Shown here: one piece after another, positions 1 through 64,000 of the stretch | Layout: each line of letters starts with the position of its first letter | How positions within the stretch are numbered: position 1 is the first letter of the stretch | Source: Mesotaenium endlicherianum | Lineage: Eukaryota | Reading direction: 5' to 3' | Length of the DNA stretch: 64,000 bases | Assembly: GCA_009602735.1 (NCBI GenBank) | Contig: WELA01002258.1 | Span: forward strand, 866,244 to 930,243 | Position numbers and translations under genes: made by a program | Notes under the pieces: generated by a model | What the model saw: the letters and a program-made list of their open reading frames with translations, nothing else | The model's database searches: none | Told to the model about the DNA's origin: nothing

Positions 1-479
1 CCTGAATTCTGACTGCATTCTTCGGCCCATTTGCCAATATTGCACTGGCGTTCTTCATATCTTGACGTTACCGCGTCTGGGGATGGGCTTCCGTAGACCT
101 GGTCTGGGGTCATATTTCGTAACGCAGAAGAGGTAATGTCTTCCCATTCCGGCGCCCTCACAAATATTTGGCTGGAGCGTTCTGCAGATAATGGGGCCTC
201 CTGTGATTTGCTTACTGCAGCGCTCCCCAAAGGGTTTGCTGCACCAGTTGCCTGGTCTTCCATGGCTACGTCTTCTCGCAGCCTTCGCAGCTCTCTTTCC
301 AGAGGGTCGTGTAGAGCCGCCATCCGATTGTCAATTTGCGCCAATAGGTCTTGACACCTGGTCAGCTCCACCACTCTGGTTTCTCTGAGTGTTTCTTCTT
401 GGTCAGCCTCAGCTGCGTCCCTTTCAATACTATGTTCTTTTTGTCGCCAATGCGCTTCTTTGATAGCTCTCTGATCAGA

Positions 480-3400
480 GGTTGGCATCGCATGGACTCC
501 AATCGTTATTGGTCTCGGCCTGGGCATAGGCTTGTCCGAGAACGTCATCTGCTGCCAAGTCATAATCGTCTCCACCAACCATGTCATGGAGTGATGCCCA
601 ATCATATTGCCGAATATCTTCCCAGCGTTGTCCTATCCCACCATTGCAACAATTTCTTGTGCAATGGAGTTGGGTATCCCCAGGCACCTTCCCTTCTCTT
701 CAGCTGTCGGCTCTCTCTACTGAGCTTCTCTGTCGTGCGCATTCTTGACCATTCCTGGTCCTCCATTCACGAATGCGCCGCGTAATCTCCTCCATCTCCC
801 TCAGGACTTCAATGGACATGCCGTTGGTCCAAAATAGTCTCGCCCGGTGTGAGAGTCCTCTGTCCCTGGCGTGATTGATCAATACATGATGACCCAGGGT
901 GGAGTCGAAGACCAGCCATGGATGTCCTAGCTTCATCTGGTTATACTCCATCCCTGGATGTCCATTCTCAATCACAAACACTGGTGGGAAGGGATGCTGG
1001 CGTTCCCGCAGCATGCTGATGATTCTCACCATCCATCCCCAGTGTCGTGCTCGCGGGTCATTGAATCCCCTCCTGTTTCCAGCTTGCGAGAAAGGTTGAC
1101 AAGGGAATCCCGCAAAGATCCAGTCAATCCTGTAACCATACAGGTCCTCAAACTTCACATCGAGAATGTTCCCTCCAGCAAGACGCACTAACTTAGAATC
1201 AGTAGGAACCAACGCCTTGAAATGGTACATTTGCCGCATCAGACTCATGACCTCCTTAAATGCTGTGAAAGCACCCGCATCATTGTCCACATACAGCACT
1301 TTGGATACCTGGATACCTCGCTGAATCAGTGAGATGGTTCCAGAACCAAGTCCGGCAAACAATTCCAGCACTACTACTCCTCTCCTTCGAAAAGGATCCT
1401 CCATCCTCACAATGCCTTGCGGCAGCGGGTCTACTCCAGGCATCAAATTGGCAGCAGACTTAACTGGATAGGGAACTGGCAGCAGCTCTTGCGGGCCACG
1501 GTCCCTGTTACTCACAGCTTCCAGTTGCTCCATAATCCGAGGTTGCCAAACCAAGGGAGTCGGCATGTTGACGCTGGTGTAGCCCTCCTCTTCGCGTTGC
1601 ATGATGAGGTCATAATGGCTTGGATACCGGTCATTCACACAACAGTCTAGCAGTCCGTAGTTTGCTTCTCCCGAGCAAACCATTTTTACAGGAATTTCTC
1701 CTGTCGGCTGCCGATCTGTCGACTGGTAAGTCACCCTCTGCTTCCGCAGGTCGATGACCATACCCAGGGGAATCAAAGCTTCTGTCCCCAAGAGACCATC
1801 ATAGTTCTCTGCCTCTGTCACCGTGCATTCTATGAGCAGTGACGCCTCCTTAGGTTTCCCAAAGTTAACTGTGATTTTTACAGGCTTGCGGGTAATTCCA
1901 CAAGACTTTGAAATCAGCCCAGATGCAGTCCTCAATTGAAAAGGACTTTGTTTCAGGTCCCTTGCCGTCAATCCTTGAGCTTTCACAGCTCGCTTTCCCA
2001 AGATTACTGGCTGTGCGCCAGTGTCCAATAGGATATTGGGAGCGGCCCAGTCGTTGAACGTCAAAACTCTATCCTTGTTCTGCACTCTCACAGTGCTGAA
2101 ATTAGTAGGCAGCAAAGCGCTGTTTGCGCTTTCCTCAGCTATGTCCAGCTGCCGTCCGGCTTCTTCAACCGTGAAAGGATACGTAAGACGCAGATCAGCA
2201 AGTGAAAGACAAGGAATGTGCTAAATCCGGTGCTCCACCAGAGCCTTCAGCTTTTCCAGCGAAAAACTAAATGTCTTGCGTGGCCCAGGCTTGGCTTGTC
2301 GTAGCTGCGCAATCTCGTTCTCATCGAGAGTGATCCGAAAGGTCTGAGGATGCTTCCCAGCATTCCTTGGAACCAGACGGTCATGATCTGCGCGCTCCGC
2401 AGCCGTTGCAGCCACGGCCTTCTCAGGCGTCAGCTTCTCGCCTTTACAGACGGTCTTTTTGGCCACATCTGCATCATAATAGACATTAGGCACATTTAGT
2501 CTTGCAAATTAAGCTTTCAACTCTGGAATCTCTGCACTCATAGCATCATACTTCTGGTTACTCTTCCGGTTACCAGAGTTATCTTTCTCCTTTTTCTTAC
2601 CCTTATCTGCCTCTTTCGTGGCAGCATTAGCCCGTGGTGGCTTCAGATTTGGGTTCTTGGACCTACACTCATCTTTTGAGTGTCCCTTTTTGCTGCAATG
2701 TGAGCATACCTGCGCCTTGCTAGCAGACAATTGCTTAGCATCCGGGTACGGACAATCTCTCTTCCGATGTCTCGATTTCCCGCAATTCCAACAGCCCTCT
2801 GCTGTCTCAGCAGTGTTGGCGTGCTTAGCAAACCTATTGAAAGACCCGCTCTTCTTTTTAAACTGAAAATTAGAGCTATTGGCCTTAGGCTGAAAGGATT
2901 CCTCCCTTCTCTCAGGAGCCATAAGCGTCCTGGACGCCTCCTTGTACCAGACTTTACCTTCCTCGACATTGCGTGCTATTTCAGCAATTTTGTCGATGTT
3001 CAAGTCGATTCCGCGTTTTGCAGATAGGTGCGGCCTGACCTCCCAATCTGTGTCTTTACCCAGACACAATAAGAATTTGTCAGCCACAATCCTAGGCTCA
3101 TAGATTCCTGCCTTCTTGGCAAGGTCTACCAATCTGGATTTGACCTCCATCACTGTGTTGTTCTTCTGACGGACAAAATGCATATAGCGGTGCACCTTAA
3201 GACTGCGATCCTCTGGGAATTTTGCTTCAAGCAACTTAAAGAAACGACGCAGACAGTGCTCACAGTCTAACTGGTCATCCCCAGCCTCCATATCCCTACT
3301 AGGCAACGCTTGCGCATGGCCTGCTTCCATGGTGGCACTATCACCATGCTGCCCTGTAAAAGGTGCAGCCCTGCGTGTTACTCGTTCCTGAGCATTAGCA

Positions 3401-4164
3401 ATCTTTTCAGACAATTTTGAACACACTTTACGCAATTCTGCGACAAAACCAGCATCATCATCTCGAGTAGCCGCTCGCTGCTTACCCTCGGTGAGTTGCC
3501 TCATGGCATCTGTTAATTCTTGTGTTACTGTAGCTAAATCTACGCTCTCAACAGGTGCAGCAGGTATCGCTCTTCCTGATGACAAAGCGGACAGTCGGGC
3601 TTTTGCAGCCTCTTTCTGGATTTTTAAATCCGTCGCCTTCTTTTGCTTGTCAAACGCCCATTCCAGGGTAAGGTTCTCATCCTTCCGGAAGTGGCGATAA
3701 AGCGACAAGGCATCCTTGTCCAAGTACTGAACCAAGCTTATAAAAGCGACTGACTAAGTATAAGAAGAATCCTTTCGAATATTCTCATAGAAATCAGCCC
3801 AATAGATCTCATCAAACTCTTTGAAAGTGAGACTATTTACACCGGTTCGTCCACTAAAACACTTTGTAGACAGCTTGAACTTAGGATTTTCATCCTTATC
3901 ATCACCAGTCATTTCAAATGGTGACCAAGACTTACTATCTTTACCCCACACGTTGTGCTCTCTGCCCAAATTGGGTACATAGGCTCGCTCGTTACACGGA
4001 TTCTCACCGTTCGTGGCAGTATGGCGAGACTCGTCTCCCGACGGTTGCTCACTCCACGGGTTATCCGTGCGCTCAGATGTCTCACTTCCTCGTGGACTCT
4101 GGCTTGAATCAGAATCTTCTGCAGGCTCCACAGGGTAATAGAGCCTTCCACTCCTCAACCGCAT
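480..4164 (-). pseudogene. Gag (2x CCHC) - aspartic protease - C5 DNA methyltransferase polyprotein, disrupted
   Basis: ORFs 3754-4257, 2509-3735, 2221-2493 and 700-2115 are all in one frame, separated only by single stop codons where copy 2 has Gln. Likely start MRLRSGR at 4164. Zinc knuckles CWNCGKSRHRKRDC and CSHCSKKGHSKDEC; protease LLDTGA...LLG. A frameshifting deletion of about 150 bp lies at ~775. Confidence 0.85.
560..1380 (-). other. C5 cytosine methyltransferase domain (copy 1)
   Basis: Motif I VLELFAGLGSG, motif IV FAGFPCQPFSQAG, V GFNDPR, VI VFVIEN(G), VIII SHRARLFWTN. In the shifted frame: IX REPTAEEKGRCLGIP and X KIFGNMIG. Confidence 0.9.
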
Positions 4165-7100
4165 GTACAGTTGAATTTCTCCGGGTCCCCTTCCAGGTTG
4201 AGCACCGGCGGCCCTTACAGGCCTCAATCCCCAATTTGCTTGGGAATTTCTATTCACCTAAACCACAGAATCGAGGTTCTCAAAAGTAGGACGGAAGTCT
4301 CTTACTTCCACATAGGCTTTATGCCTTAAGGTTCTTGGGTTCTCAGGCGAGCAAATTGTGGTTTGCAAAAATCACACTCTAAGCAGCTTGACATACAACG
4401 TCAAGTTCAGAGAAAATCACCCTTCAGGCTTTCGCTTAACTTTCGCAAGTCACGGCTTACAAAACTCTGAAACTACACGTCTATGCTGGCTTGGATCAAG
4501 CTCTTCACTTAACACCGCCTTAACAGCTCTTCACTGTCAGGCTAGGCCCACTCAGTTCTTTACTGAGAGCTTTATCTGCCAATACTACTCTCTCTCTTCG
4601 AGATGCGAATGCGACTTCTGAGAACCTGGAAGCTAACACACAACTCACCATTTTAAGGCTGCTTCACACACTTGTGGTGTTCGGCTGAATCTGTGATACA
4701 CTGAGAAGAATCTTCAGCGTCGGCAAAAGCGTGGGGCCTCGGCCCTCCAATGGCCTTGGGAACTCCTTATTCTTCTTCGCGCCCTTCTTCTCCTTCCTTC
4801 TGCTTCTTTTGCTTCCTCTGCTTCTTGGCAAAAGTGCGTGAGAGTGAATGACATGACTCAGGCAAGATTCGTGCCTTTCGCAGGCACCACACAGCGTCAT
4901 CTTTCGAGAATGCCGTGCTTAGTCACAAAGCTTAGCTGCATGTCGCTTTAGCCTAGCCATGCTCAACTCAAACTCGTAGTCACTCAGCATGCATGCACAC
5001 CTCGTGACTGTCGCACGTGGCTGCTTAGCTTCTCAGCTGGCAGTCACGCCTAATCGGCTCATGGCTAAGAACTCCTGAGCGGCGTGTACAAGCAAATGCC
5101 ACTTGCTCAAGATTCCCAACCGGGCGGCCGTAATCTATCTTGGCATTGTTGTCATGACCTGGCTTAATCCGCCAGTCGCACAGTACCGGACTTGGTACCT
5201 GCTGGGCGGCTCATCACTGATCCCCAGCTTCTACTCTCGCGGCTGTCTATGCTGTCAAAACCTCCCCCATTCCTGGATGTGGGGCACATTGACATTGACC
5301 CCTTGCCAGTGGTCTTGATGCCGACAAAACCGCTGACTGCAACGAAATCAGTCAAGTGGTCGGTGAGTCAGCGTTGACTTTTTGTACCTGGGTGGCCGTA
5401 GCTTGCGCTGCGCGTGCGGCACCGTGAAACGGATAATAGTCGCGACACTACTTTGATTATTTAGCTCAAAACGCTCAGAACACAACCAAATTGTTCTGAT
5501 ATGTTGTATGCCTAAGGTGGTTGTCAAGAATATTCTGTGAATACATCCTCAAGTTTTAAAGGTCTTGTGAGCACGTAAGTATATTGAAGCGTACAGATGG
5601 TAAAGGAATTTCATTTTGTTCACTCGTATTTGAAACTATACTTTCAAAAGGCACCTGAAGTTGCCCATAGTTTACGTGGAATGTCATGAACAAAGAGGTT
5701 TGCTATCGATTGTGGTACTGATGGGTACAGATGAGAATTTGGTATCAGTTGGTATTAACCTCAACCGACAACATACAAAAGGTCAACCAACACGGTTGTA
5801 GAGTTAGTTGAACACATCACTCGCCAAGATTTGCTCCTCCGAGTTTGCCCTCTTATTGAGGAAAATGTAGAAAATGTACTTACCAAGTCTATCTTTGGAC
5901 CCAGCTTAGCTATGCCTGTCATCATCTGCAGCTCGTTCTTCCAGGCACCATAGATTTTCCTCTTATGCTCTTTCCACAGTTATTGCACCTCCAACTTCGC
6001 TCATCCACCCATCCGCAAGCAATCTTGCGCAAATGATCTTACTCTAGTCTATATCTTCACTCCTCCTCGCCAAAAGGAGCTGGTAGCTTATTACTTTCAG
6101 TCACCTTTAAACTTGGTTTGTCTCAAGATTCCTAGCTTTATCTTTGTCTAATTGTGGTTCCTCCGATACACTCCTCTCAACACGCCCTCCTGCAGACGTT
6201 GCTCTCATTCCTGCATGATACATCAATCCCCTCTTTTCCACAATGCTTCGAATAGACACTCAGTATTCTCCCACTCCATGCAACTCTGTCCCTTCTTCTC
6301 TGCCACCTCTCCCTCCTGCTCAGCCACAAGCACAGCCACGGACACGATATTTTGTGTCTCTTTGGCTCTTATGAGAGGTCCCTTACCTTCAATAGCCAAG
6401 AAGTTATGGCTACAAATTGAGCTGAGGGTGCAGTTGTCGGGCAGCGTATCGTTGATGCAAAAAAATAGCTTAGCATTAGCTCTTCCTAGAGCCTTCCCCC
6501 TTGTACTCTAAATTCCATGATAAAGTCCAATTTCTTACTTAATGATTGTCCTTAGATGTTTTGGCCCACCTCCGCTCTTGTGAGGCAATGCCGCTACAAC
6601 GAATTTGCATTTACTCCAAACTCCTCTCGAGATGTATATCCTATGTTCTCTTCAGACATCTCTTCCATAATGTACTCCAAAGAAACTTCCAATTTTCTCA
6701 ACTCCTGCTCATAGAGCGGACAAGTCCTTTTGGCTAGTTTGCCAAGTGTTTCTCATACTCGATGCGAGCATCAGCTATATACGGCTCCACACTCTCTTGC
6801 ATAGTCGAGTTCACATTGATTTGGTATTCCTTACCATAAGGCTCTGCCGCTTCTTCAAAATACTCCTCTCACATCTACAATTATTTTTTCCTCTCATGCA
6901 ACCATAACCCAGCCCCGCACAAGCATTCAAGCAAGAGAAAAAAGTAGCCACAAGATAGGCCTGTGGCAGCAGTAAGAAGAGGAACTGAAAATGCCACAAC
7001 AAGGCCCAATTGCAGTACTAAAAGAGCCAAAAACAAGTCCATGAAAAAAGCCCCAATATAGCAAAAAAAAAGAGGAATAGATGCAACCATAGCACAACCC

Positions 7101-7233
7101 CACGCAAGCACTAATAAAAGAGAAAATGAGCCATAACATAGCCCAATAGCAACACCAAAACAACCATAGCAAAATCCCATGGCAGCACCGAAACATACCC
7201 GAAAACCAGCACAAAATTACCCAAAAAACAGCA

Positions 7234-9758
7234 CTAAAAGAGCCATGAAGAGGAGAACAGCACCCTCAAAAGTCCCCTGGATGATGGCATTACCTCAAAA
7301 AGACGCCCTAGCAAGATGATGCTTGTCAAAAATTGTGTCTGACACCACATCTTCAACTCCAAAGACAACTCCTTGCGGAAAAGTGCAAGAGGCTTGTGGT
7401 GGTTGCGGATGTACACAACCACTTGCTTACCTCTGTCCACGAAGTCTTTGATCCAAGCTTCCTTGGTCATGTCTTCTAAGAGAAGATCCATACTATGAGC
7501 TCTGCACGCAGTCCATGTATTGTGTTGATACTCCACTTCAATGAGTTTGCCTGCAACACATGAAAATGAGCAATAGTAGCAATGAGCATTACGATATGAC
7601 CAATTGCAATCCTGGCATACAGTAATATTTTAAAGCTAAATTGCAGTAATAACCATACTAACAACATGCACAACAGTTGTCACAAGCACTCAAGCAATGA
7701 CTTTATATGCTAAATGTGGCATGGCTAGCAGGCTGTAGTTGTTATAGCAACCTTCAGCTGGCACCTCAAAGTATACAACAGCCAGCGGCTCAAAATATAC
7801 ATCAGGCAACACTTCAAAATATATACCAGCCAGCAACTAAAAATGTATAGCAGCCAGCAACTTGAAAACTAGACCATCCAGCAGCAAACAATATACACCA
7901 GGCAGCAGATAGGAATATACAGCAGTCAGCAGCACAAATTATAGAGCACGTAGCAACTACACATATATAGCAACCAACAGCACAAAAAAAAGAGCAATCA
8001 GCAACCATAAATGTAAAGCAACCACCAGCACAAAGTATAGAGGAGGCAGCAACTAGAAGTGTTTAGCAGCCAGCAGGTGCATACAAAGAGCTCAGAGTAT
8101 TGTAAATAAATCGCACCACTATTAACTTTTTGTGGTGCAAAATAGTAAAGCATATTGACATACACAAATAATGAGAATTAAGTAGCAGTACTATACCTCC
8201 AGCTTTGCACACAATTGTTGAATCATTGCAAACCTGAAGAATGTTGTCAGCACCGAGGTGTTAATGACCTCACAGAAGAAGGAAGCAAGGTAGGCAGCAC
8301 TCTTGGTCATTTTCTCAGTATTGACGGCCTTGAGGATTACCTCGCCCTTGGGAGAAGCAGCCATAAAGTTGATAAGGGGCCTATTTGTGTAGTAAGTCCA
8401 CCCGTCAGACGTGCCGGTGAATTTGTTGACTCTAGCCCTCTTGATGAAGTTTGCCACTTGCTTATCTGTAACAGCAGCTTCTTTGTCCAACAAAATGTTT
8501 CTCAAGCGGTTAACCTTAGGAGGCATGTATACAGGACTAGCCTTCACGATAACTCTAATGCTTCTAAATAAAATAAGCTATTGGCAACATTGAACGCCAA
8601 TGCAATGTCAAAGAAAATCTTGCTATGGCTTGATCAGCAAATTCTTTATGATTGATGTTGATAGCAGCCTCCATAATAGTTTGACTACCACCCTGACTCA
8701 ATACACCTGATGCATTGCCATGCTTATCACCTACGACACCAAGAATATGGCAGATTTGTGGCGCAACTCCCTGATGCAGCGCTACTCATCTTTGTGCTTC
8801 TGCTTCAGAATCTTCGTCACATCATTTTCAAGCACAACCCTAGCCATGTGGTCAGCGACATCTTGGTTCACCTTGGGGCATATTGCGATGCCTCAATCCC
8901 TAATCTGAAACAAATGCAGGCGGACTCTAGTGCATGCTTGAGACGTCTCAAAATTACAGAACCTGCATCGTACTCTGCTGTGCTTAGAACCCATAGAGTG
9001 AGGTATCAAGGTAACATACTGCCACTCTGAGCGCTCCCCATTAGAGAACGCGGATGCGCAATGTTTCCCTAACAAAAAACAGACAGGCACTCACTCTCCA
9101 CAAATGAAAACACACAAAAAATACCCGACAGCAATAAATAAACGAAAGTGAGCTAGAGAACTATGAGACAACAATAAATAGGAAGCGGCAGTATAGTAAA
9201 ACAGCCAAGGCAATGAATAAAAAGCCTGAATAGTGGCTCTTCATTTTCCTGTGAGTCCATAAAGAGGGAGTCCCCACGGTCGGCCATTATCACAAATGCC
9301 CTAACTTAAAATACTAAGAAAATATTGAGCAACATTGGCAGTAATGGAGGTTGTCTAAGAAATTATGAATGCATTCAGCTACAACAATGTAAACTTGTAG
9401 CAATGAAGCATCTGGTGACGAAGCTGGTGCTACTTAATCTGAAGCGTTATTGTGTAGCACATCGACGCCGGTCATCGTAAGGTGATCCCAAATCTTGACA
9501 AGCTTACGCGTTAAAACTTTACGGTTTGCCTGTCAGCCACTTTTCGCGTAATCAACGATGACTGGACATGTTTTCACATTTTCTTTGGTCAGGTTGTCAG
9601 AGCAAACAAATGTTTTACTTCTAACACGCGTGATCAGTTTATTTACCGTTTTCTTTGCCGCCAAATGTATTTAGCACGTTATGCGCCAATGGTACACATA
9701 GTACGTGTGTACGTTCGTGTTATACGTATACGCCAAAAAAATGTATCCCATAACTAGG
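7234..9758 (-). mobile_element. Decayed hAT-superfamily DNA transposon (BED finger + DUF659-type transposase fragments), 5' TIR at 9743-9758
   Basis: BED-like EWQYV...VRCRFC...RLHL (8893-9090). YMPP...LRNILLD...SDGWT...RPLINF (8191-8547). WTACRAHSMDLLLED...YIRNHH (7234-7536). Terminal CCTAGTTATGGGATAC on the minus strand matches the MITE TIRs. The other end was not found. Confidence 0.8.
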
Positions 9759-10446
9759 TCCACGCGTGCTCTAGTACTTATCGCTAAAGTGCTTTTCTTC
9801 CTTGTTGTATCTTCCTGTTCACCTCTTCTAGCACCTGAATGTTAAGTAAGAGCAGGTGGAGTGAGGTGGAGCCACGGAGCAGAGAGGAGCAGGCCTCTCA
9901 ATTTGAGGAAATCGTTGGAGTCTAGACATCCTTTTAATTTGAACGGAGTTTGAAATTGGCAAATAATATCAAAGTAATATGAAATCGAGAGATTTGGCTG
10001 GGCTGAGAGCAGTCGGAAGTGTTTACTGAGAAGACCTACTTTGGGCCACCTTGGACCACCACCAAGTTACAACATACAACCACTCAACCAATCAAACATA
10101 TTATATATATCTTCTCTCCCGATTATCACCCACCCCACTCTACACGTCTGACAACAACGTCAACGCGTATAGACTAGTGTTGACTTTTGACCACAACAAG
10201 TCTATCTTGGTCACTGCCAAGCAATGTCATGTTAGTCAACCGAGTCAATTGTTGTACCCGTTTGTAATAAGTTGTAGCACTTTGTCGGGTTGCTTTTCAC
10301 AACTCTGGACTTGCGAGTCTTCACTTCCAACTCCCGAGACCCGAGCACTCCAACAAGGGTCCTAGTGTTAGATACACAAATAGATGCAATACTTCGTGAC
10401 ATGTACATTTTGTATCACACGTAAAGAAACATCAATTGACAAAAAG

Positions 10447-10806
10447 CCTACTTATGGGATACTCGCGTATTGGTTCGTGAGCGACGAATTACACTACGTA
10501 TTTTGACATATTTTCATAATACGCAAAATATGCGTCCCCACAAATTAAAAATGAATCTTTGGCAATTGGATAATATAACAAAGGGATTTTTAACTTTCAC
10601 CACCTTCATATCATAGAAAATTGAGTCCTCTTCCATTTGCGACCAATTGCGCTTGAAGTTTTATAGCACTTTTGAAAGTTGCAAGCCCTGCCAATTTTGC
10701 GAGAATTTTCAAAAAATGGATTACACACGTATTTCCTTTTTTCACACGTATTTTTGCAACAAGTATTCGTTTGACGTATTCTCCAAGTACGTACTCCATA
10801 ACTGGG
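10447..10806. mobile_element. hAT-type MITE 1 (360 bp)
   Basis: Imperfect TIR CCTACTTATGG...CCATAACTGGG, flanked by a perfect 8-bp TSD ACAAAAAG (10439-10446 and 10807-10814). Confidence 0.85.
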
Positions 10807-10943
10807 ACAAAAAGTCAACATTGCTGACAGATAGACATTTCTAGATAAGTTTCCCAACGACTGCAGGCGTTGTTGCCCATTTGGGAATCCTTGCTATGCG
10901 CTATTGAACGAATTAATTCCGATCCAAAAAAAGAACTACTAAG

Positions 10944-11300
10944 CCTAGTTGTGGAATACTTGCGTATTGGTCCATGAGCACCAAGTTATACCACACATTT
11001 TCACGTATTCTGAAAAAACCAAAAAACGACGCCCAAAAAACGTGAAAAGGAAATATTGACAAGTATAAAATGTTGATATCATTTTTTTTCTTTTAGCACT
11101 TTTTGCTTGTAACAAATTGAATCTTCTACCATCCGCAACCAAACGCTCGAAGTTTCAAAGTATTGTGGAACTTATGAAGTTTTCTATCTTTTCCAAGAAT
11201 CTTGGAAAATAGAAATACTCGCGTATTTTCATATTTTACACGTATAACTCTAGTACGTATTTGTTATACCAATACCACGTATTCGTTTTCCATAACCAGG
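10944..11300. mobile_element. hAT-type MITE 2 (357 bp)
   Basis: TIR CCTAGTTGTGG...CCATAACCAGG, flanked by a perfect 8-bp TSD CTACTAAG (10936-10943 and 11301-11308). Subterminal TACT(C/T)GCGTATT motifs are shared with MITE 1. Confidence 0.85.
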
Positions 11301-13546
11301 CTACTAAGGTCCAACAAAAGTTTGAATTCATTCCTTATTTTCGGTAATTAACATTTTCTGGACACATTGTGTTATTTGCATTTTGTCATTTTTTCAATCT
11401 TATCAAGACAACAACGCTGGTGGAGGCACTTTCCTATGAGCCACCATCCTTCCAGTGAATGGAGTGAAGTTACATTCTTCTCTGCTAATTTCTCTCTCAA
11501 TTTCTTTGTCCTCTTAGACGCCTCTTGGGATGCCAATTATTACTCAAAGCTAGGAATACCATAATTACGTGATGCAGAAGCTCTGGCAACCCAAGCCCAT
11601 TAAAAAAATGGCAAACAAAAAGAAGATCCAGATCTTGCCATGCTCCCATCTGATCTCCTCTCAAATCTGCACCATATAACAAGCCCATCATTAGGAGTCG
11701 ATAGCAAAACAAGTCAAATTGCAACGTTTGCAAACTATTGTAGATGCCCACTGCCGAGTCTGTGGGGGTTGCAGCGAAGTAGTTTTGGCTAATGGGGATC
11801 TTAACTGCCGCATTATGATCTTGTGGCTAGTCAAAAGGAAAAGGCACTGCTTGAGCTAGAAAGAACAAACTTCAGAAAATTGTGGGTCTTGGTGTGAGAT
11901 TTGCAGTTAATTGAGTAGCCTTTGGATGTCCAAGTGGGCCAGTCAATCTGCGTGTTAGTACAACCAGTTCTAACGCGGGTTTAGGGTTTAGTCAAGGGGT
12001 CTAATGGGCGCATTAATCGCGAGAACATGAAGAATGGTGCTCCATGCCACTTGCCTAATATTTGTAACATTCATTGCTAGCCACAATGCTTGCTAACCAC
12101 CCCTACAAGACCTATGGTTCCATTTACCGCCGCGCTTCTATGCTGCCTGTGACCGATGCAACGCGGGTTGGCATTTGGTCTGTTCATCTCCTCCTTTGTC
12201 ACAAGTTCCCGAGGGGGCTTGGTTCAGTCCCTCCTCCTAACCATCTCGTCAGCCAAGGACCCTTTTATTGCTCCTTCCCTTTGTTTGTGTTTTTTCCTTA
12301 GTGGTTTCATTGTTTGTGCAGGTCCTCCCTCCCTTTCCTGGTAAAAACAGTCCCTGCTCGCCGACTCGTTAGGTCTACCCCCGCCGTTACTCACCGCCGC
12401 GATAGCTGACGCCTTCCGAGTGGACTTCTTGGAGACAAATAGTGCCCCCACCGAATTTCCTATTGTGGACGGCCGTCTGTCGCCTATTTTGTCGTTCATT
12501 TGTCCTTCCACGGAGATCTATCCCGTCTCCGTTTGTCACATCTACCACAAGGAGTACCTCCCGCCTGGTAGTTTCTCTTTTGTCGTCCCTGACGGCCCTC
12601 TCCTTGCTGTCCGGCATTCAGCTTCTGCCTCGACCCCTTACCTTCAGCTGGACGGGGATTTTCCTAGCTTGATATTTGTACTGCATAGCTTTTAGCTGCC
12701 AAGTAGTGCCCAGTTCAGATTTCCGCATATTTTCACATTTACAGCTTATAAGCTGTGGGTTTTTCCCCCTATAAGGGGAAATTTTACCCAAGCACGTAGG
12801 TTAGTCATTCAATGCCTAGTTTGGGAGTAGTCCCCTCCCTAGGTCACTTCCTTGTTGTGAGAATCTCCATAGCATGCCAAGCTATGGACTCTTGCACGTA
12901 TATTTCATGCCATCTATCCAAGTTCCTCAATCTGTCCTGCTTATGTCATATAGGATATTACCACATCAACAGTAAGGTAGATTCTTTTTTGTTTCTTGGA
13001 TGACAACACCTTCGCAACTTTATACTTTCAGCTGTTGAAGTCGCAATATCACCGCAAAATACCCACGTGCATGAGAAGCAGAAGCAACTTGTACACATGT
13101 CAGGTTGATAATTCATATACATTACATTAAAGCTATGCTCTGCAATACATACTTATGTGGCATAACCTATCGTTGTCAGATGACTACTTGCCCAAGAGAA
13201 CCTTACATGAGCTTCGTGAGCTGAGTCTCTTCAAAAAAGCCACGGCAAGTACAACTCTAACCAAGCACACCACATCGGCTGCAGATTGCAACGTGGCCTT
13301 GTGGTGGTGGCCTGCTCAAGTGTGACTTGGCCTCGAGCAGCAAGGGAAGTTTGTGCCCATTGCGCACATGCAGCTTACTAGAACAACACTGGTTGGATCT
13401 ATGCTCTGGTGTGCAATCCTCATCTAGAAGCGACGACACCAATATAAATAGTACGGAGCGCCAATATTATTGGTCGCACCTCTTACCTGTGGCAGCCAGA
13501 CCTAAATATTAAGGAAGAGGTATCTGGAAGTGGTATATTTTGGAAC

Positions 13547-15464
13547 TTATCGAGGCGTAACTTCAGAAACAAATGGGACACTGATGGCAGAAGTGCCTTC
13601 GGAGCCGAGCATTGGTGCCTCAGGACCCATGCTGCCGCTGGAGGGGTGGAAAGCAAGCCCTGAGGAGGGCAGCCCTGTGGAGCCGCCTGCTCTTCGTATG
13701 AGCGGCTCCGAAGAATCCATATATTGCAGGTGGGCCTCACCGCTCCCTATCTCTTCCAGGCGGGTGGCCACCTGTGCCATGGATGGCCGATCAGCAGCGC
13801 CCAACTTGACGCAGTCGAATGCCAGCTCTATGACGTGTGCAAGCGCCTGCTCCGAGAACTCCCCAATCGTGGGATCGATCACAGAAGTCCAGGCCAAAGT
13901 GGAGAGCTTCCACTTGACCTGCGCCCACATCATTAGATTACGGTGCGCCGTTACAGCCTCCGGCCAGTGCTTCACGGACCAACATATCTGGCAGGAAGCA
14001 ACCCAGGCGGGCGTATACACAAGAAGGTCAGACGCTTACCCAAGCTATCAACGATTTGGTCTCCTCTGGGTTTTCCAGGTCCTTCCAAGTGGGGCGCTTC
14101 CCGGTGCACAGTTCCAACAGCACCACTCCAAAGCTGCGGTGAGCATGGCACACAGGCAGCTAGTCAGTGCAATCGATTTCATGTGATGGCTTTGTAGTGC
14201 CCACAGGCCAAGCGCAATCATACAGATGCTAAAATAATCCACATTCTCAATGACTCCCCTCTACTCTGCTTACTGCAGCTCATGTACTTGGTAAAAAGGA
14301 CCCGTATGAGCGAAAAAGGCCAGTAGGGACACACCTATAAACATCGCTCTTGGGCGTGAGTTGGAAGGTGGAAAAATATTCGGGGTCCATGTAGCCGCGC
14401 GTGCCCGCCAGCTGTGCCGTGCTCAGTTTGTCCACTCCATTGCCCACCCGCTTCAGCAGCCCAAAGTCTGCCACCTTGGCCTGCACCGTGCACGCACAAC
14501 AGCAGCGCCGCAAGGGCCACGACTGAGTACGTTGGCTACCACAAGGTCGTGCACAAGCAAGGGGTGCGGCAGTCAACAGCAGCTAGGTGGTGGGGGTGGG
14601 CATGGGCACTTGGAGCTTGGCATCCAGCAGGATGTTCTCGGCCTTGACGTCGCGGTGGATGATGGCTTCCTTGGCATTGTTGGCAAACGAGTGCAGGTAG
14701 CTCAGCCCGCGCGCCGCCCCCACAGCAATTATTAGCCTCTGCTCAAACGTCAGCGGCTGCCTCCCGCTACCTGGCAGCACACAGATGCACGTGCAACTCG
14801 CTTGCTCAGATCAGCCAGCCAGTCAGTCAGTCAGTCCGCCGGCCAGAGTGCCGGCCCCTCGACTAAGTCCCTTGCTTCCCCCCCTCCAAGAGGACAAAAG
14901 TGGGAGAAAGAGGGGCGGCACCTTGCTTGGGGTGCAGCCAGTCATCCACGGTGGCGTTGGGCATGAACTCGTACACAAAGATCTGCTCGCCCTTGTCGGT
15001 GCAGAAGCCCAGCAGCACCACCACGTTCACGTGGTTCAGCTGCGATATCAGATCCACCTGCAGNCCCTCGCAGTACCTACATGCCGTAAAGTGTGCAGAT
15101 GGGCACGGGCACGGGCACGGCTTTATCCAATCACCCCAGCCCTGCCTGGCTACAACTACTTACTGTCAGGTACGTGTTCTGCAACGCGATCCCAAAAGCA
15201 GGCCCATATTTGCGACACTCGGCGTATGCATTGCCGCGTCACGCACCTCCTCGGCAAAGTCCTTGAAGCCCTGCTGGGTGGCCTTGTTGGCGCGCTTCAC
15301 GGCCCACAACTTGTCATTGGGGCCCTGCCCCTTGTACACCGTGGCAAACCCGCCCGCGCCCATGCTGTTGGCGTCGCTGAAGTTGTCTGTTGCCTTCTCC
15401 AGCTCCGCCAGTGGGATGTACTGCACCCCCCCCGCCTTGAGCTTGCTCAGCAGCTCCTGCCCCT
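13547..15464 (-). other. RLK/Pelle-type Ser/Thr kinase domain and C-tail (six exons)
   Basis: [85 protein letters not shown]. Confidence 0.95.
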
Positions 15465-18400
15465 CTGCACACCACCCGCATCCCACACAATTCCCTCTCG
15501 CCTCAGATACGCCCCTCCTTGCCCCTTCTCACTACCTCGGAGGCCAGGTGGCGGAAGGAGGCCCAGGGTTTGCAGACGCAAGATAGCATGTGTGCACACC
15601 CACCTAGGTCCAGAGGGCCCTGCTGATTGTAGCGCCGGCGGCCCCACACAATGGCCGCCAGCAGCAGCACAGCTGCCAGCACACACGCTCCCACAGCTGT
15701 GCCGGCAATCGCTCCGGTCGAGAAGCCCTTGGACGCCGCTGCAGCACGGCAACAGACAGGGACAAGGCAGTCGCAGTCGACCCTCAGTTCTTGCCACACG
15801 AATACTAATGGAGAGTCGCACTAAACAAGGGCCAATGCACTCCCTGTATGTGAGTGTGTGCGTGCAATTCGTTGAGAAGGGACAAACCTGGGGGCGCTTC
15901 GGGGCCGGGCAGCACATCTTGCAGCTCCAGGGCGTTGAGCTTGGGCTCCTGCAGGCGGCTGCCCGGGCTGGGCATGATGCGCACACGGATAGTGGAGCTG
16001 GACGCTCCCAGGCTCACGCGGAAGTCGCGGAACAGCGTCGCCCGCGGCCCCACCTCCTTGACCACGTCCAGCCCGCTCAGCACCAGCTGCACCCCACCCC
16101 CTCCCGCCCCTGCTCTGTAAGAGGCATGCGGACAGACAGACACAGGGGATCAACTGTGCTGCACGCACGCACACTCACTCATGCAAATATGACCCCCTCC
16201 TCCCAGGTGATTCCCTGTCTCCCTCCAGGAAAAATTCACTTGATTTGTCCCACACACTCACATACACGGTCATTTAACGTGGCAAACCTGTCCCGCTCTC
16301 GCCCCCCCTCTGACACAGACCCACAAACATACACAGAGAGAGAGAGTGAAGGGTAGAGGCGGCCTCTACTCACGTCACGGCAGCACCCTCTGCCATGCTG
16401 TGCTGTGCTGGGGTCGTTGAAGGAAGACAGACAGCAAGCAGCACCCACTCACCTGCTCATTGATGTAGATGTCGAGCACGCGCCCGCCCACGTCCTCCAC
16501 TGTCAGCTCCGCAAAGTGCAGGCGGACGACAAACTTATGTGATGATTTGACGGCAATGGAAGTGCTGAGGCCGTCGGGCCCCAGGTGCTCCTCTCGTACC
16601 AGCCGCTCGCTCTGGTACACGGCCAGCGGCAGAAACTGCGGCGCTTCCCCCGTGCCGCTGATGGGCACCGGAACGGTGTTGGTCGTGGTGTTGGGGTTGG
16701 TGTACTGCGAAGGGTCGTCTGACTGCCATGATCGCCCGCCTGCCAGCAGCACACACTTGGCCGCACAGGCTCCCCTTGTCAGCTGCATGCACCTTCTCCC
16801 AGCTTAGCACGGAGGCATGAAGTCAGCGTGTCCGGCACAAATTTTTGTCTGTCTGCATGTGCATGTGAGTGAAACAGGGATAGGAGAGACACAAGCCTTA
16901 CTTGAATCCACATACGGCATGCCCCCAATGTTCTTCCTGTTGGGGCCAAAGAGCTGGAGGATGTCTTTGGTGGTGGTGGTTTGATTAAACAGCCCCTCCG
17001 GCTGCGTCACAATCTGCAGCACGCACACACCAACACGTCTTTTGCTTAGAGGGGAAGCACAGAGCAGGAAGAAAAAAGGCCGCCCGCCCGCCCGCCNNNN
17101 NNNNNNNNNNNNNNNNNNNNNNNNNNNNNNNNNNNNNNNNNNNNNNNNNNNNNNNNNNNNNNNNNNNNNNNNNNNNNNNNNNNNNNNNNNNNNNNNNNNN
17201 NNNNNNNNNNNNNNNNNNNNNNNNNNNNNNNNNNNNNNNNNNNNNNNNNNNNNNNNNNNNNNNNNNNNNNNNNNNNNNNNNNNNNNNNNNNNNNNNNNNN
17301 NNNNNNNNNNNNNNNNNNNNNNNNNNNCCCTCCTCCCAGGTGATTCCCTGTCTCCCTCCAGGAAAAATTCACTTGATTTGTCCCACACACTCACATACAC
17401 GGTCATTTAACGTGGCAAACCTGTCCCGCTCTCGCCCCCCCTCTGACACAGACCCACAAACATACACAGAGAGAGAGAGTGAAGGGTAGAGGCGGCCTCT
17501 ACTCACGTCACGGCAGCACCCTCTGCCATGCTGTGCTGTGCTGGGGTCGTTGAAGGAAGGCAGACAGCAAGCAGCACCCACTCACCTGCTCATTGATGTA
17601 GATGTCGAGCACGCGCCCGCCCACGTCCTCCACTGTCAGCTCCGCAAAGTGCAGGCGGACGACAAACTTATGTGATGATTTGACGGCAATGGAAGTGCTG
17701 AGGCCGTCGGGCCCCAGGTGCTCCTCCCGCACCAGCCGCTCGCTCTGGTACACGGCCAGCGGCAGAAACTGCGGCGCTTCCCCCGTGCCGCTGATGGGCA
17801 CCGGAACGGTGTTGGTCGTGGTGTTGGGGTTGGTGTACTGCGAAGGGTCGTCTGACTGCCATGATCGCCCGCCTGCCAGCAGCACACACTTGGCCGCACA
17901 GGCTCCCCTTGTCAGCTGCATGCACCTTCTCCCAGCTTAGCACGGAGGCATGAAGTCAGCGTGTCCGGCACAAATTTTTGTCTGTCTGCATGTGCATGTG
18001 AGTGAAACAGGGATAGGAGAGACACAAGCCTTACTTGAATCCACATACGGCATGCCCCCAATGTTCTTCCTGTTGGGGCCAAAGAGCTGGAGGATGTCTT
18101 TGGTGGTGGTGGTTTGATTAAACAGCCCCTCCGGCTGCGTCACAATCTGCAGCACGCACACACCAACACGTCTTTTGCTTAGAGGGGAAGCACAGAGCAG
18201 GAAGAAAAAAGGCCGCCCGCCCGCCCGCCCGCCCGCCCGCCGCCCGTTGCCCGTCCACATTCTGAGTATCGAATGACAGAGTGCAAGCCATGAGCTCCTC
18301 CGTATCCTCCTCCTCCTCCTCCTGCTGCTGCTCATCTGCTGGGAGGGAGATAAGGTGCCTACCTCAATGGCAGAGACCATAGGATTCCCAATGGAGCGAG

Positions 18401-21400
18401 AGAAGGTGATGGTGAGGTTGGGGCCGGGGATAGCAAGCGAGAACTCGTCATAGTACGGAACCCCGGCCTTGGGCGGATTCAGTTGGCTCATTACCTGCAG
18501 ACCCACGCGCTCTCAGTCTCTCAGAAGACGTCCGCAGGTCGCGACAGCGGGATGACAGCTGCCTCAGGGTCCTACCCTCCTCCGTCAGGGCCAGGGATGG
18601 AGAGAGGAGGGTGCTGCTTACAAGGAAGCCGTTGAGCAGGATGCTGTAGGAGCGCAGCAGAGGGGACGAGAACTCAAACTCGCCATAGTACACCCGCACC
18701 TGCAGCCACCCGCAGCCAAAACTGTGAGGGCGGGATGCCGCTTGCTCTTACCTGCTCTCGGATAACCGCAAATGCCCTAGCTCAGTGTGAGAGAGCATAC
18801 CAGGTACAGCCCGGGAGCAGACTCAATGGGAATGTTGTAGCTGTTGTTGGCCCCCCCTGGCCAGTATCTGTAGGATGCGTACAGCTCGGCGTTGTCTACC
18901 CACTGCGACTGCTGTCTCTGGATGTTCTTCAGCGAGGCACTCATGGCCACACCGCTGCTGAAGTAGTCATCGGCAGCCCAGAGGTTGCCGGCAGGGTCCG
19001 TGTACTCCTGGCCCCCACAGTTGATCCGGATGGCGCCTGCCCCCCCCTCAGTCCCACAAGTTGCATACACACATCATGTCAGGGTGGGCCTGCTGCAGCC
19101 GCTTGGGGCCCTGACACAATCGATGATCACCACTACCAGCAGCAGCAGCAGCACGTCTTGCGGTGCCGGGGAGGAGGGGGCGCGGCACCTTCGAAGCTGA
19201 GAGGGGGGGGCACGAAGATGGAGGTGAGCAGTTCCACGCCGCAGAGCAGCGCCTCCTGCACGCGGCTGCCGTTGCTGGGGCGCACCTCATACGTCACCCC
19301 GTCGCTGGTGTCCGCCTGCACCTTAAAGTCCACATACGTGGCGCTCATAGGCCCCACCTCCTTCACCAGGTCCAAGCCACTGCGCACCACCTGCGAGACG
19401 AGAAGACCACTATACAACAGGCAAGTCAGCTCCCCTGAGGTTGCACGTGCCGTTGCTAGTGGTACTTGCCAACAAGAGACACGTGCACGGCGCATGCACA
19501 ACACACATTAACAGCACTGCAAATGGTGGCGAATGTGCGCGCTGGCTCTCTCTCGGAGCCGCACTTCTTCCGAAGCACCAGACAGGCAGCCTCTGCTGGC
19601 AGCCCCACCCACCTGGCCGTTGAGGAGGATGTCCATGACGCGGTCGCCCGCGCGCGAGTACTGCAGCTCCGCAAAGTGCAGCCGCACCAGGAAGAAGACG
19701 AAGCTGCTGCTGCCCAAAAACCTCGCTGTCAGCACCTTGCTCAGGCTGGTGGGCACCACTATCCCGCCCTTGGTGGCGCCCTTGCTGATGCGCGCGCTCT
19801 GGTACACGCTCTGCTCGTAGTCGCCAGCCTCCGCACGCACCACCACCGGCCTGGTGGCCCACAGCGTGGTGGTGTGATTGTTGAGGTCGTTCACGCGGTT
19901 GTCCAGGAGCCAGGTGCGGCCCTGCGAGTCCATGAGGCTGTTGCCGCCGATGTTGTAGCGCTCCACTACGCTTGTGAAGGGCACGGTGTACGTCTCACGG
20001 TACATGCCCGCCGGTGCCGCCGCCACCTGACGCACGCGCACAGTGGGCATGCCAGAGGGTGGGCAACGTCCTATTGGTAGCAGACAATGCTCTGCACTTG
20101 GATTCGATGGGTCTCATCTTCCACCCTTTGGGGGGGGGGAAGGGGGGGGGGAGNCACAGGAGCACAGAACTCAAACACGGACGAATTGAAGTGCGTGAAG
20201 CTGAAGTTGCCCGCCACCTGCCACCCACCAAGCACCCCTGTGAGGTCACTACCATGCTCGGCCTGACTGTGCGATCGTGCACCGTCCCCCAACCCAATTG
20301 GTACTTATATTGACGCAGAACATGTGCTAAAGAACAGCAGCAATTACTTCACTACCATATACATGGCAAGTGTAAACTAGAGTGCAAAGGCGAGGGGGAG
20401 ACGGGGGGGGGTGGACAAGCAGCTCTGACCACGCGGCCATCCAGGGCAATGGAGAAGGCGCGTGTGGTGTTGCCCAAGCTGAGCGGGTCCACCTCCGCAA
20501 AGTACAGGCGCACCTGCGCAGGGACGCACCCACAGCGCACGGGGAAGACAGTGAGCAAGTGCGCGTTACCCCCCGCACAGCACACGCATAACACGAGCAG
20601 AGAGGAGGCAACCACACTGGATTTCTATGCGCCTCCGCCTTTGCCTCGGCCACTGCCTGAGCAGCATGCAGCAGAAGCAGCAGCAGGGGCAGCAGCAGCA
20701 GCAGCAGCAGGAAGAGGAAAAGGGGGCAAGTGGGTAGAGGATGTGTGTGTGAGAGAGAGTGTCAAACCCAGTAGAGGCCGGGCTGGCTGAGGGGGATGAT
20801 GTAAGAGCCGCCCAGGACGTCCTGAGGCCACGTGCGCTGCGACGCCAGCAGGTGCGCGTGGAACCCCCCGGTACTGTACATGGTCGCCATCACCGACTGC
20901 TTGGCCGGCACGGCCTGCCCCCCCTTGTAGAAGCGGTCGGGCAGCCACTGGCGCCCGTACGAGTCGATGGTGACGCCGCCTCCGCAGTTGATGCGCACCA
21001 CCGCGGCCTCATCTGCGCAGCCGCCGCCCGTTCAATCAGTCACCCAAACTCATTGGTGACGCGTCCGGACACAGGCAGGGGAGGGCAGGACAGGGGGGGA
21101 GAGGGACAGAGGGAGAGAGGGAGGGGAGGTGGGAAGGAAAGAGGAAAGGAGGGAGGGGGAGCAGATAATAATGATGAGCTCACCTGAGCGTGTCGGCTGC
21201 GGCTGCGAGAGTTGGTCGTGGCGCAGCATCTCCACGGCGCTGAGCATGGGCTGCTGCACCTTGGAGGCGGTGCTGGCGCGGATCTGCACCAGCAGCAGGC
21301 CCGTGCCGTCCCCCTGCACGTTGAAGTCCTTGTACAGCGACGCATTGGCGCCCGCTTCTACCATCACGTCCAGCTTCTCGTATGCCACCTGTCCACGCCC

Positions 21401-24400
21401 TTGATACCGCTCACACATGTGAGGACGGATGGTGCCGGCACCAACTTTGACGCTGCGAGGGGGGGCTGGCCGTAACCCTGCTTGGAAGGAGGAGGCCGGC
21501 AGCCACAAAACTTCGAGACTATGGCTGTCGGGCCGCTACTGTCTAGACGAGGGGAGAGGAGAGGAGAGAGCAAAGGGGTACATACAAAGCCGTTGATGAG
21601 GATGTCCATGACGCGGACACCCGCAGCCGCATACTCCACCTCGCAGAAGTGCAGCCGCAGCAGATAGAACGTCAGTTTGGAAGGCAGCCGCAGCGGCATC
21701 GAAATCGTGGGCGTGCCGCTGCTGCTGCTGCTGCTCTGATTGAGCGCCAAGGGCAGGGCTCTCCGCCCGGAGCGNCAGGGCCCTCCGCCCGGAGCGCAGC
21801 AGCGCCGCAGGCACGTAGCTCGGGCTGACGTCCGCGCCTCCGATCACAACATCGTTGCTGACGCTGTAGAGGGCGGTGGAGGCGGGGGGCTCGTAGAAGT
21901 TGGGGTCGTCGCCAAAGAAACGGCGGCCCAGGGAGTCCACCACGTCCTTGCCGCCCACATTCCAGCGCCCATATGCCCACAGCTCGGTGGGTGGCGCCAC
22001 GATTGTGGAGAAGTAGCTTGCAGCCGGCACTGGCACCACCTGCCCACCACCACCATCCATCCGGTAGGCAAAGGCAGGCAGATTCAGCAGTAGCAGCAGC
22101 AGCAGTCACAGACAGCTCAACCTCACTCACCATCGGCCTGCATGCATGGGAGATGAGGAACTTCATGCTCCGGGCAGGCAGGCTCCCAGAAAGGCAGGGA
22201 GGGAGCGACTGACCTCAATGGCGTTGACGTAGGGGGTGGAGTCAACGGAGGCAAAGCTGAGGGTCAGATTGGGGCCTGGGACGGCCACCACGTACTCAAA
22301 GTGCTCGTGGCTTGCAAACGTGGATGGGGTGTAGGACACTCCCACCTGGCACACAGTCGAGCCAAGCCCCACCCGCACCAGCGCATTACACTCTGTACTT
22401 GCATGCACCTACGCGACAGCTAGGCGCACGTGTGTTATCTGTGCCCATGAGCTACTAGCACTGATAGTACTAGTGGTGCAAGGCTGCCTCTTGGGGATGC
22501 TGGTGTGTACAGTTGAGTACCTGAGACAGAGAGAGAGGGATGGGTGAGGAGGAGGAGGGGACGAAGGAGCTTACCGGACTGTCGTTGATGACAAAGGCAA
22601 GGTGGCGCAAGGACGTGTTTGCATACTTGAGCTCCGCGAAGTGCACGCGTATCTGCCCAGATGACACGCACTCCTCCCTATCGTCGTCAAAGTGTGCTGC
22701 AGACGGCCAAAAATGGGCGCAGGACAGCGGTCACGCAGACAGACTGAGACAGACAGACATACTTCATGGCCCTACCCAGCCAAACCTGCACAAGTGTGCA
22801 GGCACGTGGGCTGAGCGGCCAGCAAGCACAGGGGAAGGGGAAGTGGGGAGGGCAATCCTGCTGCCAAGCCCACTTGCAGCAGCAGCAGTCGCGTGCCATC
22901 TCCTACCCTTCCCTACCAAGTACGTGCCCTTGACGGCGGGGATGACGTAGTTGCCGACGCCGCCGCCACGTGGCCACTCGCGGTAGGATGCCACGACTGG
23001 GGCGTCCTGGCTGGTAGAAACCAGGAGGGCAGTGGCGTTGTCTGTGGCAGCGACCGCCGTGCCCCCCTCAAAATAGGCATCCTCTGACCACTGCACGTTT
23101 CTGGCGTTCTTGTACGCCCCACCGCCGCAGTTTATGTGCAGAGCACCTGCCGCAGCCACACATCATCATCACCATCCAGAGGCTTCAGCACATGCTCCTA
23201 ACTCTGAAGTAAGCACTCCCCCGGAGCCCCGCAGAGAGCCATCCATCCCTTCTCAAATCGATGGCAAGACGTTCACGCCCCCTGGCAATGTCTTCCTCCT
23301 CCTCTCACTCCCTCCCTTCTTAGTCGCTAAGTGGTCAGCGCGAGCCTCAGCCCAAGAGCGGAGGGCACAGGGCACCGGGCACAGGGTGCGGACCTGGGGG
23401 AGAAGGGGGGGCGGGCAGCATCTCAAAGAGGCCAAAAATTTCAAAGGCGCTGAGGATGGGCTCCACCACGCGGCCACGCGTGTTGGCTACCACCTCCAGC
23501 ACCAGGTAGCCCAGCAGGTTTTCAATCTGCACCACAAAGTCGCGGTGCATGCCCGCATTGGGCCCCACCTGGCGCACGATGTCCAGCCCCTCCAGCACCA
23601 GCTGCACGCCTCCCCCCCCCCGGCCCCCCCTTCCCCCCCTTTTCCCCTTGAGGATGTGCCCACTCACTCACTTGGTCACTGGGTCAACAGCAGCAGGTGC
23701 ACGCGGAGGGGGGGAACATCTCCTGCTGCCGCTCACCTGGTTGTTGATGCGGATATCCACCAGGCGGTCACCGGGCAAGCTCAACTCTATCTCCGCAAAG
23801 TGCAGCCTCACAAGCACCCAAGCTGTTGAAATCAGGGATATGGAGTACGTCAGTCTTGCCGGCGGGTCTGTCGGCTGGCCGCCTGGTGCCTTGCGGAAGC
23901 TTTGGTAGATGCCAGTCGGCAGCCTGTCGAGGGTGGCGTTGAGGTTGCTGATGTTGGCCTGCGTGGTGAACACCACGGAGCGCTGCTGCGAGTACCAGAG
24001 GTCGTAGTCGTCGCGGTACCACACGCGCCCCTGGGAATCTCCAATGCCTGCGCCGCCCACGTTGACGCGGCGGAACGAGAAGAGCACCGAGGGCGTCGTC
24101 ACTGCCTCCCTGTACTGCCCATCCGGCGCCGGGTACACCTGCAGGCTCCCTCTCCTCCCGTCACCTTCTTGTGAGCTGTCGCGCGCACCGCTGCTGCCGC
24201 CGGAGTGATCGGTGAGAGTTGCTCCTGGTGAGCATGGACAGCCCTGATTGATTTCATCTGCTGGAGAGGTCGCACGCGAAAGAAGGAGCTCTCCAAGGAT
24301 ATGCATCACTAAGGAAGGGAGAGGGAGTGGAAGCGCCTGCGGACCTCTATGGCGTTGACGTAGGGCGCGCCAGAGGGGCCGCGGTCAAAGGCTATGGTGA

Positions 24401-27400
24401 GGTTGGGCGTGGTGACGGGCACATGCACCTCCTTGGTGATCGCAAGTACCGGGTACGCGTTGTTGTAATCTATCAGCACCTGCCTCGTCATCGCCATCAG
24501 CGTTTATCAGAGAGCCGGCTGACCTTGGGAGAGGAGCAGCAGCAGCATCAGAACTTGGGGACTTCAAAATAGGGAGCGAGGGAGAGCGGGGAGGGATTAC
24601 CAGGCAGGCTGAGCTCGGGAGAGGAGCAGCAGCAGAACTTGGGGACTTCAGAAAAGGGAGTGAGAGAGAACGGAACTAAATCTCCAGGCAGACAAGTAGG
24701 AAGGCAGGCAGGCAGGCAGGCACACAGGAAAAGAATCAACAGTAGTGGAGAAGAGTGGACTAGCAGCAGTTGGGAGGTTGGCCAGGGAAAGGGGCGGAGC
24801 TTACAGCGGTGTCCTGGAACTGGACCGTGAAGGCGCGATAATTATACTCCAGCTCCGCAAACTGCAGCCGTACCTGCAAGCCGGCAGCTCGGCAGCCAGG
24901 GTCTCATGTCCTGCCACTTTCTTGCTCTCGCTCTCGCTCTTTCTAGTAACAACAGATGACGTCGGGGAACATGTCTGGGTGGACCCGCACGCGATTAGTG
25001 GCGAGATGCAGCACCAGCACCATCAACAGGAGCACAAGAGCACGCACCAGGTACAGGCCGGGCCTGGGCACGGGGATCCGGTAGTAGTTGAGTGTCTCCC
25101 CGGAGAACTCGCGATACGACGCCGCCACCTGCAGCGCCTGGTCATTGTCCTGCTCTCCTGCCAACAAGGCAAACTTGGCCAGGCTGGGGGGCACAGCCAC
25201 ACCCCCCGAGAAGTATTGATCCGCCACGTACGGGAACCCCGCGGCCGAGACCATGGCCTCTCCACCGCAGTTGATGCGCAGAGTGCCTGCAGGGGTAGAC
25301 AGGCAATGCAACGCGGGGGTTGGCACTCGGAAAGAACGCTTTCCCTCGACTTACATACAGGAGAGAAAGCAAGTTCCTCGCGGAAAGATCAGGCGCTTCG
25401 AAGACCACCGTGCAGCACGGGGACAGCACCACCACCTCCTCACTGACTCCTGAAGCATGGCCCATGCCCTTGCCTACGTATGACTGACGTGAGGACAGGA
25501 CTAAGCATCTCCTCCCTCACATGCAAAGGGCTAATTAGGATCGCTACTCCCCAGGCTAGCACGGGTGGGGGGCAGCTCTGAGGCTCAACCTCCTTGGTCT
25601 GCATGCAAGTCACTTCTCTCGATCTTACCGTCGGGAAAGGGATCAAAGACTTGGAACATCGAGATGTGGCGGAACACTTCCAGCGCGCTCAGCAGGGGCT
25701 CCTGCACAGGGCTGGCGGGAGCATTGATGACGGCGATGGTGATAATGCTGCTGCCGATCGCGGCAGGCACGGCTTCCATGTTGAAGTCCAAGAACATGGC
25801 CTTGTTGGGGCCCGCCAGCCGCACCACGTCCAGGCCCGCGTACACCAGCTGCACGCCCAGCCCAGAAGGAGCATGAACGCTCGCACGCACTCACACCCAC
25901 ACACACACGGGGGCCCCCTCCCTGTCCTCTGACAGACAGCAGAGTAGCAGCAGAGGGGGCTCCTGATGCCAAGCTGCATACGAGTATATACCTCCCCCTC
26001 AGCCCGGAAGCAGAGACGCAACAGGCGGCCTGTTCCATAAAGCAGCAACCGGCCCCCCCGGCTACGAGAACAATGGGCATGATGGGCGCCGGCGCCGGTT
26101 CAGTACACACACACACGCAGACGCACATATACACACGCAAAATCGTGTGCAGAGAGGGCCAGTGAATGAGTGACAGGCGGACTGACCTCGTCGTTGACGT
26201 AGACGTTCATGACACGCTGGCCGGCGGTGAGGCCCTGGACCTCCGCGAAGTGCAGGCGCGCCGTGTGGTAGGAGGCGTCTAGCACGGGCACCACGATGTA
26301 AAGCCCCACACCCGTCAGGTTCTGCGTCGCGATGGTGGTGGCCGTCTGGAGCACGCGCAGCGGCAGGAAGTCGGGCGAGCTGCCCGTGCCCGCCACCTGG
26401 ACGGCGGGGCCCACGCGCGTGCTGCTGGTGCGGTTGTTGACGTACATGAGCGGCACGTCGGGCTCCCACGTGCGCCCCTCCGAGTCCAGAAAGGGCGCGG
26501 GGTCGCCGCCCATGTCCAGGCGCGTGACGGTGCGCATCATCATGGGCGTGTTCACGTTGTTGCGGTACAGCCCCGGGTAGTGGCGCGCCACCTGTCCAGT
26601 CGGCGGCACAGCAGAGGCGCAGATGGTGACTTGCGTGACATTTAGGCTAGCAGAGGTCAAAGCAGAGCAGAGCAAATGACCCGGCAGAGGTTGGGGTCTG
26701 GCTGCGCTGCTCCCATGCCTGCCTGCGTGGCAGCTCCTGCCAGCAGCATGGCTACGTTCAGTTTGGTCGTCGCATCATCGTCATCATCATCTTGACCTTC
26801 GTCCGCAGCTGCAGCAGCAACGCTCAAGGTGCATGCGTGCAGGTGCCAGCCCACGCTACACAGAGCGCAAAGCACACGCCAACGGAGCAATGAAGCGTGC
26901 AAACAAGCGCGCTCACCTCGATGGCAGAAATGTGCATGGCTGCTCTGATGGCGATGAGGGACACCACGGCCGCGCTGCCGTACACGGGCACCGAGAACTC
27001 TAGAAAAAATGGCACCGCCGGGTTCGCCACAGTGTACGCCATGTACGCCTGCAGAAGCAGCCTCAGGAGCAGTGGCCACTGCTTCAGCACTCGGCCGCAG
27101 GAGGAGGAGGAGGAAGAGCAGGAGTAGCTGCACCCAACTAGATGCAAGACAGCGCGCCCGGTGGCTACATTTTCACTTTTATTCTAACAATTGCAGCTTG
27201 CTCTCCTGCTTCCTGCTGCCCGCACCACTTCTTTTTTTGGGGGGACGGGGGGGGGGAGAGGGGAAGGGGGGCACGGCTACCGTGAGTCCGTTAATCATGA
27301 TAGTGAACGCGCGGTCTGAGGTGTTGGCATACGTCAGCTCCATGAAGTGCAAGCGCACCTGCTTCCCCCCCTTCCCCCAACCACCATCACCAGCACGTGC

Positions 27401-28098
27401 ATGCATCCAGCCGCGCGCTCTTGATGAGGCACGCAGCCACGATGACAGGAGAATCCTGCTCATGCCGTGCACGCAGTACTCGCAAGCATGCATCATCCTT
27501 GAATAGACTTCCAGGATGGCGCTCATGGTGGCAAGTCCAAGAGCTCTCAAGTGCCACCGTGACCCCCACGCCACTCTCCCAACGATGACACCTGGCTACA
27601 AGAACCTCCAGCTTCTCCTTCCTGCAGTCTAGATGTGGCTGGACAGCACTGGACCTGAGCAGAATTCATGAGCGGCAGCGAAGTTTTCTGGGACGTTACG
27701 CTGCCCAAAAGGGATGACCCAGCGGGATGACCCAGCTGGCAGCAGCAGGCCCCCCCCCTTTCCTTTTCCCACGCCCTGCTGCCTTTGAAGCATGCCCTTC
27801 AATCGCCGGCAACTCCTGGCTCAACCCTCACAGGGTACCATCCCGCGGTCAGGGGGAGACGCGCGTACCCAGAAGTAGCCAGGGGCAGCCACCGAGATGT
27901 TGTAGGAGCCCACATAGTCCGTGGGGGCCCACTCGCGGGTGGTGACATACAGCAGGTTGTCCTGCAGCAGCAGCTGGGCTCCCAACGCCGTGCTGTTGGC
28001 TGGCAGGCCGCCGACATAGCTGCTGTCGGCCGCCCACGTGCGGTTAAAGTGGTCGACGAAGGCGGGACCGCCGCAGTTGATGCGGACCACTTCGCCAT
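13547..28098 (-). CDS. Multi-exon receptor-like kinase with ten malectin domains (five tandem pairs), TM helix and RD kinase; 5' end/signal exon unresolved
   Basis: Phase-consistent GT-AG exons at the 3' end: 15888-16086, 15604-15738 (TM), 15247-15464, 14922-15057, 14610-14770, 14335-14480, 14040-14133 and 13547-13918. Upstream exons carry repeated malectin motifs RINCGG/RxNx[17 protein letters not shown]..vG and P.v.AIE. Confidence 0.9.
15604..15738 (-). other. Transmembrane exon
   Basis: [26 protein letters not shown] followed by the GRRR stop-transfer motif. Confidence 0.9.
15888..19037 (-). other. Malectin pair 5 (domains 9+10), membrane-proximal
   Basis: IRINCGG...VRVYYGEF...MVSAIE, then RKNIGG...VRLHFAEL...LDVVKEVG...LNALEL. 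Confidence 0.8.
16196..18229. repeat. ~900-bp direct duplication on either side of an N gap (probable assembly overlap)
   Basis: About 16196-17096 repeats about 17328-18229 (offset 1133) with only a few SNPs, and both copies abut the N run 17097-17327. Confidence 0.85.
19189..21012 (-). other. Malectin pair 4 (domains 7+8)
   Basis: VRINCGG...VRLYFAEV (third exon obscured by an N at 20154), then RYNIGG...VRLHFAEL...LDLVKEVG...LCGVEL. Confidence 0.75.
21185..23147 (-). other. Malectin pair 3 (domains 5+6)
   Basis: LHINCGG...IRVHFAEL...YVNAIE, then RWNVGG...LRLHFCEV...LDVMVEAG...LSAVEM. Confidence 0.8.
23393..25287 (-). other. Malectin pair 2 (domains 3+4)
   Basis: LRINCGG...VRLQFAEL...YVNAIE, then RRVNVGG...VRLHFAEI...LDIVRQVG...LSAFEI. 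Confidence 0.8.
25590..28098 (-). other. Malectin pair 1 (domains 1+2)
   Basis: VRINCGG...VRLHFMEL...ISAIE, then RLDMGG...ARLHFAEV...LDVVRLAG...LSALEV. Confidence 0.8.
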
Positions 28099-31000
28099 CT
28101 GGACGTCACTCCGAATGCAAAACGTTCGAACTGAGTGAAATGAGCGAACAGAGTACTCGGCAGCATAATATCTTTCTGGCAGCTGCTTTCAACCCCTGCC
28201 CAGTCAACGCTGCTCGACCAATCTCCAGAAATGTATATAAGTCTCCCTTCTACCTTTCCTTGCTTCCCCGTGATGACAAGCTTGACGACTGTGTGCATCA
28301 GCAAACGCTTCCTGAAAAGCAGGCAGGCTGCTGCTCGTCGCTGCAAGCTGCTGTGGCATGTGAGGACCCAGCACTCAATTGACATGCAGCAGAGGACGAG
28401 GAGGGGGAGGGGAGCATCTGTGCATGGGTTGACAGTGCACGCCACACGCAGCTTCCATTGCTGCCATAACCCGCCATACACAGCCTTGCGGTATATTTGA
28501 AACTCCTCATCAACTTCATCAATATACAGAGTTGCATCCAATCAGGCATTACCAAGCCTGATGAAAATGTCAGACTGATTCTAACCTATAGCACAGCCGC
28601 ATAGCGACTATCTGCCCCTGCTCCCACACCAATACATAAGTTCACTACACGTTTCTTGTTCAACTTGTCGGGTACAAGTCCCTCCTGCGCTCCGCTAAGA
28701 ACCGAAGCCACATGTTCTCCAGTCAACTCATTTCATCATTCAACTTGTTCAGTTTCTGTCGTGGCCCCTCTACTTGTTGAAAGTATGTCGTCTATGCCCT
28801 TACCCTCTTTGACTACTCGCGTTTATGTCAGGGCGCATTCTATAATTATAACTACTCCACAAGCCAGCATAGCAGCTAGTGTAGACACACGTGCTCGTTT
28901 GAAATTCGGACTCATGTTCGGGTTATTCAAAATGCGCACGCTCAGTCACATAGATGGCAGGTACAGAAGGGTGGAGTCGCTGAAGGCACTTCAAGTAAAG
29001 AGCCAGTTCTGCTTCAACTTCAAACGCCCCTGCAGTTATGCAGCCAGTCGGGTACCGTAATACAGGCTTGCATATCTTGGGGAGGCAAACGTGCTTAAGA
29101 AGGAAAGCTTGCGAGAAGCTGGAATTAAATTCATTTCTGAGGCAATTCACCTTGTTTCGCTATAAGAAAGTGCTTTTTTATTTCCCGTAGCCTGTGCTCG
29201 ACTGTTCAATGCGAATTACGAGAGCCTTGATATCACTCACATGCATTCTCGGCACCCACGCGTTTACCTGAACTCTCGCCATTAACGGCTACAAGCAGGA
29301 CGATGAAAAGCCAGTATATGCATGCGAAGCGTCCGCGCTTCATGGGCCTCGTGTTGGCAGATTACTTCATGTAAATTTCTTGTCAAGGCATCTATAGTAG
29401 AGGGGGCACGACCCTACGAGACAAGAAGTTGAATCATAAGCTGACGAAGGGCAAATTTCTAAATTTCACAATTAAGGAATGGAGCAGACAAGACCTGATG
29501 TCAATCACCACTTGCAGGCGCGTGAAGGCCCGAGCTCTTGACGACGTAGCCGACCTCGGAACTTGTACGCGTGAGGCGACAACAGAGAGAAGTGGGAGTA
29601 ACCGGGTCTGACTGGGACAGGTAATCGGGTCGGACCCTTGAAATAGTCGCGAAAACGCCAAAATTTGCAATTCGCTTGGACTCCCGGCGCGGCCACCACC
29701 TCCGGAACAAACTTTTCTCGATTCGACCGGGAGACATTTTACACGCAAATGCATCCGAGAGGCATCGTACCAAAAAGGACGGAAAAATGCATGAAGCCCT
29801 GCCTGGCGTAATCATGCAAATATGAGAGCACATTCGACTGACGTACTCGAGCATAAGCGTGTATGCAACAAACGAAACTCAACGACACGATTTGTACGCC
29901 TCTGCAAATCTGTACCTTGGAATCACTCAAAAGCTGCTGACAATTTCGAGACCAAGCACGCGAGATCACGGAATTTGAGAAGCAAATGACAAGACGACAA
30001 GGTCCAGAAATATAGAATCGAGGTGACGACAAGCCAGGCGCTTGACTACCAGTTCGTCTTGACGTAGGGTATTGTCACACATATGTCACACATTGCCACA
30101 AGAATGAGGGCGGCAACCTCAGTCATGAGTGCGACCGCGACGTGGACAAGGACCGCTGACAATTGTCACCGTAACCTCGTCTTGCCGTTAGACGCAACGT
30201 ATCTAGTTCGAAACACAGCTGCTCGGGTTGGGCAACAGCCTAAATACCGTCATTTTCCTTTAAAGTGACTTACATAATTTTGTTTGTCTTAGCGATGTTG
30301 CGACTGCTATCCACTTGACGGTGCCCACACGCAGCGCAAGTCACGGCCACCCAGGTACGGGAAGTCAGCATTGACTCACCGACCAGAGGACCGAGTCAGC
30401 GCTCATGTTGAAGTCGTTGTCACTGTCAAAGTGGTCACGACACGTCACACCCACACCCAAGACGGGATGAGGATGTGGACCGAGTGGTCAGCTGAAAGGC
30501 TAGGGGCATGGAACCAGCAATGAGCCAGCCTTGCGAGTGCCAAGAAAGGTACTGATCAATCGGCTATTCAAGCCAAGTACAACGGGGATGTTGCAAAGGG
30601 CGTTGTGTGCCGCCTCGGATAGGCCCTCAGCTGACTGGTCACGGCCTGAGCGTTCATCCTAAACGCTGCGAGCCAGCCACATAGGCGTGATTGTCAGTTG
30701 GAAGGCTAAGTGGTCACGCGCAACAGTTCCAAATGCATGCATGCATGCCGAATGACAACTTCTAAGCTGTGTGAGAGCTTATGGGTAAGGACGGCATGCA
30801 AGCCAAGCGCTGTGACTAAGCGCTGGTATTCTCGAAAGAGGATAGTGTGTGGTGCTTGTGAAAGGCACGAGTCCTGCCTGAAGCTGCCTCATCCTTGCTC
30901 GCATTGTTGTCAAAGGAAGCTGAAGAAGCAGAAGGTGTGCAAAGAAGAAGGAATTCCCAAGGCCATAGAAGGGCCGAGGTGCCACGCTTCTGCCAACGCT

Positions 31001-31645
31001 GGAAGATTTCTTCTCAAGTGTATCATAGAAAGGTTAGGCCTCAGGAGTTTCCAAGAGAGAATCTCGCTGGTGGAAAGTAGAGAGCTGTAATAGAATTTGT
31101 TAGGAGATTAGTGCAGATTGAGGTTAAACGCCGCAAGCGTGCGAGGGTCACTTAAAATGGTGAGTGCTGTGTTAGTCTCCAAAGTTCTCAGAAGTCTCTA
31201 TTGTCGAATTGCTGATAGCAAAAGTAGTATTGACAAGTAAAGCTCTCAGTGAAGAACTAAGTGAGCCCAGCCAAGCAGTGAAGAGCTGTTAAGGCGCGGG
31301 GTTGAGCGAAGAGCTCAGACCAGGCCAGCATAGATGTGCAGTTCAGAGTTTTGTAAGCTGTGACTCGTGGAAGTTAAGCGAAAGCCTTGAAGAGCGATTT
31401 TCTCTAAACTTGACATTGGCTGTTAAGCTGCTTAGACGTGATTTCTGCAAACTACAAACTTGTTCATTATGTAAACCCTCAAATTGGGCAAAAGCCTGTG
31501 TGGAAGTAAGACACTTCTGTCCTACTTCTGAGAACTTGGTTGATTGGTTCAGGTGAGCAAGAATTCCCAAGTCGGTTGGGGATTGAGGCCTGTGAAGGCT
31601 GCCGGTGTTCAACCTGGAAGGGGACCCGGAGAAATTCAACTGTAT

Positions 31646-34600
31646 ATGCGGTTGAGGAGAGGAAGACTCTACCACTTTGTGGAGCCTGCAGAAGGTTCTG
31701 ATTCTAGCCAGAGTCCACGAGAAAGTGAGACGTCTGAGCATACTGACAACCGGTGGAGTGAGCAACCGTCGAGTGACGAGTCTCGTCATAACTCCGCAAG
31801 CGGTGAGAACCCAGATAATACACGAGCCTTTGTACCTGATTTGGGCAGAGAGCAAGACGTGTGGGGAAGAGTCAGTGAGTCTTGTTCACCGTTCGAAATG
31901 GCCGGTGATGATCGGGATGAAAATCCTGAGTTCAAGCTGTCTGCAAAGTGTTTTAGCGGACGAACCAGCGGAAATGGTCTCACTTTCGAAGAGGTTGATA
32001 AGATCTATTGGGCAAAACTCTTTGAGAAGATTGGGAAGGATTCTTCTTATACGCAATTTGTCGCATTTATAGGCTTGGTTCAATACTTGGACAAGGATGC
32101 CCTGCTGTTATATCGCCAATTCCGGAAGGATGAGGATCTCACCCAGGAATGGGCGTTTGGAGAACAGAAAAGGGCTAGGGATTTGAAAATTTCGGAAAGA
32201 GGCTGCGAAAGCCCGAATGTCCGCTTTATCTTCAGGAAGAACAGTGACAACTGCACCTGTTGAGAGCATAGACTTAGCTGCACTAACACAAGAATTAACA
32301 GAGGCCATGAGGTAACTCACTGAGGGCCAGCGAAAGGCTGCCACTCAAGATGATGATGCCGGCTCTGTCGCAAAATTGCGAAAGGTGTGTGCAAACTGTC
32401 TGAAAAGATTGCTAAAGCTCAGGAACGAGTAACACGCAGAGCTACACCTCTCAATGGTCAGCAAAGCGATAGCGCCACGACAGAGGCAAGCCCTGCGCAA
32501 GCCTTAGCTAGCTGTCGTAAGGATATGGAGGCTGGGGATGACCAGCTAGACTCCAAGCATTGCCTGCATCGTTTCTTCAAGTTGCTTGAAGCACAATTTC
32601 CAGAGGATTGCAGTCTTAAGGTGCACCGATATGTGCATTTTGTTCGTCAGAAGAACGAGACAGTCCTGGAGGTCAAATCCAGATTGGTAGACCTCGCTAA
32701 AAAGGCAAAAATTTACGAGCCCAGAATGGTGGCTGACAAGTTTCGGTTGTGCTTGGGCAAGGAAACAGATCGTGAAGTCAGGCCACATCTGTCCGCAAAG
32801 CACGGAATTGACTGGGACATCGACGAGGCGGCTGGAATAGCACGTAATATTGAAGAAGGTAAAGTGTGGTATAGAGAGGCTTCCAGGACGCTTATGGCTC
32901 CTGAGAGGAGAGAGGAATTCTCTTTGCCTAAGGCCAACAGCTCTAATTTTCAGTTTAAGAATAAGAGCGGGTCTTTCAATAAGTTTGCTAAGCACGCCAA
33001 CACTGCTGAAACAGCAGAGAGTTGTTGGAATTGCGGGAAATCAGAAGAGAGATTGCCCGTACCCAGATGCTAAGCAACTATCTGCTAGCAAAGCGCAGAT
33101 ATGCGCACATTGCAGTAAGAAGGGACACTCGGAAGATGAGTGCTGGTCTAAGAACCCAAATCTAAAGCCGCCCTGGGCAAATGCTGCCACGAAAGAGGCA
33201 GACAAAGAGAAAAAGAAAAAAAAGGGTGGCTCTGGTAACCGCAAGGGTAAGCAGAAGTATGAAGCTATGAGTGCAGAAATGGCTGAGTTGAAAGCGCAGT
33301 TTGCGAAACTAAATGCACCCAATGTCTACTATGATGCAGATATTGCAGAAAAGACCGTCTGCAAAGGCGAGAAGCGGCTGCCTGGAAAGACTGTGGATGC
33401 AACGGCTGCCGAGCAAGCAGATCACAATCGTCTAGTGCCAAGGAATGCTGGGAAGCTTCCTCAGACTTTCCGGATCACTCTGGATGAGAACGAGATCTCG
33501 CAGCTACGACAAACCAGGCCCGGGTCGCGCACGACATTTAGCTTTTCGCTGGAGAAACTGAAGGCCCTGGTGGAACACCGGATCCAGCATGCTCCTTTGC
33601 TTTCTCTCGCTGATTTGCATATCACTTACCCATTCATGGTTGTAGAGGCCGGACATCAGCTAATATAGCTGAGGAAGGTGCAAATAGCGCCTCATTGCCT
33701 ACCAATTTTAGCACCGTGAGAGTGCAAAATAAGAATGGTGCATTGATCTTCAACAACTGGGCGGCTCCCAACATTCTGTTGGATACGGGCGCACAGCCAG
33801 TCATTTTGGGAAAACGAGCTGTGAAAGCTTTAGGTTTGACAACAAGGGATCTGAAAGAGAGTCCTTTTCAGTTGAGAACTGCCTCAGGACAAGTCTCAAA
33901 GTCTTGTGGGATTTCCCGCAAGCTTGTGAAAATCATAGTAAATCCAGGGAAACCTGAAGAGGTGTCACTATACATGGAGTGCACAGTGACGGAAGCTGGG
34001 AACTATAATATTCTCTTGGGAACAGAAGCACTGATTCCCTTGGGTATGGTCATTGATCTGCGGAAACAGAAAGTGACTTACCAGTCAACAGATAGGCAGC
34101 CGGCAGGAGAAATTCCTGTGAAAATGGTTTGCATAGGAGAAGCAAACTACGGACTGCTAGACTGCTACGTTAATGACAGGTACCCAGAAGCCAGTGACAA
34201 CCTCATGAAGCAAGAAGAGGAATTCTATACAAGCATCAACATGCCAATACCCTTGGTATGGCAACCCCGGATCATGAAGCAGTTGGAAACTGTGAGTAAT
34301 AGGGACCACGGCCCGCAAGAGCTGCTGCCAATACCCTACCCAGTTACTTCCTCTGCAAATCTGACGCCTAGAGTGGAGCTGCTGCCGCAAGGCATTTTCA
34401 GGATGGAAGATCTTTTCCGCAAAAGGGGAGTGGTGGTGTCGGAATTATTCGCTGGACTTGGCTCTGGGACCATAGCATTGATCCAGCGAGGAATACAGGT
34501 GGCCAAAGTCCTGTATGTGGACAACGATGACCACGCTTTCCGAGCATTCCAAGAGGTCATGAATCAGATGCGGCAAATGCATCATTTTAAAGGATTGGCG

Positions 34601-36469
34601 TCTGCATATAGCAATGTCGAGCGCATTGCCGGAGGCAACATTATGAATGTGAAGCCTAAATACCTGTATGGCTACAAGATTGATTGGATCTTTGCTGGAG
34701 TCCCTTGTCAACCATTTTCTCAAGGTGGAAACAGGACGGGAGTTAGTGACCCACGAGCACAACACTGGGGATGGATGGTGAAAATCATCAACATGCTGCG
34801 GGAACGTCAGCACTATCACCCACCTGTGTTTGTGATTGAGAACGTACATACAGGAATGGACTACAAGCAGATGAAGCCGGGAGAACCATGGCTGATTTTC
34901 GACTCCACTTTGGGCCATCATGTGCTAATCAACGACGCCACGCACGGGCGATTATCCCATAGGGCCAGGATGTTTTGGACCAACGACATGTTTATCGAGG
35001 TTCTGAGAGAAATGGAGGACATTACACGGCGATCACTGACAGCTTTGACAGTGGAAAGGGCACTGGCGGTGCATACCAGACTAGTGACCTGGAGGGATTC
35101 CTATCCACAGTGTGTCATCAACGAACCAGGCCAGCCAAGAGTGGTATTGCCTACTCTTACAGCATATCCAGGATCCCGAGCCTTCAGAGGAGGTGGACCA
35201 GGAGTGGTCAAAGACATATATAAAAGAGTCGCCGTGTGGAGAGAGCCCACCGCGGTGGAAAAGGGCAAATGCCTTGGAATACCCGACACCATAGCTCGGC
35301 GTATAGCCGGTGCTGTAGGATCAGATGAAGCTGCAAAGATTTTCGATAACATGATTGGGCAGCGCTCTATGACTTGGTTGGTGGAAACAGTCATGACATG
35401 GCAACAGTTGACCTTCACTGACAAGCCTATGCCGAGACCAAGACCAGTGCCAATTGGGATCAATGTGGGGCTAACATCTGATCAGAGGGCTATCAGAACG
35501 GCACATCAGCAACAAGAAGAATACTGGGTGCAAAGTGACGCAGCGGAAGCCGCTGTAGACAGAGCATACAGGAGAGATAGGGTGGCAGAACTGATGAGAT
35601 GTCAGGATCTATTGGATCGGATTGATAACCGTACCAATGAATTACAAGCACCTCTGGAAAGAGAGGATACACCCATGGGGGATCAGGCGCCTGAGCAAGC
35701 AACACCGCTACCCGAAGTGGAAGATGATACGCATGGCACCCCATCATCTGTGAAAAACGCCACTCACAGCCAGATTTTTGGGAGCTCACCTCCCGGAGCA
35801 ACGACATCAATACGTAAAGAGACCCCAGAATAGGCCAGGTCAGGGTATGATACCCCATTTAGCCCAAGAGCAGCTGGGCACGGAGACTATTGGCAGGAAA
35901 GCTCAAGTAGCTGGGAAGCCAACCAAAAGTGTCTATCGTCTTCACCAGAGCGAGCATCGTTACAAGACATGTCAGAAGAATCTGAGAAGTAGGCTCCTGA
36001 GCCTACAGATGAAAATACGGGATATTGCCTAACCCAAGAACTAAGGCAAGAACGCCAGTGCAATCTTGGTGAACGGGCCGAAGAGAGTAGCCAGAACTCA
36101 GGAGATTTCAGAGGGTCTGCAAAGATCATATGTCTCGAAGTGATATTTGAAGAACGCCAAGAGGAGTCGGACAAGAAACTATCTACAACACCTGCCTTGA
36201 TGAGCCCAGAGCCGCAGGCTAAAAGGCATCAGCAGGGTTCAGCCAGTCAAACAGTTGAGTCCATTGCAAGACAAATCATGGAGCAGCTGCTAGACGCAGA
36301 CGCTCGACAACACAAGGAAAGGGAAGTGTCTAAGGTGGCAAGCACTCTGCAATCAGCCATCGTCAACTTGGCGAAGCTCAACACAGATAATGAAGAAGAA
36401 CCGCCACCACCTGGAGCGGAGAAATTAGTTGAAGATGAGGCAGAGATGCCAGACCTTCCGCGGGGTTGA
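31646..36469 (+). pseudogene. Gag - protease - C5 DNA methyltransferase - low-complexity spacer polyprotein, disrupted
   Basis: ORF pieces 31544-32263, 32387-33073, 32850-33668, 33695-35833 and 36140-36469. The 712-aa piece holds LLDTGA and the whole DNMT domain. Frameshifts and stops are seen by comparison with copy 1. Confidence 0.85.
34426..35400 (+). other. C5 cytosine methyltransferase domain (copy 2), uninterrupted
   Basis: ELFAGLGSG (I), LYVDND (II), AGVPCQPFSQGG (IV), DPR (V), VFVIENV (VI), HRARMFWTN (VIII), TRD with PTLTA, REPTAVEKGKCLGIP (IX), KIFDNMIG (X; FGN in copy 1). Confidence 0.9.
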
Positions 36470-36700
36470 GGCGCGGGGTTGAGCGAAGAGCTCAGACCAG
36501 GCCAGCATAGATGTGCAGTTCAGAGTTTTGTAAGCTGTGACTCGTGGAAGTTAAGCGAAAGCCTTGAAGGGCAATTTTCTCTGAACTTGACATTGCGTGT
36601 TAAGCTGCTTAGACGCGATTTCTGCAAACTACAAACTTGTTCATTCTGTAAACCCTCAACTTGGGCGAAAGCCTGTGTGGAAGTAAGACGCTTCTGTCCT
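36469..36700 (+). repeat. Direct repeat of 31292-31523 (probable remnant of the 3' LTR)
   Basis: 232 bp with about 10 mismatches by eye. The left junction shows a duplicated GCGGGGTTGAG. Confidence 0.9.
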
Positions 36701-39355
36701 TGTAAGGGAAACTGAAGATAAGCTACCTTTTTGAAAAAATTTGCTAAGTGTTGAATGAGGAACTGGTTGAACATGGGAAGCACTGAGTGTGGGATGCCTC
36801 ACCGCATGATGCAAGTGCAGGAAGACCAGGAATGGGTCAGACCCCAACCAGTTTGTCACCGACAAACGTGCAAAGGACGATCAATCCGATCGATCCCCAC
36901 GTGCGACGAGGCACCGACACGTCAACCAAGTCGAAGGCACACGTGCTGAGAAGCCACGCACGCGCCAGGGGTCCGACGCTGTTAGGCACAACAGGGACTC
37001 ATTGCTGAACAACATGAGAGTTGTTAGCGTGCTTTTCAAATAGCCATGATGGTTTTCTTGCATGTAAATCTGAAAATGTGCAAGTCACGAAACAGTGTGG
37101 TTTAGTCCCCCGGCATAGTTCTTCGTGGTGGCGTGCGTCAAGTCCCCGCCCCCGTCGTCCACGTGAGTTCAATCCCACATTCTCCGCAAGCAGCAGGCCT
37201 CTATTGAGGTGTGGGTGGAGGACGCTGCCACCGTCCCATCGAGGAGCTCTCTGTGGCGCTCTTTCAGGGGGGGGCACCTGTCGCAGTGGAGAAGAAAGAG
37301 GCTGACGCACTGTATGACCTGAAGAAGATGGAGAGGGAGCTGGCGGGCGTGGAGCACTGCCAACCTGGCGGGGCTGCAGGATCGCCTCTCGGCCGTCAAC
37401 CCGTTCAGCCTCCTTATACATGAGTTAACTGATTGCATGACTGATGCACGTTCACTCGCATTTGACTTTGGAACGCTAGTTGTGAAGCCTTTTGCTGATT
37501 ATTAGGTAATCAAAAAACCCATAAGATTACTTGATGACGTAGAATCTTTCAATAATTGTTAATCGTCTACTGATAAGTCGATTCATTTCAGTGGTATTGG
37601 AGTTGGTGTCATAGATTCCTTTGTATGGTAAGGACGCGGTATCAGAATAGCAACTCTTAAGATATGGAGGGTCAGGATAATGAGAAGAGGGAGGAAAAAA
37701 TGAAGATGTTAAATTTCGTACTTATGCTGAAGTTCTTGCATCTAAAGAAGCTAGAGAAGCCGAGGAAACGGCGGCGGCCCTCGTTGTAGTAGCACCTCAG
37801 CAAGCAAAAAAAGATCTCATTAAAACAGAGGCCAAACGTTTGGCTAAAGCAGAGAACGAGGCAGATGCTGAAAAGCGGCGTTTGGCTGACAACAACACGG
37901 TTGAAGAAATGATGGTAGAAAGGGCCACTCTCCAAAACCAACCTCTTGATGGAACTACTACTGTACCTTTCACCCAAATAAATAGACAGTTAGGCGAGAT
38001 AGGACTTGCTCATGCAGCAGCAAGAGGAAATGCCAAATCTGCTGCTGAGCAATTGAACGATGCTGCTGCTGCTATTGCTGGATTGCAACCTCAGAATGTT
38101 GATGTGGGTGCATTGTTGCGTTCAAACGCAGTCTCAGATGACATTGATGTATCAGTCTCAACAGGAGGACTAGAGGATTATGATAGCGTTCATGCATAAG
38201 AAAGATTAACTGGGGTTTCACACTACTGGTGGTGGCAGGGGGCCTAGCAGGCTCAAGCCAAAGTCACCTCAGGACTATGACCCCGAGGAAAGCAAAAAGA
38301 ATTCCATGACAAAGTTTCTCGGTGATGTTGAGCAGTGGCTGGAGAATTAACCAGATAAGCAAGATTTTGGAATATTTAGACACACCGGTGCTCTGTTGAA
38401 AGGCAGCACAGCAGACTGGTGGCTTCTCTACAAAGGAGGGTGTAAAGCTAAACAACTCGGTGACCCTACATGGGAAGAGTTCCGTTGAGCAATTGCATAA
38501 GAAATTAGATGTCATCAATCAAATGGAGAAAGCTATCTATGAAATGATCTGCTTGTCATTGAAGCAAATTACTTCAGTTGGTGAGTATGCAAAGAAATTC
38601 CAGGAAAATGTGATGAAGTAGCTTGCATTGTCAAAGCTACATCGAATTGCATACTTCCAGTTTGGCTTGAAGTCTGAGGTCTCGAGTCAATTTGCTAAGA
38701 AGAAGTATAAGAAGCTGGCTCATTTGATCCAAGATATTGATGCTTGGGATCAACGGGAATTCAACCATAACTTGGCACCCACCAGTGTCTCTCCTCTTGT
38801 CCTGTATGGATGGCAAATGAAGCAAAAAGAAAGGTTTCCAGGAGGATGCAAGTTGCTGAATACAATGGAGTTTGTCTAAAGCTCGAATTACAAGAAAGAC
38901 ATAATGTTTTGCTTGTTGCTCAAAGAGTTACCTCTTTAATTTGAGAAAAGAGTAAGCCCACCGGAGCACCCTACCGCTGCGATAATTGTTGCTCAGTATG
39001 ATGGTGTTTTTAACATGCCCCCAGGAATGCCCCTTAAAAGGGAGGTAGATCATAAGATTGATTTGGTACCCGGAGGCAGCCTCCGTGGCAGCGTACGCAT
39101 GGCTCGTCCTATGTTGAGAGTGAGGAGACAAAAACACAAATTCAAGAGTTGAGGAAAAGAGTTACATATCTCCTAGTAAGTCCCCTTATGGCGCACCCAT
39201 TCTATTCGTTCTGAAGAAGGATGGCAGAATGCGAATGTGTGTGGACTACAAACCTAAAACTAGAATCACGGTAAAGAATTAATGTGCTTTACCTAGGATT
39301 GAGGATCTGCTTGATACAGTGTCTGGAGCTAAAGTGTTATATAAAATTGACCTTA
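36701..39355 (+). mobile_element. Decayed Ty3/gypsy element related to 44721-52828 (5' LTR 36701-37590, PBS, gag and RT remnants)
   Basis: TGTAAG...ATTCATTTCA, then GTGGTATTGGAGT. The gag start ATGGTAAGGAC and PKPK...DYDP region are homologous to the 45501 gag. A deletion at ~38770 removes the gag end and protease. RT remnant [10 protein letters not shown]...RMCVDY...KIDL. Confidence 0.85.
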
Positions 39356-39547
39356 ATACTAAATAGCCCGGAGGTTTCTAGATGGACCAACGGTCACTTT
39401 CTAGACCAACTACTTGGCCCTCTGATATGTGGTTGGAATTTCATACTACTCATTTGTTTATTGTGAAATTAATCTCGAACGATAGCTTACGTCGCAAGGA
39501 ACCTGGCATAAAATCAAGAGATCAAAACAACCAAGTATGGGGCCGGG

Positions 39548-39816
39548 GGCCCCCAACACATCCCAAAACTTGCCACCTCTTTTTAGAATAATGTACACAT
39601 GTTCTTTTGACTTAAAAATGGCACATTTGACTTTTGCCACATGGAGTTCTTCTAGGTCCTTCCTCTAACTTCGAGAATGCCTCAGAAGGTTCAAAGGACA
39701 TGAACCAAGTCACTAGAGTATCTATTCACACTTGACTCCACACAATACTACTCCAAATATAATCAAAAGCATCAAAAATATATGCAAACTAATACATTAT
39801 AACTCAAATCATTACA
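39548..39816 (-). repeat. Inverted partial LTR of the 55154-61833 family
   Basis: The reverse complement begins TGTAATGATTTGAG at 39816 and matches the first ~265 bp of the 55154 LTR. Confidence 0.9.
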
Positions 39817-41680
39817 TGGGTACATTGCTGGATATGTCCACTGCTTACCACCCGCAATCAGATGGACAAAAAGAGCGTATAAATCGTACTCTCAAGACCT
39901 CTCTAAAGGCCTACGTGTCTACTCTGGAGCAAGACTGGAACATGTACTTGACACCCTTGAAGTTTGCCTACAACAACACGACGCAGGCCTCTACCCACGA
40001 GTCCCCATTCTTCCTCAACTATGGCTTCCATCCGACCACGCCACTGAGCTTCACGGCTGGCCACAATGAAGTACCTGCAGCGGCATATTTTTTGGAGACA
40101 TTAGAAGTAGCCCTTACAGCAGCCACAAAAGCTCTACAACACGCGCAAGATGCTCAAGCAAAAATGGCAAACAAGGCTAGAAGAGAAATTACATACAAAG
40201 TGGGCGACGCAATGTTACTATCATCCAATAACATTTCCTTTAAAAACAAGCCTGCCGGCAGCAAGATCTCTCCCAAGTATTTGGGACCCTTCAAGATAAT
40301 CCAACAAGTCAATCCATTTGCTTTCAAGCTAGAGCTTCCCCAGACTATGCACATCGACCCCGTGTTCCACGCTTTGCTCTTCAAGCGATATGAACAACCC
40401 GACAACAAGTTCCCCAGACGTGTGACAACCCCACCACCCCCAACAATAGTGGATGATCATTTGGAGTATGAAGTTGAAGACATATTGGCTATGAGAAATT
40501 TCAAGAGGCAACAACATTGTTTCATTAAGTAGAAAGAATATCCACATTCAGATAATAGTTGGGTAGCGGCGCACTACCTTGACAAAGTTCAGAGAAAGCT
40601 GAGACGCTTTCATGCCGCCAACCCCCACCTAGGACCAGCCACAAGTTTTCCTACTAGTAGTCCAAAGACTTCAAGGAGGCAGCTTGCCACCATCAAGAAG
40701 CAGCAAAAGACCCCTTGGAGGCAGCCAGCAAGAACCAGAAAAAGGAAAAATTGACATTAGACACTCTTCTCTTCTCGCAATTTTTGGATAGAAAACTAAA
40801 ACTGCTATTGCTCATAAGTCTGTGCATATTAAATTCTGAAATTTTACCTGGCTGTAGTCCATGAGTAGTTGGTCATTTAGAGTCCAAGTTTGCTCAATTT
40901 GGAGCAGTTCTGTAGACGCTATGATTTTTTGAATCCGTAGCAGGTTCTGGGCCAACTTGTACTATTTTCCTTATCATTAAGGAGTAGGCTAGCCAATAAG
41001 GTCACAACACCCACGACCTTGCCTAGTCTACTTTACGTGTGTAGCACCTGACTTGGCGCTTTTGACTAGTCCTCTTCACAAGTGTGGCACCTGACTTGAA
41101 CGTGTTGACTAGTCTGCTCCACATGTGTAAGACCTGACTTGACGCGCCGAGACGTCGCTTTTTCGGTGGGGGGAGTGATGTAGTGATTTGAGTTTTAATA
41201 TTTTAGTTTGCTTTTATGTTAATGCTTTTGAATATACTTTAAGTAGTATTGTGTGGATTCAAGTGTGAATAGATACTCTAGTGACTTGGTTCATGTCTTT
41301 TGCACCTTCAAAGGCATTTTTGAAGTTAGAGGAAGGACCTAGAAGAAATCCATGTGGCAAAAGTCAAATGTGCCATTTTCGGGTCAAAAGAACATGTGTA
41401 CATTTTTCTAGAAAGAGGTGGCAAGTTTTGGGATGTGTTGGGTGCCAACACATCAACATGCACCTTCCTAGACATTACTTATGTAGCAAGTATATAAACA
41501 AGAGCTAGAACATAAGAAGGCATTCGAAAATCACTCTTGTTCTTGCCAAGTTTGAGAAGTATATCAACTTTCTAGAAACCATCTCTCTTTCAAGAAAATA
41601 CCACTTGTGTTTAAAGATCGTAGTCTTGAATAGATGAAGTATTCTACTTATTAGGTACTTTATTTATGTGTTTCACTACA
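39817..41680 (+). mobile_element. 3' fragment of the 55154-61833 chromovirus family (integrase C-terminus, chromodomain, PPT, 3' LTR 41179-41680)
   Basis: [11 protein letters not shown]...GPF...HPVFH-like...EYEVEDI, collinear with 59625-61833. Stop codon in the chromodomain. LTR TGTAGTGA...TCACTACA. Confidence 0.92.
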
Positions 41681-42760
41681 TGTGGCGAAACTTGCGCTGG
41701 CTACGCTATGGAGGGTCCTAATATGTGGGTACGATGGATGTAAGGGATTGGAAAACTCCATCATATATATGTAGACATCCAAACACTCACCCGAATTAAG
41801 AGGCTCGGGCAAGGATAATGAAAAGAGTGGAACAAGTCATTAGAGGAAGAGCGAGGGCAAGTCACGACGTGGGGGGCGCAACTTGCGCTTGCATAGCTAT
41901 GGAGAGTGCCATATTTAGGGGATGGTGGATGTAAGGAGTTGGAATTCTCCATAACAAATACGTGAAGACATCTAAACACTCACCCCAATTAAGAGGCATT
42001 GGCAAGGATAGTAAAAAGAGAGGTACAAGTTATTAGAGGAGAAGCGAGGGCAAGTCACAACATGGAGCGCAACTTGCGCTCGCATAGCTATGGAGGGTGC
42101 CATTTTGAGAGGATGATGGATGTAAAGGGATGGAATGCAATATATGTCATGACATACAAACACTCAACCCATTTACAAGGCATCGAAATAATAGTGAAAA
42201 GACTGGTACAAGTGACTAGAGAACCAGCGAGGGCAGGTAATGTCATCGAGCGCAACTTGCGCTCGCCTAGCTATGGAGGGTGGCATTTTGAGGGGAGGAT
42301 GGATGTAAAAGGTTGGAATACTCCATAATATATATGTGACGATAAGCTAACACTCACCCCATTTAAGAGGCTTTCGCGAGGATAGTCAAAAGAGTGGGAC
42401 AAGTCATTGGAGGAAGAAGCGTGGGCGAGCACGACATCGAGCGCAACTTGCGCTCGCATAGCTATGGAGGGTGCCGCTTTGAGAGGATGATGGATGTGAA
42501 GGGTAGGAATACTCTTTATATATATGAAAAGACATCCAAACACGCACCCCAATTAAGAGGCTTTGGCAAGGATAGTCAAAAGAGTCATACAAGTGAGTAG
42601 AGGGAGCAAGGGAGAGTAAACAACAAAGAGCATAATTTGCGCACGACAAGCTATGGAGGGTGCCATTTTTAAGGAATGATATATAAGAGGTAGATATACA
42701 ATGTAATATATATGTAAAGACATCCAAATACTCAAGCATAGACAAAAAGTGGCATAAGTG
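41681..42760. repeat. Tandem array of ~190-bp units (about 6 copies)
   Basis: The anchor GCTATGGA recurs at 41705, 41896, 42087, 42270, 42461 and 42650. Confidence 0.9.
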
Positions 42761-45500
42761 AGTAGAGGGAGACGAGAGCGAGTCGACGACACAAAGGGCT
42801 CGTTCATAGTAAAACCAGTAACAAGCCGATACAGCGTGTCTTGGGGGCAAGTCAAAGACAAGAGTGACAAGTGCACTAAGCAAGATCTAGGAGGTTGATA
42901 TATTAATGGATGATGGATTTGACGGGTGCGCATACTCACCGGTGCATACTTAACGAAGTCCAGAAAGTCCCCATTTACAATCAATTGGCTTGGATGATCA
43001 ACGAAAGGACAAGGAGATACATAGGTCCTAGAGGCAAGGGAATGAAATGGGAATAAAAGAACGCTCATCTCCCTATGGGGCTATGGAGGAAATTGATAAA
43101 AAGAATTGGAGCCAAATGGGTGGCCAAACGACGCGATGAGCGCAAATTCAGCTCTTTCATGAATGGAATCTGTAAAAAATATTGAGAGGGAAATAGGGAG
43201 TTGAGATTCAGTGTAAATCCCATAGAAGGGCATGTTATCTATAACAATTACCAAAAGTTATGAAAAAACGTAGGAACAAAAGCAAATCATTAGGGCCGCT
43301 TAGCAACGGATTTTCCTTAGTGTTTGTCAAATTGTCCTTTTCAAAATATTCGTGAGAAAGCCAGATCATTCTCATCTGACGTGTCGGGCCGATTTGACGT
43401 CCACATGCATGCATAGAAATATCTAGAATATACTAACTTAGGCGCGCTAGGCTAAATCGAAACTTCTAGGTAAATCGACCTAGTCGGCACTCCGCGTCTG
43501 CCGAACTTACGTGAAGGTTCCAGTTCACTCTAACGGGCCAGACCGCTCGACGCTGTCGGTCAGTCCGACGGTCGCGCTCACCGCGAATTAAGGACAGTCG
43601 TCAACAGACCTCAAAACTAATTAATTTTCGGAAATCCTTAACTCTCTCAATACTTAACCAAATTCGATGAACTTTGTATCAAAATGACCAAAAAAACACA
43701 CTCTAGACTTCTAAGCAATCAAAACATACTTTCATGAAACTCAAAAATGCAATCTATGAACCTATGACCTTATCATATTGTGAATTTGTTTTGTGTTAAT
43801 AATGTGCAGCAATGTGCACCAATTTGAATCATAATGACCAATTAAAAACAAGAATATAAACCTTGTTAGACAATCATTTTGAATCGGACGGCGGCTATAA
43901 TGTCATTGTTAGTCAAAATAGTGTGCAAAATCCAGAAACATTGACTGTTGACGATCAAAGGTTTAGATCCAAACGGATCCAATTGACGAAAAAAGAAAGC
44001 AAAGACCAAAAGGAACTACGAGGAAAATTGGTATCCAAAAAGCGGAAGAAGCAAGGCGAAGCAAGAAGTGAGAAGAACCAAGAAGAAGGCCTCTTCTTTT
44101 ATCATTTTGGCAAATTTTACAGGCATGGCTAAACCTCCGGACGTTGTGGTGCTCGAAAACTTTGGCGAACGAACCAGAATTTTAGTACCAAGCTAGTTCT
44201 GGGGTAATAGGTGGGCTAGAGTATCTTTTGGGGAGGGTTACGATGAAATTTATTTGTTGGGAAGGGTGAATCAAGAGGTGAAGAGGAAGGATAAGGAATC
44301 TGAATGGAAGGTCTTGTTTGAGTTTGACAGAGACTGTAAAATTTGGAACGCGATAGTTATCAGGTCGTACCTACCTAAAGTACTCGAGATTCGGTGGCAA
44401 ACTTTAAAAACAGGAGTTAGAATTAGCAAAACCACTGCAAATACACCACAATTTGCTGCAGAGGAAATGGATGAGTTAAATTTATTGCTGGAAACTTGGG
44501 CTGCAAATCACAGGACTCAATTGAAGAAGCAAAGGGAATTAGAGACTCAGGGGCTAGCAAACCAACAGGCGGGAGCAAGCACATCTGGAGGCAGGCAGGG
44601 TGAAAATGAGCAGGAGCATGAAGAGGAGAAGGAGGAGGAGGAGGAGGAGGAGGAGGAGGCGGAGTTTGATGAGGAGGAGGATGATGAAGACTTTGTAGAG
44701 GAGGAGGAGGAGGAGGAGGATGTAATGAATCAGTATATTAGTAGATATAATATTCATTTAAATATAATAGTTAATTTAGTTCAGCCTGCTGAACTTCAGT
44801 TAATAGTCAGTCTGCTGAACTTTAGTTAATAATCAGTCTGCTGGACTTTACATAATTATCAGTTTAATGACTCGGCCAAAAGCAGCAGGCTGAAGTCAAT
44901 TTAAGTCAGCTTGCTGACACATTCTTTGACAGCCAGCTGACTTCCGTGCTCGGTAGCAGCGAACTGCCTTGATATGCATCTAAGTACCACCTGCTAGATG
45001 AATGGCCAGATGACATCCCCATGATGGATGGCTATTCGGGATGATGGGAGATGGCGGTGGATTTGGTTAACCGAGGTCCTACCAACGTGGTTAACTCCCG
45101 GGTAGGCGGTGCCATCGCACTGACCGTTGAACAGTAAACTCATTCCATGTACATATGCTAGGCATTGCTCTCGAGTTCGGCATTCGGAAACGAGGCCAAC
45201 TCTCCTGTAGAGCTTACTGAGAGTCATCTGAATCCAAGGCGAGAAGCCATTGATACGCACTGTTTTCTAACCTTGCTTATGTATGAGTTTACTGATTTGC
45301 AATATTGATGCTAGTTTACTCGCATTTGACTTACGAGTATTATTCACTGCTAGTGTATTGTCCTTTGCCGTTTAACCAGTTAACGGAAATTACCATAAAG
45401 ATTACTTGCTGATATAAAGATCTTTATTAATTGTTAATCGCCTATTTGGTAAGTCGATTCATTTCAGTGGTATCGGAGCAGTTATCACAGTCTTCTTTGT

Positions 45501-46979
45501 ATGGTAAGGACAAGGTCTCAAACTAGCAACTCCCGAGACATGGAGAACCAGGATAACGAGAATGTCGAAAACCAGGCGGAAAGCCATGTAGCGGGAAACC
45601 GTACCTATTCGGAAGCAGTAGCGGATACTGCAGCTAGGGAGGCTGCAGATGAGGCAGCTGCTATTGCCTCAGTCGCAGCTCAGCAAGCTGAGGAGGAGAT
45701 AGCCAGACTAGAAGCTGAACAAGTAGCAAAGGCCGCTGAAGATATACAAAGGAGGGAAGGACAGCCAGCTGACGAGCGCACTGTTGAAGAACTTATGGCA
45801 TCAAGGGCCAATGTTCTGAACCCACCTCCTGCCGTACAACTCAATGTACCCCTAGGTCAAATACGTGACCGGCTGAATGCGGCAGGAATTGCTGCTGCAG
45901 GAGCAAGAGGGATTGTTGAGGACACTACTCAGCGAGTAGATGCCAATGCTGCTGCTGCATTTGCTAATCTACCACCCCAAAATGTAGACTTGGGAGCATT
46001 GTTCGTTCAGATGCAGTCGCAAATGGCGACCATGTATCAGTCCCAGCAGGAGGACAAAAGAATCATAATGTCCCTACTCCGGGACAGAGACCAACTGGGG
46101 TCTCACACCACTAGTGGTGGTGGCCGAGGGCCTAGTAAGCCCAAGCCGAAACCTCCCCAGGACTATGATCCTGAGGGAAACAGAAAATATTACCTGATCA
46201 AGTTTCTCGCGGATGTTGAGCAGTGGCTGGAGAACTACCCAGAACTGCAAGATTACGAGAAGGTCAGGCACACCGGTGCGCTACTGAAAGGCAGTGCCGC
46301 AGACTGGTGGCTTTACTGGAAGGAAGAGCGTAAGGCTCGGCAACTCGGTGACCCTACGTGGGTAGAGTTTGTCGAGAAGTTGCATGAGAAGTTTGATGTC
46401 ATCAACCAGCAGGAGAAAGCTATCTATGCGATGATCTCCCTGACACTGAAGCAGACCACTTCAGTTGCTGAGTTTGCTCAAAAGTTCCAAGAGAACATGA
46501 TGAAGCAGCCTGATTTGCCAGAACGGTATAGGATAGCATACTTCAGGTATGGCTTGAAATCCGAGGTCTCTGGTCATTTTGCTGAGAAAAAGTATGAGAA
46601 ACTGGCTGACTTGATCCAGGATGCTGACGCCTGGGATCAGCAGCAGTTCAATCACAAGCGCCAGAGTAACGCTTTGGTGTCTAAGATTGTCAAAAAGCCC
46701 CACGGTTCCTACAATGCAGTTGAAGGAGACCAGGCTGAGGATAATCAGGGTGATGAATATGAGTATGAGTACAATGCTATTCAGTCTAGAGGTAGAGGTG
46801 GTCCCTCTCGAGGTGGCTATGGAAGGGGTGGTGGTAGGACTAAGCCGAGACCAGCCTCAGCAAAATCTACTTGCTACCATTGTCAGCAGAAAGGCCACTA
46901 CAGAGAACAGTGTCCGGTCAAGCACCTGCCTAAGGTCGAGAGAAAAGACCAGCCTTTAAAAGACAGCAACAGTCAGTAA
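45501..46979 (+). CDS. gag: Gag (retrotransposon capsid, RGG tract, CCHC)
   Basis: MVRTRS start, [30 protein letters not shown]. Confidence 0.95.
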
Positions 46980-49900
46980 TCCAGTCTACTGACTGTGAGG
47001 ATGCTAGAGATAGTGAGTCGTCACTAGCTGCCCTCGTAGCAGGTATTATGGGTCCTGCTGAACTGGATTCACTATGCATGCCTGACAAACAGATAAAGGA
47101 GACCATCAGTAATATAGACGTCCAGAGAGTGCACACTCTGGATGCTCTTGTTCCACCTGATGTCCAACATTTCTTTGCTACGTCAGGAGAACAATGCGAA
47201 AGTCAGGAAAAGACAGTCCCCCCTATCCTACTGCATTGCATGATTGCAGGTAGGAAGGTGAGGGCATTTGTTGACGGAGGGGCGTCACATACTTTTATTC
47301 ACAAGGACTTAGTTAAGCGGCTAAGGCTGCCTACTGTCACCCAAGGGAATAGAAAAATATTCCTTGGAGATGCCTCAAGTATCCCGGGAGGAGTTATAAC
47401 CAAGCCTATTGAGGTCCAGTTAGGTTCTGGCATTGCAGTTCTAACTGAAACGCTTACATTTGAGGTACTCAACACTGGCTTTTATGATCTCGTGCTAGGC
47501 AGGTCCTGGCTTAATAGACATCAAGCTGAAGTGTGTTGGAGCAGAGGTACAGTTAAAGTGAGAGGAGCCAGTGATGGGCAGACTGACTTGGCACCCACCA
47601 GTGCTCTTCCTCTTGTCCTGTGTGGATGGCAAATGAAGGAAAAGAAGAGGCTTCCAGAAGGATGCAAGTTGCTGAATGCAATGGAGTTCGTCAAAAGCTG
47701 GAACCAGAAGGAAGACAGAATGTTCTGTCTGCTGCTAAGAGAGGTACCTCCTCAACCTGAAGAAGTGGTTGAGAAAAAGGTAAGCCCTCCGGAGCACCCT
47801 ACTGCTGCAAAAATTGTTGCTCAGTACACTGATGTGTTTAACATGCCTCCAGGACTACCCCCTAAAAGGGAAGTAGATCATAGGATTGATCTATTACCTG
47901 GTAGCCAGCCACCCTGGCAACGCACTTATGGCTTGTCTTATTTGGAGAGCGAGGAGTTGAAAACACAGATTGCAGAGCTGGAGGAAAATGGTTACATTTC
48001 TCCCAGTAAATCACCGTACGGCGCACCTATCCTATTTGTTAAGAAAAAGGATGGCAGTATGCGGATGTGTGTGGATTACAGAGCCCTGAACAGAATTACA
48101 GTAAAGAACAAGTATGCTTTACCCAGAATCGAGGACTTGCTTGATACCCTGTCTGGCGCTAAGGTGTTCAGTAAGATAGATCTCAAGAGTGGTTATCATC
48201 AAATCAGAATTGCTGAGGGGGATGAACACAAGACTGCTTTCCGCACACGTTATGGACACTATGAGTTCAACGTGATGCCATTTGGACTGACTAATGCTCC
48301 TGCTACCTTTATGGGTGCTATGAATGACATTTTCAGACCTTATTTGGATAAGTTTGTGCAAGTTTTCCTGGATGATATTTTAATTTTCTCTAAAGATGAA
48401 GCTCAGCACACTGAACACTTAAAGAAAGTGCTGGACACTCTGCGGAAAAATCACTTGTATGCTAAAATGAGCAAGTGTGATTTCTTTAAGGAAAGTATTG
48501 AATTCTTAGGCCACGTTGTCAGTAAAGAGGGCATCAGTGTGGATCCTAAGAAAGTCCAGACCATAAGGGACTGGCCAGTACCACAGTCTGTCTCTGAAGT
48601 TAGATCCTTCCTCGGGTTGGCTAACTACTATAGGAGATTTATTGAGAATTATTCCACAAAGGCCAGTAAACTGACTGACCTTACTAAGAAAGACATCGGG
48701 TATGTGTGGGGGGAAGAGCAGCAGGCTGCCTTCCAGACCCTTAAAGATGCCCTTTGTTCTGCCCCAGTGCTAGCCGTGTATGACCCCAGCAAACCGGTGC
48801 AGGTGGTTACTGATGCCTCTGATTTTGCCATGGGTGCTATTTTGTTGCAGCCTGCTGACAAAACCACAAAGGATGGTAAGGTACGGCAGGAGTGGCATCC
48901 TGTGTTGTATGAGTCTATGAAATTTAATCCAGCGGAGATTAATTACTCAGTGCATGATAAAGAGCTGCTAGCTATCATTCATGTACTCAAACAGTGGAGA
49001 GCATACTTACATGGTAAAGCTTTTAAGGTGATTACAGATCATCTAGCTCTGACCCACTTTCAGAAGAAGTCCAAGCTGTCGAGGAGGGAGAACCGCTGGA
49101 GCCAGATGCTGGAGCAGTTCCAAGTCCAGATCGACTACAAACCAGGGAAGTTGAATCCTGCTGATGCACTCTCTAGAAGACCTGACTTGCAAGAAAGGAA
49201 CTTTAGTCAGCATGCTGTAGATAAAGTCCTGTGTGCACTCACTTCACTAAAGGTGAAAAAGTCCTTCCTTGAACAACTTAGGAAAGCCTACCTTTCTGAC
49301 CCAACATTTGAGCCCAGCCCCACTACTGGTGTGTGTCGTGCTACTGCACTCGGGTATAAGCTCAAGGGAGGGGTCTGGGTGACTGAAACCACTTCAGGCA
49401 GGCTGAAGCTGGTCATTCCTAATAACTTGGAAATAAGGTCTCTCTTACTGAGTCAAGCTCATGACAGTCTCCTGGGTGGACATTTGGGGCAGGCCAAAAC
49501 TGTTGGCAAACTGGCAAAACATTATCATTGGGAGGGGTTACCCCGGGAGGTCTTGAAATATGTCAAGTCCTGTGACCAGTGTCAGAGAAATAAGTCTCGG
49601 CACACACCACCCGGAGGTCTCTTGCAACCGCTACCCATCCCAGCGGGACGCTGGGAAACTATATCCATGGACTGGGTGGTCTCACTACCAAGAACTGCCA
49701 ACGGGCATGATTCAATACTGGTAGTCGTGGATAAACTGACAAAAATGGTCATTTTTATCCCCACAACTGTCAAAGTGACTGCACTCGAAACAGCGAGACA
49801 GTTTTACAACCATGTAGTATGCCAACATGGGCTCCCTTCTAATATCATCTCAGACAGAGACTCAAAATTCACCTCTAAGTTCTGGAGAGCTTTAATGGGG

Positions 49901-50764
49901 TTAATGGGAGTCAAACAGCTGCTCAGCACAGCAAACCACCCTCAGACTGATGGGCAGACTGAAAGAACTAACCGAGTTCTGCAGGAGGTGCTGAGAGCAT
50001 ATATTAACCAAAAACAAGATAATTGGGATGACCTGTTGCCTCAAATTCAGTTTGCGGTCAACAGTGCGGTGCACGCGTCAACGGGCAAAACTCCTTTTGA
50101 ACTCAGCCTGGGTAGAGTCCCTAAGTCTCCTCTAGATGTGCTAGGGGAATCTTTAACTCACCCTGAAGGGATTGACAACCCGGTCTCCCTCCAGTTAACT
50201 CAGGAGTTTGCTGACACCCTGTCAGAAGTCCAACGAAACTTGCACACGGCCCAAGAAAACCAACAAAAATACGCTAATCAACACCGTCGGGAACTGACAT
50301 TTTCCAAGGGGGATTTAGTCAAACTGCATTCTCAGCACCTGTACCTCCCTGGTGTGGTCAAGAAAAAGCTTGGCCCTGTCTGGGTCGGTCCATATTCGGT
50401 GGTCCGTCGTGTCGGTCAGAATGCTTACAAACTGAACATGTCAGCTGAATACAAGGGGCACCCGGTCTTTAATGTCTCCTTCCTGGAACCGTACATCAAA
50501 GGTGATACACTGTTCACAGGTCGGTTCCCTGTCCAACCGGGACCGGTCCCCGCTGTCCGGGACGGCGACCCTGAGGAATATGAGGTCGATGAGATTTTAG
50601 ACGCTCGCTCGGTCCGTCGATCGTCTAAATATGTCATGAAATACCTCATTCGATGGAAGGGTTACGATGCCTCTGGGGACACTTGGGAGTTTAAGGACCA
50701 CTTGACCAATGCCAAAGGGGCGTTGACACGGTTCCACCTTCGGGCCGCTGGAGTCCCTCCATAA
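46955..50764 (+). CDS. pol: Pol (PR-RT-RH-IN-chromodomain), -1 frame to gag
   Basis: FVDGGA protease, FLDD RT, TDAS RNase H, HHCC + DDE integrase, GPY motif, chromodomain YEVDEIL...YLIRWKGY...TWE. The frame is open back to the slippery site at 46955. Confidence 0.95.
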
Positions 50765-51031
50765 CTGTCATTTCAGTTGACACGGGAAGGTGACAGGCGG
50801 TCCTGTCTCCATTTAAGTTGGAGGGGAAAATATATGACAGTTAGTGAGCGAGAGCGATAAAAACACACTCATACGTTTATGTGTAGCGCATCGCAACTAC
50901 GTCAACTTTTAGCAATCATCCTGTAAGGTAAACAGCAGCGAAGCCACTATACTAAATACTAACATACTTCCTGCAATCCCTATGACAAAGGTCCATATCC
51001 TACTAACTTGTGCCCTGGTTACATGTGCAGG

Positions 51032-52708
51032 ATGGCGCCCACCACACAAAAGGAGGACAGAAAGCGCAAGGCAGAAGAAGCCAGGAGGACAATGGAGCAA
51101 TACCAGAAGGAGCTGGCGGCGACGTCCCTCACCAGGAGAGAACAAGAAAGGGTCCGCAAGCAACAAGAGGCGGCAGAAGAGGCACAGAGGAAGAAGGATC
51201 AGGAAGCGGAAAACCTCAGGAAGGCTGAGGAGGAGAGACAGAAGAAACAGCAAGAAGAAGCGGCAGCGGCAGAAGAGGAGAAAAGAAAAAAGATTGAAGC
51301 GGACAGACAGAAGAGCTTGGCCACTTACAGGTATACTGTGGTGGGTGGCCAAAACTTCGATAACCTGAAGGAAGCATTGCTGGCAGCCCAGGAGATCAAC
51401 AGGCTGGAACAGACAACACTGCTACAGAAGGAAGGAGCTACAGCACTGGACAGGTACATCGAGACACACACCGGCGTGGTCCTTTACGAAGATTATGCTA
51501 AGATGGTGGGCTATACAGCAGAGCAGGCCCGGTATCTCGCAGATGATTCAGAGGACAAGCCGGTCCCCATACCGGGAATAGTGGGAGATCAGAGACTCAT
51601 CCGGATGGTGAGCATGCGGCCCGATAGCTTTAAGGATACGGTATTCTACCTCACACTCCTGCCAGCTTACAATGAAGTTGAGAGAAGGAGCTGGGAGTAC
51701 TTGGCCAGGGAAGCAGGACAGCAGATGTTCTCTCCCCACTGGTTCCCGTGTAAACTGAGGAAGGCTGAGCACGGACCCCAGTACTACCAGCAGCCAACAG
51801 ACTGGAGGTGGATGACCGTCACAAATAAGAAGCAGGAGTGTGACCGAGCCCAACCGGATGACTTCCACTATGGCCTAGACGGCTATCTCATCCTACCACC
51901 TCACATTGCCCCTTGGGACCCCAGGCTGAATGGATGCCTGAGCAATATGAATGCAGAGACCAAGGAACATAGGAGGAGGGGAAGAGAGTACTTCTCTAAG
52001 GGAAAGCATGCCTTTGTCAAATGGGCAAAGAATGCAGGCCGGATAGATATCAGTAGGCTGAAGGCCAAGCAACCTCCAGCGCGCCCTAAGAAAGGGAGGT
52101 CGGTAGACTACTCCATGTCTACTAGGGAGCAGGACGACTTAGTGGACGAGACCCCTACTCTCTCCGAGGAGGAGGATGAGGAGGATGCGGAAGTAGAACA
52201 AGGCAGAGGAGAAGCATCAGCAGCAGGTACTCAGGATACCCAGCGAGAGGCAGTGGCACTTCCTAAAGAACCACGATCAGGTGTGTGGAATGTGATCCCA
52301 GTTATGGCGACAATTGGACCCCGCGCGCGCTCCCCCAGCCCACCTACCCAAGCAGGGGAAGAAGCTGATCTGACGGTACTGGGCAGCAGACCCAGACAGA
52401 AATCCCCAGAGGACAGGGATGCCAGAAGAGAGACACGCGGGTGGGCCAGAGGTATGCCAGCCTCCCCCTCCGCTCGAGGGCATGTACCTCTAGCCAATGT
52501 ATTTCAGCATCCTACTGGAATGCCTGTCTATGTGGGAATCAACACCCAAATAGTTGAAGAGCAAGCCACCATCCTCCGTTCTCCCCGAGGGCCAACTTTA
52601 GAGCAAACAGGGTTCTTTAGAAGGCCAGCTGACAGACCTAGAGGGCTGTCCAGATCTAGGTCCAGATCTCCGTCCCCTGATCCTGAAGCCCCAGGAACCA
52701 CCCCTTAA
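51032..52708 (+). CDS. Extra ORF3 of unknown function (N-terminal coiled coil, aromatic-rich central domain, disordered R/S/P tail)
   Basis: Uninterrupted ORF of 558 aa from ATG 51032, inside the TSD-bounded element, between pol and the 3' LTR remnant. Confidence 0.8.
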   Translation: MAPTTQKEDRKRKAEEARRTMEQYQKELAATSLTRREQERVRKQQEAAEEAQRKKDQEAENLRKAEEERQKKQQEEAAAAEEEKRKKIEADRQKSLATYRYTVVGGQNFDNLKEALLAAQEINRLEQTTLLQKEGATALDRYIETHTGVVLYEDYAKMVGYTAEQARYLADDSEDKPVPIPGIVGDQRLIRMVSMRPDSFKDTVFYLTLLPAYNEVERRSWEYLAREAGQQMFSPHWFPCKLRKAEHGPQYYQQPTDWRWMTVTNKKQECDRAQPDDFHYGLDGYLILPPHIAPWDPRLNGCLSNMNAETKEHRRRGREYFSKGKHAFVKWAKNAGRIDISRLKAKQPPARPKKGRSVDYSMSTREQDDLVDETPTLSEEEDEEDAEVEQGRGEASAAGTQDTQREAVALPKEPRSGVWNVIPVMATIGPRARSPSPPTQAGEEADLTVLGSRPRQKSPEDRDARRETRGWARGMPASPSARGHVPLANVFQHPTGMPVYVGINTQIVEEQATILRSPRGPTLEQTGFFRRPADRPRGLSRSRSRSPSPDPEAPGTTP

Positions 52709-55153
52709 GATGACAGGCTGAAAAGATAGTCAGTAAGGGAGGCTGGTCAGGGTCAGTTTCTTTATTTGAAGCTTAAAGATTACTTGCTGATATAAAGATC
52801 TTTATTAATTGTTAATCGATTCATTTCAGAGGAGGAGGCAATGGAGGTGCCAAGGAAGAGGGGCAAGCCCACTAAGCAGAAGGCACCAGACATGAGTGCC
52901 CCGGGGTCGAGGGAAGAGAAGAAGATGAGGAAGACAAGGCAGAGGCTAAATGCACGGAAGGCAGCAAAGAAGAGTTCCAGGAGAATGGCAGCAGTGGATT
53001 ATGATGCATCTGAACATGAGTTTGACGGAGGGCAACCCCCTAAATGAACATCATGAGCCTGAGAATGTCATGCACGACTTGGATGACTACAAGTTCAGAC
53101 AGGTGGTCCCCTGAGAGAAGTTTGAGTGGACGAAAAAGCTGGTGCCTCCACCATGTACAGGTCTGCAAAACCTAGGACCCAAATTTTTCAAAAACCTGTC
53201 CCCCTTTGCGGTTGTTACCATGTTTGTGCCATTGGATTGGTACCACAGAGTTGTTGAAACAAATGCATGTGCAAATGCAAGGAGGGCCAAGGAGTGGAAG
53301 CCAGTCACTGTGTTCGATATTGTTACGTGGCATGGACTGTGTCTGGCAATGGCCTTGTGGCCTTTGCTTAGGATCAGTCAGTATTGGGGAAATGAGACTG
53401 CTGGTTCACTTCAGTTTCCTACATTTAGGCACAAGGATCAGGTGGCAGGAGATTAAGAAGTATCTTCGCTTTCGAGATAATACTGGCAGGGATATACACG
53501 CTAAGAATGCAGGTGAGTACAAGCTGTGGCAGTGCTCCTCGTTTAGTGATCTTTTGAAGCACAAGTTTCAGTACTGGTACAATCCTCAGGCGAACCTAAC
53601 AGTGGGCGAGAGGGCTATTCCAACATGCAACAAGCACTGTCCAGTCAGAGTCTACAATGCAAGCATACCTTCCAAGTTGGGAATACAGGTGTGGACTATA
53701 TGTGATAGCACTTCTTACTACTGCTATGCTTTCAATGTGTACGACAAAGTAAAGCAGGTTGGTTTGCATACCACCTGTATTCTGGAGTTGCTAAAGAACT
53801 TGCCTGAAGGTGTGATTTACAGCCTCATTCTCAACAGAGGCTTCACTTCTCTCATTCTTTTGGAGAAGCTTGTTGAACTGGACCATAGAGCTACAGGGAG
53901 TTGTCAAGATGGCAGGATGATTTTTCCTAAGGAGCTGCTGCAAGTAGAACCAGAGCTTGGTGAGGAAGAAGTCAAGCAAGGTACTTTCATTGCAGTAGTT
54001 TGTGAACAGCCCCATCAGCTTGCAGTTTTTTGGAAGGATGAGAAGGTTGGACATTTCATGTCTACTGCTATAGGGGTGGATGAGAGAGAGATTCAAGGGA
54101 GGCACAAGGATGGCACTGTGAACTCCATGAAGTGCTCGGAGATGGTGCTGCACTACAACCAGCACAAGGACGCTGTTGACCAATTTGGAGTGCTATGTCT
54201 GCACGGAAAATATTTTGACGAGCTGGAGCATGTGAGCTACAAATGGTGGCACAACTTATGTTGGGAGTTGTTTGATGGGGCTCTTGCAAATGCAGTCATT
54301 TTGTATGTCATGGCACATCCCAGCGTCACCAAGTTCAAATTTATGGTGGAGGTTGTGAGAGGGATGACTAACTACGAGTTCACGAGGAACAGCAGGCAGA
54401 GATCACAACATGGAGAACAGCCTACAGGCAAAGGAGGAGAGGTGGACAGCCAGGCACTTTCCTGATTGGATCCTAGAAGGAGGAAATGGCCAGAGGGGAG
54501 TGCTGGTCGGAAGAGTAGGGCACCTTTTTACTGCTCATCCTGCAGCGTGGCTCTGTGTGCACTGCCCTGCTTTGGTGTGCTTCACAATGAGAGGAAGATA
54601 GAGCATGTGGATGAGGGACCTTACAGGTTGCCTAATAAGAGGAGGAAGAAATAGAGAGCTATAGATGTACCAAGTAAAGTGCATTCTTCAGGAATGACGA
54701 CACTCTAGGGCATGAAGTGGTTATATTTTGACAGTTTCATTTTTCTGCATTTTGAATGAATTTCCATATTGTTTTCTGTGAATGACAATAACAGGTCTTC
54801 TCTTTTTGTTCCTGTAACCTTCTGTGAGTAACATCCATCTCATTTCAGGGGCTATCATCAATTTTCATATATTTACAATAAGTAATCATGCTATGTTGTG
54901 ATTTCAATTTTAGGCGAGAAGGTACATGTATGGGAAATTCCAGCATGCACTGCAATGGATGCACTCTCTCAACACAACGTGCACATGATTTACAGAAGAC
55001 CTTTACACAGATTCCTACTCATTGTGGGATATTTATTATTATTAACTTCACAAGCTGTATATGACAAGCAAATAAAAGTAGAATGTTTCACACTTTCTGT
55101 TACACCAAGATAGTATCAAAGTAAACCACTCAATAACCACGTCGGTCCCATAT

Positions 55154-55656
55154 TGTAGTGATTTGAGTTATTATATATTAGTTCGCATATATTTTAATGT
55201 TTTCAAATATATTTGGAGTAGTATTGTGTGGATTCAAGTGTGAATAGGTACTCTAGTGACTTGGTTCATGTCCTTTGAACCTTCTAAGGCATTTTCGAAG
55301 TTAGAGGAAAGACCTAGAAGAACTCCATGTGGCAAAAGTCAGATGTGCCATTTTTAGGTCAAAAGGACATGTGTACATTATTCTAGAAAGAGGTGGCAAG
55401 TTTTGGGATGTGTTGGGTGCCAACACATCAACATACACCTTCCTAGAAATTACTTATGTAGCAAGTATATAAACAAGAGCTAGAACATAGAAAGACATTC
55501 CAGAATCACTCTTGTACTTGCCAAAATCCAGAAATATATTAACTTTCAAGAAGCCATCTCTCTTTCAAGAAGCTACCACTTGTGTTCAAAGATCCTTGTC
55601 TTGAATAGATAAAGTATTCTGTTTTACTAAGTACTTTATCTATCTGTTTCACTACA
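55154..55656 (+). repeat. 5' LTR (TATA-like TATATAAA at 55466)
   Basis: Direct repeat of 61331-61833 with 8-bp terminal inverted repeats. Confidence 0.97.
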
Positions 55657-55693
55657 GTGGTATCGGAGCTAGGCACTTTGGTAGCACAAGAAG

Positions 55694-56974
55694 ATGGCCG
55701 ATCCTCAAGACCAACAGCAAGCTTTCGAAGGAAGCCCTTCCTCTCCAAGACACCCTCCTCCAGCGCCGATGGGAGAGCCCACTCAAGAAAATCTGCAACA
55801 ACAAGAAGCACCACAAGGAGGAGCACACCCTCCTCCAGCGTCGATGGGAGAGCCTACTCAAGGAAATCTGCAACAACAAGAAGCACCACAAGGAGGAGCA
55901 CCGTCAAATCCCGTGGCAGCCGCTATAGCAAAGTTGACCCCACCACAAGGAGTTCCCGCAAATGAGTGGGCAGCCTTCCTAATGACCGTCCACAACCAAG
56001 TGGGCTTGGCCACCTATGAAGCAACCGTGCAAGCGTCAAGAGAAGCTATGGCTGCCATGGTTGCCCCTATTGCGAGCAATGCTCAAAATCCAGCCCCGGC
56101 TCAAGCGCCTCCACAAGAGCCAACGAGAGCAAGGAAACTCATCAAGCCCGGCAAACCCGACACTTTCAACCCCGGGAAAGGTGCCAACCTGAATTTATGG
56201 CTCTACCAAGTGGAGACGTACCTCGCGTTCCTTGAAGTACCCGAGGAGGACTACGTTCCCTTTGCCGTTACCTTACTTAGAGGAGCAGCAACATCATGGT
56301 GGCGTAACTATCAAGCGGCTATATATCAAGCTATGGCGCACCCCATGCTCGGCCAAGAGCCCCCACCATCATATGCAAGATGGGCAGATTTTCGTGAGGC
56401 CCTCAAGAAGCAATTCATGCCCATCAATGCGGAGAAGATTGCCCGAGGAAAGCTCCACCATCTCAAGCAAACGACGTCCGTTCAAGAGTATACATCCAGA
56501 TTTCACGCCCTCACTCTTGAGATCCCCAACATGTCTCTCGAGGAGAAGATTGACCGTTACATCTTTGGCCTCAAACCCAAGGTGGCAAAGGAAGTGGAGT
56601 TACGCGACTTGACGGACTTCTCAAAGATCATTGAAGTGGCCCAAAAGGTGGATACCTTGGATTTCAAGCACTCCGTGCCTTCATCTTCACGGGTACCGAC
56701 GACGCGGGTGTACGCAGCCCCTTCCACATCCGAATCTGGACCCACACCCATGGAAATCGGAGTTATTAAAAGGGACCCCGCGGCTGCCCGGAAGAGTGGA
56801 AGACCCTCCAATGACACTTATGATGCAAGAAACCAGCAAGGAGTGAAAGCAAGACTCTCCCCGGCTGAAAAAGAAGCTCTCATGACGGCTGGACTATGCT
56901 TCTATTGCAAGGAAAAGGGCCATCGTGCACTTTCATGCCCCAAAAAGTTGTCAAAAAACGGACAGCGCCGGTAG
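55694..56974 (+). CDS. gag: Gag with a 25-aa tandem repeat and CCHC
   Basis: [38 protein letters not shown]. Confidence 0.95.
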
Positions 56975-59900
56975 GCCAGGAGCCTACCACCCCAAGACCC
57001 ACTTCACGAGAAGGCAACACGCCAAGTGAGGTGGAGACCCCCGTTGAAGACGACGTTCCAGCCCCAATGAGTTTGAGAGGTTACCTTGGAGGAGAGAAGG
57101 TCCACATCTTGGTGGATAGCGGAGCTCAAGGCAACTTCATTGCTGCAGATTTTGCCACCAAGCACGGTATTACTATGCGAACTCTTGACCACGACGAGGA
57201 GATTATGATGCCCGATGGATTCTCCTATACTACCCCTTCCAAGAAGACGTACCCCTTGGCACTCTCTATCAAGTCCTTCAAGGATAGAGTAGTGTTCTCC
57301 CCCATGCAATTGGGCAAGTACGACGTCATCCTAGGGACGCCTTGGTTGACCAAGCACAACCCCCAAGTTGATTGGAGGACCGGTACTATCAAGATCAAGA
57401 ATGACATCACTTCAAGAATCTGTATTTTGCGCGCAATCCAGAATATCCAGACCCAAGACATCCAGAAGCCGGCACACGAGATACTATTGTCCGCCCTCCA
57501 ACTCAAGAGACTTGTGAGGAAGGGACACGAGCTTCTTTTGGCCTTGATCACGCCAAAAGACATCAAGAAAGACATCGAGAGTCAAGAAGGCAGCCCCGTT
57601 CCCAAGGAGATACAAGAAGTCTTTGAGGACTACAAAGAAGTGTTCTCCCCGGAATTGCCCAAGGGCCTACCCCCCAAAAGATTCGTAGACCACAAGATAG
57701 AGTTGGAGCCCGGAAGCAAGCCCATCTCTCGGCCTACGTTCAAAATGTCATACACGGAGCTAGACGAAGTCAAGAAGCAAATCAAGGAGCTACTGGAGCA
57801 TGGCTTCATTCGACCTAGCAAGTCGCCATTTGGAGCCCCGGTGCTATTTGTCAAGAAGAAAGATGGTACCTTGAGGATGTGTGTGGACTATCGCGCCCTC
57901 AACAAGATCACCATCAAGAATCGATACCCGCTGCCGCGCATGGATGAGCTCATGGACCGGCTGGTTGGAGCCAAGTACTTCACGAAGATTGACTTACGGA
58001 GCGGCTACCACCAGATTCGCATCGCAGAACCGGACATAGAGAAGACGGCATTCAGGACAAGATATGGACATTTTGAGTTCATGGTCCTGCCATTTGGACT
58101 CACCAACGCGCCAGCAACTTTCATGACTATGATGAACACCATATTTCAGCCCATGTTGGACAGATTTGTGGTGGTATTCATCGATGACATCCTTATCTAC
58201 AGCAAGACCCTTGAAGAGCATGCGAGACACTTGAAAGAAGTCCTTGAAGTATTGAAGCAAAACAAGCTGTTTGCGAAGGAGTCAAAATGCGAGTTTGCCA
58301 AACAAGAAGTGGAGTTCCTAGGTCTCCACGTGACTGCTGATGGCATCAAGATAGACCCCAAGAAGACCACGGTGGTGGAGGAATGGCCAACCCCCACGAC
58401 CAAGAAAGAACTCCAGTCATTCTTGGGATTTGCCAATTGGTACAGAAAATTCATCCAAGGCTTCTCGCACATAGCAGCCCCCCTGACAGATCTACTCAAG
58501 AAGGACAGGCTATATACATGGACCGAGAAAGAGGAAGAGGCATTTCAAGAGTTAAAGCGAAGATTGACCACATCCCCGGTGCTCACACTCCCAAGTCCAA
58601 ACCCAGATTGGCCCTTCCACGTCATCACCGATGCATCTTCCTATGCAATAGGAGCAATCCTGCTTCAAGACCAAGGCAAGGGACTGCAGCCCATCGCCTA
58701 CGAGTCAAGGAAGCTAAATCCAGCCGAGCAAAATTATACAACCACGGAGCGAGAGGCATTGGCGATTGTACATGCCTTGAAGGTTTGGCGCTGCTACGTT
58801 GAAGGACGCAAAGTACTGGTCACCACGGACCACGAGGCGTTAAAGCACCTCCAGACGCAGCCGTATCTCTCAAGGAGACAAGCAAGATGGAGCGGATACT
58901 TGCAACAATACAACATCACGATTCAGTACCAGCCCGGCAAGACAAACCCGGCTGACCCCCTCTCAAGACTGCAATTAAATGCAGTGATGGTATCCCTGAA
59001 GACAGATCTGGAAGCTCGATTTTCAGCCGCCTATGAAAGAGACCCTTACTACAAGAACGGAGAAGCAGCCTTGGACCCATGCAAGAAGCAAGAAGGCAAT
59101 TATTGGGTGAGGCAAGATACGGGCCAGAGATGTGTTCCTAATGACTTAGACCTCCGGCTCTTGCTTCTACGAGAAGCACACGACAACCCTCTTGGAGGAC
59201 ACTTTGGAATCCTAAGGACCACGGGCGTTCTAGCTAGGACTTATTGTTGGCCAGGCATGTCTAAGCAAGTCAAGGAGTACTGCAGGAGCTGTGACACATG
59301 CCAAAGAATCAAGCCATCATCGCAAAAGGCGGGAGGACTCCTCCAACCACTACCAATCCCCGAAAGACAATGGACGGACATCTCAATGGACCTTATCGTG
59401 GACTTGCCCGTGACACCTCGAGGCCATAATGCAATACTCACGGTGGTGGACAGACTTACCAAGATGGCTCATTTTATTCCCACGACGACTAAGGCTACAG
59501 CACCACAACTTGCAAGACTCATCTTTGACAACATCTTCCGACTCCATGGACTACCATCAAGAATTGTGTCAGATAGAGATCCAAGATTCACAAGCCATTT
59601 CTGGAAAAATCTCTTCAAGAACTTGGGTACATCGCTGGATATGTCTACTGCCTACCACCCACAATCAGATGGGCAAACCGAGCGTATGAATCGTACCCTA
59701 AAGACCTCTCTAAAGGCCTACGTGTCTACCCTCGAGCAAGACTGGGACATGTACTTGACCCCCCTCGAGTTTGCCTACAACAACACTACGCAGGCCTCTA
59801 CCCAAGAGTCCCCATTCTTCCTCAACTATGGCTTCCATCCGACCACGCCACTGAGCTTCACGGCTGGCCATGATGAAGTACCTGCAGCCACAGATTTTAT

Positions 59901-60561
59901 GGAGACATTAGAAGCAGCCCTTACAGCAGCGAAGAAAGCTCTACAACACGCGCAAGATGCTCAAGCAAGAGTGGCGAACAGATCCAGAAGAGAAATTACG
60001 TACAGAGTGGGTGACAACGTGTTACTATCATCCAAGAACATTTCCCTGAACAACAGGCCTGCCGGCAGCAAGTTCTCTCCCAAGTATTTGGGACCCTTCA
60101 AGATTATCCAGCAAGTCAACCCCGTTGCTTTCAAGCTAGAACTTCCCCAGACTATGCACATCGACCCCGTATTCCACGCTTCCCTCTTCAAGCCATATGT
60201 GCAACCCGACAACAAGTTCCCAGGACGTGTGACAACCCCACCAGCCCCAACAATAGTGGATGATCATTTGGAGTACGAAGTGGAAGACATAGTGGCTATG
60301 AGAAATTTCAGGAGACAGCAGCAATACTTGATCAAGTGGAAAGGATATCCAGATTCGGAGAATAGTTGGGTGGCGGCGCACTACCTTGACAAAGTTCAGA
60401 GAAAGTTGAAGCGCTTCCATGCCGCCAACCCCCATCTTGGACCAGCCCCAAGTCTCTCTACTAGAAGCCCGAAGACTTCAGGGAGGCAGCCTGCCACCAT
60501 CAAGAAGCAGCAGAAGACCCCTTGGAGGCAGCCTGCAAGAACAAGAAAGAGGAAAAATTGA
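56953..60561 (+). CDS. pol: Pol (PR-RT-RH-IN-chromodomain), -1 frame to gag
   Basis: LVDSGA, FIDD, TDAS, HHCC/DDE, GPF, chromodomain YEVEDIV...YLIKWKGY...NSW. Confidence 0.96.
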
Positions 60562-61330
60562 CATTAGACACTCTTCTCTTCTCGCAGTTTCTGGACAGAA
60601 AACTAAAACTGCTACTGGTAATAGGTCTCTGCATAATAAATTCTGAAAATTTACCTGGCTGTAGTCCATGAGTAGCCGGTCATTTAGAGTCCAAGTTTGC
60701 TCAATTTGGAGCACTGGTGAGAGAGATATGATGCTCTAAGTAGAAGGGGGTCAGGCTGCTGGCATTGTTAGGACAGAATATGCCTTCTGACATTGTGCCT
60801 TCCCCTGAACTTGGAATGCTCTGAAACTCAAGACTCTGGTAGAACATCTTACAGCGCCCAGTTTGAGACTTAGTTTGCAGAATTTGGAGAAGTATAGAAG
60901 GACTTATGATTTTCAGAAGTTTCTGCACAGATTTGGAGGAGTGCCTACTCTCTCAGCTCTCAACGACACTCCAGAAATGAGAATGCTCTCAAATTTGGTG
61001 ACCCGGTAGAGTTCTCCGACGCGGTCCGTCTGGCACTCGAATTTTCAGATTTGGAGCAGTTCTGTGGCCGCTATGAATTTTTGAGTTCGTGGCAGATTCT
61101 GGGCCAACTTGTACAATTTTCTTTATCATTAAGGAGTAGGCTAGCCAATAAGGTCACACCACCTACGACCTTGCCTAGTCTACCTTACATGTGTAGCACC
61201 TGACTTGGCGCCTTTGACTAGTCCTCTTCACATGTGTGGCATCTGACTTGAAACTGTTGACTAGTTTGCTCCACATGTGTAAGACCTGACTTGACGCGCC
61301 GAGACGTCGCTTTTTCTATCGGGGGGGTGA

Positions 61331-61833
61331 TGTAGTGATTTGAGTTATTATATATTAGTTTGCATATATTTTAATGTTTTCAAATATATTTGGAGTAGTA
61401 TTGTGTGGAGTCAAGTGTGAATAGGTACTCTAGTAACTTGGTTCATGTCCTTTGAACCTTCCAAGGCATTTTCGAAGTTAGAGGAAAGACCTAGAAGAAC
61501 TCCATGTGGCAAAAGTCAGATGTGCCATTTTTAGGTCAAAAGGACATGTGTACATTATTCTAGAAAGAGGTGGCAAGTTTTGGGATGTGTTGGGTGCCAA
61601 CACATCAACATACACCTTCCTAGAAATTACTTATGTAGCAAGTATATAAACAAGAGCTAGAACATAGAAAGACATGGGAGAATCACTCTTGTACTTGCCA
61701 AAATCCAGAAATATATTAACTTTCAAGAAGCCATCTCTCTTTCAAGAAGCTACCACTTGTGTTCAAAGATCCTTGTCTTGAATAGATAAAGTATTCTGTT
61801 TTACTAAGTACTTTATCTATCTGTTTCACTACA
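61331..61833 (+). repeat. 3' LTR
   Basis: Follows the G-tract PPT and is followed by TSD CATAT. Confidence 0.97.
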
Positions 61834-64000
61834 CATATCAAGATAAAGGTTGATTATTTATTTCTTCACAAAGCATTCTATGATAACTTGTTATTGTACC
61901 ATAATGAGGTATGTATGAAGTCAAACAAGGTAATGACAGCCAATGACAACAAGTGAGAATGATATGGCACAAAAGGGCAAAAAGGTGGAAGTCTCCTCCC
62001 TTATGAATCATTGAAGTACAATAATATATAATTGGAGATAAATCAATTATGGACAAAAGGGGAAGATAAAAGGGTCATTAGAGTGCATAAATGATTGACA
62101 ATTGGATGTAGAAGAAAGTCACTATGTATTCGAAAAGGTAACTGAAGGTAATATTAATTTAAAGATAAAATAACACAAATAATAATCATTTCTTTGCCAA
62201 TAAAAATGACTCGGACCCACGTCCTTTTTTTCATAAAAAAAATACATAAAAATTGCTAAGATCATGTAACCACATGTTTAAAGAAGTTCATGCAAGGTTA
62301 TACAACAATTGCAAACGATCGCAAATGTTTCAAGCTGTGAACGCTACTACAAACGTGGACACAACACGACGTCCGAAGTCAAGACTGTGTAGCTGTACAA
62401 AACCGGTTATAACGATTTGGAAACCCGCCTGTCCGTCGAACCAGAACGAGAGAATCTGCGGCATCCTGCGGCGATATTTCAAAGGCTGCGCCACCCTGCG
62501 TGCTTTTTTCAAAGCGATGCTTGCGTTGCGACTTCTTGCGAACAATTTCAACAAAACGCTGAATGCTGCGGCATCGAAATATGGTCAGGTGCGAGAATAA
62601 CAAGGACGCATGCGAGCTTGTGAACGCGGAAGGTACCCGGGAGATCGTCTCATTTGGTCCACGTGACATTGCAAGATGTTGAGATGAGTTTTCCCACCGC
62701 GTTGACTCAGAAAGGGTCTTATTCGCCCAATCAAACAACTTTCATGTCACGACTCACATGCACTTCTTCCACAGGGGGTACAAGGAAGATCTAGAGTAAA
62801 TCTATATGTACCAATTCATATCAATAATTGTATCGATTGACAAAACAATTCTCCAGTTTCTTCCAAGTCATCTCAGGTCATGCACTTCCAACGTTCTCGA
62901 GTCGCACCAAGGTCCGGGAAATTCAACACCGAGTTGACCAGCTGCTCGGGCACGTTCCTCCAGAACCATGAGGGTTTCATCTGGTTTCATCCAGTGGCAG
63001 TATATATTAAGTTCGTGTGAAGCTTTTTGCACAATCGACATCTCGATTACACAGGCTGTTGTTCTGCAGACTGACCCCTGCGAAGGTAACATTTGGCCAA
63101 GAAAGTGACCCGGTGTTCGTGCCCGCAAACAAGCTCTCGGAGACATTCACGACAGCCCCGGTAAGACCTCGACGCCTCCGGTAATTTACAGATGTAAGGG
63201 CGCCATGTCGTCGTTGCACTATATAACCGCAACAACTTGATGAGCTTCATATCGATGTATGGTGTTGTTGGTCTAACATATTTGTCAACAAAAGCGTCAT
63301 CTACAGGACACATATGGGCAGTCATAAACATTATAATGTTGGTAGTCAACGCTTGCAATATGAACCCAGGATGTCATCTTCGCACATGTAGCTGTGCACA
63401 TATGGCTCTTTGCACAACTATGACCAATCAACGTGCTTCATTGCTTACAATATTTTTCATCATTGGCAAGTACTGAGGACGTCTGCGTGACTCATGCAGC
63501 TTGAGGTCATGGCAGGGGCAGTGCTGTTGTCCACGTTACTGTATAACTTATCAGCTGACACGTGACGTTCTAATCGTATGGTGCTCTCAGTGCAGCAGTT
63601 GAACGCACGAAGAAGATGGCTTTGGCGAGTGGGAAAGTGGCGGCAAAGCTTTTCTTTCTGCTTATTGCAGCAGGTAATTGACGCTGTTCTAATAAATTAT
63701 GTAGCTATTTGTGTCCCATTGACGAACTTAAACATGTCTAGGAGTGGATGCCAGAACGCAATCATGATTCAATATGTCTGGGCTGTAGGAGGGTGTTTCT
63801 TTTTGCATCAATATACAGCTATTGTTGCTGTGAATATAGACGCAGGAATACAAACTCTTGCCTCCATTCTACCCAAGATATGAGCTTACTTGCTTGTAAT
63901 TCTGTGTCACCATCGTCATGTCATTGGCAGGCGCGCTTCATGGAGCTCTTGCAAAGAGCAGCGCAGAGGAATGCAAGGATGTCGCGGTTACTTGCCTTAC

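Follow-up and report, generated by a model that had tools for sequence, protein, structure and literature searches.

A spliced receptor kinase gene with five predicted FERONIA-type malectin-like cassettes in Mesotaenium endlicherianum

Introduction

The ligand of the FERONIA-type malectin-like cleft is an open question. The solved ANX1, ANX2 and FER cassettes are described in PMC6038381 as lacking the animal malectin sugar site and leaving the tested oligosaccharides unbound, and in other assays FER binds pectin according to PMC8287233 and PMC12034098. A gene of Mesotaenium endlicherianum, a single-celled alga from a sister lineage of land plants that is reported to be RALF-less, offers five naturally diverged cassettes of this kind and at least three paralogues, so that cleft ligands could be compared cassette by cassette. 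The locus raises the question of whether the five cassettes belong to one receptor kinase and, if so, whether they would see one ligand or several.

Gene model and exon structure

The 64-kb window (the whole stretch of DNA that was analysed) contains a receptor-kinase gene model, read from the sequence, with 34 exons on the minus strand from 29343 to 13547. The predicted product consists of a signal peptide, five malectin-like A/B cassettes of approximately 350 residues each, a single transmembrane (TM) helix and an RD kinase, in that order. Its open reading frame comprises 2,195 residues (~2,200 aa) and one terminal stop, two assembly breaks being marked X. GT..AG borders were found in 32 of the 33 modelled introns, and the remaining intron begins at an assembly N. 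The sequence-only reading had ended the gene at 28098 and missed the signal-peptide exon (29343-29268), which lies 1.2 kb farther upstream. The parts of the gene are listed below.

29268..29343, minus strand: exon 1, with the start codon and the signal peptide; leader hydrophobic, phase-1 GT donor that keeps the frame of 28098; P0002 has the same leader
26917..28098, minus strand: cassette 1 domain A; exons 28098-27869, 27358-27281, 27048-26917; RNA joints of 510 and 325 nt
25629..26591, minus strand: cassette 1 domain B; exons 26591-26187, 25848-25629; PF12819, E 1e-8; RNA joint of 338 nt
24345..25286, minus strand: cassette 2 domain A; exons 25286-25048, 24873-24805, 24479-24345; joint to domain B of 206 nt
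23394..24138, minus strand: cassette 2 domain B; exons 24138-23737, 23601-23394; PF12819, E 6e-7; joints of 135 and 247 nt (247 is the cassette 2-3 join)
22214..23146, minus strand: cassette 3 domain A; exons 23146-22917, 22652-22575, 22345-22214; joint of 264 nt
21184..22039, minus strand: cassette 3 domain B; exons 22039-21586 (N at 21775), 21388-21184; joints of 197 and 171 nt (171 is the cassette 3-4 join)
20155..21012, minus strand: cassette 4 domain A; exons 21012-20768, 20513-20430, 20217-20155 (shortened by the N at 20154); joint of 254 nt
19189..20026, minus strand: cassette 4 domain B; exons 20026-19613, 19390-19189; PF11721/PF12819; joints of 222 and 152 nt (152 is the cassette 4-5 join)
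18363..19036, minus strand: cassette 5 domain A; exons 19036-18801, 18699-18622, 18494-18363; PF11721, E 1.5e-7; joints of 101 and 216 nt
15888..18146, minus strand: cassette 5 domain B; exons 18146-18035, 17872-17586, 16086-15888; joints of 162 and 366 nt; 135 reads from 17586 to 16086
15604..15738, minus strand: transmembrane exon; hydropathy peak; RNA joints of 149 and 139 nt
13547..15464, minus strand: RD kinase and C-terminal tail; six exons, 15464-15247, 15057-14922, 14770-14610, 14480-14335, 14133-14040, 13918-13547; motifs, and RNA joints for all five introns
16195..17327, no strand assigned: second copy of 17328-18229 plus the 231-N gap; likely an assembly artefact, since mRNA and P0003 have domain 10 once

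Ten malectin-fold domains alternating as A and B are present in the spliced model, as had been proposed. The odd domains start with (R/H)INCGG and use three exons each, the even ones start with R-x-(D/N)-(M/V/I)-GG and use two, and domain 10 has one extra intron and hence three exons, which is the exon rule noticed earlier. The previously noted recurrence of intron positions holds as well: intron phases repeat as 1,0,0,0,0 in each cassette and the cassettes join in phase 1. Identities among the domains are 28-40% (A-A), 29-40% (B-B) and 16-26% (A-B). Taken together, the repeated intron positions and phases and the higher A-A and B-B than A-B identity indicate that the whole cassette was the unit of duplication. 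The linkers do contain proline, although the stretches that had been called Pro-rich are short (roughly 8-12 residues). The TM helix (approximately residues 1783-1808, by hydropathy peak) and the kinase, in which all catalytic motifs including RD are present, are intact, as first read. In a Pfam scan with PF11721 and PF12819, which the sequence-only reading had proposed, each of the ten domains had exons matching a malectin or malectin-like family; many of these matches fall below the curated cut-off because the exons are short.

Transcript evidence

Among the joints listed, at least 23 of the 33 introns are exact RNA joints as modelled (14 on the upstream side and nine on the kinase side), and four further introns are backed by loose ends or paralogue-type joints. 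The introns outside the joints listed are signal peptide-1a, 1b-1c, the cassette 1-2 join, 3b-3c, 5b-5c and 5c-6a. Over the upstream stretch (17328-29600), reads of run X24 cover 30 of 30 bins, 14 of the 15 joints listed match modelled intron lengths, and the joins of cassettes 2-3, 3-4 and 4-5 are seen with 71-92 reads each, all at a likeness of 94% that takes in paralogue reads (2746 of 4859 reads are at least 99% alike). At a likeness of 98%, nine of the 11 joints listed for 13200-17096 equal nine modelled introns, leading from domain 10 through the TM exon to the last kinase exon; all five kinase introns were seen as RNA joints at this likeness in two runs, and the kinase-side joints are repeated in spliced contigs of X11, which come from another study. 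These joins support a single spliced receptor-kinase gene at the locus; being short-read evidence, they form a chain of joins rather than one 7-kb molecule.

Runs X21, X22 and X23, all from one study, yielded 86, 4 and 100 reads, mostly partial. Read depth across 13200-29600 is high in X24 and near zero in X21-X23, a contrast which suggests condition- or strain-dependent expression.

Assembly defects at the locus

Positions 16195-17096 repeat 17328-18229 (902 nt, 99.7%, three differences) on either side of a 231-N gap; the repeat spans the first two exons of domain 10, and its extra copy ends in a GCCC repeat. In addition, a single N at 21775, accompanied by a 21-nt overlap copy, lies inside a domain-6 exon, and a single N at 20154 cuts approximately 23 codons off the third exon of domain 7. 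The two single Ns are assembly defects, and the 902-nt repeat is likely one too; the paralogues are open through all three sites. The RNA settles two of the three, as 135 reads go from 17586 straight to the exon at 16086 and, at domain 7, 50 reads carry an exon tail, absent from the window, joined to 20026. An eleventh malectin domain encoded by 16195-17096 was considered and ruled out by the former reads and by the single domain 10 in P0003. Both synonymous variants at 16594/16597 were found in RNA, and the extra copy may therefore stem from a near-identical paralogue.

Paralogues and age of the expansion

The public protein P0004 (jgi Mesen1 ME000129S00365, Mesotaenium endlicherianum) equals the window translation exactly in four pieces. 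Two adjacent models, P0002 (signal peptide to domain 7) and P0003 (domain 8 to kinase), are 86-87% identical to the window product, and P0001 (85% identical) holds domains 1-10 within one model, with five PF12819 stretches. The domain order is common to the window gene and these two 85-87% paralogues, and all the public models are fragments. Judged by these alignments, there are at least three copies of the five-cassette gene, each annotated in pieces.

One further fragment, P0221 (ME000489S07944), comprises a signal peptide and a cassette-1 orthologue (45% identity, grouping 100/99). Since it groups with cassette 1, the cassettes must have diverged before that gene split off, and the expansion is old, as the sequence-only reading had gathered from the divergence of the copies. 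The P0221 model stops at the same exon boundary, and it may therefore represent the beginning of a further, more distantly related gene with several cassettes. A single clade uniting the five cassettes, P0221 and P0253 (see below) did not receive firm support in the cassette tree (59/83). An old internal duplication of a FERONIA-type module is the likely origin of the five.

Fold and family placement of the cassettes

The cassette profile aligned with ANX1, ANX2 and FER from position 5 to position 346 of its 351 (E 1e-27 to 6e-24), and the top 10 Foldseek matches of a cassette-5 model were all ANX1, ANX2 or FER proteins. This model is middling (pLDDT 73, pTM 0.50; TM-score ~0.6 and rmsd ~9 A to ANX/FER), and the A-B packing was accordingly not reproduced. 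In the cassette tree, Mesotaenium and Spirogloea cassettes join CrRLK1L as opposed to LRR-I types (100/99), and a union with LRR-I is rejected (p-AU 0.003). At the residue level, the Cys and Gly of NCGG and a Glu that corresponds in the alignment to Glu150 of ANX1, at the interface of A and B, are present in all five window cassettes, and an aromatic equivalent to ANX1 Phe244 in four, the other cleft positions being variable; the MalB Cys occurs in cassette 3 only. Each A/B pair would be expected to adopt the ANX1/FER fold, leaving a cleft between the two domains.

The ectodomain is built of tandem MalA/MalB (PF12819), as in CrRLK1L, but numbers five cassettes instead of one. No LRR family was detected in the paralogue scans and no LRR motif in the window model; on the presence of a signal peptide, a single TM and no LRR, the window receptor fits CrRLK1L. 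The proposal of one receptor with five FERONIA-type cassettes is supported by splice joins, the cassette profile, structural matches and trees.

Kinase placement

A kinase phylogeny against CrRLK1L, LRR-I and LRR-VIII, which had been suggested at the outset, gave a sister group and left all three unions standing. In the best tree, the kinase of P0253 is the sister of the window kinase (100/99), which itself branches outside the CrRLK1L clade (98/96). Forcing it into CrRLK1L cost 23 log units (p-AU 0.058, not rejected; land-plant references without CpRLK1), forcing it together with LRR-I gave a p-AU of 0.12 and was not favoured, and union with LRR-VIII-1-like kinases reached 0.43, yet this grouping does not appear in the best tree. 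The trees used 46, then 35, of 111 extracted domains under LG+G4 without a mixture and without an outgroup. Pairwise scores were best with LRR-VIII-1 (243 bits vs 222 for CrRLK1L), a label that is based on a sequence motif. The homology search was crowded by two-kinase-domain proteins and its references were land-plant matches only, and an atlas search with the kinase returned generic streptophyte kinases only. Neither the window model nor the paralogue scans show the LRR ectodomain typical of LRR-VIII-1 and LRR-VIII-2, which in LRR-VIII-2 is accompanied by one malectin domain. Thus, on these comparisons, the kinase is not clearly CrRLK1L, whereas the receptor outside it appears CrRLK1L-like.

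Search for equivalent receptors

A HMMER search of 1.84 billion representatives (one per 50% cluster; algal gene models are fragmented) returned 432 proteins at E ≤1e-30, and the analysis covered the top 150 of them, down to a score of 164 bits. Besides the window gene's own family, none of these 150 combines several cassettes with one kinase. Three bear a kinase, namely two single-cassette algal receptors and one fused model, while two proteins (P0325 from Closterium, and P0283) have two cassettes, LRRs and a TM but no kinase, and the majority of the others are long multi-malectin proteins without a kinase. P0280 from Senna, with two cassettes, two TMs and two kinases, was rejected as a precedent because it represents two THESEUS-like receptors fused in one model. 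The look for algal relatives therefore brought up paralogues and single-cassette receptors but, within the best 150 of 432, no multi-cassette kinase outside the family. A weak, word-indexed search with a wider cassette alignment yielded no new eukaryotic relative (only 5 matches, 640-2000 aa). No described receptor of such architecture was found in the literature searched either, in keeping with the original impression of novelty; RLKdb or newer Mesotaenium annotations could hold a full-length model. The receptor is a real novel variant among malectin-like RLKs, so far from one species.

The nearest known system is CrRLK1L (FERONIA, ANXUR1/2, THESEUS1 and Closterium CpRLK1), which likewise has a signal peptide, MalA/MalB aligned end to end, no LRR, one TM and an RLK/Pelle RD kinase. 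It differs in having one cassette rather than five, perhaps in its kinase clade, outside which the window kinase falls in the best tree, and in its cleft positions, which are conserved there and appear largely variable in the window family. Land-plant CrRLK1L genes are mostly intron-poor, whereas the window gene has 33 introns. Among the best 150 of 432, the closest cassettes outside the family are those of Mesotaenium ME000076S09680 (P0253) and Spirogloea SM000061S19287 (P0239), at 208 and 225 bits, with one cassette each; the P0239 kinase groups with CrRLK1L and LRR-I (94/94), unlike the P0253 and window kinases. LRR-I RLKs of the IOS1 and SYMRK type also join a malectin-like cassette to a kinase, whereas the window receptor is devoid of LRRs. 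P0283 and Closterium P0325 (GJP71485.1) share a tandem cassette duplication but are LRR-I-type, with LRRs and a TM and without a kinase. Their first cassettes cluster together, as do their second ones (P0325/P0356 and P0283), and by this clustering they represent a cassette duplication that arose separately in algae. Multi-malectin proteins from metagenomes (e.g., P0206, 11 malectin domains with fn3), probably bacterial by source and domains, have single-type domains instead of A/B cassettes and no kinase.

RLK censuses based on fragmented annotation overlook the five-cassette architecture. In supplementary file 5 of a 350-species survey (PMC10834447), Mesotaenium endlicherianum is credited with 4 malectin-only proteins, 3 malectin RLPs and 1 malectin RLK, and the gene ids of the window family are not among the rows listed from that supplement.

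Cleft variation and proposed function

According to PMC6038381, ANX1 is without the animal malectin sugar site and its cleft is lined by Leu72, Leu142, Tyr146, Tyr214, Tyr237, Pro241, Tyr242 and Phe244. At these eight positions, 16 of 40 cassette-by-position cells differ between the paralogues vs 278 of 1724 (16%) overall (p 0.0014, or p 0.018 when the comparison is limited to columns that the cassettes do not conserve), in a partly post hoc test, the variable patch having been noticed before the cleft residues, on an alignment of ~20% identity, with no surface-exposure control and no dN/dS. Two of the eight positions never vary between paralogues. The differences also recur, with 19 columns varying in at least three cassettes vs 10.6 expected (p 0.004). 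Relaxed constraint on loops may be an alternative source of the cleft variation. On the alignments, divergent cassettes with a variable presumed cleft are easier to reconcile with several specificities than with a single site present five times, and the cleft and recurrence statistics favour, without proving, five differing and diversifying pockets on one kinase.

We thus tentatively read the gene, at a chance a little under even, as encoding one spliced single-pass RD receptor kinase whose five old-duplicated FERONIA-type cassettes serve as a multi-pocket surface sensor. Each A/B pair would fold around a cleft as in ANX1/FER, and the five cleft linings, which appear to differ among cassettes and again between paralogues, would let each cassette bind a different ligand, be it fragments of wall or mucilage polysaccharides or microbial or secreted proteins. 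Binding to any cassette could then lead to receptor clustering or co-receptor recruitment and to activation of the single kinase. RALF peptides are reported as absent from charophytes in a review (PMC13516882), which makes them unlikely ligands; the ligand is probably something else. A bolder proposal, which we regard as doubtful, is that this is a hidden algal family in which FERONIA-type cassettes on a kinase of another clade were multiplied to five diversifying pockets, giving a multi-specific recognition receptor that predates RALF and shows the first ligand of the FERONIA cleft.

Repeated domains commonly increase avidity, and the five cassettes might each weakly bind de-esterified pectin or a similar chain, jointly tethering the kinase to the wall and reporting its integrity as proposed for FER/THE1. 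Such a role would suit an ectodomain that groups with CrRLK1L cassettes (100/99), and fragmented polygalacturonate binds the FER, ANXUR and BUPS ectodomains and single MalA or MalB domains according to PMC12034098. However, the cassettes are just ~30-40% alike, paralogues differ most at their presumed cleft, and no binding of the tested oligosaccharides, PGA included, to ANX1 or HERK1 was detected in PMC6038381, so that we consider avidity sensing unlikely.

A receptor for mating or cell recognition, acting in conjugation like Closterium CpRLK1 and reading partner or strain identity with its variable pockets, seems improbable to us. CpRLK1 is expressed in mating and required for gamete release (PMC5002434 and PMC7389452), and the sharp difference in read depth between RNA runs and the cleft variation between paralogues would agree with such a role, but the window kinase falls outside CrRLK1L in the best tree, whose comparison set was without CpRLK1. 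It is quite improbable, too, that the outermost cassette alone binds a ligand and the inner four are spacers lifting it off the membrane: cassette 1 does have the divergent orthologue in P0221 (45%, 100/99) and the lowest paralogue variation (12%), but the inner four retain the Glu of the interface and vary recurrently at positions of the cleft, as pure spacers would not need to. Separate genes, in which secreted malectin proteins would be encoded upstream of a kinase gene shorter than the one modelled, are suggested by the split public models (P0002 stopping after domain 7, P0003 beginning at domain 8, P0004 a fragment) and by the absence of the cassette 1-2 join from the joints listed, but are very improbable in view of the one signal peptide and one stop, the phase-compatible GT..AG joins, the three cassette joins with 71-92 reads apiece, the 50 reads spanning the P0002/P0003 split point and the presence of domains 1-10 in the single model P0001. 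The reading of one receptor with five differing pockets is the one we prefer.

Genomic neighbourhood

The receptor gene stands alone among transposons in the window. A 581-aa ORF without a Pfam match (50963-52708, plus strand) and long ORFs of 429 and 1230 aa (55685-60561, minus strand) were found, along with a DDE transposase (PF13843; 53176-54465, plus strand) and gag and pol ORFs of a Ty3/gypsy element of chromovirus type (45453-50764, plus strand), which carry RT, RNase H, integrase and chromo domains. DNA methyltransferase-carrying retrotransposons are known from Klebsormidium and Symbiodinium, and retroelement-like ORFs at 700-3753 (minus strand) and 33614-35830 (plus strand) of the window encode fusions of an aspartyl protease with a C5 cytosine DNA methylase (PF00145, E ~5e-15), one of them adjoining a zinc-knuckle ORF.

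What the first reader, a model, noticed from the sequence alone, without database searches (positions are those of the whole stretch)
30296..36700. Retroelement with a complete C5 DNA methyltransferase fused in-frame directly behind Gag and protease
Seen: two diverged copies (here and 1-5447) share the order Gag (2x CCHC) - LLDTGA protease - DNMT with motifs I, II, IV (PCQ), V, VI (ENV), VIII, TRD, IX and X. In copy 1 everything from gag to motif VIII lies in one frame, so the ancestor was a single polyprotein with the DNMT where RT normally follows protease. Established: DNMT-bearing retrotransposons were reported in dinoflagellates and charophytes (de Mendoza et al. 2018), so the concept has precedent. 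Whether this family or domain order is described I cannot tell. Inference: in-frame fusion would package the DNMT into the particle, where it could methylate new cDNA (self-marking or camouflage) or host DNA.
Basis: partly seen in the sequence, partly recalled or inferred. Interest (0 to 1): 0.9.

Follow-up and report, generated by a model that had tools for sequence, protein, structure and literature searches.

The report
RT-less Gypsy element keeping DNMT3
This is a broken copy of an abundant jumping gene, likely from a green alga related to land plants, that encodes a DNMT3-type DNA methyltransferase right behind its capsid and protease but has no reverse transcriptase or integrase: a stripped-down variant of an element type described in 2018, which would likely borrow a helper's enzymes and methylate its own new copies.

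Summary
Observation confirmed; novelty mostly not. Both copies read Gag (2 CCHC), protease, DNMT (Pfam PF00145, E 6e-15 and 4e-15). The DNMT is Dnmt3-type and was under purifying selection (dN/dS 0.16). It does not replace RT. In autonomous relatives the order is Gag-PR-DNMT-RT-RH-IN-PHD, and PR-DNMT proteins occur in Klebsormidium, Mesostigma, Coleochaete, Closterium and a liverwort. This is the clade of KnitGypsy-Dnmt3 (de Mendoza 2018); this scan already noted moss members on other DNA. The host is likely Mesotaenium or close kin. The window copy (30296-36993, TG...CA) holds only the first part and no RT/RH/IN. I found three points in none of my 10 paper searches. (1) The family is likely RT-less yet kept its DNMT. 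(2) Relatives have a conserved stop (TAG-CAR) between DNMT and RT, so DNMT would be made at Gag levels. (3) The split repeats join at a CA-GC-TG palindrome shared with relatives that have 4-bp target duplications, suggesting integrase opens a circle. Methylation of new cDNA is untested. Verdict: new variant of a known kind, interest 0.5.

The parts
30296..36993 (+). Whole element, copy 2 (A-coding-B form). TG...CA ends with an imperfect terminal inverted repeat.
   Evidence: Copy 1 starts at the same base. Contig depth jumps about 100-fold near 30.2 kb and falls after about 37.0 kb. Contigs join 36993/4 to 30296.
30292..30295 (+). Left flank GCGA; possible decayed 4-bp target duplication
   Evidence: 3 of 4 letters match the right flank; chance 0.052. 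Weak.
36994..36997 (+). Right flank GGGA
30296..31287 (+). Left terminal region (unique part of repeat A); likely promoter
   Evidence: Homologous to copy 1. The little RNA signal in the element lies here. Promoter role inferred.
31288..31523 (+). 236-nt direct repeat R, left copy
   Evidence: 95% identical to 36465-36700, K2P distance 0.048
31646..33200 (+). gag: first ATG 31646; CCHC 1 broken near 33040; CCHC 2 intact at 33102-33143. Frame breaks after 32184, 32392, 33039; stop at 32313.
   Evidence: dN/dS against copy 1 is 0.21 in the gag core and 0.08 in the knuckles. No Pfam capsid hit; weak match to the L001 gag region, E 1e-7.
33770..34033 (+). Aspartic protease (catalytic Asp codon 33782)
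   Evidence: PF13975 E 2.2e-6; dN/dS 0.10
34430..35400 (+). Dnmt3-type C5 DNA methyltransferase, motifs in unpermuted order, open frame in this copy
   Evidence: PF00145. Family profile best matches DNMT3A, E 9e-25. Model pLDDT 88; Foldseek top hits DNMT3B/3A. dN/dS 0.16.
35441..36469 (+). About 340-codon acidic, low-complexity tail in the DNMT frame, ending inside R; stops at 35831 and 35990 in this copy; no RT/RH/IN
   Evidence: dN/dS 0.25 over 83 codons and 0.13 over 18 codons against copy 1; the 35831 stop is not shared by the 11 contigs covering it
36465..36700 (+). Direct repeat R, right copy, preceded by a short G-run
36701..36993 (+). Right terminal region (unique part of repeat B), ending in CA
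   Evidence: Unique in the window; high contig depth; joined to 30296 in other family copies
1..5447 (-). Copy 1 of the family, cut by the window edge inside the tail; 3 in-frame stops, TRD deletion

Best explanation
A decayed copy of a high-copy, likely non-autonomous offshoot of the streptophyte Gypsy-DNMT3 retrotransposons: it keeps the Gag-protease-DNMT3 reading frame and the ends, has no RT, RNase H or integrase, would likely have been copied by an autonomous helper, and its DNMT is predicted to methylate the new cDNA in the particle. Shown: anatomy, Dnmt3 type, purifying selection, absence of RT in copy 2, and the domain order, conserved stop, split repeats and 4-bp target duplications of relatives. 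Inferred: (1) In the parent clade Gag-PR-DNMT is the abundant product, and in some families RT-RH-IN-PHD is reached by reading through a leaky stop, so the DNMT would enter particles at Gag-like levels. (2) This family kept that first product and dropped the second. (3) B+A together form the LTR, behind a G-run. Reverse transcription would give circles that integrase opens at the palindromic CA-GC-TG junction, yielding A-coding-B-A-B or A-coding-B inserts. (4) Methylating the fresh copy would help it pass as host DNA, which would explain why the domain was kept. About 0.93 for the clade, 0.65 for a family-wide lack of RT, 0.5 for action on cDNA.
For: Order in relatives. 21 of 152 proteins have DNMT after PR or before RT. 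Of 17 metagenome loci examined, 15 have PR before DNMT, 15 have RT after it, 13 have both, and 6 run through to IN-PHD. Named members: K. nitens, Closterium spp., Mesostigma, Coleochaete, Calypogeia. In the DNMT tree the window sequence falls on the PR-first side of a split supported at SH-aLRT 96. Conserved stop: 14 of 15 loci have TAG/TAA then CAR at the same place before RT, in two families about 47% identical in the DNMT. Ends: L014 is A-coding-B-A-B with target duplication CATA; L007 is A-coding-B with TACA; the B|A junction is CA-GC-TG in L003 and CA-GT-TG in L001. The window family's contigs show CA-GC/GT/AC/AT-TG junctions in 7 of 12 rows shown, plus one in a run labelled as another organism. 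RT-less at family level: two copies with dS 0.64 share an in-frame coding tail to within 360 nt of R; contigs cover the tail without a gap up to R, and 2% of laid contigs run on into unlike sequence. Host: a neighbouring kinase exon best matches two Mesotaenium endlicherianum proteins at 89% and 83%.
Against: Copy 1 is cut by the window edge, so its 3' part is unseen, and no genome was held. Short unitigs break at branch points, and 363 loose ends were not shown, so an RT-bearing branch could be missed. The window DNMT is a long branch (2.46) at most 30% identical to any relative, so its place is unsure. Motif X is off-pattern. The related K. nitens domain gave no methylation in yeast. Five PR-first proteins run from DNMT into RT with no stop (P0008, P0014, P0059, P0162, P0170), so readthrough is not clade-wide. 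The window tail shows no such stop context. The window's target duplication is only 3 of 4. No tRNA primer site is evident, while a normal Gypsy in the same window has one, so priming is unexplained. No helper element was found. Three RNA runs show almost no reads over the DNMT.
Confidence: 0.55

Rival explanations
1. An ordinary autonomous Gypsy-DNMT3 family (KnitGypsy-Dnmt3 type); this one copy, or a small subfamily, lost RT-RH-IN by internal deletion. The selection seen dates from the autonomous ancestors.
For: Copy 1's 3' end is outside the window. A short tandem duplication lies at the tail/R boundary. Relatives with the same first ORF continue into RT. Contig evidence is indirect.
Against: A 340-codon conserved tail is shared by both copies with no RT trace. 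Tail coverage runs unbroken into R, and no well-supported loose end appears there among those listed.
Confidence: 0.27
2. Same anatomy, but the DNMT does not protect new cDNA. It damps the family or its helper (self-limiting silencing), or serves as a non-catalytic DNA-binding part of the particle or integration complex.
For: Divergent motif X and a long branch. KnitGypsy DNMT was inactive in yeast. de Mendoza 2018 raise a host-benefit option. The element looks silent in 3 RNA runs.
Against: Catalytic Cys, Glu and motif VIII Arg residues are kept in both copies. dN/dS is 0.16. The fold is complete.
Confidence: 0.14
3. A domesticated or host DNMT3 gene that picked up retroelement parts.
For: No RT; purifying selection.
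Against: Intronless beside an intron-rich host gene; high copy; TG...CA ends; both copies broken; near-zero RNA.
Confidence: 0.03

Closest known systems
KnitGypsy-Dnmt3 / streptophyte Gypsy-DNMT3 (de Mendoza et al. 2018, PMC5890265)
   Same: Intronless, unpermuted Dnmt3-type domain in a Gypsy polyprotein of a charophyte; Ka/Ks under 0.2; DIRS-like split repeats (Fig. 4 legend). K. nitens GAQ93235.1 has Gag-CCHC-PR-DNMT and matches at E 2.5e-32, 27% identity.
   Different: There the DNMT shares an ORF with RT and RNase H (reviewer file); here RT, RH and IN are absent. The passages I read give no junction, target duplication or stop codon. I could not see Fig. 4c or the main supplement, which may show the domain order.
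RT-RH-DNMT-IN-PHD Gypsy elements (76 of 152 proteins; hosts not looked up)
   Same: Homologous DNMT (about 30% identity)
   Different: DNMT sits between RNase H and integrase; other side of the tree split.
SymbioDIRS-Dnmt3 and other split-repeat DIRS/PAT elements
   Same: A-coding-B-A-B repeats; Dnmt3 domain shown to methylate CG in yeast
   Different: DIRS use a tyrosine recombinase. Relatives here have protease, DDE integrase, TG...CA ends and 4-bp target duplications.
EpiLTRs (bioRxiv 10.64898/2026.05.21.726589)
   Same: LTR elements carrying a DNMT
   Different: DNMT4-sister enzyme plus DAM and chromodomain; the preprint calls them distinct from Gypsy-DNMT3.
TR-GAG-type non-autonomous LTR elements (recalled, not checked in a call)
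   Same: Keep Gag (and protease), lack RT and integrase
   Different: No methyltransferase; ordinary paired LTRs with a primer site.

Membership tests
KnitGypsy-Dnmt3 / Gypsy-DNMT3 | Intronless, unpermuted DNMT of the Dnmt3 class | tested here: met
   Family profile: DNMT3A E 9e-25, DRM 1.5e-13, HhaI 1e-10, DNMT2 2e-6, no DNMT1 at E<=0.01. Foldseek top 5 are DNMT3A/B, with HhaI close behind. The single-sequence search ranked HaeIII first. No tree with host DNMT classes was built.
KnitGypsy-Dnmt3 / Gypsy-DNMT3 | DNMT in the same ORF as RT and RNase H of a Gypsy Pol | tested here: not met
   No RT/RH in either copy; copy 1 is cut by the window edge. So filed as a derivative, not a member.
KnitGypsy-Dnmt3 / Gypsy-DNMT3 | A-coding-B-A-B repeat structure | tested here: inconclusive
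   The window copy is A-coding-B. The B|A junction exists in family contigs, but no contig spans a full end. The full form is seen in relative L014.
KnitGypsy-Dnmt3 / Gypsy-DNMT3 | Purifying selection on the DNMT (Ka/Ks under 0.2) | tested here: met
   0.16 over 194 codons, one pair of copies
KnitGypsy-Dnmt3 / Gypsy-DNMT3 | Charophyte host | tested here: met
   One 72-aa host exon: best hits M. endlicherianum 89% and 83%, next rice 47%; the species itself is not proven
KnitGypsy-Dnmt3 / Gypsy-DNMT3 | RT falls among Ty3/Gypsy | not testable with these tools
   The element has no RT; relatives have PR-RT-RH-IN order with rve integrase
DIRS / split-repeat tyrosine-recombinase elements | Tyrosine recombinase, no DDE integrase | tested here: not met
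   No recombinase Pfam hit in the element's ORFs; relatives carry rve integrase and 4-bp duplications
Canonical LTR element / TR-GAG (recalled) | Two full LTRs, tRNA primer site behind the left LTR | tested here: not met
   Only 236 nt are repeated and the ends are unique. By eye there is no Met-type primer site, whereas the Gypsy at 55154-61833 has one. No tRNA set was searched.
Active C5 DNA methyltransferase | Methyl transfer to cytosine | not testable with these tools
   Motifs and fold only

The most novel reading that the evidence does not exclude
A parasite of a retrotransposon that shed RT and integrase but kept capsid, protease and a DNMT3, showing that the methyltransferase pays for itself in cis. 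It belongs to a streptophyte-wide Gypsy lineage that makes its DNMT at Gag levels ahead of a leaky stop and integrates by having a DDE integrase open a DNA circle at a palindromic CA-GC-TG junction instead of joining linear LTR ends.
Probability: 0.35. Interest if true: 0.75.

Novelty: new variant of a known kind. Interest (0 to 1): 0.5.

Why it matters
Why retrotransposons carry DNA methyltransferases has been open since 2018. A family that lost its replication enzymes yet kept the DNMT under selection is a natural experiment that points to a benefit for the element's own copies, and it likely lies in a cultured alga with many public RNA runs. The conserved stop and the circle-type junction in relatives give two direct tests: DNMT abundance in particles, and integration from circles by a Gypsy integrase.

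Tried and rejected
No whole genome was held, so there is no copy census or helper search. Word-based protein searches gave 1 hit each. A metagenome scan with the single window DNMT found no relative among 10 pattern matches. Alignments A1 and A2 were too diverse for locus scans, so viral contigs were never scanned. The Atlas returned only generic C5-MTase clusters, mostly phage; a phage origin was rejected. No RNA holder was listed by the run finder. No tRNA genes lie in the window. The tail has no match in the 152 relatives or 17 loci. The window's end regions have no DNA similarity to the relatives' repeats beyond the terminal bases. I first read 'no target duplication' at 5 bp; the relatives then showed 4 bp, where 3 of 4 match. 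The two intact chromoviruses in the window are not helpers: they have ordinary LTRs, and the element's ends have no match to them. REM1 and Gypsy-7a passages did not describe split repeats. Look-ups of earlier findings by sequence, by genome, and for split repeats with readthrough returned nothing. Dropped rows: 354 of 504 relatives were not listed; 63 of 80 loci with weak matches (E 3e-10 or worse) were not examined; that scan covered 26 of 64 parts and kept 80 of 258; the tree used 118 of 152 proteins (DNMT span at least 280 aa) plus copy 2, with the quick method.
Full report
Observation. One open frame at 33614-35833 carries an aspartic protease (PF13975, E 2.2e-6) and a C5 methyltransferase (PF00145, E 6.2e-15). 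The inverted copy at 1-5447 has the same domains and a zinc knuckle. The copies are 81% identical over 3.9 kb. Copy 1 stays in one frame from gag to motif VIII, with three stops that are Gln codons in copy 2. Copy 2 has four frame breaks before the protease. So the ancestor was one Gag-PR-DNMT frame. Over 1132 codons dN/dS is 0.18 at dS 0.64; it is 0.16 in DNMT motifs I-VIII and 0.10 in the protease (one pair, Nei-Gojobori). Both copies are dead as elements. Copy 1 also lacks about 150 nt of the TRD.

The enzyme. A profile of 48 sequences (the 2 copies plus 46 relatives) ranks DNMT3A first in the PDB (E 9e-25), then DNMT3B/C, DRM (1.5e-13), HhaI (1e-10) and DNMT2 (2e-6). The AlphaFold model (pLDDT 88, pTM 0.88) has DNMT3A/B as its top five Foldseek hits, with HhaI nearly tied. 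A single-sequence search was weak and ranked HaeIII first. Catalytic Cys, Glu and motif VIII are kept; motif X is off-pattern. I built no tree with host DNMT classes.

The ends. It starts TG at 30296, where copy 1 also starts, and ends CA at 36993. Only 236 nt are repeated (31288-31523 and 36465-36700, 95%). Summed contig depth of run X1 is 9,000-79,000 across the element against 280-490 on both sides. The tool warns this is no copy number, but it marks a large family with the DNMT widely present: DNMT bins 9,200-24,500, gag bins 33,600-46,300. Contigs join 36993/4 to the element's first bases with two letters between: CA-GC-TG, or GT, AC, AT. This is 7 of the 12 rows shown, with 17 not shown, plus one loose end in run X5. 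The variants are what cytosine deamination on either strand would make of GC (inference). Three RNA runs, read at 6, 13 and 24%, give depth 0 over the DNMT except 0.62 in one bin.

What is missing. No RT or RNase H lies in either copy, and the integrase and PHD hits are chance-level. After motif X the frame continues for about 340 acidic codons and stops inside the right repeat. This tail is conserved as coding sequence between the copies (dN/dS 0.25 over 83 codons; 0.13 over 18 codons, 360 nt before the repeat). Contigs cover it without a gap up to the repeat, and 2% of 2739 laid contigs run on into unlike sequence. That favours an RT-less family but does not prove it. Copy 1 is cut by the window edge, unitigs break at forks, 363 loose ends were not shown, and no genome was held.

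Relatives. HMMER found 504 proteins at E<=0.001; 150 were listed. With two earlier hits, 21 of 152 have DNMT after protease or before RT, 76 have it between RNase H/RT and integrase, 50 show DNMT only and 5 protease only. Of 30 looked up, named ones come from Klebsormidium nitens (GAQ93235.1), Closterium spp., Mesostigma, Coleochaete, Calypogeia and Marchantia. A quick tree of 119 DNMT domains separates the two architectures at SH-aLRT 96 and puts the window sequence with the protease-first group, on a long branch. A metagenome scan gave 17 strong loci of 80 kept. 13 of them have PR-DNMT-RT in order, and 6 run to IN-PHD. So the DNMT's normal slot is before RT, not instead of it.

Two features of those loci bear on mechanism. 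First, 14 of the 15 loci with DNMT and RT have a stop at the same place 93-126 nt before RT, followed by CAR. It is shared by two families about 47% identical in the DNMT, though 12 of the 14 belong to one family. TAG-CAG-TTA fits the CAR-YYA readthrough signal (recalled). Five other proteins run into RT with no stop. Second, L014 is A-coding-B-A-B and L007 is A-coding-B. Both have TG...CA ends and exact 4-bp target duplications. The B|A junction is CA-GC-TG in L003 and CA-GT-TG in L001, and a G-run precedes B. The window copy's flanks match at 3 of 4 (chance 0.052). The last and first bases of the window element resemble those of these distant families.

Host. A 72-aa kinase exon of the neighbouring gene best matches two Mesotaenium endlicherianum proteins (89%, 83%), next rice at 47%. 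The host is likely that zygnematophyte alga or close kin. PMC12344493's table lists DNMT1, CMT, DNMT3, DRM, ChloroDNMT and DNMT2 for that species.

How it likely works. Shown steps are above. Inferred: the first product, Gag-PR-DNMT-tail, assembles particles, and the protease releases the DNMT. A helper would supply RT and integrase. B+A behaves as the LTR; cDNA circles would be cut after CA on each strand of the palindromic junction and inserted with a 4-bp duplication. A two-LTR circle gives A-coding-B-A-B; a one-LTR circle or later B-B recombination gives A-coding-B, as here. The DNMT would methylate the new copy. Priming is unexplained: I saw no Met-type primer site, while the normal Gypsy at 55154-61833 has one. 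Rivals: private loss of RT in an autonomous family (0.27), a silencing or non-catalytic role (0.14), a domesticated gene (0.03).

What is known. PMC5890265 describes KnitGypsy-Dnmt3: Dnmt3 in a Gypsy Pol, DIRS-like repeats, Ka/Ks under 0.2, no activity in yeast (called inconclusive), and the cDNA self-methylation idea. I read its abstract, sections 9-11, passages, supplementary table and passages of the reviewer file. Figures and the main supplement were not available and may show the domain order. Passages only: PMC6338049, PMC12344493, PMC10952607, PMC9940879, PMC2774666, and bioRxiv 10.64898/2026.05.21.726589 (supplements closed), which lists streptophyte Gypsy-DNMT3 as known. Ten searches showed no paper on an RT-less form, the stop or the junction. 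None searched for readthrough by name, and the library lacks most subscription papers. Earlier notes of this scan report moss members of the same clade and pointed me to the preprint; they are leads, not support.

Verdict. The element works like KnitGypsy-Dnmt3 and descends from its clade. It fails one defining feature (DNMT in an ORF with RT), so it is filed as a derivative: new variant of a known kind. The boldest reading not excluded has probability 0.35 and interest 0.75.

Noticed in passing
L001 5083-5085; L003 12131-12133; 12 further loci: Conserved in-frame stop between the DNMT tail and RT, context TAG-CAG-TTA (L001, L002) or TAR-CAA-CCY, in 14 of 15 loci. The first fits the tobamovirus-type CAR-YYA readthrough signal (motif recalled).
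   Followed up: partly
L014 6671-15880; L007 8193-16832; L003 15527-15550: Autonomous Gypsy-DNMT3 elements with split repeats, TG...CA ends, 4-bp target duplications (2 of 2 with both outer ends) and a CA-GC-TG junction. Hosts are unknown; their DNMT is 59-70% identical to Marchantia and Calypogeia proteins.
   Followed up: yes
P0072, P0078, P0128 (Calypogeia fissa); P0122 (Marchantia polymorpha OAE24016.1): Members of the clade in liverwort records, i.e. land plants. PMC6338049 states that methylase-encoding transposons are absent from land plants such as tracheophytes.
   Followed up: partly
P0001 and 75 other proteins: A second architecture, RT-RH-DNMT-IN(-PHD), with the same DNMT in another slot; it forms one side of the tree split. 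Hosts not looked up.
   Followed up: partly
window 13550-28200, minus strand: Intron-rich, GC-rich receptor-like kinase gene with about seven repeated ectodomain units read by eye as malectin-like; its kinase exon matches Mesotaenium proteins, one with malectin domains.
   Followed up: partly
window 16195-17627: Near-identical duplicate (spacing 1133) on both sides of an N gap; likely an assembly artefact.
   Followed up: no
window 55154-61833, +: Young intact chromovirus Gypsy: 503-nt LTRs 98.6% identical, 5-bp target duplication, Met primer site, G-rich tract, open gag and pol with chromodomain.
   Followed up: partly
window 45396-52818, +: Second chromovirus with open gag and pol plus an extra 580-codon ORF (50963-52708) with no convincing Pfam match, bracketed by a perfect 45-nt direct repeat.
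   Followed up: no
window 53176-54465, +: piggyBac-like transposase ORF (PF13843, E 1.8e-29).
   Followed up: no
window 41675-42734: Tandem array with a unit of about 191 nt, 5-6 copies.
   Followed up: no
window 37190-37413: Fragment resembling an exon of a well-expressed gene elsewhere: RNA depth about 160 per strand in run X17, with fixed differences and loose ends on both sides.
   Followed up: no
window 7234-8577, minus strand: Broken hAT-like transposase remnants, read by eye; not searched.
   Followed up: no
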